In this document: positions 1-64,000 of the stretch, in pieces
Position numbering within the stretch: position 1 is the first letter of the stretch
Layout: every line of letters begins with the position of its first letter
NCBI GenBank assembly: GCA_043228905.1
Contig: JBHGNT010000013.1
Coordinates: forward strand, 20,894,001 to 20,958,000
DNA length: 64,000 nucleotides
From: Azolla caroliniana
Taxonomy: Eukaryota > Plantae > Polypodiophyta
Direction of reading: 5' to 3'
Program-made: the position numbers and the translations under genes
Notes under the pieces: model-generated
Database searches by the model: none
Told to the model about the DNA's origin: nothing
The model's input: the letters and a program-made list of their open reading frames with translations, nothing else

Positions 1-449
1 GTTGTGGCTCCTTGGTAATTCAAGCCGATTTCAACAACACCCGATGCACCTACCGGGTACACACTACCGCCACGCAACTCAAGTACCTCGAGCCTGATGT
101 TTTTGACACCCTTTCTCGGCTAGGCCTCAAGTTCTTCCTTGAGATTGGCCCTTGGGGTGTACTCCCCGAGCTGGCCAACTGGTTCCTCGTAGGATACAAC
201 CCTGATCCTGGCCATGTTCGCATGCACGCCTTCGCGGATGCTACCCCTATTGAGTTCCAGTTCAACGTCGCCGATGTTTGCACTACACTCCACTTGCCAG
301 TGGATGGCAGTCCCTTCCGCACCACAAAGTCCCCTGACGTCGTCCCCAACATCATCCCCGTCGTCCACACCGAGTATTCCGGACACGAAGGTTGGCGTTT
401 CACCGAAATTCCTCCTCACCTCCACGATCGTTGTAACGCCATCTCTTAG
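1..449 (+). CDS. 5'-incomplete duplicate of the PMD-like accessory ORF
   Basis: Translation identical to the corresponding part of 51736-52236. Confidence 0.45.
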   Translation, partial: CGSLVIQADFNNTRCTYRVHTTATQLKYLEPDVFDTLSRLGLKFFLEIGPWGVLPELANWFLVGYNPDPGHVRMHAFADATPIEFQFNVADVCTTLHLPVDGSPFRTTKSPDVVPNIIPVVHTEYSGHEGWRFTEIPPHLHDRCNAIS

Positions 450-629
450 ATCGGTGACACTGCCTCCACTGACGCCATCGCCTGCCTCACCGGTGAGTTC
501 CTCAAGTGGGCACACGATCCTCAACCGGTTCAGTGGGCAGTGGGCCCATGAACTCGTTCGACGGGACAAGGAATGACAAACATGACCCACAATGCACCCA
601 GGGGTGTGCACTCATTAGGTTGGGGGGGA

Positions 630-1178
630 TGTTAAGCGCTTGGATTGCACCGCCACCAGTCATGAAGAAGAGCGCATCAACAAGGACGTAGTATGGCTAA
701 AGGACCTATGAAGGGAAAATGGCAAGAGAAAAAGGTGCTAAGGAACATCCAAGTGTGAAAGGTTCATACCCTAAATGTAAATGCTATATAAACCACATGG
801 TGGTGGCTTTGTAAGGGTTCTTCCATTTGTAAAGATCTCCCTATTGATTAAGAGCTAGAGCTTCCTCTCCTCCTTCTTGTAACCTTTAAGCTTAAGAGGG
901 ATTAGTGAGGTGTTTAGTTAGAAAACACTAATCTCTTTTCCTTGTTGGTGCTAGACCTCTTAGCAAAGAGGGTTAATAAACATATTCATTACTTTTATTG
1001 TCTATGAGAGCGAGCTTGAGAGAGTGAGAGAGATATCGTGTTTAATCATCTATTAATCGTGGCTCGGAGGTGTCTGACAACCATCTTCGCCTGATTCGCC
1101 ATCAAATGGGTATACACTAGTCTGAGCCCCGCAAACGACATCGAGGAGTTAACTCCGTCGATACATAAATCCTACACA
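630..1178 (+). mobile_element. LTR of an Athila/OTA-like gypsy element, with PPT upstream and tRNA-Asp-type PBS downstream
   Basis: PPT GGGGGGGA (622-629), then TGTTAAG; TATATAAA near 785; ends CCTACACA (1178). TGGCACCACTGCCGGGGA at 1185-1202 is a 15/18 match to the Athila-type PBS TGGCGCCGTTGCCGGGGA. Confidence 0.75.
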
Positions 1179-4171
1179 TTTATTTGGCACCACTGCCGGG
1201 GATACGACCAATGCTTGAAGCCGACTTTGAGTGGTCAAACACTCGTAGGCAACCCACTTAACGAGGGAAGAAATCAAAAGTAAAACCACCATTTGTGTTA
1301 ATTAAAATTCTCACTATTTCACATTTTCATTACGTTAATTTTCTATTTTTTTTAAGTTTTAATTTTCCCCTCCTTAATCGCCCAGACATTAGCAAGTTAT
1401 TCGTTCAGTTAACGTTAAGCATTGTTGAGATTTAGCCGTTGTAGGGCAAGAATAATCACCGCAATTCTCGCTGATTACGATCATCCTACGGGACACGAAA
1501 CGGTTGTTGTTGCCAAAGAAAGTAATTCCCTCCTTCGTTTACAACCGTGTGCAATGTGTCGACAGCTGCCGTGAAGTACTCCTGAGTCTTGAGTGCAATT
1601 TTGACTAAAGCAGCTCGGAGAAAATCGTTTGCAAACAATTCAGCCAACAACGCCTACGTAGTACAAGGTTTGACCGACCGATCGAACAACCATTGAAGAG
1701 GTTCTTCCCGACAACCGAACAATCAGCGAAGTCGAAGCAAGTCCTAGGATAATTGAGTTTGCAACTACTGCAAGAAACCCAGACACATCAAAGCCGATTG
1801 CCGTGCACTCGAGGCCAAAAACGATAAGGCTCAACGAGCCGATCAAATGAGTGGTCGACAAGAGGAGATCAACTACATCGGCTCTACACCCGCAATATTA
1901 TCAAATGACCCGAACATACTATCAATTGAGAACCCAGTCGACTCAGAAGTTTTGCTTACGATTGAAGAATCGAGCACATGGCTCTTAGATTCGGGTGCGT
2001 CCTTTCATGTGACTCCTCATCGATCCCAATTCCGGCAATACACGGCCTGACATTCCGACTTAGTTTGAGTAGGAAATTCACAACAATGCGACATAATCGG
2101 AATCAACACGGTAGAGCTCAACCTTGTGGGTGGCTCTACATTAATACTACGCAATGTTCGACATGTACCTGAGCTCTCAAGTCCACTGATCTCAGTCGGA
2201 CAATTGGATGAAGACGGCATTCGTGTTGGCTTCTCATCAGGAGGGTGGACGCTCCACAGGGGCAACCTCCTTCTTGCTCAAGGACCAAAGATACACTCAT
2301 TGTATCCTTTCCACGTCACACTCCGAGAGGGTGACCTATTTCTGGTTGACATCCCCGTGTCATCACTATGGCATGGGCGACTCAAACACCTCAGCAAGGC
2401 CGGCATCACCCACTTATCGAGAGCTGGATCCATCCCCAAACTCTCCTTCTCGGCTCATCAGTTCTGCGAGCATTGCCAACAGACAGTCGCAACACACATG
2501 TCATCCGCCCCGACAGAATCGAGTCCGCTCGATTTGGTCCACTCGGAGGTCTATGGTCCTATGCCACATCAGTCTCTTGGCGGTGCTTCATACTTCGTCA
2601 GCTTCATTGATGACTCAACTTGGAAGGTGTGGGCTTATCCGATCAAAACCAGTCAAAAACTGAAATGCTTTCGAACCGATAACGGGGGAGAGTTCAAATC
2701 AAAGGAATTCGTCAAATTTTGCCGACAACGCGGCATAAGACGTGAATTTACGGCACCCCATAGTCTGGAGCAGAATTGGAATTGCCGAGCAAATGAATCA
2801 GGCAATTCAAGAAAGGATAGTTTCCATGCTCCAACACTCCGGACTGTCAGATGGCTTCTGGGTAGAGGCCCTACTTATGGCAGTACACATAATCAATATG
2901 TCGCCGAGAAGGCCTCTAGGACTTTGGATCCCTCAGGAATTATGGACCGGTAGTAAGCCGAATTACGACAAGCTGAGGATTTTCGGATATGAGGCGTACA
3001 CCCTCATCCCGAAAGATGATCGTCGCAAACTTGCACCAAGGTCCAAGAAATGTGTTTTCCTCAGTTATGGACTAGATGGCGAAATAGGATACCGACTCTG
3101 GGACCCCCAACACAGACAGATTGTCCGCAGTTCGGACGTCGTGTTCAACGAGTTGGCCATGCATCAATCAGTCTAAAAACCAGTCGAAGCCCGAAGGGTA
3201 ATTTTCTCTTATGTGCCAACCCTTCACGAAGGCCTAGCTCACAACACGCGGTCAACTTCACGGGTAGCTGAACCCTCTAACACCGACTCGGCACTGTCAA
3301 ACACGACACAACCAAATGACTCAGCTTTGGACCATCCGACCATGACACCCGATGCGACCAGTCAAAGTCATACCTCGACGATCCGAGAGACTGTCCCAAC
3401 CCTCGGAGAGATACTCTCATGGTATCTTCTTTACAGACGGCGGAGAACCGATGTCATACGATGAAGCATCGACATCAGCCGACTTGGCCACCTGGCTTGC
3501 ACGTTTCGACAAGCCGAAATCGTCTCGGTTCCAATTGGTTACAACGACAATCAGGGTGTTGTTGCTCTGTCGAAAAATCCGGTTCATCACAATGCCTCCA
3601 AGCATATTGATGTTCGATATCATTTCATTCGAGATTATGTCATTTTAGGGAAAATCGGCCTTGAGAAGGTACCTACAACCAATAACGTTGCGGATGCAAT
3701 GACCAAGTGTCTCTCGGCGGATTCATCTCGATCCCTTTGGCATTGAATGAGCGTAATGAAGAGTTAGTCCGATTAAATCAGACACCCAGGATGTTTCTCG
3801 GACAATAGACCTGGATAGTTTGAACTTCAGCTTCAGTCTTTCTGAACTCATCCAATCCAACCTTCTTCTCTTTGGAGTTCACCGACTTGAACGAATTCTC
3901 GATTGTTCGAAAACCTTGTATCAATCTATATTGTACATTCATTTTGGTTTACAGATTTCAGATGTATACGCCCACTACAGGGGAGTGTTGAATACGGGCT
4001 TTTAATGGACGCATTCACACTGTCTTCTTTGTACACACTAGGGTTAGGCTACTTATGTAAATAGTGAGAAGGGCACTTGCCCGAAGTCAATCAGTATATA
4101 AACAGATTTTGTAACCTAGTTGTGTGGTTGTTCTTCGTGGCTATTGCAAGATATTCTGAGTTGTGCCTAAC

Positions 4172-6466
4172 TGTTGGGAGACAGGTCCCTCCGGATGGGA
4201 AGAGAGAAGAACAGTGCCGATGAACAAACTCGGCCGAGGCCGGAACCGGATGAGGAGTACCCGGCTACGGAGAGCCGGATGACGCAGACCCGGTGAGAAT
4301 CGGATGAGGAGTACCCGGCTACGGAGAGCCGGATGACGCAGACCAGGTGAGAACCGGAGGAGGAGTACCCGGCTACGGAGAGCCGGATGATGCAAACCCG
4401 GTGAGATCCGGATGAGGAGTACCCGGCTACGGAGAGCCGGATGGTGCAGACCTAGTGAGATCCGGATGAGGAGTACCTGGCTACGGAGAGCCGGATGGTG
4501 CAGACCCGGTGAGAATCGGATGAGAAGTACCCGACTACGGAGAGCCGGATGGTGCTGACCCTTTGAGGAATGTGACGAGAACTCAACGCTCTTTATACGC
4601 ACCGCTCGGCCACAACCGAGCTTAGAATGATACACAGAAAACGGGAAATGAAAGCACGCCACAAAGAGGAGAAGAGTACACAGGATGTTTACATGGAAAA
4701 CCCCAAACTAGGGAGAAAAACCACGGCAGCCCATAGGCTGCAAACTATCACTATGTTGGAATGTACAAACAGTGAGTTCATGGAGGCAACGACCTCGTGC
4801 TCACGATCTTCGCCACAGGCGGCGGTTACAACAGAGGTACTCGACCTCTTTCTCTCTCTCTCTCTCTCTGTACACTGTTGCGCGCACTGATCTCACGCAA
4901 ACAGAAATGACAACAACCATAACTAAAAGTTTGCCCTAAGTCATATTTATACTGATATGACTTTTCGGCTATTTACAAATATAGCCTCAATGGACTCTCA
5001 GAAACATATTTACGAAGTCGGAGTGGTGAGCCGGACATTGGATACGCAGTCGGAGTGGTGAGCCGGTTTATGAGCAATCCTGACAAGGAGCACTGGAACG
5101 CGGTCAAATGGATACTCTGGTATTTGAAGGACACTTCAAATATGTGTCTCCGATTCGGCTCCGGAAAACCTCAACTTAACGATTTCACCGATTCGGACAT
5201 GTCGGCTGATGTGGATACCAGCCGGTCTACATCCGGGTATGTAATGACATATGCAGGGGGAGCTGTTTCGTGGCAGTCGAGGCTGTAGAAGACGGTTGCA
5301 TTGTCAACCACGGAGGCGGAGTACATGGCTGTTGTGGAAGCCGACAAGGAAATATTATGGATGAAGGACTTCATCGGAGAGCTCGGTATCCGTCAAGATG
5401 AATACCGACTCTATTGTGACAGTCAAAGTGCCATCCATCTTGCTAAGAATGCGGCCTACCATTCCCGGACGAAGCATATCCAGCGAAGATATCACTGGAT
5501 CCGGGAAAGAGTAGATGACCAGGAGTTCGTACTGACGAAGATCCACACGGCGAGAACGGGTTAGATATGCTGACCAAAGTGTTGATACCCGACAAGCTGG
5601 ATGCATGCCGGAAGAGGATCGGACTAGTAAGACACCCCATGCCGGAGTGAAGGGGGAGTTTGTTAGGAGACAGGTCCCTCCGGAGGGGAAGGGAAAAGAA
5701 CAGTGCTGATGAACAAACTCTGCCGAGGCCGAAACCGTATGAGGAGTACCCGGTTACGGAGAGCCGGATGATGCAGGTCTGGTGAGGACCGGATGAGGAG
5801 TACCCGGCTACGGAGAGCCGGGTGATGCAGACCCGGTGAAGACCGGATGAGGAGTACCCGGCTACGGAGAGCCTGATGGTGCAAACCCGGTGAGAACCAG
5901 ATAAGGAGTACCCGGCTACGGAGAGCCGGATGACGCAGACCGGTGAGAACCGGATGAGGAGTACTTGGCTATGGAGAGTTGGATGGTGCAGACCTGGTAT
6001 GAACCGGATGAAGAGACATATTCGTAAATATGTTTCTGAGAGTCCATCGAGGCTATATTTGTAAATAGCTGAAAAGTCATATCAGTATAAATATGACTTA
6101 GGGCAAACTTTTAGTTATGGTTGTTGTCATTTCTGTTTGCGTGAGATCAGTGCGCGCAACAGTGTACAGAGAGAGAGAGAGAGAGAGAAAGAGGTCGAGT
6201 GCCTCTGTTGTAACCGCCGCCTGTGGCGAAGATCGTGAGCACGAGGTCGTTGCCTCCATGAACTCACTGTTTGTACATTCCAACATAGTGATAGTTTGCA
6301 GCCTGTGGGTTGCCGTGGTTTTTCCCTTAGTTTGGGTTTTCCACGTAAACATCCTGTGTACCTTTTCTCTCCTTTGTGTCGTGTTTTCCGTTTCCTGTTT
6401 TCTGTGTATGATTCTAAGCTCGGTTGTGGCCGAGCGTTGTGCATAAGGAGCGTTGAGTTCCAGTCA
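4172..6466 (+). mobile_element. Ty1/copia element B, rearranged (partly inverted 5' LTR, only RT-end/RNase H left); 3' LTR 5661-6466
   Basis: TSD CTAAC at 4167-4171 and 6467-6471. Both LTRs start TGTT(G/A)GGAGACAGGTCCCTCCGG. ORFs 5055-5564 give HWNAVKWIL, FTDSD, STTEAEYMA, CDSQSAIHLAKN, HSRTKHI. PPT GAAGGGGGAG at 5649-5658. Confidence 0.9.
4242..4560 (+). repeat. 54-bp tandem repeat (~6 copies) in LTR U3 of element B
   Basis: GGATGAGGAGTACCCGGCTACGGAGAGCCGGATG recurs at 4248, 4302, 4356, 4410, 4464, 4518. About 5.5 copies also occur at 5730-6012. Confidence 0.95.
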
Positions 6467-6596
6467 CTAACTGTTTCTCTCTCTCTAACGCACTAGTTGC
6501 ATTCCCTTTTTTCTGTCTATGCTGCCATCAATCCACTGTTATCTTTTATCTACTTACGATCTGCCAAGAGAGGAGTGTTCATCTCGTTCCGCATCA

Positions 6597-7153
6597 GATG
6601 AAGACGCTTGCAACAGACACTCAACAACAAATAGATGCACATGAATCTGAGTCGGAAGATGGGTTGGTAGAAGAAACGGATTCTGAATCTGTTGTTGAAG
6701 AAAGAAGATATCCACGAAGAAAAAGGAAGACCTCCTCTTGGTATCCAGGCAGTCAATATATTCTCTTGACTTATGAAGGGGAACCAAAATGCTATGAAGA
6801 GGTCATGACTGATATACATAAGGAGAAATGGTATAATGCCATGCAAGAGGAAATGTATTCCTTGCACGAGAACCACACATATGAGCTTATGCAGCAACCT
6901 GGAGGTAAGAAGGCACTTAGAAATAAATGGGTCTACAAATTAAAGACTGGAGAAGACGGAAGTACACCCAAGTATAAGGCCCGCATTGTCGTGAAGGTTT
7001 CCAACAAAAAAAGGGTGTTGATTTTGATGAGATTTTTGCTCCATTTGTCAAGATGACTTCCATCCGAACTGTTTTGAGTATGGCGGCTAGTATAAATTTG
7101 GAACTTGAACAGTTGGATGTTAAAACAACATTCTTGCACGGTGAGTTGGAAAA
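6597..7153 (+). pseudogene. Ty1/copia element C fragment (INT-RT linker and RT N-terminus)
   Basis: EPKCYEEVM, WYNAMQEEM, NKWVYKLK, KYKARIVVK, then a frameshift to EQLDVKTTFLHGELE. Confidence 0.9.
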
Positions 7154-7727
7154 TGAATGCGATACATTGTATTGAATTGTGGTGAAAAATCTGGTTTTTT
7201 TATCAACTCAAGCTCGTTTTTTTTATTTTTATTTATTTTTAAATCCGAGAAAAAAAACTTTGAACATGAATTTGATACATTGTATGGATTTCTGATGAAA
7301 ACCCTGTTTTTCACATCAACTTGATACAATGTATGGAGTTCATGTTTAGAAATCTTCTTCTTTTTCAAATTAAAGAGGTTTAAGGTTTACATGAACTCGA
7401 ATTGTACTAAAATCTCTGTTTTTACAAGAGAAAAAGATGCATATCGATACTGCAAAGAAGTATGTTCACAACAAGACACGTTACAATGAACACGTGCTTC
7501 ATTGATTTAACAAAAAACTATTAATAATTGTGTTGATGGTAATTGAACCTTGGAAATGGCATTTACGTGGTTTATAAAATATTTTGGTGGTTCTTAATCA
7601 CCACTTAAGCACTTAATGTTGATCTTCATAGTTTGGTTCATCTACAACAAAGAAACATTTATGTGGAACTAAGGATGACAACACGAGCATAACTTAGGTG
7701 ACAAGGAAACTTGCAAGAACTCAACGT

Positions 7728-10700
7728 TGTCATGCCTTTCGGCTCCGGATCGTTGCGTGAGTCGGGTGGGAACCGCTGGGGTTTTGGACTAGGAAGAGGA
7801 AGAATTTGAGACGATTCTAATTATGAATAGGTTATTAGAAACTTGTGAATCCCACAAGTATAATGTATTTTATTGATTAATATTTAAGTAAGAATAAGTA
7901 TTTAGATTGATAGAGAAAGATATAGAAATCTCGTGAATCCCACAAGTATAGTTTATTAATTGGTGTTTTAGGAAATATATCCAATTTCCCAATATATTTC
8001 ACACTTATTACATTGTGCACCCCATCCTTATATGGCGATGAGAGAGTCTTCACAATCCATGCTTTTTTTTCTAACTATAGACTCCCCATGCTTTTCCTAT
8101 AGATAGACTATATGCTTTATCTAAAGTGATCATGCTTTTTCTATTTTGTGCGTTTTTTATCGACTATAGCATTCATGCATGCTAGATGTGCATGCGTAGC
8201 TTTTTCTTTTAGCATGCATTTTTCTTTTAACTAAATTTTATCCTACATGAACTTACCTTTCTATGTGGGACATTTACTTTTTAATAGTAATGAAATGTAA
8301 GTGTAATGGTAGGGTTTCACATTATTAACATGGAGCTGCAAGGTTCGAATCTTGCCCTATGCACGTATTATTTATTTTGACATTTTCTTTCATATTTACT
8401 AAAACGTTACTTTATAAGTTTTTCATGTAGTGTACGAAATACACTACGACACTCGCCCCCTCCGAACCCGCACATCCTCCGGTATGTGCCGAAGTTGTCG
8501 GTGATTGTTAGTCTCGTCCGTGCATTCTCTACCCGGTTTGTTTCGTCGCCGGTCGTGTTTGGTTGCCGGCCCTGTTTGGTCGCCGGTTTTTGGTTGCCGG
8601 ATCCGCCCGGTTTTCGGTTCTGTTCAGTTGCTAGCTCTGTCCGGTCTCCGGTTACCGACCCTCGTAATTCTTCGTTACTTGTTGTACCCTCCGTTTCTCT
8701 CGCTATGTCAGCTTTGTCTCTCCATTTTGAGCATATCCATTCTTTCCACCCGAACCATTGTCGCCATCAGATCCACCATAGTCTTCGTTCACTGTTTGCA
8801 TGGCCATGGTCGTTTGTCGCAGCTCCTCGTGCTCCTCTTGAGCATAACCTTTCATGTCTTGTGCATTTTCCATGCTTCCCACTTTGTTCACTTTTATCGT
8901 GTAATCTTGCGTTAGAGTTGACAATCTTCATGTTAGAACCCTCCTCATTTGTTGAGATCTCATCCTTGGTAACACCCTTTAAATCCGCTTGGCTCGCTTG
9001 GCCCTCAACATCCGTGGTAGTGTCTTTTCTTGGCCTCTTTGTTGTAATCGTCGACCTCAATCTTTTTGACCCCTGGTTTAGTTGGATTAGCTTCTTTCTG
9101 ATTCGGTCTCGTCCGATCCGCTTTTAGTTGGATCGTATTAGCTTCTTTCCGATTCGGTCTCGTCTGATCGGCATTTGGATAGATTGGCTTTTGATCGGAT
9201 TTGTATTCGGCCGAATCGGACTCGGTTGATCGGTTTGGACCGAGTCGGCCCCCTTCCGGGTCGGTTTCGATCTATCGGTTTCGGTTTTGGTTGGCTTTCT
9301 TTTCCTCGTTTTCATCGGGCTCGACCGGTTCATCATCCGATTAAGTCAGATTAGCTTCTTTCCGAATCGGTATTGTCCGATCGTCTTTCGGCTAGGTCAG
9401 CTTCCATCCATATTCGCATTCGGCTGAATCGGACTCGGTCGATCGGTTTTGACCGAGTCGGCTCCCTTCCGGGTCGGTTTTTGTTTAGATCGGAATTTCA
9501 TCCGGATCATCTTCCATCCGAACCGGCTTTCGACTTTACCTTTCTTGCCGCCATCTCCGGTCTCTCCGGTCTCACGTTGGTTCTCGGACGCAACCGCTGA
9601 AATCTCTAGGATTAGTGCACATGAACCCTCGGTATTATCATCCTTTGTCATTTCAACCATAGCCACCTTCTCAGCTATCTCTCCGTCGTATGAATCGGCT
9701 TTGACCTTTGTTCTCTCTCCACCACCTTCCGTCTCTTCGGTCTCACGTTGCCTTTTGAACGCAACCGCTGGAGTCTCTGGAATCAGTGGTGGGGAAGTTT
9801 CGATATGGCCATCTGCCATTGATTCGTCCATGAAGACATGGTCGTTTGTCTGCAGACTACCATCCTTCATCGACCATGTCTTTGACAAGATTCTCATTTT
9901 CCTCTCATCATGTCTTCGACATACCCTTTGGACTTCGGCCCAATCTTCGGTAAGACCATTCGCACCGTCATCGTCTTCGAGCTAGATCCCGATGTCCATC
10001 CTTTCTTTTCAATCGATTGATTTTACAAACATTAGGACTTTATCCTCTCCCACCAATCTTTGTTCCCGCTTCGAGAGTCGAGCAAAACGATGCTCGAACT
10101 CTAGGAATACTTGTGTTGCACTCCGGTAGGTCTTCTCCGATGCCACCCATTCGTCGAATTCTCGATGATCTTGTCCCTTTGATCTCTTGAAATCATATGC
10201 CTCTTGTAAAGCTTCTTCAAAGGACTCCCATGTTGGGTTTTGTTGCGGCCCTATTTTGTGGATTCTCTCTTGTAACTCATCTGTGACTACTCGATTGAAG
10301 GATGTCACTTGCAATCCTTCTGGTATCCCACATTGCATCATCTCGGCCTTGTATTCGCATAGATAGCGTGACACATCCTTTCCATCGAATTCCCCGTTTC
10401 TTTGCACAAGCCGCGCTACTACCGATTTCATCTCCGACATTGTGCGTTGCTCTTCTTGCATCCGCTTAATCATCATCATCATCATCATATTCATCGCTTC
10501 TTGTTGATTCTCCATCTCCTTACCACCCCTCTTCACGTCGGGTTCACCACTTGCGTCGTGCCTTTTGGCTCCGGATCGTTGCGTGAGTCGGGTGGGAACC
10601 GTTGAGGTTTTGGACTAGGAAGAGGAAGAATTTGAGACGATTCTAATTATGAATAGATTATTAGAAATTTGTGAATCCCACAAGTATAATGTATTTTATT

Positions 10701-11285
10701 GATTAATATTTATGTAAGAATATATATTTAGATTGATAGAGAAAGATATAGAAATCTCGTGAATCCCACGAGTATAGTTTATTAATTGGTGTTTTAGGAA
10801 ATATATCCAATTTCCCAAATATTTCATACACTTATTACATTGTGCTCCCCATCCTTATATGGTGATGAGAGAGTCTTCACAATCCATGCTTTTTTTTTCT
10901 AACTATAGACTCCATGCTTTTCCTATAGATAGACTATATGCTTTATCTAAAGTGATCATGATTTTTCTATCTTGTGCATTTTCTATCGACTATAGCGTTC
11001 ATGCACGCTAGATGTACATGTGTAGCTTTTTCTTTTAGCATGCGTTTTTCTTTTAACTAAAGTTTATCCTACATGAACTTAGGTTTCTATGTGGGACATC
11101 TATTTTTTAATAATAATGAAATGCTAGTGTAATGGTAGGGTTTCACATTATTAACATGGAGGTGTAAGGTTCGAATCTTGCCCTATGCATTTATTATTTA
11201 TTTTGACATTTTCTTCTATTTCTTCATATTTACTAAAAAGTTACTTTATAAGTTTTTCATGTAGTGTACAAAATACACTACGACA
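7728..11285 (-). mobile_element. Non-autonomous LTR retrotransposon (3.56 kb) with gag-like ORF, tRNA-Trp PBS and 4-bp TSD
   Basis: Direct LTRs 7728-8451 and 10554-11285 (TGTC...GACA). TSD ACGT at 7724-7727 and 11286-11289. PBS complement TTCACGTCGGGTTCACCA at 10532-10549. PPT complement CTCGCCCCCTCC at 8452-8463. No RT or integrase motif. Confidence 0.9.
10009..10536 (-). CDS. Retrotransposon Gag-like N-terminal ORF (175 aa)
   Basis: Starts at the PBS. Short coiled coil, then FDGKDVSRYLCEY...PTWESFEEALQEAY, a gypsy capsid-like pattern. Confidence 0.7.
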   Translation of the reverse strand: MKRGGKEMENQQEAMNMMMMMMIKRMQEEQRTMSEMKSVVARLVQRNGEFDGKDVSRYLCEYKAEMMQCGIPEGLQVTSFNRVVTDELQERIHKIGPQQNPTWESFEEALQEAYDFKRSKGQDHREFDEWVASEKTYRSATQVFLEFEHRFARLSKREQRLVGEDKVLMFVKSID

Positions 11286-11289
11286 ACGT

Positions 11290-12350
11290 GGGGATATTAA
11301 TAGCTACACATGTAGATGGCCATGACCTAGGGCACCAATTCTGCATTGGTAAAGTTTTGGACATGGTGATGCATTAAGTCTTTGTAATACATCTATCATT
11401 GACATTAGTGAGGTGGATATTATTGTGTATGACTTTACACTGACAAAAATTGGATGTTTAAGGACGACAACGATAGACATAATAAAAGAGATATTACCAA
11501 GTCTAGAAGATATTTCAGATTGAAGGCGAACAAGATTTAGTGCACACAATTTGGCGACACCATTTGGTGAAGACAATGATTTAATTGGTACATTTGAAAA
11601 TGAGGAGGAAGAGTCACGATTGTATATTAGCTATAGTAGGGATTCTCATGAAAGGAATGATGATAGTGATGCAAATAACTCCTAAATGTATTTTTTGTGC
11701 AACGATATGCAACAAATTTAGACAACATTTTATCAAATGAAATAGAAAAGTTGATTGTTTTGAAATCTTTCTCTTATGATATCGTTAGTATTTAAAATAC
11801 TACTAGTTGTAATTTGTCCTTAAAAATACACAAAGTTACTTTTCGTATTTGGCCAAAATTTGACATTTTTCAATTTTCCAATTGGTGAAAATTTTAGCTT
11901 TTTCATCAAGTTTTCGAGAAATTGTGATACTAGTGTCAAGGTGTTTAGTAAAATGGCCAAAAAAGCCCCAAAATCAGATGGAATATTCCTTATCCTTCCA
12001 TTTGTGCGCAATCCTTCCACTTGTGAACGTGAACATGTTTTTTGCTTTATTACTCAGAAGTTTGTGTTATTACATGTTAGTTATTATGGTGAATAGGTAA
12101 TTTATGGGAATACTCAAAATTTTGAACTTTGGTTTCTAACGTAGTTTTGATTTGTTTTCCTTTCATATTCAATTTACATACGAGACAACCATATGAAACC
12201 ATGTGCACAAAACTATGGTTCCAAGCCCATGGTTTTGTGCATGTCACAAAGAAAAACTATGTGCATAGAAACGATGGCTCCAAACCCATGATTTTTTGCA
12301 TGGACAAACCTATAAAAACCCTAATACAGCTTGTGTAAAAGGGGGGGTCA
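11290..12350. other. Unclassified AT-rich relic, possibly a DNA-transposon 3' end; continues 7160-7727, which was split by the Trp-primed element
   Basis: Contiguity follows from the ACGT TSD. Decayed acidic ORF tail at 11570-11680 and inverted repeats GCACAAAACTATGG/CCATGGTTTTGTGC at 12205-12240. No diagnostic motif recognised. Confidence 0.3.
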
Positions 12351-15081
12351 ATTTGGAGATCATCATCATCATCATCAATAATATATTATTCCTCTTGACA
12401 TCTATCTTCTTCTCGAGTATAAAAATCTTTGTTCTTTTCAAATGTGATATTAGTTTCCTCGACTCGTACATACACATCATCGTCTTCTCAACAAGTTCGC
12501 GAATGTCCTCCCTGGTCTGTGGCGTCGGTGGTCCCGCTCGCACAAAGCACGCACGCACCTACATTTTCACAACAACGGAAGCCGATGATGTTTCCCGAGC
12601 TAGCAGGCTTCACATATTTGGGCCTTCCGGCCACTAAATTTTGGCAGTTCGAACACAACTTGTTTTGACTGCAAGTCCTGAAGCCTTTGATAATGTACCT
12701 GGTTGATCCGCTTATGCCACAGGTCGATATCCGACTCGACCTTCTGATCTTTTCTGAACAAAGCGGCGCCGACATCATTGCTGTCGAGGGTAAACATCCT
12801 CCTGTCTCGGCGCCCTTGCGCGATGATCTGGCTTTCTTCCTCGATGAAGCACCCAAGGTGCGTAAACCGTACATGCATCCCTTGGGCGACAATCTATCCG
12901 ATCGACACTAGATTCTTCGTGATTGTCGAAACATGTAAAACATTCATCAACTTTCCCTTTTGATCGACATGACTCAAAGGGACCTCTCCGACATGCTCGA
13001 TCGGGTGAGGAGTGTCATCTCCGGTTGTTTCGGTTCCTCCAAATATGAGAACCACTCTTCGTGGCTTGTCATATGGTTAGATGCTCCGGAGTCAACATAC
13101 CACACTTCCTCCGATGTGGAAGTGGTCATCTTCATCGAGTTCGTCTTATGTTTGATTACGAAGGCTGCCCTTTTCTGGTCTTTCTAGATCCTGATTTGTT
13201 TGAATCAGTGCGCTTCTTCCAACACTCGCTCTCTCGGTGTCCTTTCTTGCCACAATACCAACATTTTGTTTTGGTTTCCGATGCCGCCTTGACTCCCCCT
13301 ACTCGTGGAGGGTCTCGCACTACTCTCGGCACTACTCTCGGCACTATCTCCATGCCTTTGATTCTACTCTTGTTGGCCGCCGCTATTGCGTGCTGAACCA
13401 CCTCGTCCTCCACGCCCATGGGTCGATCTGTCTCTGTGTACATCCGACTATCCAATTGAGTGGTCTTGGACCCACTCACGTGGTTTTCTTCAACCATCAA
13501 CATTGATTGCTAGTCAATGAAGGATGGTGGCTTCTCCCGGGTGCAAATCATTGTCTGGATAGGCTCGTACCTCTGCGCTAGACCACTGAGGCAGATCTAG
13601 ACCATCTCTTCTTCATCCACCGTTACATTGATGGAACCTAATGCGTCACAGATCTCCTTTATCTTAGTGGTATAATCCGTAACCGACATATCCCTTTGTC
13701 GGATGTTGTTGAGCTCTTGTCGGAGCTGCAACATATAGGCTGTGGTAGTGGCGGTGAAAATCGTTTTGGGATTTTCCCAGGCCTCCTTCGACGTTTTCAC
13801 ATCTCTGATGTAGCCAAGCATCTGGTCGTGCACACAGGACACGAGCCAGTATAGAAGTCTACTCGCTCCTTGATCCCATGACAAGAAGTCCTTGTGTGCC
13901 GACTCCAGCGCTACTTCATTCGCTCCTTCGAAATAGATCTAGTAACCGTGTCCGAGCAGGTACTGGTGCATCTTGTGAGACCAAGATGCATAGTTGCCTC
14001 TGTCGAGCTTCTACGTTTGAAGCGGGCTAGCCGTTCCTCTGTCCATCTTTCTTCAGGTTGTTCTTACCCGGAAGTTAGGTTTTCTTCTAGTTTTCTCAGG
14101 TATCGTGTCGGTAACAGAGGATTTTCAACCCTTGCACTTTGATACCATGTAAATATTAGCGTGTGGAATCTAACAAACACAACCGCCTCTGTCGGATAGC
14201 AAGAGAAAATGGAACTAAGGTTTAATGGAAACTTCACAGAACACAAAGAGAGTAGAACAACATAAAACTCTAATTTAAAAAATACTCCAAGAGTCTATAC
14301 ATATAAAGGACTGATAGAAGTACTGACAAGTAGTTCAGTGCTCGTATAGAGCATCAGACACTAACTCCTCGGATAACTACATAATAGTCTAGGAGTGTAG
14401 ACCTCCAATGGCCTACTGTTACCGATTAAGAACACTGTCTACGCTCAGTCCTTCGAGGTAGACCTCAAGGTGACCGTGTTAAAAGGAATAGAACCTTCGT
14501 ACCGTAAATCGTAATGGGATACTCCCTCGTATCCTAGTAGCGTATAAGGGAGACGTCTACAACTGAACTCTTTAGGAAGTGCGCTGGGATCCGCGCTTAC
14601 ACCTACACCCTTACGATTAACAGTACGCAACAGAGAAACCAAGAATGCAACAGAGAAAGCCACAGATATGCACAGATATCCGAGAAGATAGTAATTTATT
14701 AGAAAAACGCTCTATACTCCAAAATTACACACTACCTCTTACAGAGGATTTCTGCCCTTTATATACACAGGGTTTTTAGCCGTTCACGCTTCCCGCGTGA
14801 ACCATTACATTTGTTTGTTAACGCTTTACTACATTATAATATTTTTGCGCTTCTGTCCGTCGGTTACGATTCCATTGGACAACACCTGGCACGCCTGTGG
14901 GACAGTGCCATGGCACATCAGACCCATCCCTCTATTCTTCCTCCAAAATATCCCGGATGTTTGGCTCCGCTCCTACGTACTGGTTCGAGGACGATGCAGT
15001 GCCCGTAGGAGCGTCATTGCTCAGTTGCCTATCTTGTACTTCCTCGGTCGTCATGGGGGTTTCCATGGCGTAAACTTCTCC

Positions 15082-18020
15082 CTACGTGGGCGGACCCAGC
15101 TCTGTTGGCTCATTCCGTTCTACTATGGCTGGCTCTTCCGTCTGCGGGCTCTCGGTAGGTTGAGGCTCTGTCCTATCCGTAACTTCCTCAGTGTTGCCGA
15201 CCGTAATTGTTATCTCCAGTGAATTGGGCTGAGGTTCCTCCTGTTCAACGGTATCACTTTCTGGTATCACGATGGGCTCCGTTCTTAGTCGTGTGTTGCT
15301 TACCATAGTTGTCATCTCCGGAGAATTGGGTTGAGGTTCCTGTTGTTCTACGGTTTCACTTTCTGGTATCGTGATGGGCTCCGCTCTTTGCCGCATGCTG
15401 CTTGCTTCCATGATTCGGTGAAACATATCGTCCTGACTTTCGCTGAAATCGTCCAGAAGCTGCGCAAGTTCCTCGGAGTGTTGGTCCGCTAGCGTGCGAT
15501 AATCCTGTGTTTGTTCCTCGCGTACTGCCGCAATGCCTTCCTCATTGAGCTTGTAGAAACCTCGGCCTTCTTTTCTACGGTTTTCCCAGTCCGCCCAGTA
15601 GGTATGCAACTCGCCGCTTGTGTTGCCCACGCCATCCAGCCTTTGTCTACCGTTGCTTGTAATTGCGTCGTAAACCTCTCCCGATTTGTTTGAAGAAGTA
15701 TGCGCACGTTGTTCGTTATGACTTGGCAACGGTTGTGCGCTTCTTCCAGGGTTTTTTTGAGGTTTTCGATTTCATGCTTATTAACCACAACCGCTTCCTC
15801 ATAATGGTTCTTCATCCTTGCCCATATCTGGGATTCTTTCAAGTGTAATTCCTCCAGCTGGCCCATTTCATTGTTCAGGTGAACTTTGACCTGATGCCTC
15901 ACCTCCTGCTCTCATATGAGCTGCTTGTCGTACCACACTTTCTTCTTTTCCAATAACTCCTGGAGTCCTGTGATCGCGGCTTCCAACTTTTGGGCTTCCT
16001 CCTGTAGTTTGGTGTTTTCTTCTTTCATGCGGGTGTGCTTGCTACCTCCGCTTCGAGTGCCTTCATTGCCTTTCGGCCTTTGGCCCGTATGTCCTTTTCT
16101 TTGTCGGAGGATTGGCGGAGTTCGGAGCGGAGGCAGTCAATCTCGGACTTCGCAAGCTGTGTAGCCCTTTTTGCTTTAGCAGCGAAGGCCTGTTGTGCGG
16201 CTATCTCCTCTTGTAGGGTTATCGAGGGGTCCTCACCCGCTGTTGGTTCAGGATTTTGCGGTGCCCTAGTAACGCTCTGTTCGAGCTTTGTAAAGCGCTC
16301 TTGGCCCTTCTGTAATTGGGCTTGAGTCAACTTGGCTGTTTTCCACATGTTTTTATTCTTGCTAGCCATATCCTTGGCCCCCACACTCACTCTAGCCAAT
16401 TCCCAATGTACCTCAACCAGGGCCGCATTCAGTGGAGGTAGTTCAATGCCCATATGTCAAATCCCCACATTCTGTTGCCTGCCTACCTTGGCTAGAGACC
16501 CTTCATCCTCACTTTCCGTTGTTTGTGTGAGCGCACACTCAATCATCTGTTGTTTTGCGTGCTCCTTCGCCATTCTTTGTGATACCTTAATTTGCTGTGT
16601 TGCCAAAAATTCCATGAGTTTGTAAGTTGTTCCAAATTGTAGTAGTGCACTAAACTCATGGGTTGTATCCGGAATGTCCGGGTACTTTAGGACTTCGCTT
16701 TCCGCCGTGAGTACACATTTCCCACGCTGCGACTGGGCCGTAATGATCGGCCGTGGTTCCCGGATTATTTTGAAAGTGGTGTTGGGCTCTGTAGTTGCGT
16801 AACTGTCAACCAAGGCGGACGTGTCTGCCAAAAATTCCATGAGTTCGTAAGTTGTTCCAAATTGTAGTAGCGCACTGGACTCATGGACTGTATCCGGAAT
16901 GTCCAGGTACTTTAGGACTTCGCTTTCCGCCGTGAGTACACCTTTCCCACGCTGCGACTGGGCCGTAATGATCGTCCGTGGTTCCTGGATTATTTCGAAA
17001 GTGGTGTTGGGCTCCGTAGTTGCGTAACTGTCAACCAAGGTGGTCGTGTCTGCCAAAACATCCATGAGTTTGTAAGTTGTTCCAAATTGTAGTAGCGCAC
17101 TGAACTCATGGGCTGTATTCGGAATGTCCTGGTACTTTAGGACTTTGCTTTTCGCCGTGAGTACACCTGTCCCACGCTGCGACTGGGCCGTAATGATCGG
17201 CCGTGGTTCCCGGATTATTTCGAAAGTGGTGTTGGGCTCCGTAGTTGTGTAACTATCGACCAAGGCGGTCGTGTCTGTTTCTGCGGTTTTGTCTATGTCC
17301 GCGGTTGTGTCTTTGACTAGTCTGCACCCATATTTCTGGTCTAGCCTACGCCGTTTTGGCCTCGGGCTTTCTTGGCGTTGTTCGACTTCTTGGTCATGTG
17401 GAGCTTCCTCCTTGCTTGCCAACCGTTCTCCTTGTGTTGTTTGCGTGCGGGGCTGGGAAGATTGTGGTTTACCATCCCATTCTGTGGTAGCCAACTCCGC
17501 TAACCTCCGTTTCTCGGAATGTGGTGGTGGCGTGGGTTTGCTGGGCTGTGGTGCGGGCAGAACTCGGGGTGGAAATAGTATCGTCAGATACTGTTGTATG
17601 ATTGGCCTTAGCTTTTTGCCACCCTGATACACGTGCAGCCCTTCCTGTAAAGCTGGTCCCGTAATTACCCCCCAATCGACCACACGCCCTTCAAAGGTGT
17701 CAATGATAATGCCTGCCTTCAGCTTTGGCATCCCATAGGCATTTACGTGCAGGTGGCCTACCTCCAACAAGAACTTGGCTATTTCTCGAAAGAAGGGGTC
17801 GGGGATTTCCTTTGTCCTGTATGTTTTGGCGGACACCGAATATGCCCTGAAATATCCCTATAGGGTTTCCGCAGGAGGGATGTCGAAATGTTTCTCCCCA
17901 ATCGATGATAAGTCAAGCTTCTTCTGGATGGTAGTGTTGGTGACTGTGCCTATGTTGAGCTTCCTGGCAATTTCAAGGGTTTAGGGTGAGCAAGTGCCTC
18001 GGTGACTTTGATTTATCCAT
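15082..18020 (-). pseudogene. Extra 3' ORF of the gypsy element (broken, roughly 950-1000 codons; repeat-rich then coiled-coil)
   Basis: Near-contiguous same-strand ORFs 16457-17836, 16025-16453, 15489-15902 and 15082-15729 lie between integrase and the 3' LTR. E/Q/K/A-rich helical composition. Confidence 0.7.
16601..17277 (-). repeat. 225-bp (75-aa) in-frame tandem repeat, 3 copies
   Basis: CAAGG...GTGTCTG recurs at 16811, 17036, 17261. Protein repeat LVDSYxTTEPNTTF...LLQFGTTY occurs three times. Confidence 0.95.
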
Positions 18021-18415
18021 CCAGTCTCTTTTTGAGAAGCCATATGCGCAAGGCGGCGGAAATAGTGATCGGCATCGTAGGTGGAGGAGATTCGTGGTTA
18101 GTGGATGATGTTTGCTGGCTATGGCGGGCGCGGGCTCTGTGGTAGGATGGGGAGTTGGGTGAGTGAGGAGAGCGACGAAAGAGAGGAGGGTTAAGGACTG
18201 AAGAATATTTTCTGCACCGTGCAGAAAACTTTTGCTTTCCTCTTTTTGTGGCCTAGGGTTCATTGGCCTGTGTGCCATCGTGGTGCCGCGTGTTCTTTCT
18301 CTAGTAGTTTGTGCATGCATCCAGTCCTTTTAATAACGTCACTATCTTCTTCTTCTTTTTCTAACAGTTAAATACAATATTACTGTTACACTATAATATA
18401 GGTGGGTCCCTTTAA

Positions 18416-21400
18416 TTAATCTGCGGATTCTTCGGCCGTGTTGTTTACAGCGTGGAACGGGTTTGGTGGCACCGGTCCCTGGTAAGGTTTTAGTCGAAAC
18501 CCATTCACCTTTTGTCGTAACACTTCCCCGGCCAGGGTGCCTAGTTGAAACGTGTCATTTTCCGCGCTAACGATCCAGTACGGCCCCGTCCAGCGGAATC
18601 TTAATTTGCCTGGCATTTGCCCCATCCATGTTTGAAAGACTAGGACCGCTTTGCCGACCACAAAATCTTTTTCACGTGCATTTCAATGCCGGTCCACGAA
18701 TGCTTTACGCCGACACTACTCTTGTTCCAATATGGCCATGCTTCGTAATCGTGTCTCGCCTAGTTCGAGCAGCTGTTGTAGCCATATTTGTTCGGATTTG
18801 TCTTCTAATAGCCAGTCTCGTACCTGAATCCACAGACTGGGTACTTGAAATTCGATTGGCATTACGGCCTCCAACCCAAATGCTAGCCGGAAAGGCGTGG
18901 ATTGTATGCTAGTCTTATAGTTGGTTTGGTACGCCCATAACACGCTGTGTAATTTGGTATGCCGGTCTGTTTTGTTCTCATTGATGATCTTTTTTAGTAT
19001 CGTTTGTAACGTTTTGTTCATGGACTCCGCTAAACCATTCGCCTGTGGATAATATGACGTGCTCTTCTTGTGGACAACGGCATAGTGTTGTGTCAGCTCC
19101 CGGATGGCCGAATTCAGAAAGTGGCTTGCTTGGTCACTAATGAGCTCAATAGGGCAGCCAAAACGACACCAGATATGTTCGTAAAGAAATTTCTCCGTCA
19201 CTGCCGCGAAATTTTCTCGTAGTGCCTTCGCTTCCACCCACTTAGTGCAATAATTAGTACCCACAAGTATATATTTATTGCTAGTCCGAGCTGCCGCTGG
19301 TGTAAATGGCCCCACGAAATTGAGTCCCCATTTCCCCATTTCTGGAATGGATCCAATGGCAACACTGGTTGATGTGGCATCATTGCGACCTCTGTGGGCT
19401 GGCCTATCCGTTGACACAGGGTGCATTGTTTGCAATATTCATACGCATCCTTTTGCGTAGTCGCCCACCATAGGCTGGCATGCCAGACTTTACGAGCCAT
19501 AACATCGCCCGTGTAGTGTCCTCCTGCTGTACCACAGTGCGCTTCGCGTAAAACCGCTTCCTTCTCATCTGGGCGTATTCGGTGTCGCCAGATTCCTTCG
19601 CTGCCTTTGTGATACAGGACCCCTTCGACCAAACAAAAGTTACGACTTTGGACGGCCAATCGTTTCTTTTCGTCCGTTCTTAATTGTGGCGGTGGTAATC
19701 CAGTGGTAAGAAAGAATGTCATCTCCATTAACCAACGATCGGGAAAAGTTTTTTCTGTACATGTCACTATAGTTGTGATCTACATGATGTCTGCATCCGA
19801 AAAGTCGTCGTCCTCCTTTCGCACCATTTCTCCATTATCTATCTTGCTTAAGAAATCCGCTATAGTGTGTTGCGTACCCGGTCGATATTGTATAACAAAG
19901 TCGAACTCCTGGAGCAACAACATCCATCTAGCCAATTTTCGTGTTAGCGCTTGCTTCCCCACGAGGTATAGCAACGCCGTATGGTCCACGTGAAACGTAA
20001 ATTTCCGCCCCAGTAGATAATGTCGGAATTGATTGATGTTGTATATCGTCCCCAATGCTTCTTGTTCCGTTGTGGAGTAGTTACGCTCCACCTTTGATAG
20101 CTTCCTACTGGCATAATATACTGGTCTGTACCAAGTCAGCTCTATGAGTTGCATCAACACACTACCTTTTGTTATGTCTGAGGCGTCTACAAAAACGTGA
20201 AATGGTTTCCCCCAATCTGGTGATTGGTGCTTGAGTCAACATTATTTTAAGCGCATCGTATGCCTTTTCTTTAGTTGTCGTCCAGTTGAAAGGTGTACGG
20301 TGGACGGCGACATGTAATGGCGTGGTGAAATCCGCTAGATATTGTAACATCCGACTATGCCAATGTATTTGTCCTAGAAAATGACTGAGTGCTTTGTCCA
20401 ATACGCTGTCGGTGAAAGGTAAGGGGAACGCATTTGTAATAGTTACGGCGTTCAATTTCTAATAGTCTACGCAAACGCGGATTTTTCCATTTTTCTTCGG
20501 AACTACGACTATCGGGCTCAGCCACGTAGCTTGCTTGACTGGTCGAATGAATCTAGCCTTGAGAAGTTTGTCAATTTCTTCTTTTACACGAGTTGCGTAG
20601 TTCAGATTCATTCAGTATCGATGCTGCTGAATAGGTTTCACGTCGATAGCTAAATTGATCTTATGCTGGTAGAATTTTGGATCTAATCCCTTCATGTCTT
20701 CGTGGGACCACACGAACACATCTTTATATTCCTTGAGCAAAGCTAACATCGCCTCTTTCTGATCTAGTAGTATGTCTTTCGCGATGGAGAGTAATCGGGG
20801 ATTCGCTGTCGTTCCTACATTAACTTCTTCCAATGCTAAGGCAGTGACTCGTCGTGAAATTTCCATTTCTTTCTCGAATGCGACCCGTGCTCGGTTTAAT
20901 TCCAGTATCGACTCTGGGTCCGGTTCATAAGCCTCTTTGTGAAGTGTAGTGGGAGTAGCGTACTCCGCCACAGTTTCTATTACGTCAATTTCGAATAGTG
21001 GGATGATTTGCGGGTGCTCATCCAGGTACGCTTCTACCTCTGTATCGTCCACTCCTTCCAGCATATTTATGTCTTCTGTGTACAATGGTGTCATTCCTTT
21101 CGGATGCCCCGTCATTTCTTCTATGGGTACGCGAACTTTACTGCGTCCTCGTCGGAAACTGATACAATTATGTTGCCAGCTATGTTTGATGTTCGCCGAA
21201 TGAAGCCAAGGTCTGCCAAGTAGTATTGGGTATGCTCCGGAGAGTCGAGTGTGAGTACTACTGCCGAGATGTCAAAGTGGTGACCGCCAATGACGATGCA
21301 TAGTTTCCGGATTAACCCTAAGGGCCTAACAGATCGGGTATCCATCATGCGAAGCCGAAAGGGGCAAGCTTCCCATTCTGAAATTCCTAACTGTTTACAC

Positions 21401-23060
21401 GTCTTTGCACTAATCACATTAACACCCGAGCCCCCATCGATTATACAGCCTGTTATTTCCTTCCCGTGTAATACTAGCTTAATGGCTAGATTGTGGTGAT
21501 CCACCACCGTTGGTCCGGGGCTAATTTTGGCAAAATTTACTGAGACATTTATACCAGGCCTACCTACCTATTATGCAATATTCGACGACTTGCCGGAATC
21601 GTGGAACTTGTTGAAGGAGTTTTTCCATAGTTATGGTTATTTCGTAGCCTGCTAGTGCTTGCCATATGGGGTCCAACGGCCCAACATTGGTTGCGGACTC
21701 CTGCCGCATACGCGTCGTATTTGCCGCGTTCGCTTTTTCTACCCATGCTTGGGCCGCTTTGCGTACCTCATCTTGTGCAGCCCAGTCAACATTCTTTGTT
21801 TGTTGTCATGTTGTAACCTATTGAACTTCCGATGTAATCGTATTTACAGCTGGTCCTTTGCCCTTGCGCAATGGACGTTGAGTTGCGTAGTGTCTAGGCT
21901 CTTGCCAGGCAAAACAATGGACGTTGGACTCTCCTTTCTCTGGAGCTGGTGGCAGATTCCTATCCCCAATGTCGTTGGCTCCTCCTGGTCTTGTTGCATT
22001 CTCCAGGAATTCCGGGCTATTTGCGGTTGGTTCCTGCGTGACTCTTGGCGTAGGTCATCCTCCGAACTTTGGTCATAATGCCATTGGTCCCTATACTGTC
22101 GATGCTTTCCTTGTGAGTGCGGCCCATTGAATCCACCACGCCTATTCATCGACAGTGGTTGTCGTAACGATGCCCTCCTTTATTATACTGGTGGTTGCCC
22201 CAATATTCTTCGTCCTTCGGCTCCTCTTCGTCGGAATCGTTGCTATTCTGGCGATTGCGGTAGTTCTGGTCATCGCGTGGATTTCGATCAGTATATCAGG
22301 TTTGTTCCTCTTGGCGCCTTGGATCATTTCGGCGAGGTGGTCGCTGTGGTTCTACGCATCGTACTGTGGGCATAGGTCTGTTCAACATATTGTACTCACA
22401 TTGCTCGACCGTGTGTGCCTTTGAGTGACAAATTGGGCGGTGAATTCGCATATTGCATTCTACAACGGAGTGCCTGGAATTGAGGCAAATCGTGCACTGA
22501 ATAGCATGACAAAAGTGGCGTTCCTCGTCTTGAGGCAATGTCTGTCGTAATGAGGACAAAGAAAATCCTTCCTCCTCTTCGTCCAACTCAAGCTATAGTA
22601 CTCGCTCGATGACCATGTCGGTTGTTTCCCCTTTCACACTACGTGTGTTGAGCGTCGTCTTGATAGGACGTCGTAGGGCTACCACAGACGTCTCCCTGGC
22701 CTCGTCATCTGTCGAGGCCCGTTCTAATTTTTGCCATAGATTTTGGAAGCATAAACTAAAGTCTGCGACCGATTCTGCTGGTAGCTGCTTGATCATGTAG
22801 AACTGCCCGATGATTTTGCGTTGAGGTACCCTCCGATGAAAAAATCGTAGAAATGCTGACAACAACTGGTTGAAGGTGTGGATCGCTGGTAGATCCATCT
22901 GTGAATGCCAAAACACGGCTCTACCATCCAGAGTTAAACCAAACTCTGTCATTTTTTACTAGTCCGCTTCCTCTTCTCGAAATCGCTGCTCCATGTGATT
23001 CGCGTTCCTAAAGTTCAGGAATAGCCGGATGTGGCTTGCACTGTCTGTTTCGCCATTAAA
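18416..23060 (-). pseudogene. Degenerate gag-pol of the gypsy element (RT core deleted near 20398)
   Basis: EFGLTLDGRAVFW gag; CTICLNSRHSVVEC knuckle; IIDGGSGVNVIS protease; FPLPFTDSVLD fused directly to ALSHFLGQ; YYASRKL...NYSTTE RNase H; HCGTAGGHY...CKQCTLC, KWGLNFVGP, YYPQANGLAE and RWTGPY integrase. Confidence 0.93.
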
Positions 23061-23866
23061 GCATGGTTAGGAGAAGGACATTCTGGATGCGATGGTGGGC
23101 AGGGAAAGATCACAGTACTCGTGTGGTGATAGAACTTCTTGCTTGACGTCGCGATGTTGGGTGAGCGGGGAGTCGACTTTGTGGTTCGGACAGATATTAC
23201 TGAGGTGAGGTTTTTGCCTTGCGCACTCCTCTGTCTGGCGTGTGATGGACCTCGTGAGTGGTTGGACTTGTCGGGTCGTTTCTCTGGGTCGCCTATGGCT
23301 AGACATCCATCCCTTGTTGTTCATCTGTGAGAAATCACAGATCACCAGGCGTGCCAAACGTGTTACTGATTAGGAACATTGTCTACGTTCAGTCCTTCGA
23401 GGTAGACCTCAAGGTGACCATGTTACAAGAAATAGAACCTTCGTACCATAAATCGTAATGGGATACTCCCTTGTATCCAAGTAGCGGATAAGGGAGACGA
23501 CTACAACCGAACTCCTTAGGAAGCGCCTACACCCTTACGATTAACAGTACGCAAAAGAGAAACCAAGAACGCAATCGAGAAAGCCACGAGAAAATAGTAT
23601 TCTATTAGAAAAAATCTCTATACTCCAAAATTGCACGCTACCTCTTACAGAGGGTTTTTAGCCGTTCACGCTAACCGTGTGAACCATTACATTTGTTTCT
23701 TAACGCTTTACTACATTATAATATTTCTGCGCTTCTGTCCGTCGGTTACGATTCCGGTGGACAACACCTACCGGTTCCCACTTGGGTCTGGCTCTTGGTT
23801 CCGCATATCGATCCAACTTTGGCTTATTCATCCGATCCTGATCTGGTTGAGCTTGTCCGCTCAACA

Positions 23867-26800
23867 GTAAGCATGGTGTTATCAATAGGGTATGCGATGT
23901 GTATGAACCCTTGATGAAGACTTTGCAATTGCAAAGTGATGCATGAAATGTATTCTTAAGTGTTAAGAATTAGGTAATTAAGCAAGGGTTAATAAGTACC
24001 TAATTATGTGATTAAGTTAAGCGGAAGATTAAGTGATATGTGTGTGTATGTGTGTGAGAGGAAGAGAGAGAGAAGTACACTTATGAGCAACACAGATGGG
24101 GGATGATTAACTCTAAATTAAATTAGCAGTATCATCATCAAATACAAAAATACCTACAATGAGGTATATATCGATCTCATGTGCAAGGGTGCACATGTGT
24201 GAGGATATTATAGGTACAAAAGTGTAAGTCCTATATTAAATGTACTTGGGAGTGGAGGATCTAGAATATCCCACTTAAGTACAAGGTGCTAGTTAAGGCG
24301 TTATAGTCAACACTTCTAACTAGATTCGATCTAGGTAACTATGAAGTCACATGGTTGACTAACTAACTAAACTAAGTTGAGGTTGATCTTTCAACACGCC
24401 CCCTTAAGCTCAAGTGTAAGGCGTCCGACATCCAGTTCTGCTTTTGGCGTTGTCCGGCTTTTGATGTCGGCTTTTGTGCAGCTTCTGTCCGACCTTCAAC
24501 TTTCTTCCTTGTGGCAATCTCGGGTCCTCCCCCCCAAGCCGGTTGCGAAGGCTTGTAGTGTGTGGGCGAAGGCCGACTACTTCCACCCATCGTGGGGTAC
24601 GAGCCGCTTCGGTGGAGCTCTTGGGCTCTTGTTTAGCCGCTACCTTCCTCGTGAAGGCATATTGATGGGCCATGTACTCGTTGTAGTTGAGCCGAGTGAC
24701 AGGGTTCTTAGCTCTAGATGAGCGTCGAAGTTTTTCGCCCGCTGATGTGAGCGCCTTCTTTACTCCGGGTGTTCGCATGATGGGTACACCAAACTCAATG
24801 TCTAGTGAGCGAGCCGACACATCCGAATCACTGTCGTCTAGGTGGTCGACTTCGTATTCGGGCATCTTACCTTTGCCTTTTCCCAAGGTACTACTTGGCC
24901 GCGATGCGCTTGGGTCGCGCAGGGGCTCTTGTGGCCTATTAAGCCTTGTCGTAATCGGACTTTCTTCGAACATATGTTCAAAGTGATCTCCATCTTCTAC
25001 CTCTTGTTCGGCAGATTTCAGGTCGAGTGGAGTGAGAGTTGAAGTTGTCTCCAGTGCATACCAGGATGCGGACTCGTCGAAGACTATGTCTCGACATACC
25101 CGAACCGGTCGGGTAGAAGGGTTGTAGCACTTGTATGCCTTCTTCTTGGACGAGTATCCTATGAGGATACATTCCTCCGACTTCGCATTGGGCTTTTGTC
25201 ATTGTTTGTTCGGGATGTGTACATTTGCAATACATCATGAACTTCCTTCCGACGAGGAGCTCGTATGGAGCTAGCTCATGCACTCCATTAGTGGTGCATC
25301 GATTCATGAGATAGACGGCCGTGGATGCCCTTCGGCCCAATAGAAATTCTTCATGTGCTTCTCATGCATCATGGCGCGTGCTACCTTGAGTATTTGCCGA
25401 TTCTTTCTTTCGGCTACTCCATTTTGTTGGGGTGTGTGTCGGCACAAGAATTCTCTCTGAATGCCTTCATTTTTGAGGTAGGAGGTGAATTCATCGGAGA
25501 AGTACTCCTTTCCTCCGTCTGATCGTAGGCATCGAATGTGCCGACCGATTTCTTTTTCGACTTGTCCCTTGAGTTTTTGAAAATGGGAGAGCACTTCACT
25601 CTTCTTCTCCATCGGAAAGATCCACGTGTAGCGGGAGTAGTCGTCGATGAAGGTGACGTAGTATCGGCATCCGCCGATCATCGGCGTTTGAGCTGGTCCC
25701 CATACATCCAAGTGTAAGATGTTGAGGAGGCCTTTGCTTGTGGAGCTCATTTGCCGACCTTGTTCGGAATGGGAGCCCCCCCTTCTTTCAAAGGTTCCTT
25801 GATCATGGCTTCCGTCATCTTGATGTCGAAGGTTTGAGCTCCCTTCGTGAGATGGGTCGAATCGACCTCTTCTACCGCCTCAACCTCGTCCTCGCCCACC
25901 ATCCGAATTCGAGAAGAACATTTGTCCTTCCGATGTCTTGGTTTTCATTTGGACATGGTTCTCTTCAACCATTAGCATTGATTAAAGGTCAAAGAACAAG
26001 GGAGAATTTTCCCTCACCAAGGTTGCCGTCCTGAACGAGTTGAATCGTTGAGCGAGGCCGCCCAAGCATACTTGAACCATCTCGTCTTCGTCGACGTTTA
26101 TTTTGATGGAGCCAAGTGAGTCACAAATGTTCTTGATCTTGGCGGTGTAGTCCGACACAGACATGTCTTTTTGCCGAATGTTCATCAACTCTTGTCGGAG
26201 TTGAAGCTTTCAGGCGGTTGAGTTGGCGGCGAACATTTTCTTTAAGTTCGCCCACGTTTCTTTAGGCGTCTTGGCGTTTCGAATGTGGCTAAGCATGTGG
26301 TCCTGGACACATGTTGCCAAGCAATACACAACTTGACTCACCTCTTGCTCCTATGCTGCGTAGTCGGCGTTCTTTGAGTTGGGTCGATTTTCTTGTGCGC
26401 CGTTGATGTAGCTCCAATACCCTTGGCTGACAAGCTATTGGTTCATCTTGTACTCCCAAGATGAATAATTGCTTTGGTCTAGCTTTTCACTAGGGAGCGA
26501 GCTACCCATTTGTGTGTTCATTTTGATGTAGTGTTTTCCTTTTTCGATTTCCTTCGCTCAATCACTTACTCATGCTACGTAGCGGCACTACGGTAGCGGA
26601 TAACTAGATTTTGCTGTCGGCGTCTCGAACACACAATCAAGGAGTCAGGTGGGCTTAGTGGATTTTCTAAACCACACTCTCTAATACTATGTTAAGAATT
26701 AGGTAATTAAGCAAGGGTTAATTAGTACCTAATTATGTGATTAAGTTAAGTGGAAGATTAAGTTATATGTGTGTGAGAGGAAGAGAGAGAGAAGTACACT

Positions 26801-28684
26801 TATGAGCAACACAAGATGGGGGATGATTAACTCTAAATTAAATTAGCAGTATCATCATCAAATACAAAAATACCTACAATGAGGTATATATCGATCTCAT
26901 GTGCAAGGGTGCACATATGTGAGGATATTATAGGTACAAAAGTGTAAGTCCTAGGATATCCCACTTAAGTACAAGGTGCTAGTTAAGGCGTTATAGTCAA
27001 CACTTCTAAGTAGATTCTATCTAGGTAACTATGAAGTTACATGGTTGACTAACTAACTAAACTAAGTTGAGCATGATCTCTCAACATTAAGTTTAAGAAA
27101 CTTCAAAGTAGTGTATATGATTCACTTCCTTGCAGATGTACTTAAAAAATCATGTCTACGTTAAGTATAGAATTCCAAATGGAATATGTGGATGTGACAT
27201 GCATTGGAGGTTTGGCTATGATAGCCATTGGGGAGATAGAAGAACAATTTCTGCATCATGTTATGATGGATCTCAATGGTTTTGAGAAGGATAGCAATAA
27301 TTATCCAGTTATTCGGAATATGGTCGAGAAAAAGTAGTTTTACGAGATGCCACAAAAGGTAATATGTATAAAAGCATCCTCATTGATAGAAGTATTGATG
27401 GCGAGGACTTAATTGAAGCCATACGATTCCAAACTTTGTTTTCTAAGCCAGTAATAGAGACAATAAAAAAGATGCTTCAAGATCCGGTGACTCTTTCAAC
27501 ATTGAAAATGGAAAATGTTATCACCAATGAACATGTCTACCAGATATACAAGCATTTTACTAGCACGAAAAACTATGGGTCTTAATGATTTGAAAACACT
27601 TGGAAATGTTTACGGCATTAAAAAAATGATAGATGGGAAAGAAGTTTTTGCCATAATTGATAATGATAAATTGTATGATTAATATGCAATTTTCAAAAGG
27701 CAAGCTACCACGTAATGGCTTCAAAGAGATTTCTTAGATGTTTGGGGTATGATAAATTGTAAAGATGTGTGGAAAGAAAAGCTACCCGAGCTTCTAAAGC
27801 TTTCATTGATAGGGCTAATTCAATGTTCTTCTATGGAAGCATGTGAGAGAGGCTTTAGTCGCCTAAATCTAATAAAAAATAAGTTCAGAAATAGCCTAAA
27901 AAGCGATATGGTTGATGCATTAATACGATTCTCTATTGAAGGACTTGAACTAGAAGAACATGACTTCAATGCCAACATTTAGTTGTGGTGAGAGAGCAAG
28001 GCATATCGTCATATTTTTACAGGAACTTCTCATGAAATAGAAGATGACTTCGAGGACTTCATAGAAGATATAGGTTGAAATTTTGTAGATTTGATCAATT
28101 TTGTTTTGAAACTTTATATATATTAGGTTTAATTTTATCTAATATGTTGTTAATGCTAGTTTACAAAGTTTTGAAATGTGAATTTTGTTTACAATGTTAC
28201 TAAAGGTTTTTGGTAAATATATATATTTAGTTTTTGGGATCCGAAATTTTGTGATTGATTTGATTTGGTGTTGTGCAGTATGTGCTAAATGTTTTTTATC
28301 AACATGTTCTGGTTGACATTGTCGCTAGTAGGAACGTGGCTAGTTGAAATTTTAAAATTCCAGTTAGGTTGATAAGAAGCATGAAAATTTCCAGTAGGGG
28401 CTAGAGACTTTGCCCAACACTGGTTGTGACCTTGTATTGAATTATACATGTCCTTGACGATTGTTGTAGATCCTACATTGCTCTTCAAGGCATTCCTAGG
28501 TATATATAGTTAGCATCAAATCTTGATAAATTTTGATCTCGTGTTATGATTATATGTCATTGGTAACAATTGACAACAATTCCGTTCGGTTCAAGAGTGT
28601 AAAACTCAAACCGTTTAAGAAATTTGAAACTTAAATTGAATTGAACTGAATCATGAAAGAATTTAAACTGAATTTAAACTGAAC
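23867..28684 (+). mobile_element. hAT DNA transposon relic (C-terminal part of transposase plus 3' region), interrupted by copia E
   Basis: LPELLKLSLIGLIQCSSMEACERGFSRLNLIKNKFRNSL (27749-27982) is the hAT dimerisation motif. HFLADVL-like stretch at ~27123. Homologous to 39323-40500. Confidence 0.85.
23961..27086 (-). mobile_element. Ty1/copia element E, internally deleted (gag and integrase only)
   Basis: TSD TTAAG at 23956-23960 and 27087-27091. LTRs 23961-24396 and 26690-27086. PPT complement CGCCCCCTT at 24397. Degenerate Met PBS at ~26679-26689. HLDVWGP, RSDGGKEY and PQQNGVAERKNR. Confidence 0.95.
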
Positions 28685-30832
28685 CACGACGTAGGCTATG
28701 ATATGAGCTAATAAAATCTAAGATTTAAAATTCAAGCCAAAAGACATGAAGGAAAATGTAAAGTTGTGGTAGAAGTCATGCAGGGCCAAGCAAGAGTGCT
28801 GGCATAAATAAAAAAGGTCATGGCATCCTTATATGATATCGTATTTCAGAGTTCATACAGTTAAATCGAAGCCAACTATGTAGGATATGATATGAGCTAA
28901 TAAAATCTAAGCTTTGAAATTCAAACCAAGAGACATGAAGGAAAATGTAAGGTTCTGGTAGAAGTCATGCAGGGGAAAACAAGAGCGCGCACATGAATCA
29001 AAAAGGTAATGGCGTCCTCAAAGGATATCGGATTTCCAAGTTCAAATAGTTGACTCGAAGCCCACGACATAGGATATATGATATGAGCTAATAAAATCTA
29101 AGTTTTGAAATTCAAGGCAAGAGACATGAAGGAAAATGTAAAGTTGTGGTAGAAGTCATGCAGGGACAAACAAGAGCGCCCACATGAATCAAAAAGGTCA
29201 TGGTGCCCTCATATGATATTGGATTTCCGAGTTAAAATAGTTAAATCGAAGCCAACGACGTAGGCTATGATTTCAACTAACAAAATCATAGCTTTGAAAT
29301 TCAAATCAAGCGACATGAAGGAAAATGTAAAGTTGTGGAAGAAGTCATGCAGGGGCAAGCAAGAGCGCCCACATGAATCAAAAAGGTCATGACATCCTCA
29401 TATGATATCGTATTTGAGAGTTCAAATAGTTGAATCGAAGCCAACTATGTAGGATATGATATGAGCTAATATAATCTAAGCTTTGAAATGTAGGCCAAGA
29501 GACATGAAGGAAAATGTAAAGTTGTGGTAGAAGTCAAGTAGGGGAAAACAAGAGCGCCCACACGAATCAAAAAGGTAATGGCGTCCTCATATGTTATCTG
29601 ATTTCCGAGTTCAAATAGTTGAATCGAAGACAATGACATAGGCAGGCCATGATATGAGCTAATAAAATTGAAGCTTTGAAACTCAAGACAAAAGACATGA
29701 AGGAAAATGTAAAGTTGTGTTAGAAGTCAATACGGGGCAAACACGAGTGCCCACATGAATCAAAAAAGTCATGGAGTCCTCATATGATATCGGATTTCCG
29801 AGTTCATATAGTTGAATCAAAGCCAACGACATAGGCTATCATATCAGCTAATAAAATCTATGTTTTGAAATATACGCCAAGAGACATGAAGGAATATGTA
29901 AAGTTGTGGTCGAATACATGGAGGGGCAAGCAAGAGTGCCGACATTAATAAAAAAGGTCAGGGCGTCCTCATACGATATCATATTTCCGAGTTCAAATAG
30001 TTGAATCAAAGCCAACAACGTAGGCTCTAATATCAGCTAATGAAATCTAAGCTTAGAAATTCAAGCCAAGAGAGATGAAGGAAACTGTAAAGTTGTGGTA
30101 GAAGTCAATCAGGGGCAATCACGAGCGCCCACATGAATCAGAAAGGTCATGGCATACTCATAATATAGGATTTCAGAGTTCAAACAATGACTCGAAGCCA
30201 ACGCTCTAGGCTATGATATGAGCTTATAAAATCTAAGCTTTGAAATTCAAGCCAAGAGACATGAAGGAAAATGTAAAGTTGTGGTAGAAGTCATGCAGGG
30301 GTAAAACAAGAGCGCCCACATGAATAAAAAAAGGTAATGGCGTCCTCATATGATATCAGAGTTCCGAGTTCAAATTGTTGAATCGAAGCCAATGATGTTG
30401 GCTATGATATTAGCTAATAGAATCGAAGATTTGAAATTCAAGACAACAGACATGAAGGAAAATGTAAAGTTGTGGTAGAAGTCAATCAGGGGCGAACACG
30501 AGCCACCACATGAATCAAAAAGGTCTTGGCGTAATCATATGATATCGGATTACATAGTTCAAATAGTTAAATCGAAGCCAACGAGGTAGGCTATGATATC
30601 AGCTAATAAAATCTATGTTTTTAAATATAGGCCAAAAGAAAGGAATGAAAATGTAAAGTTCTCATAGAAGACATGGAGGGGTAAGCAAGAGCGCTGACGT
30701 AAATAAAAAAGGTCATGGCATCCTTATATGATATCGGATTTCTGAGTTCAAATAGTTGACTTGAAGCCAATGACGTAGGTTATCATATGAGCTAATAAAA
30801 TCTAAGCTTTGAAATTCAAGCCAAGATACATG
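28685..30832. repeat. Satellite array, ~189-bp monomer, ~11 diverged copies
   Basis: GACATGAAGGAAAATGTAAAGTTGTGG anchors at 28743, 28932, 29123, 29312, 29501, 29694, 29883, 30072, 30258, 30449, ~30638, ~30827. Confidence 0.97.
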
Positions 30833-31500
30833 TGTTGGGATTTCGGTCCCTCCGGATGGGATGTCCGGAGATGAATGACGGCAAGCCCGGTTGCGGTTAC
30901 GGAGCCGGATGATGAAGACCCCGGCTACGGAGCCGGATGACGAATGTACCCGGAGAGAGATCCGGATGCGGGGACATATTTGTGAATATGTTTGCCCAGA
31001 GCCCTTGAGGTTATATTTGTAAATAGCCCGAAAGTCATATGGGTATAAATATGACTTAGGGCAAACAGTTTAGTTGTTGTTGCTTAATTTTCTGTTTCAC
31101 TGAGGGAGAGTGAAGGAGAGCAGCCGCGAGAGAGAGAGAGAGAGACGAAGAGGTCGTTGCCTCTGTGTATTGCCGCCGCCTGTGGCGAAGACAGTGAGCC
31201 CAAGGTTGTTGCCTTGAAGCTTCACCATTGTACATCCCTGTTCATAGTGATAGTTGGAGTTTGAGGACTCCCGTGGTTTTTCCCATTTAGGGTTTTCCAC
31301 GCAAAATATCCTGTGTACTCTTCTCTCTATAGTCTTCGTGTACTTTGTATTTCCTATTTGCTGTGAGTTGATCCTATTCCTCGGTTGTGGCCGAGCACCG
31401 TTTGCAACAAAGTGGTATCAGAGCGACGGTAACACAGAAAATGGAAGGCGGCAGCAGCGGGCAGCCGGGGATGATGGTGCTAAATGCGCAGAACTACGTC
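30833..31500 (+). mobile_element. Ty1/copia element F 5' end (LTR 30833-31409, Met PBS, gag start); related to element B
   Basis: TGTTGGGA...GCAACA; TGGTATCAGAGC at 31413-31424; ATG at 31441 (MEGGSSGQPGMMVLNAQNY). LTR shares blocks with 5661-6466. Confidence 0.9.
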
Positions 31501-31810
31501 TAAATGCTAAATTGGTTCAACGCCAGTCTTAAGCCTCTTAGCCGCTTTGTAGTTATCTTTTCACATAATATATTAGCTGTTGTCATCATCTTTCTCTCTC
31601 TCTCATCCTCGCTATCTCTCTCTCTCCTCTTCTCACTTCCTCTCTCGGGAATCTCACGCAGTCCAGTCTTCTTAGTACTAATAGTACTTCCCTTCTTAGT
31701 ACTAATTCCATCTCTGCTTTAGTACTATTCCTGACAGTTTGAACCAATTTTTTCCTTTCCTCCAGCCTACTTGTCGTTCTCCCTCATCCTCCTACCCTTT
31801 TCCCTATACT

Positions 31811-32719
31811 ATGGCTACTGTTAGTGCCCAAGAATATCAATCCGTTTTCTCCGAGTTACAGTGCCTAAAAGAAAAGTTTGTTGTCCTGGAACAAGAAAAC
31901 CAATGGTTGATAGGGGATCTGCAACAAATCGCTCTCGAAAAACAACAAACACAACAACAACATGGGGAGTTAGCATTACGGGTACAACAACTCGAAGCAG
32001 CGTTGCAACAACAAGGATCAAGTCCCCAAGGATTTCATAAAGAGCGCAAGATTGGACTTCCTGTGAAATTTGATGGAACGCGATCGCAATTCCGGGGATT
32101 CCTTAATCAGGTATGCTTAGTCATCCAGATGCATCCTTCCCGATATCCCACTGATGCATCTCGAGTCGCACTAATAGGCACGTTACTTAGCGGCTCAGCC
32201 TTGGCATGGTTCGCTCCGCTTCTAGAAAAACAATCACCCTTGCTTAATAACTTTGAAGATTTTATTGGTGAGTTTAAAACCTGCTTTGGAGATACCGACA
32301 ACATCAGGACGGCGATCAACAAGATCCGAAGATTGCGTCAAGGCGATCGTCCAGCCTCTGCCTACGCGGCGGATTTCCGTCTACTCGCCACAGATATTCC
32401 CTGGGATGATCATTCCCTCATGGAGCAGTTTCACTACGGCTTGTGCAATGATGTCAAAGATCTGCTTTTAACCTTCCTCGAAGAACCAAAGTCTCTTACG
32501 GAGGCAATCAGTCGAGCGGTCCAATGCGACAACCGCCTTTTCGAACGGCGTTCGGAGCGTCAGTTACAAATACCACGCTCTCGGCCGGAACCCACATACG
32601 CCTCAGTCACGACTAAACCATTTGCACGCGATGTACCTCAAGCCAATATTCCGACACCGATGGAGATCGACACCATGCGTCGACGCGGCCCGTTATCGGA
32701 AGAAGAAAAACAACGATGA
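31811..32719 (+). CDS. Gag of chromovirus 1 (premature stop before the zinc knuckle)
   Basis: Within ORF 31739-32719; first in-frame ATG at 31811. Coiled coil, capsid motifs and PTPMEID. Confidence 0.85.
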   Translation: MATVSAQEYQSVFSELQCLKEKFVVLEQENQWLIGDLQQIALEKQQTQQQHGELALRVQQLEAALQQQGSSPQGFHKERKIGLPVKFDGTRSQFRGFLNQVCLVIQMHPSRYPTDASRVALIGTLLSGSALAWFAPLLEKQSPLLNNFEDFIGEFKTCFGDTDNIRTAINKIRRLRQGDRPASAYAADFRLLATDIPWDDHSLMEQFHYGLCNDVKDLLLTFLEEPKSLTEAISRAVQCDNRLFERRSERQLQIPRSRPEPTYASVTTKPFARDVPQANIPTPMEIDTMRRRGPLSEEEKQR

Positions 32720-35700
32720 CGTGCCAATCGATTATGCCTTTATTGCGGTGGACCAGGGCATATCGCCATCAATTGTCCCCATAGGCCAAGAAGACAGGTA
32801 AATCAAATCGTCGCCTGTACTAAACCCGAGTCAATTCTTCCCTTCGGAGTGTCTGATAGTATTAATAGTACTAATAGAGTGTTAGATAGTATTCATAGTA
32901 CTAATAGCCCAAGTATCTCAAACAAATTTGAAATCCTTAGTCAATTAGATGAAGAGTTAAACGATTGAGTCCAGCCAAAATAGGAGCCGTTTGGTTGGAC
33001 AACAGCCCTAGATCTGTACAGCCCATTAGTGGTTCCATTCCTTCCAAGCTAATTAGCAATGTGTTCCTAGCCCAAGTCATTGTTAGTACTAAAAGTACTC
33101 CCCCAGTACCCGTCCTAGCACTCTTAGATTCCGAGGCTAATTCTTGTTTCATGGATCGAAATTTTGCCCAAGCTTCTCAGATATCCCTAAGAAAACTTCC
33201 TTGTCCCGCATCTATAGTAGTCATTGATGGTCGTCCCATTGCTTCCGGGAATATTGTAGAAGAATCAGAACCCATTCAAGTTGTCCTAGGTAGTTTTGTG
33301 TGTGTAATATCATTTAATATAATTAGTAGTCCAGAGCATCCCATTGTCCTAGGATTACCTTGGTTTGAATTACATAATCCAGCCATAGATTGGAGAACAA
33401 GAGAAGTCCGATATCGACCACCCCAAGAATCTACTCACCGAGTTTCGACCATTTCACTCCATCAATTACGTGATGAAGGACACAAGGAGGCAATGTTCCT
33501 ATTTGCAATATCAGTACATCCTTCCAACACTATTAAGAAGGACTCCTCAGTACAACTTCCGGCAAAATATCATCCTTATGCCGATGTATTTGACAAGGTA
33601 AAAGCCGGTACCCTTCCTCATCACCGTCCCTATGACTGTCCCATCGATTTACAACCAGGAACCGAGCCACCATGGGGACCAATTTACAACTTGTCACCCA
33701 CTGAGTTAGAAGTCCTTCGAGCCTACATAGAGGAGAACTTGGCAAGCGGGTTCATCCGTCATTCCAGATCTCCGGCCGGTGCACCCATCTTCTTTGTCAA
33801 GAAGAAAGATGGCTCACTTCGTCTCGTCGTTGGTTACCGCGGATTGAATAAGGTCACCATCCGGAATAGGTATGCACTTCCTCTTATATCAAGTCTTTTA
33901 GAGCGAGTTAATGGTGCCTAGTTTTTTACCAAAATCGATCTACGAGGAGTGTATAACCTCGTGCGGATCAGACCGGGAGATGAATGGAAGACCGCCTTTC
34001 GCACGTGGTATGGGCATTTCGAGTATACTGTTATGCCGTTCAACCTAACCAATGCACCCACAGTCTTCCAACACATGGCAAATGATATATTCAAAGACCT
34101 CTTGGATATCTATTTGATCATCTATCTTGATGATCTATTGATTTATTCGAAGACCCAGCAAGAGCACGATTCTCATGTACTATTAGTACTAAAGCGACTC
34201 CGCGAGAATGGTCTTTATGCCAAGCTAGAAAAATGTAGCTTTGCCTGCAAGCAAGTGGAGCTTCTAGGCTACGTCATCTCCTCAAAGGGCATCGCCATGG
34301 ATCCAGCTAAAGTCCAAACTGTACTAGAGTGGCAAATTCCATGGTCGGTACGAGATGTACAATGTTTTCTAGGTTTTGCTAACTTCTACCGTAAGTTTAT
34401 ACAGGATTACTCGAAGATTATCTTACCCCTCACACAACTTACGAAGAAGGGCCAAGCATTTCTTTGGTCCATTGAAGCAGATATGGCTTTTCGGCATCTT
34501 AAGAAAGCCTTTACATCAACACCGATTCTAGCTCATGTGGATACTAGCAAACCATTCATCATGGAGGCCGATGCTTCAAATTTCGCCCTCGGTAGCATCC
34601 TTTCTCAACAAGGAGATAAAGAAGAGTTGCATCCGGTGGTTTTCCATTCGCGCAAATTCGATGTTGCGGAAATCAACTATGAAATACATGACAAGGAGTT
34701 ATTAGCCATCGTGGATTCATTTGTGCAATGGCGGCATTTCTTAGAGGGCTCTCCACATCAGGTCGTTGTCTTTAGTGATCATAAAAATCTTGCTTATTTC
34801 CAGAACGCTCGCGTACTAAATCGACAGCAAGCTCGGTGGGCGCAATTGCTCACGCGTTTCGACTTCAAAATCACATATTGACCGGGGAAGCAACATGGAA
34901 AAGCAGATGCACTATCACGGCGTTCATATCTTGCACCTCGTCCTGGTGATCCAACATTTGATAATCAAAAGCAAGTAATCTTGGGACCAACACGATTGCA
35001 CACGACGCGGATTTTTCACACCCCGATGGATTCACGGATTACCGATGACATACGTGCAAATTTGAAGACGGATAATTTTGCTCAAGACATCCTGGTGCAC
35101 ATTGATACTTCTCGGGCATCCTATTCTCAGTCTGAACAACCAGGTATTTACTACGGACAATTCGAATATCATGATGGTTTGTTATTCTATTAAAAGCGCG
35201 TATATGTCCCCGATTGCTCTTGTCGCCTTCAAATCGTCTAGCATTGTCACGACACCCATACGGCGGGACATTTCAGTAGTACTAAGACGTTGGAGCTAGT
35301 GCAACGATCTTTTTGGTGGCCCCACATGCGCCGTTTTGTCGACGACTACGTTCGGACCTGTGATGCTTGCTACCGAGCAAAGATGGCACGACACCATCCA
35401 TATGGCTTGTTGGAACCCTTACTGATTCCAAGTAAGCTATGGCAGTCTATTTGTCTTGATTTTATCATAGATCTGCCGGTCTCGCAGGGGTTCGATGCTA
35501 TCTTAACCGTCGTCGATCGATATACGAAGATGGCACATTTTGTTCCGTGTACTAAGGCCATCACTAGTGAGGAAACCGCCGCCCTAGTCATGCGTGAGGT
35601 ATTTCGGCATCATGGCCTCCCAGACAGTATCATCAGTGACCGAGGACCGCAATTTGTCTCCAAATTTTGGCAACATCTCTTCAAGATGCTCAAGGTCTCT

Positions 35701-36324
35701 TGCAACCTCTCCTCCGACTACCATCCTCAGACCGATGGGCAGGCAGAACGAACAACCCAAACGCTGGAGCAATATCTCCGGTGTTTCCTGAGTTATCAAC
35801 GAGATGATTGGGCCGAGATTCTCCACTTTGCGGGGTTTGCGTATAATAATGTTGTTCACTCCTCGACTCGAGTCTCCCCATTCTATGCTTATACCGGTTC
35901 TCATCCTCGCTGGTCGGTGATCGACACCCTGGAGCTACCTACCAATCCTCGTGCCGGGGATCATTTGGAGAGACTACGCAAGATCCAGACAGATCTCTCG
36001 ACTCAACTTCGTCATGCTCAACAGACACAGAAGACTTACGCGGATCGTCATCGGCTTCCCTCCTCTTTTGCCATCGGAGATCGAGTATGACTCTTACGTC
36101 GTCACATCAAGACTACTCGACCGTGCGACAAGTTGGATTATCGATGACTCGGTCATTTCCGTATTACGGGTAAAGTTAATCCTGTCACATTCCGCCTTGA
36201 TCTCCCTCCGCAGCTTCAGATACATCCGGTTTTCCATTGTTCTCTTCTTGAACCTTATAAAGCAAACACCATTCCCGATCGTGTTACACCACCGCCGCCC
36301 CCGCTGGAGTTGGATGCCGGCTTG

Positions 36325-36500
36325 GAGTATGAAGTTGATACCATCCTCGATTCCAAACTTATTCGCAACAAACTTTATTATTTGGTCGATTGGGTTGGTT
36401 ATAGTCCGAGCGAAACGCACTTGGGAACCCGTCGAGCATGTTGCCAATGCTCAAGATCTGCTTGCTGATTTCCACCGAAAGTATCCGGACAAACCCGGTC
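36325..36500 (+). pseudogene. Integrase C-terminal chromodomain (frameshifted)
   Basis: EYEVDTILDSKLIRNKLYYLVDWVGYSPSE / RTWEPVEHVANAQDLLADFH. Confidence 0.9.
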
Positions 36501-36994
36501 CGCAATCAGCGCCGACTCGTTCCACTCGTCGTCGTTAAGGGGGAGATAGTGTCATGATATGGCAAGACTCGAACCCATGACCTTATGGTATATGGGTCGA
36601 GCTCTTAACCATCACACCATCTATTGTAATTCATAGGATATTATTTTCATTTATGTTTTATTATAAGAAAGTAATGTATATTCCAGATTTCTCTAGAACA
36701 TTCTAGAAGTTTAAGGATTACTCCTGACAACACTATAAAAGAAGGCACTAGGCATTATGTTGAACCAAATTGGTTCAACGCCAGTCTTAAGCCTCTTAGC
36801 CGCTTTGTACTTATCTTTTCACATAATATATTAGCTGCTGTCATCATCTTTCTCTCTCTCTCATCCTCGCTATCTCTCTCTCTCCTCTTCTCACTTCCTC
36901 TCTAGGGAATCTCACGCAGTCCCGTCTTCTTAGTACTGATAGTACTTCCCTTCTTAGTACTAATTCCATCTCTGCTTTAGTACTATTCCTGACA

Positions 36995-37561
36995 GGTTGC
37001 GGCAACCAGGACCGGACCGGACGAGGAGCGAGAACAAGGTGGAGTGATGCCAGAACGAGCCGGGTGGAAGAACCGGCTGCCACAGACACTAACACCACGA
37101 TCTGACCTGAAGTTGAGCTTGAGGGGGAGTGTTGAGCGAGCAAGGTCAACTTGATCCAGATCGGGTGAATAAGCTTGAGGCGGATCGGCATCCGGGAGGA
37201 TTATCCGGATCGGTATCCGAAAACAATCAGCCAGATCGAGGAGACGGATCGGAGAGCCGGATTCGAATGGGAACCAGAATCCTAGTAGTAGCCTAGACTT
37301 CTAGGTAATTATTGTCTCGTAATTAGTGTCAGTCGCACGTAGGAATATTGAAGTACCTGTCAATACTTCTGTCAGTCCTTTATGAACTTGTATAAATAGT
37401 GTTGTTATAGCATATTGTATGTACAGAGTTTCATAGTACTTTTCATTTTTGAATCTACGTTTAGGTTCTACTCTCTTTGGCTCTCCCCCACGTATACTCT
37501 CTGTGTGTTACTATCCGGCTGAGCCGGTTCTGTCTAACGCTTCCGTACGCTAACATTAATA
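36995..37561 (+). mobile_element. Copia element G 3' end: PPT and LTR (37130-~37561), related to the element D LTR
   Basis: GAGGGGGAG at 37121-37129, then TGTTGAGCG. Both LTR ends resemble the reverse complements of 23820-23866 and 14148-14200. Confidence 0.8.
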
Positions 37562-39305
37562 GAAATTCACAACACTGCGACATAATCGGAATCGGCACGA
37601 TAGAGCTCAATCTTGCGGGTGGCTCTACATTAATACTACGCAATGTCCGACATGTACCTGAGCTCTCAAGACCACTGATCTCCGTCGGTTAGTTGGATGA
37701 AGACGACATTCGTGTTGGCTTCTCATTAGGAGGGTGGACGCTCCATAGGGGGAATCACCTTCTTGCTTGAGGACCAAAGATACACTCATTGTATCCTTTG
37801 CACGTCACATTCAGAGAGGGTGACCTGTTTCTGGTTGAAATCCCCGTGTCATCACTATAGCATGGACGACTCGAACAACTCAGCAAGGCCACCATCACAC
37901 ACTTATCAAGAGCCGGATACATACCCAAACTCATCTTCTTGGATCATAAGTTATGCGAGCATTGCCAATACGGCAAACATACAGCCATAACACACCCGTC
38001 ATCCGGCCCGAACAAATCGAGTCCACTCGATTTGGTCCACTTGGATGTTTGTGGTCCTATACCAGATCAGTCTCTTGGCAGTGCTTTGTACTTCGTCAGC
38101 TTCATTGACGACTCAACTCGGAAGGTGTGGGCTTATCCGATGAAAACCAAAGATCGAGTGTTCTCGATCTTCTTTGATTGGCTCGCTATGGTAGAGAACC
38201 AACCCGGTCAAAAACTGAAATGCTTTCGGACCGATAACGGGGGAGAGTTCAAATCAGAGAAATTTGTCAAATTTTGCCGACAATGCGGCATAAGACGTGA
38301 ATTTACAGCAAAATAGGATACTGACTCTGGGACCTTGAGCACAAATAGATCGTCCGTAGTTTGGACGTTGTGTTCAACAAGTCGAACATGCATCAATCAC
38401 TTGTAAAACCGATCGAAGTCCGAAGGGTAATTTTCTCCGATGTGCCAACCCTTCATGAAGACCTAGGTCACAACACGCGGTCAGCTTCACGGGTAGCTGA
38501 ACCCTCTAACACTAACTCGGTAGTGTCAGACACAGCACATCCAAATGACTCGACTATGGACCATCCAACCATGACACCGAATGCAACCATTCAAGTCATA
38601 CCTCGACGATCCAAGAAACTATCGCAACCACTGGAGAGATACTCTCCTGGTATCCTTTTTATGGACGCCAGAGAACTGACATCATACGAAGAAGCATCAG
38701 CATCAACTGACATGGCCACCTTGCCTTTGGTAATGGAGTTCGAAATGAACTCCATTCGTGCAAACAACACTTGGGATTTGGTCTAATTACCAAAGCATCG
38801 ACGTGCTCTTCCATGTAAGTGGGTCTACCGAGGTATGGCGACATCCAATTCGGCCACCCCGAAATTCAAGGCCAGATTAGTAGCGAAACAGGCGCCGCAA
38901 TAGTGGTACAAGAAGTTCGACGACTTCATCCAATCGATCAGCTTCTCAAAGTGCGATGAGGACCATTGTCTCTTCACGAAAAGAGCTCGGGATGGATCTC
39001 CCATCTTCCTCATCATCTATGTGGATGACATGCTCATCTCAGGTTACCATGCCGGAGAACTCGCTGAGCTTGTTCAACAACTGCGGTTGAAGTTTGCCAT
39101 GAAGGACCTTGGTCCGACTTGACACATTCTTGGCATCAAATTAAGTCAACATCGAAATCAAAAACAATTGTTTCTGTCTCAATCCGACTACATTGGACGT
39201 GTCTTGGAACGCTTCAACATGCAATCGGCAAAATTTTCTTTAACCCCGCTCCTTATTAGTAGTCGACTGTCTCAACGAGACTGCCCGACATCCGGTCCGG
39301 AGGTG
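37562..39305 (+). pseudogene. Second diverged copy of copia family A (PR end, INT, RT, with internal deletions)
   Basis: 37562 onward aligns with 2073 onward. GGSTLILRNVRHVPEL, CEHCQYGK, RTDNGGEF, NNTWDLV, and IYVDDMLI near 39015. Confidence 0.92.
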
Positions 39306-39322
39306 ACATCGACGAATTCATA

Positions 39323-40820
39323 GAAACTGTTATCACTAATGAACATGTCTACTGGATCTACAAGCATTTTAGCACAAAAATCTATGGGTCTTAATGATTT
39401 GAAAACACTTGGAAATTTTTATGGCATTAAAAAAATGATAGATGGGAAAGCGTTTTCTCCTATAATTGATAATGATAAATTGTATGATAAATATGTAATT
39501 TTCAAAAGGAAAGCTACCACGTAATGGCTTCGACGAGATTTCATAGATGTTTGGAGTATGATAAATTGTAATGATGTGTGGAAAGAAAAGTTACCCGAGC
39601 TTCTAAAGCTTTCATTGATAGGGCTAATTCAATGTTCTTCTACGAAAGCATGTGAGAGAGGCTTTAATCGCCTAAATCTAATAAAAAATAAGTTCAGAAA
39701 TAGGCCAAAAACGATACGGTTGATGCATTGATACGAATCTCTATTGAAGAACCTGAACTAGAAGAACATGACTTCAATGCCAACATTTTGTTGTGGTCAG
39801 AGAGCAAGGCATATCGTCATATTTTAACAGGAACTTCTCATGAAATAGAAGATGACATCGAGGACTTCATAGAAGATATAGGTTGAAATTTTGTACATTT
39901 GATCAATTTTGTTTTTAAACTTTATATATATTAGGTGTAATTTTATCTAATATGTTGTTAATGCTAGTTTACAAAGTTTGGAAATGTGAATTTTGTTTAC
40001 AAAGTTAGTAAATGTTTTTGGTAAATATATATATCTAGTTTTTTGTATCCAAAATTTTGTGATTGATTTGATTTGCTGTTGTGCTAGAATTTTTATTATT
40101 ATTTAGTATGCACTAAATGTTTTTTTTCAACATGTTCCAGTTGACATTGTCGTTAATAGGAACATGGCTAGTTGAAATTTTAAAATTCCGGTTAGGTTGA
40201 TATGAAGTAGGAAAATTTCCGGTAGGGGCTAGAGACTTTGCCCAACATTGGTTTTGACCTTGTATTGAATTATACACGTCCTTGACGATTGTTTTAGATC
40301 CTACATTGCTCTTCAAGGCATTCCTAGGTATATATAGTTAGCATCAAATCTTGATAAATTTTGATCTCATGTCATGATTATATGTCATTGGTAACAATTA
40401 ACAACAATTCAGTTCGGTTCAAGAGTGTCAAACTCAAACCGTTTAAGAAATTTGAAACTTAAATTAAATTGAACTGAACCACGAAAGAATTTAAATTGAA
40501 TTGTTACAAAAAAACCAAAGTGTTGAAGCGTTAAAACTAAGGTTCCGGTTTTCAAGTTAGATTAAAATTCATAAAATTTCAAAATTTAAATGAAAAACAT
40601 TTTCATTATTTCAAATGTTAAAGATTGTTCTTTGAAATGTGAGAATTGGGCTTAAAAATGAAAAGGTTGTTCACAAAAATAGTTAAGAAAATAATGAAGT
40701 GGCAACTCTAAACCGATCAAACTATATTGAACTATTAAAAAACAGTTCAATGTGAAGCGAATCGTTTAGATTGTTAAGTCACAGTTTCGTGGTTCTATTC
40801 GGTTTGGTTTGTAGACACTG
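39323..40820 (+). mobile_element. Second hAT relic with probable 3' terminal inverted repeat
   Basis: 39323-40500 aligns with 27511-28684. Ends GGTTTGTAGACACTG (40820), the complement of a CAGTG-type hAT TIR. No partner TIR is in the window. Confidence 0.8.
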
Positions 40821-40890
40821 GCCATTACTATAATATATATTCACATTTAATATGGAGAAGAAGTGAACACCCAAAGTACTCAACATCTTG

Positions 40891-43800
40891 TGTCATAGAC
40901 ACGATGGAATGTAGGGCACGATCGAATCTAGGGGGTTGAACCCATGACCTCTTGGTCTTATTGGACAACCTTACCAATTGAGCTACATTCCATTTAGGCA
41001 TTATTGTATTGGATAAGTTTCAACTAGAACTTTCAAGAAACTTCTAGAGAATGCATAGACATGCACTCTCTACAGGTTTCCATGCATTCTCTTGATCTTT
41101 CCTAGCTTACATTCATACCACCACATTCTTGTATAAATACTTCGGTGCACCTTGTTTACAATCAAGGTGAAAAACACCAGTTACGGAAGCATAATCTAGT
41201 TCTTGCTCTTTGTCTACCTTCTCCCTCTATCTCTCTTGTTCTCTTGTCTATACTCTCTCCCTATCTATATATCTATCTTTTGCTCTTTCTTAATATTTAG
41301 CTCGCCTACTTGTCCTTGTCCTCGTCTACCAGTCCGTGACAGTTTGTTCACCTTCTCTTCTTGTTACCATGTCAGACTCAGCCTTAAGCCAAGTAATGGC
41401 AGCCTTGGAACAACTTCAATTAGAAAATGAAAGCCTTCGTCAATCATTACGAGAGCTTCAGAATGGCATAGCCAACAACCCTCCACCCGTTGAGCCTCAC
41501 CTTCCGTTAGCACCTAACCCAACCCCTTCCTCTTCCCATTCATATGTCCTCAAACCTAACGTCAGCCTACTTGACAAATTCAACGGCTCGAGGGAGCATC
41601 TTCGTGGCTTCATCATCAAATTTGGCTTATCATCCACTTACAACCCCAACGTTATGCTAGTGATTTCTATCGGGTCGGCCTCGTTGGCACCCTTCTCTCG
41701 GGGCCGGCACAAGCGTGGTTTGCACCATTGATGGTGACATCATCCCCACTCTTAGACAACTTTCTTGCCTTCCTTGTGGAGCTTGAAGCCACATTCGGAG
41801 AGACAGATCGGCGACGAACGGCTCTCATGAAACTTTATTCCTTACAACAAGGATCTCGTCCAACTTCCGTCTATGCTTTAGAGTTTTGTCAGATCGTGTG
41901 CAATGTCAGCTGGGATGACCAAGCTTTATGCGACTGGTTTCGTCGAGGCCTTAGAAATGATGTCAAGACTCTTCTCTTAAACTTTCCGGAGCCCCCATCA
42001 TTGTCCCAAGTAATCTCCCAAGCCGTTCAATGTGATAATCATCTTTTTGAGCTTCGACAAGAGGAATGGGGGACTCGAGGCTTTCCGTCTTCCTTCTGCA
42101 ATGCTCCACTCACAAGGCCATATATATCAGTTTCGCCAAGCACGCCCTGGTTGCCGTCTTCCCATGACACTCTTACCCCGATGGAGGTCGACTCTTGTAC
42201 CCCCAATGGAGATTGACCATGCTTGGTTCCAACCATTAACTGATGTCCAACGGCAACATCGACGTGAAAATGGCCTCTGCCTCTATTATGCTGCCCCAGG
42301 CCATGTCATCTGCCACTCCGATGCGTAGCCCTCGTCATCAATCCCACCGTGCACATCTTACCAAGGTTTCTCGACAACAAGAAAACGATCATGGATGTCT
42401 TGTGGAGGTTTTTGGACAACAGGAAAACGAGCAAGTCCGGTTGTAGTAGGAGCCAGGCCGCTAGACACATCCCGTCGCCCTACTTCTCTGTGCTCCTACA
42501 ATTCAGTCACGCGAGCAGGAGGTTTTACGTTGCAAGTAAATCTTAGTTTTGGGTCTATTTCAATAAAATCCCATGCATTGCTCGATTCTGGTGCATCCAC
42601 TTGTTTCATCGATATCGCCTTCGTCTGAGCACAACACAACCCATATCCGTTGAAGCTATCGACGGACGGGTCCTCTCTTCGGGGGCAATTACTGAAGTCA
42701 TTGTCCTGTTGGTACTTCAAGTTGAGTTCCACAAGGAGGTATTAACATTCTATCTCATTGCAACTCCTCGACATCCGATTGGTTTTAGGGCTCTCCCGGT
42801 TTGAAACACACAATCCGATGGTGGATTGGTGCAGCTGCTGAATCACCTTTCCATAAACACCAGCGCGGGTCTCTTCCACAAACACCGTTACTTGTGTGGG
42901 GGCTGCTTTCAACTTGGGAGCACATTCTTCTAATTCAACTTGGGCGCACATCCACCATTTGGGCCCATCTATGGGCTATCTCAACCGGAACTTGAGGCTC
43001 TTTGCACATATCTGGATGACAACCTCACCAAGGGCTTCATTCAAGCCTCCAAGTCACCCAGCTGGGGCTCCAATTTTATTTGTCAAGAAGAAGGATGGCT
43101 CATTACGCCTATGTGTGGATTGTCGGGGTCTCAACAAAATTACGGTACGTAATCGTTATCCCTTGCCTTTAATTCCAACACTCCTTGACCGACTTCGAAC
43201 CGGGCGTATCTTCTGCAAAATCGACCTTCGGGGAGCCTACAATCTGGTGCGTATCAAGCCAGGGGACGAGTGGAAAACTGCCTTCCAAACACGCTATGGA
43301 CATTTTGAGTACAAGGTGATGGCTTTTGGTCTCACCAACACCCCGACGGTCTTTCATCACATGATGAACAATATATTTCGGGAGTATCTCGATCACTTCG
43401 TGCTGATCTACCTTGACGACATTTTAGTGTTTTCTTCCGACATAGAGGAGCACACCTGACACGTCCGACTGGTTCTATCCAAACTTCGGGAACATGGACT
43501 TTACGCCAAAAGTGAGAAATGTGAGCTCGATCAAACCTCTGTCGAATTCCTAGGCTAAGTGATTTCACCCTCTGGAATCACAATGGATGCACGCAAGGTA
43601 GCAACAATCACTGATTGGCCTGTCCCTACTCGGTTGAAACAGGTACAATCATTTCTTGGTTTTCCAAATTTTTATCGACGATTTATCAATGGTTTTTCCT
43701 CTTTAGTGCAACCTCTAATCATCCTTACTAGAAAAGATACTCCATTTCTTTGGACCTCTACGGCGCAAAGTGCTTTTGATGTCCTTAAGGCAGCTTTTCT

Positions 43801-43917
43801 CACAGCCCTAGTGTTGGTCCATCCCGACCCCACAAGGCCCTTCCAGGTAGAAACTGATGCCTCCGACTTTGCCATTGGAGCTGTCCCTCCCAATCAGACG
43901 ACGAGGGCACACTACGT
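40891..43917 (+). mobile_element. Tcn1/Tf1-like chromovirus 2, 3'-truncated in RNase H
   Basis: LTR 40891-41341 (TGTCA...GTGACA). Gag DKFNGSREHLRGF; PR LLDSGAS; [22 protein letters not shown] and YLDDIL; RH VETDASDFAIGA. Confidence 0.92.
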
Positions 43918-46900
43918 TGTCGCGTTGTTACGCGCGTGCGTGGAGAAAGGCGGTACCACGGGGGTCTTGGACTAGGGAGTGACGGAGTGTAGGAAGTCGT
44001 GCTTCACCGTTTCCGGAGCATCCCAGAAGCACACCGGAAGCGACCGAAGGCAAAGAGAGAAAGAGAGGGAGCGCGCACTTAACACTGACTCATGCACATA
44101 CACGCACATGCACACACACACATGCCGACCCAACTCACGCCCTTATGTACAGGAAACGTAGGAAAGGGGAAGCACCCAACACCAACAGAGACGCGGATAT
44201 ACACAGACAGACGCAAATGTATATATATAAAAGGGAAGAATACATTCCCGGCTTCGAGCCGGACCAAGGTAGGTTACAGTAGTCGTCAGCTGCCAAGCCG
44301 CCGGTCGGGGAGCTCACGGGTTTGTCGCGTCGAGCGGGGTCTTGCGCAGGAGACGAGCTGAAGCAAACCCTAAGCGAACACGAAGGGGGAGAAGAAGAAG
44401 AAGAAGAAGAAGAAGAAGAAGAAGAAGAAATAATACTAACCCTAAATCTAACGGTATACCCTCTAACGCAAAATGGGCAACCCCTTCACAAAGGGCACTC
44501 CCTTCCTTGTATAGAACAAGGAGAGGGATGCGTTACAATGTGGGACAAATCCTGACTTACATGGGATCGTCTGTCTCGACTTGACTGCTCTTCGGCGCCA
44601 TAAAGGCGCCCTCGTTATTCACACTGAATGTACAAGGGTGAGCACACACACTGCACCCCGCCGATGTAGACAATGTTTCCCGGTTTCCGCCTCTGGCCGA
44701 AATTCTTCACGACATCCGCCCCCCACCAAACCGCACGTCCACCGGTACGTGCCAAATCCGGTGAAGGGTGAGAGATTTCGGCCGGTGAGAAACTGGTCTT
44801 CCGTGATCCGCATCCCGGCTCGCTGCCGGTTTGATCCGTCGGCTTCGATTCTTCCTTCGCGCTTACCTCCCCGTAGGCTCGTTCGACCCGTCGATGGGTC
44901 CTTCACCGCGATCTCCGTAGTACGCGTACTTCCGCTGGCCCTTGTTCGCCCGTATGCACATCCCGCTCCCCGCTCCCCGTCGTCTGCCCGATGTCCTCCG
45001 TTGAGGAACGCCTGTAGTGGCCCGCTTGGCCTCCGTTGACCATTCGTGTTGCTGCAACAGGTCCCGAGTCTTCCACTTGCCGTCGTCCCCTCGCCCCCAC
45101 CAGCTTGTCACCCCAGGCTTGCCGTGTCAGTCTTCGCTACTTCGACGGAGCTACCGAGATCTACGAAGCGAGTGTGGAGGATCCTCCTCCAGCCTCTCTT
45201 GCCCTCCCCTGACTCCGACCCTGTGCAGTCCACTAGGCACCCGTCACCTCGTTGCCGGCACCTCCCTTGTGCCGTCTTCCGCTTCCTTTGTTCGGCACCG
45301 CCTGCGCCGAACACCGTCCCGTAGTCACGCTTCGATCTGGCCCGCGATGGCCACTTGCGAGACGCTTATTCTGTCCCAGGTGTGCCTCTCCGGCCCGACA
45401 CACCTCCTCATGTTCGCCCTACCGGCTACTTCCGAGACCGTAACCGGCCGGTGAGGGTTTCGCACTTCGTCCGCCCGTCTTACCGACTCCTGATCCGCTA
45501 CCTTGTGTCGTTGGGTCCCGTTCCCTGCCACCACCGTCCTTCTCCCTAGGTCTCACGTTGCCACGTTGGCCGAACTGCCGGAGTCTCCGGATCGGTGTGA
45601 GGGTCCCATAGGACCTGTCTTTGTTTCGTCGCTTGCTGAGATCCGGGTGTCTTTTGTCGGAGTCCTTCACGACTCTCCTCGTGTCTTCCGCGTAGCCGGT
45701 TTCCGTCTTCGTGTTGCCGGGTCCCGTTTCCCGCCGCCACCAACCTTCTCTCTCGGTCTGATGTTCCCACGTTGGCCGAACTGCCGGAGTCTCTAGTTCG
45801 GTGTGGGGATCCCATAGGACCGAACTTCCTTATGCCCACTGACCTTGCCGGAAGGTCCGATTTGGTTCGTGGCCGCCTCGCCGGCCTGATACCTCGCCGT
45901 TCGTCGCTTCCTGTTGTCCGATCACGTTCTCCTGCCGCCACCAACCTTTCCTATAGGACTCATGCTGGCACTCGGGCCGACCGCCGGATCGGTGTGAGTG
46001 TCTTCGTTGGACCTCCCCTTTCAGGCTTCGGTTGCCTGCCTTGCCGCCGCCACCATCACTTACTCTAGGTCTCACCCCTCCTCTTGTCGTTGGCTGCCGG
46101 AGTCTCTAGAATCGGTGCGTGTAAGGTCACAGCTGCTCCGCTCCGCCTTCGCCATCCTCTTCTGTTGGTCACGTTCCCCTGCCGCCACCGTCCTTTCCTA
46201 TAGGACTCACGCCGGCTCTTGGGCCGACCGCCGGATCGGTGTGAGGATCTCCGTAGACCGCCCATCCATAACCCTTTGCCTTCGTCCCCTCGCCGCCACC
46301 ATTCGTCACTTTAGGCCGACCGCCGGCTCTCGAGCTGACCGTCGGTTTCTGTAGAACTGGTGTGAAGGATCCTCCTTGGGCCTCCGATTTGTCTTCCCGC
46401 CCTATCCCGGGTCGTCCTTTTCCGCATGCCGAGAAGGCGGTTTACTCCGCACCCTCTCCCATGGTACCGACGTACTGTGTCCTCGGCCTCTTCGTAGGCC
46501 TACTCTCTTCCTCCCTCCCAGAATGGTCATCCGGGAGTCCGCTCCGCCCTGTTCTCGTTCGGGTCCGTTCGTCATTCTTCGGATTGCCGAGTCCCGTTTT
46601 TCTGTCGCCACCGACCTCTCCTACAGGACTCACGCCGGCACTCGGCCGACCGCCGGATTGGTGCGAAGATCTCATGGGACTGGTCTTCGTTCTCTTCATT
46701 CCTTGTACTTCTCCTGAACTCGTCGTTTCCCCCCTCTTCGCGTTCTCGCCTCCATCCTCCATCTCTTTCGGTCTCACGTTGCCACGTTGGCCGAACTGCC
46801 GAAGTCTCCGGATAGGACGCGGGGTAACCGATTTTGCAACGTCATTCTACGACTCGTCCAGACCACGCCCCTTCTAGTGGTGTCGGTGGATAGCATCCGC

Positions 46901-47570
46901 TCTGTCATCAACCAAGCCTCGCCTGAGCTTGATTCTCCAATGTCCGGAATTTCGGCTCCGATGCCGACCTTGCCAAACTCGTTCCGAACCTTTGATCACT
47001 TTCCTTTCCAATTCCCGACCTTCGCCTGGTCGGTCTTTCTCCCCATGTAAAAGAGGGCGGCTCGTCCCGCACCCCCTTTTGTATCGGCACTTTCATGCCG
47101 AATCCGGCGCCGATCAAACGATCCACGACCAAATTCTGCTCCATCCGCATCGGAATGCCGATCTCCTCGTGCCGCGTCCGTCCTCAGCCTCCTCACAGAC
47201 CGTTTCCCATCCATCTTCGTTGGCATCGTGCCCGGACTCCTCGGTACCGCCATCCATCTCCTCGGTCTTACATGGGCATACGGGCCCCAAAACCGAGTTC
47301 TCCGGAATCGGGTCCGAGGGCTTTCGTCTGCTCCTTCCCCGTATCGTCTCGCCGGTGATTCTTGGTCTTTCGCCGCCGCCTTCCTCCGCTTGGGACTCAC
47401 GTGGGCACTCGGGCCCGACTGCCATCGTCTCGGGAGCAAGTGTGTGAAGACACAAAGAATCGCCCGTCTGTTTTACGCCCTTGTCCGTAGCCACCGGACC
47501 GGCTCTTCGTGATTGGCGGTCGTCTCCTTACTGATCGCGCAAGCCCCGCCTGGGCTTGCTTCTCCGATAT
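43918..47570 (-). mobile_element. Degenerate GC-rich LTR-type element, probably related to the Trp-primed element; boundaries uncertain
   Basis: Starts TGTCGCG right after ACGT, cutting chromovirus 2. LTR-like 43918-~44650 contains (GAA)13. Internal imperfect repeats share GGTCTCACGTTGCC (45549, 46770) with 9739-9752. Confidence 0.5.
44391..44429. repeat. (GAA)13 microsatellite
   Basis: Read directly from the sequence. Confidence 0.98.
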
Positions 47571-47739
47571 CCGGGGTTTAGAATTTTTTAAAATTGTTTG
47601 AATTTTTTTTTCTCTTTTTTTAACGCTAGCTAGTGAGTGAGCAACACAGAACAGTGAGCGAAGAGGCCACATCCTGCATCTTTACTTGATGCTTACACCC
47701 TCACCTCCCCTTGCATCCTATTCTCGGCTTGTAAATTAG

Positions 47740-48300
47740 GGTGTCGACTGAAAACCCTTATTTCAGTCGAAACCCTAATTTCGGCCATATTTCTTCTTTT
47801 CGTCCAACATCCTCACCTCCCCCTCATCCTTTGAGTGTCACTTACATATTATTCTTGGCCTCCAAACCTAGGGTGGTGATGAAACCCTAATTAATTAATT
47901 TTTAGTAAATTAATTCATTATTAATGAATTAATTAATATTTTAATTCTTTAAACCCTAATTTGGTGCAAAACTAGGAGCCCTGATTAATTGAGCATTCAT
48001 GAATTAATTAATGTTTTAGTAAATTAACTCATTAGTAGTGAATTAATTAATATTTTAATTCTTAAAACTCTAATTTTGGCTGAAATTAGGAACCCTAAGT
48101 AATTAATTAATAATAAATTAATGCATTATTAGTGAATTAATTAATATTTCAATTTTAAAAACCCTAATTTTACTTGAAATTAGGAACCTTAATGAATTAA
48201 TTAATATTTCTAGGGGATAAATTCATTATTAGTGATTTGGTTAATATTTTAGCGAATTAATTATTTTTTTAGTAAATTAATAACTTTTTATTATGTAAAT
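47740..48300. repeat. AT-rich degenerate repeat with AAACCCTAA and GAATTAATTAATATTT units
   Basis: AAACCCTAA at ~47770, 47882, 47951, 48159. The block TAAATTAA...CATTA...GAATTAATTAATATT recurs several times. Confidence 0.7.
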
Positions 48301-48414
48301 TTAAAACGAATGGTTCAGTAATATTCTTGGGGTCATTTTGTATTCTCGAATATGGGGAATATTATGGTTGTCGAATACCAAGAATATCACGCATGGGTCA
48401 ATCTATGAATGTAA

Positions 48415-48592
48415 CATATATCCTTGTTTAATATGCAAAGGACGCGAGTGCTCACCATCATAGCCCTCTTGTATTTTTCAAGGTCATCTAGTGAAGTAAT
48501 CATATAGAGGAATATTGAAAATTTTGCGAGAATCATAGTAGGTCCAATTTTGAAATGGACGATAGAGAAAGGAATGATGGATGCGAGACTTG
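48415..48592 (+). repeat. ~180-bp dispersed repeat flanking the LTP gene (other copies 51110-51300 and partial 40845-40890)
   Basis: Shared blocks ATATCCTTGTTTAATAT, CATCTAGTGAAGTAATC, TAGGTCCAATTTTGAAAT, GATAGAGA.AGGAATGATG. AAGTGAACACCCAAAGTACT occurs at both 40861 and 51136. Confidence 0.8.
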
Positions 48593-48832
48593 TAATACAT
48601 ACTGTAACATCATTGTGAACCACGTCTGTGTCACATATAAGTTTTGTTTAAATCCGAATACTCCTCATTCTATGAGACTTGGCCAGAGAAAACCAATAAT
48701 TTATCTAAGTAATGGTAGGGATGATGTGGGAAAGAAGAGGGAGGGGGGGTTGAACTTGACCACTCAAACAAGTGGTATTGACTTGAATTAACAAGTCAGA
48801 TTTCAGAACGTGGACATCATGGTGGGTTGTTT

Positions 48833-48881
48833 GGGGGGGGGGGGGGGAGGGGGGGTGTGTGGTGTGTGTATATATATATAG
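48833..48881 (+). promoter_or_regulatory. Putative core promoter of the LTP gene (G-run followed by a (TA)n TATA-like tract)
   Basis: G15-A-G7 at 48833-48855 and TATATATATATA at 48869-48880, about 65-75 nt upstream of the ATG. Confidence 0.5.
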
Positions 48882-48943
48882 CTGACATTACCATTAAAGT
48901 TGACATAGCTTGCAAGGAGGGAGCACTAGGGAGAAGTACATAC

Positions 48944-50315
48944 ATGGCCATGAAGCTTCTCCTCCTCCTCCTATCTGCCCTTCTCTACCTTATGGCTCTG
49001 AGCTCTTCCACCCCCTGGTTGCCGCCCCTGATCTATGGTGTCTCGGCACAGTCGAGCGCGGCAACCTGCAGCACGAGCCTACAAGCATTGCAAGCCGCTT
49101 GCGGCAGTGACACGAGTACTGCGACCACATGTTGCCCTGTCTATGAATTTCAAGTCAATGCCTACTACGATTGCTATTGCAACCGTAACACCACTGCCCT
49201 CATCGGACTTGCCACCCTCTGCTCCTTCACGCTTCCCCAGAATCTCACTTCATGCTTCCCATCAGGTAAGTATATACATAATATACATATACATATATGA
49301 ATCCTTTCATGAATCAAATAATCAGACAGGCAGGGCACACGGTATACTAGGTTAATGCACCCACCCCATTCATTTTCATCTCTGCCTTATCAGGCTATGG
49401 GAATCGAAACCTTAAATGTGAAGTTGGCCATTGTGGAAATAGTGATATTGCATATGTCCACTTGGAGGATGTGAAACCTCAAATCAAAGAGATAATGTTG
49501 GTCTTGCATGTATACTTAAATTTTCTTTTTTTGTTTTACTGATTGATTGTGTATTTGCAGCCACACCACCACCGCCTTCACAATCTACACCCCCATCCCC
49601 AACGCCAACAGCAACTTGCGATGCGGCTTGGCAGGCTCTTCTTACTGCGTGCAATACTTCACGCACCCAATGTTGTAATCAGATCTCAAGCTCTATGACT
49701 AACACTCCCAGTTGCTATTGTGAGTTTACCAGTCTCAACGTTACCGCCTTCTATAACCTGGTTGGCCCCAACATATGTAACCTGGTTGTCCCTCCCATCG
49801 TTACCGCATGCCTCGCTGGTAAGCAAACAAAAGGATGTTACAGACCACCCTTCTAGTTCATGAGATAATGTCAACAAGTTTGCCTTCACAATTCCATCCA
49901 TCCATTGTAGAAGGGTTTTAGGGTTTGCGTGTGTGTACTATGTATGTCGTAGCTGCGTTGTAAGTTTATGTGTATGTACTATGTACCACCAGCACAGATC
50001 TTCGCTACATGTGTTAATGCGTGTTAATGCAAAGCAACTTTGTTTTTCTCAGCCTTGTCTCCTCCTCCACCGCCATTCAAATCACCGCCTCCGCCTCCGC
50101 CTCCGCCTCCAACCGTCTCGCCACCTCCGCCTCCAACCGTCTCTCCGCCTCCGCCTCCAACCGTCTCTCCGCCTACGCCTCCAACCGTCTCGCCGCCTCC
50201 GCCTCCTCCTCTTCCACCATCCCTTATTAATAGCGGTGATGCTAATTCTTTACTCGCATCGATACAAACGCTCCTCTTCATGGTCCTTACTATAGGAGCG
50301 GCTTTGCTCATGTGA
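48944..50315 (+). CDS. Secreted, probably GPI-anchored, tandem two-domain lipid-transfer protein (LTPG/xylogen-like) with Ser-Pro-rich stalk; 280 aa; exons 48944-49265, 49561-49818, 50053-50315
   Basis: Signal peptide MAMKLLLLLLSALLYLMAL...VSA. Two 8-Cys motifs: C-X10-C-X9-CC-X12-CXC-X13-C-X10-C and C-X10-C-X6-CC-X12-CXC-X18-C-X10-C. Both introns are phase 1, GTAAG...CAG. The 843-nt spliced frame is open. VSPPPPPT repeats and hydrophobic tail NSGDANSLLASIQTLLFMVLTIGAALLM. Confidence 0.93.
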
Positions 50316-51735
50316 AGGACATTTTTTATAGTTGTTGATGATCATCCAAAATAAACTCCTACCAACAACACAAGGAAACATTTGTTCGTAACACCTTGCA
50401 CTGATGTTTCACATAAACATTCCCAATAACGATCTGGAGACGTTTGTGTGTCCCTCACGTAGAGAGAGAGACAGACAGACAGATGTGTTTTGCAAGAAAC
50501 AAAATCATTCCGACTGTGGGATGTCCGAAAGGGATGGAAAAATGATGTTGTATTTATTCCAACATTTGAATGTATAATACCTTGGATACGTATCTATTGG
50601 AGCTTGGTAATTCTTGTTTCGTAATTTTGGAATCGGGCAACTTAGTAATTGATTGCGCATAAGAGATCCATTGATGAATGTGGGTATGGTAAGGGAAACT
50701 AAATCAATGAATTTAAGTCCGAAAGGTGATTTGGTGTACTAAGAAATTCGTTAAACTTCCATTCGTCCTAGATTCCTCCAAACGATGCAGACAGATGTTA
50801 ACTCGCTGCATTGGTTCACCTAATGATTAAGACTACCTAACTAGACAGATGTAACTGTAGCAATGACCCAAGATATTGATAGTGTAATCAAAACTCCGTT
50901 GATTCTAAGTCTTTCACTGGAAACTTCTCTTTTAGTTGGGAGGCGGTCTTGCTCATAGCACTAATTGAATTTGATGCAATAGCGAGGTCATCAACATAGA
51001 TCACCACGAACCATCAGACAGAACCACAAAAGTCCTTTTATTTCGTTGGTGATGACTCATTGGATTCGATTCGTCATCATGCTTAGTTGATTTTGGCCAT
51101 TGCTATAATATATATCCTTGTTTAATATACAGAGGAAGTGAACACCCAAAGTACTTACTCAACATCCTAGCGCTCGAATATTTTTGAAGGGCATCTAGTG
51201 AAGTAATCGTATAGAAGAATATCGGACATTTTGCTAGAATCAAACTAGGTCCAATTTTGAAATCGATGATAGAGATAGGAATGATGCACTGTGAGACTTC
51301 AAAGACAGGAAAATGGAGAGGAAAAAACTCTGATACATAGCAAAAAACCATAATTGGTCCATAAATGACGGCTGCAAAAATTTCTGCCTGTATACAGCAG
51401 AGAGGTTTTCTATCTCACCCTATAGCAAAAATAAACTAAAAATAAGAGCACACGCCATTTTGGCCTTTTCACACATTATGTACATGTATATATGTACCTA
51501 TAACAATCTCCTACTAACATAAGTATCTTTAAAATATAGATATAAATAATCCTCAAAACAACTCATACTACTTTAAAAATATAATAATCATAACTAATAA
51601 TAATAAGTAATTCAAATAAATAGATAAATAAAATATAATTGGTAGTATTACCGTGTAAACGAGAGAGGGGGAGTGTAAGAGTTTGGTACACCGACATATG
51701 GCTATACTAATCTTTGTCCTATCAGGGTATAATAG

Positions 51736-52236
51736 ATGGCGTCCACCCCATTCACCAAGCTCCTCCACGCATACTACCCTAACGCCGGTTGTGGCTCCTT
51801 GGTAATTCAAGCCGATTTCAACAACACCCGATGCACCTACCGGGTACACACTACCGCCACGCAACTCAAGTACCTCGAGCCTGATGTTTTTGACACCCTT
51901 TCTCGGCTAGGCCTCAAGTTCTTCCTTGAGATTGGCCCTTGGGGTGTACTCCCCGAGCTGGCCAACTGGTTCCTCGTAGGATACAACCCTGATCCTGGCC
52001 ATGTTCGCATGCACGCCTTCGCGGATGCTACCCCTATTGAGTTCCAGTTCAACGTCGCCGATGTTTGCACTACACTCCACTTGCCAGTGGATGGCAGTCC
52101 CTTCCGCACCACAAAGTCCCCTGACGTCGTCCCCAACATCATCCCCGTCGTCCACACCGAGTATTCCGGACACGAAGGTTGGCGTTTCACCGAAATTCCT
52201 CCTCACCTTCACGATCGTTGTAACGCCATCTCTTAG
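51736..52236 (+). CDS. 166-aa accessory ORF at the 3' end of a gypsy element, weakly plant-mobile-domain (PMD)-like; possibly truncated by a premature stop
   Basis: ATG-initiated ORF just upstream of a PPT and LTR. FNVADVCTTLHLPVDG resembles the PMD core 'ITLEDV..LLGLPVDG'. The frame stays open about 33 codons past the TAG. Confidence 0.45.
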   Translation: MASTPFTKLLHAYYPNAGCGSLVIQADFNNTRCTYRVHTTATQLKYLEPDVFDTLSRLGLKFFLEIGPWGVLPELANWFLVGYNPDPGHVRMHAFADATPIEFQFNVADVCTTLHLPVDGSPFRTTKSPDVVPNIIPVVHTEYSGHEGWRFTEIPPHLHDRCNAIS

Positions 52237-52416
52237 ATCGGTGACACTGCCTCCACTGACGCCATCGCCTGCCTCACCGGTGAGTTCCTCAAGTGGGCAC
52301 ACGATCCTCAACCGGTTCAGTGGGCAGTGGGCCCATGAACTCGTTCGACGGGACAAGGAATGACAAACATGACCCACAATGCACCCAGGGGTGTGCACTC
52401 ATTAGGTTGGGGGGGA

Positions 52417-52965
52417 TGTTAAGCGCTTGGATTGCACCGCCACCAGTCATGAAGAAGAGCGCATCAACAAGGACGTAGTATGGCTAAAGGACCTATGAAG
52501 GGAAAATGGCAAGAGAAAAAGGTGCTAAGGAACATCCAAGTGTGAAAGGTTCATACCCTAAATGTAAATGCTATATAAACCACATGGTGGTGGCTTTGTA
52601 AGGGTTCTTCCATTTGTAAAGATCTCCCTATTGATTAAGAGCTAGAGCTTCCTCTCCTCCTTCTTGTAACCTTTAAGCTTAAGAGGGATTAGTGAGGTGT
52701 TTAGTTAGAAAACACTAATCTCTTTTCCTTGTTGGTGCTAGACCTCTTAGCAAAGAGGGTTAATAAACATATTCATTACTTTTATTGTCTATGAGAGCGA
52801 GCTTGAGAGAGTGAGAGAGATATCGTGTTTAATCATCTATTAATCGTGGCTCGGAGGTGTCTGACAACCATCTTCGCCTGATTCGCCATCAAATGGGTAT
52901 ACACTAGTCTGAGCCCCGCAAACGACATCGAGGAGTTAACTCCGTCGATACATAAATCCTACACA
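52417..52965 (+). mobile_element. Duplicate of the PPT-LTR-PBS junction LTR
   Basis: Same sequence as 630-1178 at offset 51787, with the same PPT and PBS. Confidence 0.75.
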
Positions 52966-53316
52966 TTTATTTGGCACCACTGCCGGGGATACGACCAATG
53001 CTTGAAGCCGACTTTGAGTGGTCAAACACTCGTAGGCAACCCACTTAACGAGGGAAGAAATCAAAAGTAAAACCACCATTTGTGTTAATTAAAATTCTCA
53101 CTATTTCACATTTTCATTACGTTAATTTTCTATTTTTTTTAAGTTTTAATTTTCCCCTCCTTAATCGCCCAGACATTAGCAAGTTATTCGTTCAGTTAAC
53201 GTTAAGCATTGTTGAGATTTAGCCGTTGTAGGGCAAGAATAATCACCGCAATTCTCGCTGATTACGATCATCCTACGGGACACGAAACGGTTGTTGTTGG
53301 CAAAAAAAGTAATTCC

Positions 53317-56300
53317 CTCCTTCGTTTACAACCGTGTGCAATGTGTCGACAGCTGCCGTGAAGTACTCCTGAGTCTTGAGTGCAATTTTGACTAAAGCAG
53401 CTCGGAGAAAATCGTTTGCAAACAATTCAGCCAACAACGCCTACGTAGTACAAGGTTTGACCGACCGATCGAACAACCATTGAAGAGGTTCTTCCTGACA
53501 ACCGAACAATCAGCGAAGTCGAAGCAAGTCCTAGGATAATTGAGTTTGCAACTACTGCAAGAAACCCAGACACATCAAAGCCGATTGCCGTGCACTCGAG
53601 GCCAAAAACGATAAGGCTCAACGAGCCGATCAAATGAGTGGTCGACAAGAGGAGATCAACTACATCGGCTCTACACCCGCAATATTATCAAATGACCCGA
53701 ACATACTATCAATTGAGAACCCAGTCGACTCAGAAGTTTTGCTTACGATTGAAGAATCGAGCACATGGCTCTTAGATTCGGGTGCGTCCTTTCATGTGAC
53801 TCCTCATCGATCCCAATTCCGGCAATACACGGCCTGACATTCCGACTTAGTTTGAGTAGGAAATTCACAACAATGCGACATAATCGGAATCAACACGGTA
53901 GAGCTCAACCTTGTGGGTGGCTCTACATTAATACTACACAATGTTCGACATGTACCTGAGCTCTCAAGTCCACTGATCTCAGTCGGACAATTGGATGAAG
54001 ACGGCATTCGTGTTGGCTTCTCATCAGGAGGGTGGACGCTCCACAGGGGCAACCTCCTTCTTGCTCAAGGACCAAAGATACACTCATTGTATCCTTTCCA
54101 CGTCACACTCCGAGAGGGTGACCTATTTCTGGTTGACATCCCCGTGTCATCACTATGGCATGGGCGACTCAAACACCTCAGCAAGGCCGGCATCACCCAC
54201 TTATCGAGAGCTGGATCCATCCCCAAACTCTCCTTCTCGGCTCATCAGTTCTGCGAGCATTGCCAACAGACAGTCGCAACACACCTGTCATCCGCCCCGA
54301 CAGAATCGAGTCCGCTCGATTTGGTCCACTCGGAGGTCTATGGTCCTATGCCACATCAGTCTCTTGGCGGTGCTTCATACTTCGTCAGCTTCATTGATGA
54401 CTCAACTTGGAAGGTGTGGGCTTATCCGATCAAAACCAGTCAAAAACTGAAATGCTTTCGAACCGATAACGGGGGAGAGTTCAAATCAAAGGAATTCGTC
54501 AAATTTTGCCGACAACGCGGCATAAGACGTGAATTTACGGCACCCGATAGTCTGGAGCAGAATTGGAATTGCCGAGCAAATGAATCAGGCAATTCAAGAA
54601 AGGATAGTTTCCATGCTCCAACACTCCGGACTGTCAGATGGCTTCTGGGTAGAGGCCCTACTTATGGCAGTACACATAATCAATATGTCGCCGAGAAGGC
54701 CTCTAGGACTTTGGATCCCTCAGGAATTATGGACCGGTAGTAAGCCGAATTACGACAAGCTGAGGATTTTCGGATATGAGGCGTACACCCTCATCCCGAA
54801 AGATGATCGTCGCAAACTTGCACCAAGGTCCAAGAAATGTGTTTTCCTCAGTTATGGACTAGATGGCGAAATAGGATACCGACTCTGGGACCCCCAACAT
54901 AGACAGATTGTCCGCAGTTCGGACGTCGTGTTCAACGAGTTGGCCATGCATCAATCAGTCTAAAAACCAGTCGAAGCCCGAAGGGTAATTTTCTCTTATG
55001 TGCCAACCCTTCACGAAGGCCTAGCTCACAACACGCGGTCAACTTCACGGGTAGCTGAACCCTCTAACACCGACTCGGCACTGTCAAACACGACACAACC
55101 AAATGACTCAGCTTTGGACCATCCGACCATGACACCCGATGCGACCAGTCAAAGTCATACCTCGACGATCCGAGAGACTGTCCCAACCCTCGGAGAGATA
55201 CTCTCATGGTATCTTCTTTACAGACGGCGGAGAACCGATGTCATACGATGAAGCATCGACATCAGCCGACTTGGCCACCTGGCTTGCACGTTTCGACAAG
55301 CCGAAATCGTCTCGGTTCCAATTGGTTACAACGACAATCAGGGTGTTGTTGCTCTGTCGAAAAATCCGGTTCATCACAATGCCTCCAAGCATATTGATGT
55401 TCGATATCATTTCATTCGAGATTATGTCATTTTAGGGAAAATCGGCCTTGAGAAGGTACCTACAACCAATAACGTTGCGGATGCAATGACCAAGTGTCTC
55501 TCGGCGGAAATATCTCGATCCCTTTGGCATTGAATGAGCGTAATGAAGAGTTAGTCCGATTAAATCAGACACCCAGGATGTTTCTCGGACAATAGACCTG
55601 GATAGTTTGAACTTCAGCTTCAGTCTTTCTGAACTCATCCAATCCAACCTTCTTCTCTTTGGAGTTCACCGACTTGAACGAATTCTCGATTGTTCGAAAA
55701 CCTTGTATCAATCTATATTGTACATTCATTTTGGTTTACAGATTTCAGATGTATACGCCCACTACAGGGGAGTGTTGAATACGGGCTTTTAATGGACGCA
55801 TTCACACTGTCTTCTTTGTACACACTAGGGTTAGGCTACTTATGTAAATAGTGAGAAGGGCACTTGCCCGAAGTCAATCAGTATATAAACAGATTTTGTA
55901 ACCTAGTTGTGTGGTTGTTCTTCGTGGCTATTGCAAGATATTCTGAGTTGTGCCTAACTGTTGGGAGACAGGTCCCTCCGGATGGGAAGAGAGAAGAACA
56001 GTGCCGATGAACAAACTCGGCCGAGGCCGGAACCGGATGAGGAGTACCCGGCTATGGAGAGCCGGATGACGCAGACCCGGTGAGAACCGGATGAGGAGTA
56101 CCCGGCTACGGAGAGCCGGATGACGCAGACCAGGTGAGAACCGGAGGAGGAGTACCCGGCTACGGAGAGCCGGATGATGCAAACCCGGTGAGATCCGGAT
56201 GAGGAGTACCCGGCTACGGAGAGCCGGATGGTGCAGACCTAGTGAGATCCGGATGAGGAGTACCCGGCTACGGAGAGCCGGATGGTGCAGACCCGGTGAA

Positions 56301-58385
56301 AATCGGATGAGAAGTACCCGACTACGGAGAGCCGGATGGTGCTGACCTGTTGAGGAATGTGACGAGAACTCAACGCTCTTTATACGCACCGCTCGGCCAC
56401 AACCGAGCTTAGAATGATACACAGAAAACGGGAAATGAAAGCACGCCACAAAGAGGAGAAGAGTACACAGGATGTTTACATGGAAAACCCCAAACTAGGG
56501 AGAAAAACCACGGCAGCCCATAGGCTGCAAACTATCACTATGTTGGAATGTACAAACAGTGAGTTCATGGAGGCAACGACCTCGTGCTCACGATCTTCGC
56601 CACAGGCGGCGGTTACAACAGAGGCACTCGACCTCTTTCTCTCTCTCTCTCTCTCTGTACACTGTTGCGCGCACTGATCTCACGCAAACAGAAATGACAA
56701 CAACCATAACTAAAAGTTTGCCCTAAGTCATATTTATACTGATATGACTTTTCGGCTATTTACAAATATAGCCTCAATGGACTCTCAGAAACATATTTAC
56801 GAAGTCGGAGTGGTGAGCCGGACATTGGATACGCAGTCGGAGTGGTGAGCCGGTTTATGAGCAATCCCGACAAGGAGCACTGGAACGCGGTCAAATGGAT
56901 ACTCTGGTATTTGAAGGACACTTCAAATATGTGTCTCCGATTCGGCTCCGGAAAACCTCAACTTAACGATTTCACCGATTCGGACATGTCGGCTGATGTG
57001 GATACCAGCCGGTCTACATCCGGGTATGTAATGACATATGCAGGGGGAGCTGTTTCGTGGCAGTCGAGGCTGTAGAAGACGGTTGCATTGTCAACCACGG
57101 AGGCGGAGTACATGGCTGTTGTGGAAGCCGACAAGGAAATATTATGGATGAAGGACTTCATCGGAGAGCTCGGTATCCGTCAAGATGAATACCGACTCTA
57201 TTGTGACAGTCAAAGTGCCATCCATCTTGCTAAGAATGCGGCCTACCATTCCCGGACGAAGCATATCCAGCGAAGATATCACTGGATCCGGGAAAGAGTA
57301 GATGACCAGGAGTTCGTACTGACGAAGATCCACACGGCGAGAACGGGTTAGATATGCTGACCAAAGTGTTGATACCCGACAAGCTGGATGCATGCCGGAA
57401 GAGGATCGGACTAGTAAGACACCCCATGCCGGAGTGAAGGGGGAGTTTGTTAGGAGACAGGTCCCTCCGGAGGGGAAGGGAAAAGAACAGTGCTGATGAA
57501 CAAACTCTGCCGAGGCCGAAACCGTATGAGGAGTACCCGGTTACGGAGAGCCGGATGATGCAGGTCTGGTGAGGACCGGATGAGGAGTACCCGGCTACGG
57601 AGAGCCGGGTGATGCAGACCCGGTGAAGACCGGATGAGGAGTACCCGGCTACGGAGAGCCTGATGGTGCAAACCCGGTGAGAACCAGATAAGGAGTACCC
57701 GGCTACGGAGAGCCGGATGACGCAGACCGGTGAGAACTGGATGAGGAGTACTTGGCTATGGAGAGTTGGATGGTGCAGACCCGGTATGAACCGGATGAAG
57801 AGACATATTCGTAAATATGTTTCTGAGAGTCCATCGAGGCTATATTTGTAAATAGTTGAAAAGTCATATCAGTATAAATATGACTTAGGGCAAACTTTTA
57901 GTTATGGTTGTTGTCATTTCTGTTTGCGTGAGATCAGTGCGCGCAACAGTGTACAGAGAGAGAGAGAGAGAGAGAGAAAGAGGTCGAGTGCCTCTGTTGT
58001 AACCGCCGCCTGTGGCGAAGATCGTGAGCACGAGGTCGTTGCCTCCATGAACTCACTGTTTGTACATTCCAACATAGTGATAGTTTGCAGCCTGTGGGTT
58101 GCCGTGGTTTTTCCCTTAGTTTGGGTTTTCCACGTAAACATCCTGTGTACCTTTTCTCTCCTTTGTGTCGTGTTTTCCGTTTCCTGTTTTCTGTGTATGA
58201 TTCTAAGCTCGGTTGTGGCCGAGCGTTGTGCATAAGGAGCGTTGAGTTCCAGTCACTAACTGTTTCTCTCTCTCTAACGCACTAGTTGCATTCCCTTTTT
58301 TCTGTCTATGCTGCCATCAATCCACTGTTATCTTTTATCTACTTACGATCTGCCAAGAGAGGAGTGTTCATCTCGTTCCGCATCA
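53317..58385 (+). mobile_element. Duplicate of copia element A
   Basis: Matches 1530-6596. Confidence 0.9.
55959..58255 (+). mobile_element. Duplicate of copia element B
   Basis: Matches 4172-6466, with the same CTAAC TSD. Confidence 0.9.
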
Positions 58386-59516
58386 GATGAAGACGCTTGC
58401 AACAGACACTCAACAACAAATAGATGCACATGAATCTGAGTCGGAAGATGGGTTGGTAGAAGAAACGGATTCTGAATCTGTTGTTGAAGAAAGAAGATAT
58501 CCACGAAGAAAAAGGAAGACCTCCTCTTGGTATCCAGGCAGTCAATATATTCTCTTGACTTATGAAGGGGAACCAAAATGCTATGAAGAGGTCATGACTG
58601 ATATACATAAGGAGAAATGGTATAATGCCATGCAAGAGGAAATGTATTCCTTGCACGAGAACCACACATATGAGCTTATGCAGCAACCTGGAGGTAAGAA
58701 GGCACTTAGAAATAAATGGGTCTACAAATTAAAGACTGGAGAAGACGGAAGTACACCCAAGTATAAGGCCCGCATTGTCGTGAAGGTTTCCAACAAAAAA
58801 AGGGTGTTGATTTTGATGAGATTTTTGCTCCATTTGTCAAGATGACTTCCATCCGAACTGTTTTGAGTATGGCGGCTAGTATAAATTTGGAACTTGAACA
58901 GTTGGATGTTAAAACAACATTCTTGCACGGTGAGTTGGAAAATGAATGCGATACATTGTATTGAATTGTGGTGAAAAATCTGGTTTTTTTATCAACTCAA
59001 GCTCGTTATTTTTATTTTTATTTATTTTTAAATCCGAGAAAAAAAACTTTGAACATGAATTTGATACATTGTATGGATTTCTGATGAAAACCCTGTTTTT
59101 CACATCAACTTGATACAATGTATGGAGTTCATGTTTAGAAATCTTCTTCTTTTTCAAATTAAAGAGGTTTAAGGTTTACATGAACTCGAATTGTACTAAA
59201 ATCTCTGTTTTTACAAGAGAAAAAGATGCATATCGATACTGCAAAGAAGTATGTTCACAACAAGACACGTTACAATGAACACGTGCTTCATTGATTTAAC
59301 AAAAAACTATTAATAATTGTGTTGATGGTAATTGAACCTTGGAAATGGCATTTACGTGGTTTATAAAATATTTTGGTGGTTCTTAATCACCACTTAAGCA
59401 CTTAATGTTGATCTTCATAGTTTGGTTCATCTACAACAAAGAAACATTTATGTGGAACTAAGGATGACAACACGAGCATAACTTAGGTGACAAGGAAACT
59501 TGCAAGAACTCAACGT

Positions 59517-62500
59517 TGTCATGCCTTTCGGCTCCGGATCGTTGCGTGAGTCGGGTGGGAACCGCTGGGGTTTTGGACTAGGAAGAGGAAGAATTTGAGA
59601 CGATTCTAATTATGAATAGGTTATTAGAAACTTGTGAATCCCACAAGTATAATGTATTTTATTGATTAATATTTAAGTAAGAATAAGTATTTAGATTGAT
59701 AGAGAAAGATATAGAAATCTCGTGAATCCCACAAGTATAGTTTATTAATTGGTGTTTTAGGAAATATATCCAATTTCCCAATATATTTCACACTTATTAC
59801 ATTGTGCACCCCATCCTTATATGGCGATGAGAGAGTCTTCACAATCCATGCTTTTTTTTCTAACTATAGACTCCATGCTTTTCCTATAGATAGACTATAT
59901 GCTTTATCTAAAGTGATCATGCTTTTTCTATTTTGTGCGTTTTTTATCGACTATAGCGTTCATGCATGCTAGATGTGCATGCGTAGCTTTTTCTTTTAGC
60001 ATGCATTTTTCTTTTAACTAAATTTTATCCTACATGAACTTACCTTTCTATGTGGGACATTTACTTTTTAATAGTAATGAAATGTAAGTGTAATGGTAGG
60101 GTTTCACATTATTAACATGGAGCTGCAAGGTTCGAATCTTGCCCTATGCACGTATTATTTATTTTGACATTTTCTTTCATATTTACTAAAACGTTACTTT
60201 ATAAGTTTTTCATGTAGTGTACGAAATACACTACGACACTCGCCCCCTCCGAACCCGCACATCCTCCGGTATGTGCCGAAGTTGTCGGTGATTGTTAGTC
60301 TCGTCTGTGCATTCTCTACCCGGTTTGTTTCGTCGCCGGTCGTGTTTGGTTGCCGGCCCTGTTTGGTCGCCGGTTTTTGGTTGCCGGATCCGCCCGGTTT
60401 TCGGTTCTGTTCAGTTGCTAGCTCTGTCCGGTCTCCGGTTACCGACCCTCGTAATTCTTCGTTACTTGTTGTACCCTCCGTTTCTCTCGCTATGTCAGCT
60501 TTGTCTCTCCATTTTGAGCATATCCATTCTTTCCACCCGAACCATTGTCGCCATCAGATCCACCATAGTCTTCGTTCACTGTTTGCATGGCCATGGTCGT
60601 TTGTCGCAGCTCCTCGTGCTCCTCTTGAGCATAACCTTTCATGTCTTGTGCATTTTCCATGCTTCCCACTTTGTTCACTTTTATCGTGTAATCTTGCGTT
60701 AGAGTTGACAATCTTCATGTTAGAACCCTCCTCATTTGTTGAGATCTCATCCTTGGTAACACCCTTTAAATCCGCTTGGCTCGCTTGGCCCTCAACATCC
60801 GTGGTAGTGTCTTTTCTTGGCCTCTTTGTTGTAATCGTCGGCCTCAATCTTTTTGACCCCTGGTTTAGTTGGATTAGCTTCTTTTTGATTCGGTCTCGTC
60901 CGATCCGCTTTTAGTTGGATCGTATTAGCTTCTTTCCGATTCGGTCTCGTCTGATCGGCATTTGGATAGATTGGCTTTTGATTGGATTTGTATTCGGCCG
61001 AATTGGACTCGGTTGATCGGTTTGGACCGAGTCGGCCCCCTTCCGGGTCGGTTTCGATCTATCGGTTTCGGTTTTGGTTGGCTTTCTTTTCCTCGTTTTC
61101 ATCGGGCTCGACCGGTTCATCATCCGATTAAGTCAGATTAGCTTCTTTCCGAATCGGTATTGTCCGATCGTCTTTCGGCTAGGTCAGCTTCCATCCATAT
61201 TCGCATTCGGCTGAATCGGACTCGGTCGATCGGTTTTGACCGAGTCGGCTCCCTTCCGGGTCGGTTTTTGTTTAGATCGGAATTTCATCCGGATCATCTT
61301 CCATCCGAACCGGCTTTCGACTTTACCTTTCTTGCCGCCATCTCCGGTCTCTCCGGTCTCACGTTGGTTCTCGGACGCAACCGCTGAAATCTCTAGGATT
61401 AGTGCACATGAACCCTCGGTATTATCATCCTTTGTCATTTCAACCATAGCCACCTTCTCAGCTATCTCTCCGTCGTATGAATCGGCTTTGACCTTTGTTC
61501 TCTCTCCACCACCTTCCGTCTCTTCGGTCTCACGTTGCCTTTTGAACGCAACCGCTGGAGTCTCTGGAATCAGTGGTGGGGAAGTTTCGATATGGCCATC
61601 TGCCATTGATTCGTCCATGAAGACATGGTCGTTTGTCTGCAGACTACCATCCTTCATCGACCATGTCTTTGACAAGATTCTCATTTTCTTCTCATCATGT
61701 CTTCGACATACCCTTTGGACTTCGGCCCAATCTTCGGTAAGACCATTCGCACCGTCATCGTCTTCGAGCTAGATCCCGATGTCCATCCTTTCTTTTCAAT
61801 CGATTGATTTTACAAACATTAGGACTTTATCCTCTCCCACCAATCTTTGTTCCCGCTTCGAGAGTCGAGCAAAACGATGCTCGAACTCTAGGAATACTTG
61901 TGTTGCACTCCGGTAGGTCTTCTCCGATGCCACCCATTCGTCGAATTCTCGATGATCTTGTCCCTTTGATCTCTTGAAATCATATGCCTCTTGTAAAGCT
62001 TCTTCAAAGGACTCCCATGTTGGGTTTTGTTGCGGCCCTATTTTGTGGATTCTCTCTTGTAACTCATCTGTGACTACTCGATTGAAGGATGTCACTTGCA
62101 ATCCTTCTGGTATCCCACATTGCATCATCTCGGCCTTGTATTCGCATAGATAGCGTGACACATCCTTTCCATCGAATTGCCCGTTTCTTTGCACAAGCCG
62201 CGCTACTACCGATTTCATCTCCGACATTGTGCGTTGCTCTTCTTGCATCCGCTTAATCATCATCATCATCATCATATTCATCGCTTCTTGTTGATTCTCC
62301 ATCTCCTTACCACCCCTCTTCACGTCGGGTTCACCACTTGCGTCGTGCCTTTTGGCTCCGGATCGTTGCGTGAGTCGGGTGGGAACCGTTGAGGTTTTGG
62401 ACTAGGAAGAGGAAGAATTTGAGACGATTCTAATTATGAATAGATTATTAGAAATTTGTGAATCCCACAAGTATAATGTATTTTATTGATTAATATTTAT

Positions 62501-63072
62501 GTAAGAATATATATTTAGATTGATAGAGAAAGATATAGAAATCTCGTGAATCCCACGAGTATAGTTTATTAATTGGTGTTTTAGGAAATATATCCAATTT
62601 CCCAAATATTTCATACACTTATTACATTGTGCTCCCCATCCTTATATGGTGATGAGAGAGTCTTCACAATCCATGCTTTTTTTTTCTAACTATAGACTCC
62701 ATGCTTTTCCTATAGATAGACTATATGCTTTATCTAAAGTGATCATGATTTTTCTATCTTGTGCATTTTCTATCGACTATAGCGTTCATGCACGCTAGAT
62801 GTACATGTGTAGCTTTTTCTTTTAGCATGCGTTTTTCTTTTAACTAAAGTTTATCCTACATGAACTTAGGTTTCTATGTGGGACATCTATTTTTTAATAA
62901 TAATGAAATGCTAGTGTAATGGTAGGGTTTCACATTATTAACATGGAGGTGTAAGGTTCGAATCTTGCCCTATGCATTTATTATTTATTTTGACATTTTC
63001 TTCTATTTCTTCATATTTACTAAAAAGTTACTTTATAAGTTTTTCATGTAGTGTACAAAATACACTACGACA
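59517..63072 (-). mobile_element. Duplicate of the tRNA-Trp-primed non-autonomous element
   Basis: Matches 7728-11285, with the same ACGT TSD. Confidence 0.9.
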
Positions 63073-64000
63073 ACGTGGGGATATTAATAGCTACACATGT
63101 AGATGGCCATGACCTAGGGCACCAATTCTGCATTGGTAAAGTTTTGGACATGGTGATGCATTAAGTCTTTGTAATACATCTATCATTGACATTAGTGAGG
63201 TGGATATTATTGTGTATGACTTTACACTGACAAAAATTGGATGTTTAAGGACGACAACGATAGACATAATAAAAGAGATATTACCAAGTCTAGAAGATAT
63301 TTCAGATTGAAGGCGAACAAGATTTAGTGCACACAATTTGGCGACACCATTTGGTGAAGACAATGATTTAATTGGTACATTTGAAAATGAGGAGGAAGAG
63401 TCACGATTGTATATTAGCTATAGTAGGGATTCTCATGAAAGGAATGATGATAGTGATGCAAATAACTCCTAAATGTATTTTTTGTGCAACGATATGCAAC
63501 AAATTTAGACAACATTTTATCAAATGAAATAGAAAAGTTGATTGTTTTGAAATCTTTCTCTTATGATATCGTTAGTATTTAAAATACTACTAGTTGTAAT
63601 TTGTCCTTAAAAATACACAAAGTTACTTTTCGTATTTGGCCAAAATTTGACATTTTTCAATTTTCCAATTGGTGAAAATTTTAGCTTTTTCATCAAGTTT
63701 TCGAGAAATTGTGATACTGGTGTCAAGGTGTTTAGTAAAATGGCCAAAAAAGCCCCAAAATCAGATGGAATATTCCTTATCCTTCCATTTGTGCGCAATC
63801 CTTCCACTTGTGAACGTGAACATGTTTTTTGCTTTATTACTCAGAAGTTTGTGTTATTACATGTTAGTTATTATGGTGAATAGGTAATTTATGGGAATAC
63901 TCAAAATTTTGAACTTTGGTTTCTAACGTAGTTTTGATTTGTTTTCCTTTCATATTCAATTTACATACGAGACAACCATATGAAACCATGTGCACAAAAC

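Follow-up and report, generated by a model that had tools for sequence, protein, structure and literature searches.

How does a Gypsy element start its plus-strand DNA when a tRNA-like sequence stands in the place of the polypurine tract (PPT)? This question is raised by an element in the window, by which we mean the whole 64-kb stretch of Azolla caroliniana DNA that was analysed. Plus-strand priming from a PPT is taken to hold across LTR retrotransposons and retroviruses and is given without exception in the accessible text of two reviews (PMC5371799, PMC13191261). The original prediction proposed that this element carries, beside its 3' LTR, an inverted copy of its tRNA primer-binding site (PBS), and offered two mechanisms: priming of the plus strand by a second tRNA, or pairing or self-priming of the RNA ends.

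The features of the element are collected in Table 1. Pieces of gag, protease, RT, RNase H and integrase were found on the minus strand in Gypsy order, and comparison with the intact relative P0009 shows a loss of ∼143 codons from the RT core. The GAG-PR-RT-RH-INT order, the direct TG..CA LTRs with a TSD and the tRNA PBS following the 5' LTR are traits of Ty3/Gypsy, and we assign the element, a broken copy, to a plant non-chromovirus clade of this group. Its TSD and LTR ends are intact, as had been claimed, while the LTR pair differs at 33 of 406 aligned columns (K2P 0.086) and by three indels. The extra ORF region holds three 225-nt and two 102-nt tandem repeats and gave no confident match to Pfam or the Atlas.

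Table 1. Features of the Gypsy element and of its two tRNA-matching sites (positions in the window)
Feature	Position	Strand	Remarks
TSD CCTAC, left copy	14412..14416	.	direct repeat
3' LTR	14417..14884	-	468 bp, TG..CA; TATA-like motif of the gag-pol strand 120 nt inside
2-nt spacer, tRNA site to U3	14885..14886	-	would supply the first two plus-strand bases
3' tRNA site, part 1	14887..14903	+	TGGCACGCCTGTGGGAC; 17 nt at the PPT position, 2 nt from the 3' LTR; complementary (minus-cDNA strand) to tRNA-Arg(UCU) 76-59
Inserted hairpin	14904..14917	+	14 nt, 4-bp stem; between tRNA positions 59 and 58; covaries among relatives
3' tRNA site, part 2	14918..14927	+	complement of tRNA 58-49 (T-loop and 5' T-stem strand)
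Purine-rich tract	about 14927..14944	-	42 nt from LTR; Glu-Glu-Glu-stop end of the extra ORF, no PPT
Extra ORF region downstream of pol	14933..17857	-	interrupted by stops and frameshifts
Gag-protease-RT-RNase H-integrase	18416..23081	-	broken; Pfam and tblastn of intact relative P0009
8-bp hairpin, then GAAC	23319..23342	-	directly downstream of PBS; GAAC is the complement of tRNA 53-56
5' PBS	23343..23356	-	TGGCACGCCTGGTG (read 23356-23343), 14 nt; complementary to tRNA-Arg(UCU) 3' end, one G-U wobble; 4 nt from 5' LTR
5' LTR	23361..23766	-	406 bp, TG..CA; without the 24 nt holding the TATA motif
TSD CCTAC, right copy	23767..23771	.	direct repeat

Minus polarity of the element had been predicted, and in 13 of the 14 LTRs examined the gag-pol strand has a TATA-like motif 105–145 nt inside the LTR, in agreement with the position of the gag-pol pieces. 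The motif TATATAAAG, originally cited for this polarity, is present in the 3' (left) LTR but not in the right LTR, where 24 nt were lost. A reversed polarity, in which the 17-mer beside the 3' LTR would be the true PBS, was ruled out, as gag-pol, the TATA position and a captured tRNA (see below) all indicate the minus strand. The true PBS is thus the one beside the LTR at 23361, as originally assigned.

Next, we compared the two tRNA-matching sites. On searching both strands of the 64 kb, the 9-mer TGGCACGCC was found only in the PBS and the 3' site. Their inverted repeat was confirmed to be exact over 11 nt; the chance of this is ∼6e-6 allowing 36 registers. The resemblance of the 17-mer to tRNA-Arg(UCU) also stood, but the match extends further than had been stated, because 14918-14927, past the hairpin, also match the T-loop side. 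In part 1 of the site, one tRNA base is bulged and there is one G-T wobble. Part 2 is identical to the tRNA complement at 7 of 10 positions in the window and at 8–10 of 10 in most relatives. The 14-nt PBS match was scored against the tRNA-Arg(TCT) of contig L001. Pairing with the tRNA, calculated with RNA parameters as a stand-in, has a predicted energy of −41 to −53 kcal/mol at the 3' site versus −35 to −38 at the PBS. The same layout of acceptor-end match, hairpin and T-loop match is seen in the 3' site and in the true PBS, and the hairpin-then-GAAC layout downstream of the PBS is common to the window and four relatives (L010, L045, L055 and L059). In contig L001, the place of the PBS is taken by a complete tRNA-Arg with its CCA end, which was the only match to Rfam; such read-through of a whole tRNA is a described product when the tRNA is unmodified, according to the accessible parts of PMC5371799 and PMC13191261. 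A free-folding tRNA-like RNA structure at the 3' site was unsupported: the region folded as RNA no better than shuffles (z ∼0 to +0.65, three 3' sites), and neither did the window site as DNA.

The absence of a purine tract beside the 3' LTR, also part of the original prediction, was seen throughout. Purines make up 9 of the 15 nt adjoining the LTR in the window, 8–10 of 15 in all 40 sequences counted (L057 was left out as too short) and 9 of 15 in L242, a relative found by protein; a PPT abutting the 3' LTR is absent in all of these. As a control, two other LTR elements in the window have a G-rich tract directly abutting the 3' LTR; a third LTR-like pair (31509/36767) was dropped from this comparison, its ends being ill-defined. 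A window of 13/15 purines lies within 60 nt of the LTR in only 2 of 40 sequences and within 120 nt in 15, and is absent in 25. The window copy has one of 14/15, and the distance of the tract from the LTR varies by family between ∼38 and 105 nt. This tract (∼14920-14944) had been named as the start site that would speak against the proposal; at the sequence level it is disfavoured, as it codes for the ORF end and its distance from the LTR varies.

We then asked whether relatives keep the site. The relatives are 40 plant-like contigs from one accession series, selected by a pattern holding the first 9 nt of the site; the LTR spacing in them is fixed by that pattern, and the motif-selection bias is absent or smaller only for L242 and for the layouts of host contigs. 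A bacterial look-alike (L082) was removed from the family set; L243 and L244 are distant Gypsy relatives. Scans of viral contigs gave no relatives: of 120 pattern loci, none was matched by tblastn. The 3' tRNA site is kept in 40/40 contigs; in these, in the window and in L242, 2 nt separate it from the LTR. Identity across relatives is 88–100% in the site and 49–69% in the flanks, and in the host contig layouts the depth maximum fell on the motif in 4/4 runs. A one-off rearrangement, which the original prediction had set against itself, is thereby ruled out: the contigs, the host contig layouts and L242 all keep the tRNA-like site. Two of the stem pairs of the insert are standard in 35/35 rows, with 7 and 15 double changes, while a possible T-stem shows 1 compensatory cell, with fraying ends and fixed positions 11-12. 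Judged by these patterns, the tRNA-matching parts are conserved as sequence and the insert is conserved as structure. In L119, a near-whole tRNA-derived copy lies in sense at the position of the 3' site. We also looked for an uninterrupted 18-nt tRNA match outside the LTR, because unremoved second primers might leave one, and found it in 0/40 contigs.

The substitutions bear on which strand pairs with the tRNA. An A>G change opposite tRNA position 55 occurs in 28 of 41 sequences and a C>T change opposite 67 in 4 of 41; both are wobbles only if the cDNA strand pairs with the tRNA. Likewise, the one-sided changes in the covariation set are G-T in the cDNA-strand orientation in 8/8 cases. This argument draws on few independent events in related copies. 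Sporadic G>A changes point the opposite way (5 sites at one position) and are compatible with methyl-C decay. When covariation with a host tRNA variant was sought in the contig layouts, no position-67 variant was listed, and copies with A-U pairs in the acceptor stem are hinted at only by loose ends of low agreement. The base at position 10 is the same at both ends of the element: T in the window and in L055, C in L010, L045 and L059. This shared change is probably a single event.

In L242, the 5' PBS is a different 18-mer, which we take to be of the tRNA-Arg(ACG)/Ogre type, and the 3' site still corresponds to an Arg(UCU)-type end, directly followed by an 8-bp hairpin. Scans for plant tRNA-Arg 3' ends gave no match. 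The two ends of L242 are complementary over only about 5 bases. Since its 3' site and PBS match different tRNA ends, the element ends need not pair together.

The absence of a PPT, taken with the conserved, inverted, two-part match to tRNA-Arg, points to a second tRNA as the likely plus-strand primer. We therefore favour, with some confidence, the first of the two mechanisms originally offered: a second host tRNA would bind the minus-strand cDNA and serve as primer for the plus strand. The second, end pairing or self-priming, is disfavoured by the ends of L242. In this scheme, tRNA-Arg at the 5' PBS starts the minus strand in the standard manner, which the whole CCA-ended tRNA of L001 supports. 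After the first strand transfer, RT would extend through U3 and the 3' site, the RNA being cleared by RNase H, as is standard. The freed cDNA could then pair with the second tRNA over 17 + ∼10 nt, with the hairpin looped out where m1A58 cannot pair. The geometry places the tRNA CCA end 2 nt outside U3, from where it may start the plus strand, and this start would define the end of the LTR in the way a PPT normally would. Paired to DNA, the second tRNA primer would form an RNA/DNA hybrid and so be removed by RNase H, and integrase would trim the dinucleotide, if retroviral rules apply.

A tRNA primer and an RNA primer of the same sequence are inseparable by sequence alone, and the element's own tRNA-like RNA ending in CCA might act as a non-purine PPT, with RNase H cleaving it 2 nt ahead of U3 through the specificity by which the tRNA primer is normally taken off. 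This would make a second tRNA unnecessary; its geometry is identical to that of a PPT, the GC-rich stretch would give a stable hybrid, and Ty3 RNase H, in the accessible text of PMC5371799, picks its PPT by local structure and fit. The near-whole sense copy in L119, at the same place, also suits it. We nevertheless consider it unlikely, as it leaves unexplained both the 27 nt of kept tRNA identity, reaching into the T-loop, and the hairpin exactly between tRNA 59 and 58. Moreover, the common substitutions, wobbles on the cDNA side, would be breaks in an RNA-side mimic, the mimic in L242 differs from the tRNA end matched by the PBS of L242, and the region as RNA folds no better than shuffles. 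The wobbles and the hairpin would fit equally well if the tRNA bound an antisense RNA running through the LTR into the 3' site and templating the plus-strand LTR copy, because its polarity is the same as that of the minus cDNA. Such an RNA would have to start at the far end of the LTR, however, and TATA-like motifs keep their position on the gag-pol strand only (13/14), which makes this template highly improbable.

Pairing of the 3' stretch with the 5' PBS of the same or a partner RNA (circularisation, dimerisation or Tf1-like self-priming), with the plus strand starting otherwise, could account for the 11-nt exact inverted repeat, for the concordance of position 10 at both ends in the window and four relatives (probably a single event) and for a predicted duplex of −24 to −29 kcal/mol with the PBS. 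It appears very unlikely, given that the ends of L242 are complementary for only ∼5 nt, that the tRNA match (27 nt) far exceeds the PBS match (11 nt), that the PBS position of L001 is occupied by a complete mature tRNA and that the missing PPT would stay unexplained. We give least credence to an ordinary purine tract further inside starting the plus strands, the tRNA-like site being a relic or serving another role, such as a small-RNA target. The 14/15 window 42 nt from the LTR here and the 13/15 windows within 120 nt in 15/40 sequences would suit it, but the tract encodes the Glu-Glu-Glu-stop terminus of the extra ORF, its distance to the LTR ranges over ∼38–105 nt among families and 25/40 sequences lack it; in L242, no 15-nt stretch within 150 nt of the LTR holds more than 10 purines. 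A primer must also abut U3 to fix the LTR end, and a relic would not remain 88–100% identical beside flanks at 49–69%. Snap-back priming by the 3' end of the minus strand itself was rejected on logic, because the product LTRs would be inverted, not direct.

To place the element, we compared it with known groups. No chromodomain match was obtained in P0009, P0005, P0013, the L242 pol or the window pieces, and no RVT_3 or RNase_H match indicating an additional archaeal-type RNase H (aRH) in four intact relatives. In the RT-RH tree, six aRH-bearing proteins formed a separate 100/100 clade, and the window clade lay outside Tat, among bryophyte-type elements, with unnamed, aRH-free proteins of angiosperms and pine as its sister group (90/89), in a tree that included no verified Athila reference. 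The nearest named proteins are from liverworts and a fern. As far as the accessible text of Neumann et al. 2019 (PMC6317226) goes, Athila, Tat (TatIII, Ogre, Retand), Phygy and Selgy also lack a chromodomain. The 5-bp TSD, the absence of an extra RNase H and the forward extra ORF after pol are Athila-like, but the Athila PBS is of the Asp/Asn/Ala type, unlike the tRNA-Arg(UCU) PBS here; a tRNA-Arg PBS dominates in TatIII and Ogre, and the window clade is without the Tat aRH (same portions of PMC6317226). Phygy (4-bp NCGN TSD, Trp PBS) and Selgy (4-bp TSD, Ala PBS), both described there without an extra ORF (PMC6317226), differ from the window element with its 5-bp TSD, Arg PBS and 3-kb extra ORF region.

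The available descriptions of Ty3 (PMC5371799) and HIV-1 (PMC13191261) share with the window element the TG..CA direct LTRs, 5-bp TSD, tRNA PBS and GAG-PR-RT-RH-INT order; their plus strands start from purine-rich element RNA, whereas the window element has a tRNA match of opposite polarity instead. Two-part tRNA binding through the acceptor end and T-arm, with a loop between as here, is reported in the portions at hand for Ty1 and Ty3 (PMC5371799), Drosophila Gypsy (PMC1635307) and the HIV-1 primer activation signal (PMC13191261), and a tRNA site close to the 3' end of the RNA is present in Ty3 and Drosophila Gypsy as well (PMC5371799, PMC1635307). In these same portions, all such sites are on the strand of the genomic RNA, where they act in priming the minus strand or in bridging RNAs, and a PPT is present alongside them (PMC5371799, PMC1635307, PMC13191261). 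The second site in the window would differ in lying on the opposite strand, binding the CCA end itself and pointing into U3. Tf1/Sushi, Tcn1 and TAR likewise encode a PBS complement, but there, by the accessible account, it is the 5' end of the RNA that primes the minus strand in place of a tRNA (PMC6317226). The complement in the window element is at the PPT position (3' end), and a tRNA PBS is present.

Taken together, we think it probable that a deep Gypsy clade of seed-free plants abandoned the PPT and has both cDNA strands primed by tRNAs, in some members by different ones, the second site acting on minus-strand DNA and deriving from a captured tRNA-Arg copy. To our knowledge, documented primer variation concerns the minus strand only (whole tRNA, half tRNA or self), and a literature search without most subscription papers yielded no account of plus strands primed by a tRNA or of an inverted tRNA site replacing the PPT. 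Elements of this type would be missed by PPT filters, and PBS-based orientation would call them backwards, because the 3' site resembles the better PBS. Both element ends are also potential targets of 3' tRNA fragments. If the proposal is true, a successful, high-copy clade without a PPT would mean that the plus-strand primer is also swappable. Such elements would provide a naturally occurring RT/RNase H able to begin synthesis from a tRNA bound to DNA, and with them the determinants of the U3 end could be tested directly.

We confirmed the coordinates and sequences of the original prediction for this Ty3/Gypsy copy, in which an inverted tRNA-Arg(UCU) match, the 17-mer of the 3′ site, occupies the place where a PPT is expected. 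Within the window, TGGCACGCC was confined to the PBS and this 17-mer. The minus strand carries Gag, RNase H and integrase domains in Gypsy order, and a TATA-like motif was observed on the gag-pol strand, 105–145 nt from the U3 end, in 13 of the 14 LTRs examined, which independently supports the polarity of the element. Alignment of the two LTRs revealed differences in 33 of 406 columns (K2P 0.086); in addition, blocks of 20, 18 and 24 nt are absent from the right LTR, and the missing 24 nt include the TATA motif. Compared with P0009, the protein of an intact relative, RT residues 1074–1216 are missing and many stops and frameshifts are present; therefore, the window copy is not autonomous. The tandem repeats of the extra ORF, which follows pol, had no family match. 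Elsewhere in the window, the 12.2-kb duplicate reflects either segmental duplication in recent times or an artefact of assembly.

Features of the Gypsy element and of its surroundings in the window
Feature	Position	Strand	Description
Left (3′) LTR	14417-14884		TG..CA
Right (5′) LTR	23361-23766		TG..CA
Flanking duplication			CCTAC on both sides of the element
PBS	23356-23343	minus	14 nt; 4 nt internal to right LTR
17-mer (3′ site)	14887-14903	plus	2 nt internal to left LTR
Extra ORF	14933-17857	minus	
In-frame tandem repeats of extra ORF	16601-17275; 15191-15394		3 x 225 nt; 2 x 102 nt
Copia element	13600-14416 and from 23772	minus	Gypsy element seemingly sits in its 5′ LTR
PBS complement of Copia element	14140-14147		presumably tRNA-Met type
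Duplicated block	1-12213; 51788-64000		12.2 kb; 99.7% identity; 51.8 kb apart
Element between inverted repeats	4572-6467; 56359-58256		1.9 kb; repeats of ~450 bp; ~54-nt unit arrays nearby
Tandem array	28684-30832		period ~189 bp

A metagenome scan, with the LTR end and the first 9 nt of the 3′ site as the pattern, returned at least 121 loci. Among the matches listed, 40 lay on plant-like contigs of a single accession series; every one of these was a related element, and 39 had at most 2 mismatches over 8 further site bases outside the search pattern; the remaining 81 listed loci gave no blastn match to the element and look like chance matches. In all the 18 loci with a protein match, the strand and side of the extra ORF or integrase agreed with those in the window, and thus the conserved site is located at the 3′ end of the element. 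The 5′ junction was also visible in four loci, probably due to assembly collapse of the LTR, and each of them had the PBS. In the 11 loci compared, the 17-mer was 88–100% identical to that of the window, against 49–69% for the LTR and internal flanks. Summed contig depth, which is no copy number (in the public run X1 it peaked at 173,000 versus 83 for the sole exact-match contig), was maximal at 14881–14907 in four public runs from two coded organisms, ∼10-fold over the flanks 40 nt away, and the matches listed in this comparison contained no variant within 14877–14916. In one relative, L011 (1351–1444, oriented), extra-ORF sequence runs straight into the LTR start without a PBS; this junction reflects either nested insertion or a derivative formed by deletion.

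When the 3′ site was paired with the tRNA-Arg(TCT) of L001, a relative's contig, we observed two tRNA-matching parts, 17 nt against tRNA positions 76–59 with one tRNA base bulged and 10 nt against positions 58–49, separated by a 13–14-nt insert. The insert is a 4-bp hairpin, two pairs of which were standard in all the 35 distinct aligned rows with 7 and 15 double changes, and its covariation score was reached by none of 500 shuffles (the rows are mutually related). Although a T-stem could form from the tRNA-matching parts, just one compensatory cell was observed in them, which indicates that they are kept as sequence. Recurrent substitutions in the 3′ site were A>G (28 of 41 sequences) and C>T (4 of 41); judged from sequence, these would be wobble pairs only with the minus-cDNA strand facing the tRNA. 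Sporadic G>A changes point the opposite way and fit methyl-C decay. The true PBS follows the same plan: 13–14 nt, a 6–8-bp hairpin and then GAAC (5/5 near-group junctions).

L001 contains a complete, CCA-ended 76-nt tRNA-Arg(TCT) at 1190–1265 (ARAGORN; Rfam 71 bits), abutting the 3′ internal region in the position and orientation of the minus-strand primer; one A, the first spacer base of L010-type families, follows and the contig then ends. CCA is normally absent from eukaryotic tRNA genes. The tRNA of L001 is probably a primer captured by read-through; alternatively, it may be a genomic tRNA gene that happens to be trailed by CCA. According to the available text of PMC13191261, copying as far as the tRNA 5′ end has been described for an unmodified primer. 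Another relative, L119, has at its 3′ site (51–160) a near-whole tRNA-Arg-derived copy that spans the D-arm through CCA and is interrupted by inserts in both the anticodon loop and the T-loop; this suggests that the 3′ site derives from a captured tRNA. On comparing public runs with L001 1180–1266, tRNA-Arg(UCU)-like sequences were seen at very high summed depth in X1, X7 and X8, and some contigs had repeated tRNA copies with joints going back 47–77 nt. One contig of run X4 passes from a tRNA end to spacer-plus-LTR-like sequence.

The distant relative L242, obtained by a protein-based scan and not by the site pattern, is complete, has LTRs of 1.65 kb and is 53% identical to P0009. It was located in a prokaryotic bin, the left part of which is GC-rich, and is therefore probably contaminating plant DNA; a TSD was not evident around it. 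Within 12130–19000 (G001:C10), a frame of 2444 codons is open and pol reads on, uninterrupted by a stop, into the homologue of the window's extra-ORF region, so the two may be fused. The 5′ PBS of L242 differs from that of the window copy, being an 18-mer presumably of the tRNA-Arg(ACG) type. At the 3′ end no PPT was found (best window 10/15 purines within 150 nt); on the opposite strand, 2 nt from the LTR, lies a 15-nt Arg(UCU)-type match, 13/15 identical to the L001 complement, beyond which come a hairpin of 8 bp and a partial match to the T-arm.

We consider it fairly likely that a second host tRNA primes the plus strand. This tRNA would bind the minus-strand cDNA at the 3′ site, with its CCA end placed so that synthesis would start 2 nt outside U3, which corresponds to the overhang usually removed by integrase. 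That the primer is instead an element RNA mimicking the tRNA seems unlikely, and an antisense RNA serving as the template is distinctly improbable. Pairing of the 3′ site with the 5′ PBS is also improbable: in L242 these match different tRNA ends, so that its ends, complementary over ∼5 nt at most, cannot pair further, and this single element is, as far as sequence can tell, the strongest evidence against end pairing. Both ends of the window copy share a T; in the available text of PMC5371799, the PBS of Ty1 and Ty3 is not rewritten from the tRNA, and the shared T is thus no proof of a tRNA variant.

A hidden PPT is very improbable. The 15 nt beside the 3′ LTR had only 8–10 purines in all the 40 sequences, and just two of them had, within 60 nt of the LTR, a window with 13/15 purines. 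The purine tract previously named as an alternative start turned out to be coding, as it specifies the final ILEEE-stop of the extra ORF, and its equivalent in relatives lies about 38–105 nt from the LTR. G-rich tracts directly adjoin the 3′ LTR of two further LTR elements in the window, which shows that a PPT can be recognised in this host.

In the literature searched, we found no report of a tRNA site in place of a PPT, and the available texts of PMC12885004, PMC11963269, PMC13332604, PMC3212995 and PMC7207207 had no bearing on the arrangement. The nearest known case comes from Drosophila Gypsy, the second PBS of which, in the available text of PMC1635307, differs in being on the RNA strand, pairing with another part of the tRNA, coexisting with a PPT and being dispensable for cDNA synthesis. 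In an RT-RH tree (54 rows, IQ-TREE), the RNase H piece of the window and L242, as the first branch, fell in one 12-row clade (100/99), which is nested among proteins of Riccia and of environmental origin and lies apart from the Tat clade bearing the additional archaeal-type RNase H (aRH). The nearest named matches were from a fern for integrase and, by identity, from liverworts for RT-RH, which makes a seed-free plant the likely host. Judged by the features tabulated in Neumann et al. 2019 (PMC6317226), as far as available, the element fits no named lineage fully; it shares the TSD and the absence of aRH with Athila, but its PBS differs. We concluded that the departure from the PBS+PPT rule is real, conserved and clade-wide, and that the proposed mechanism is specific and testable.
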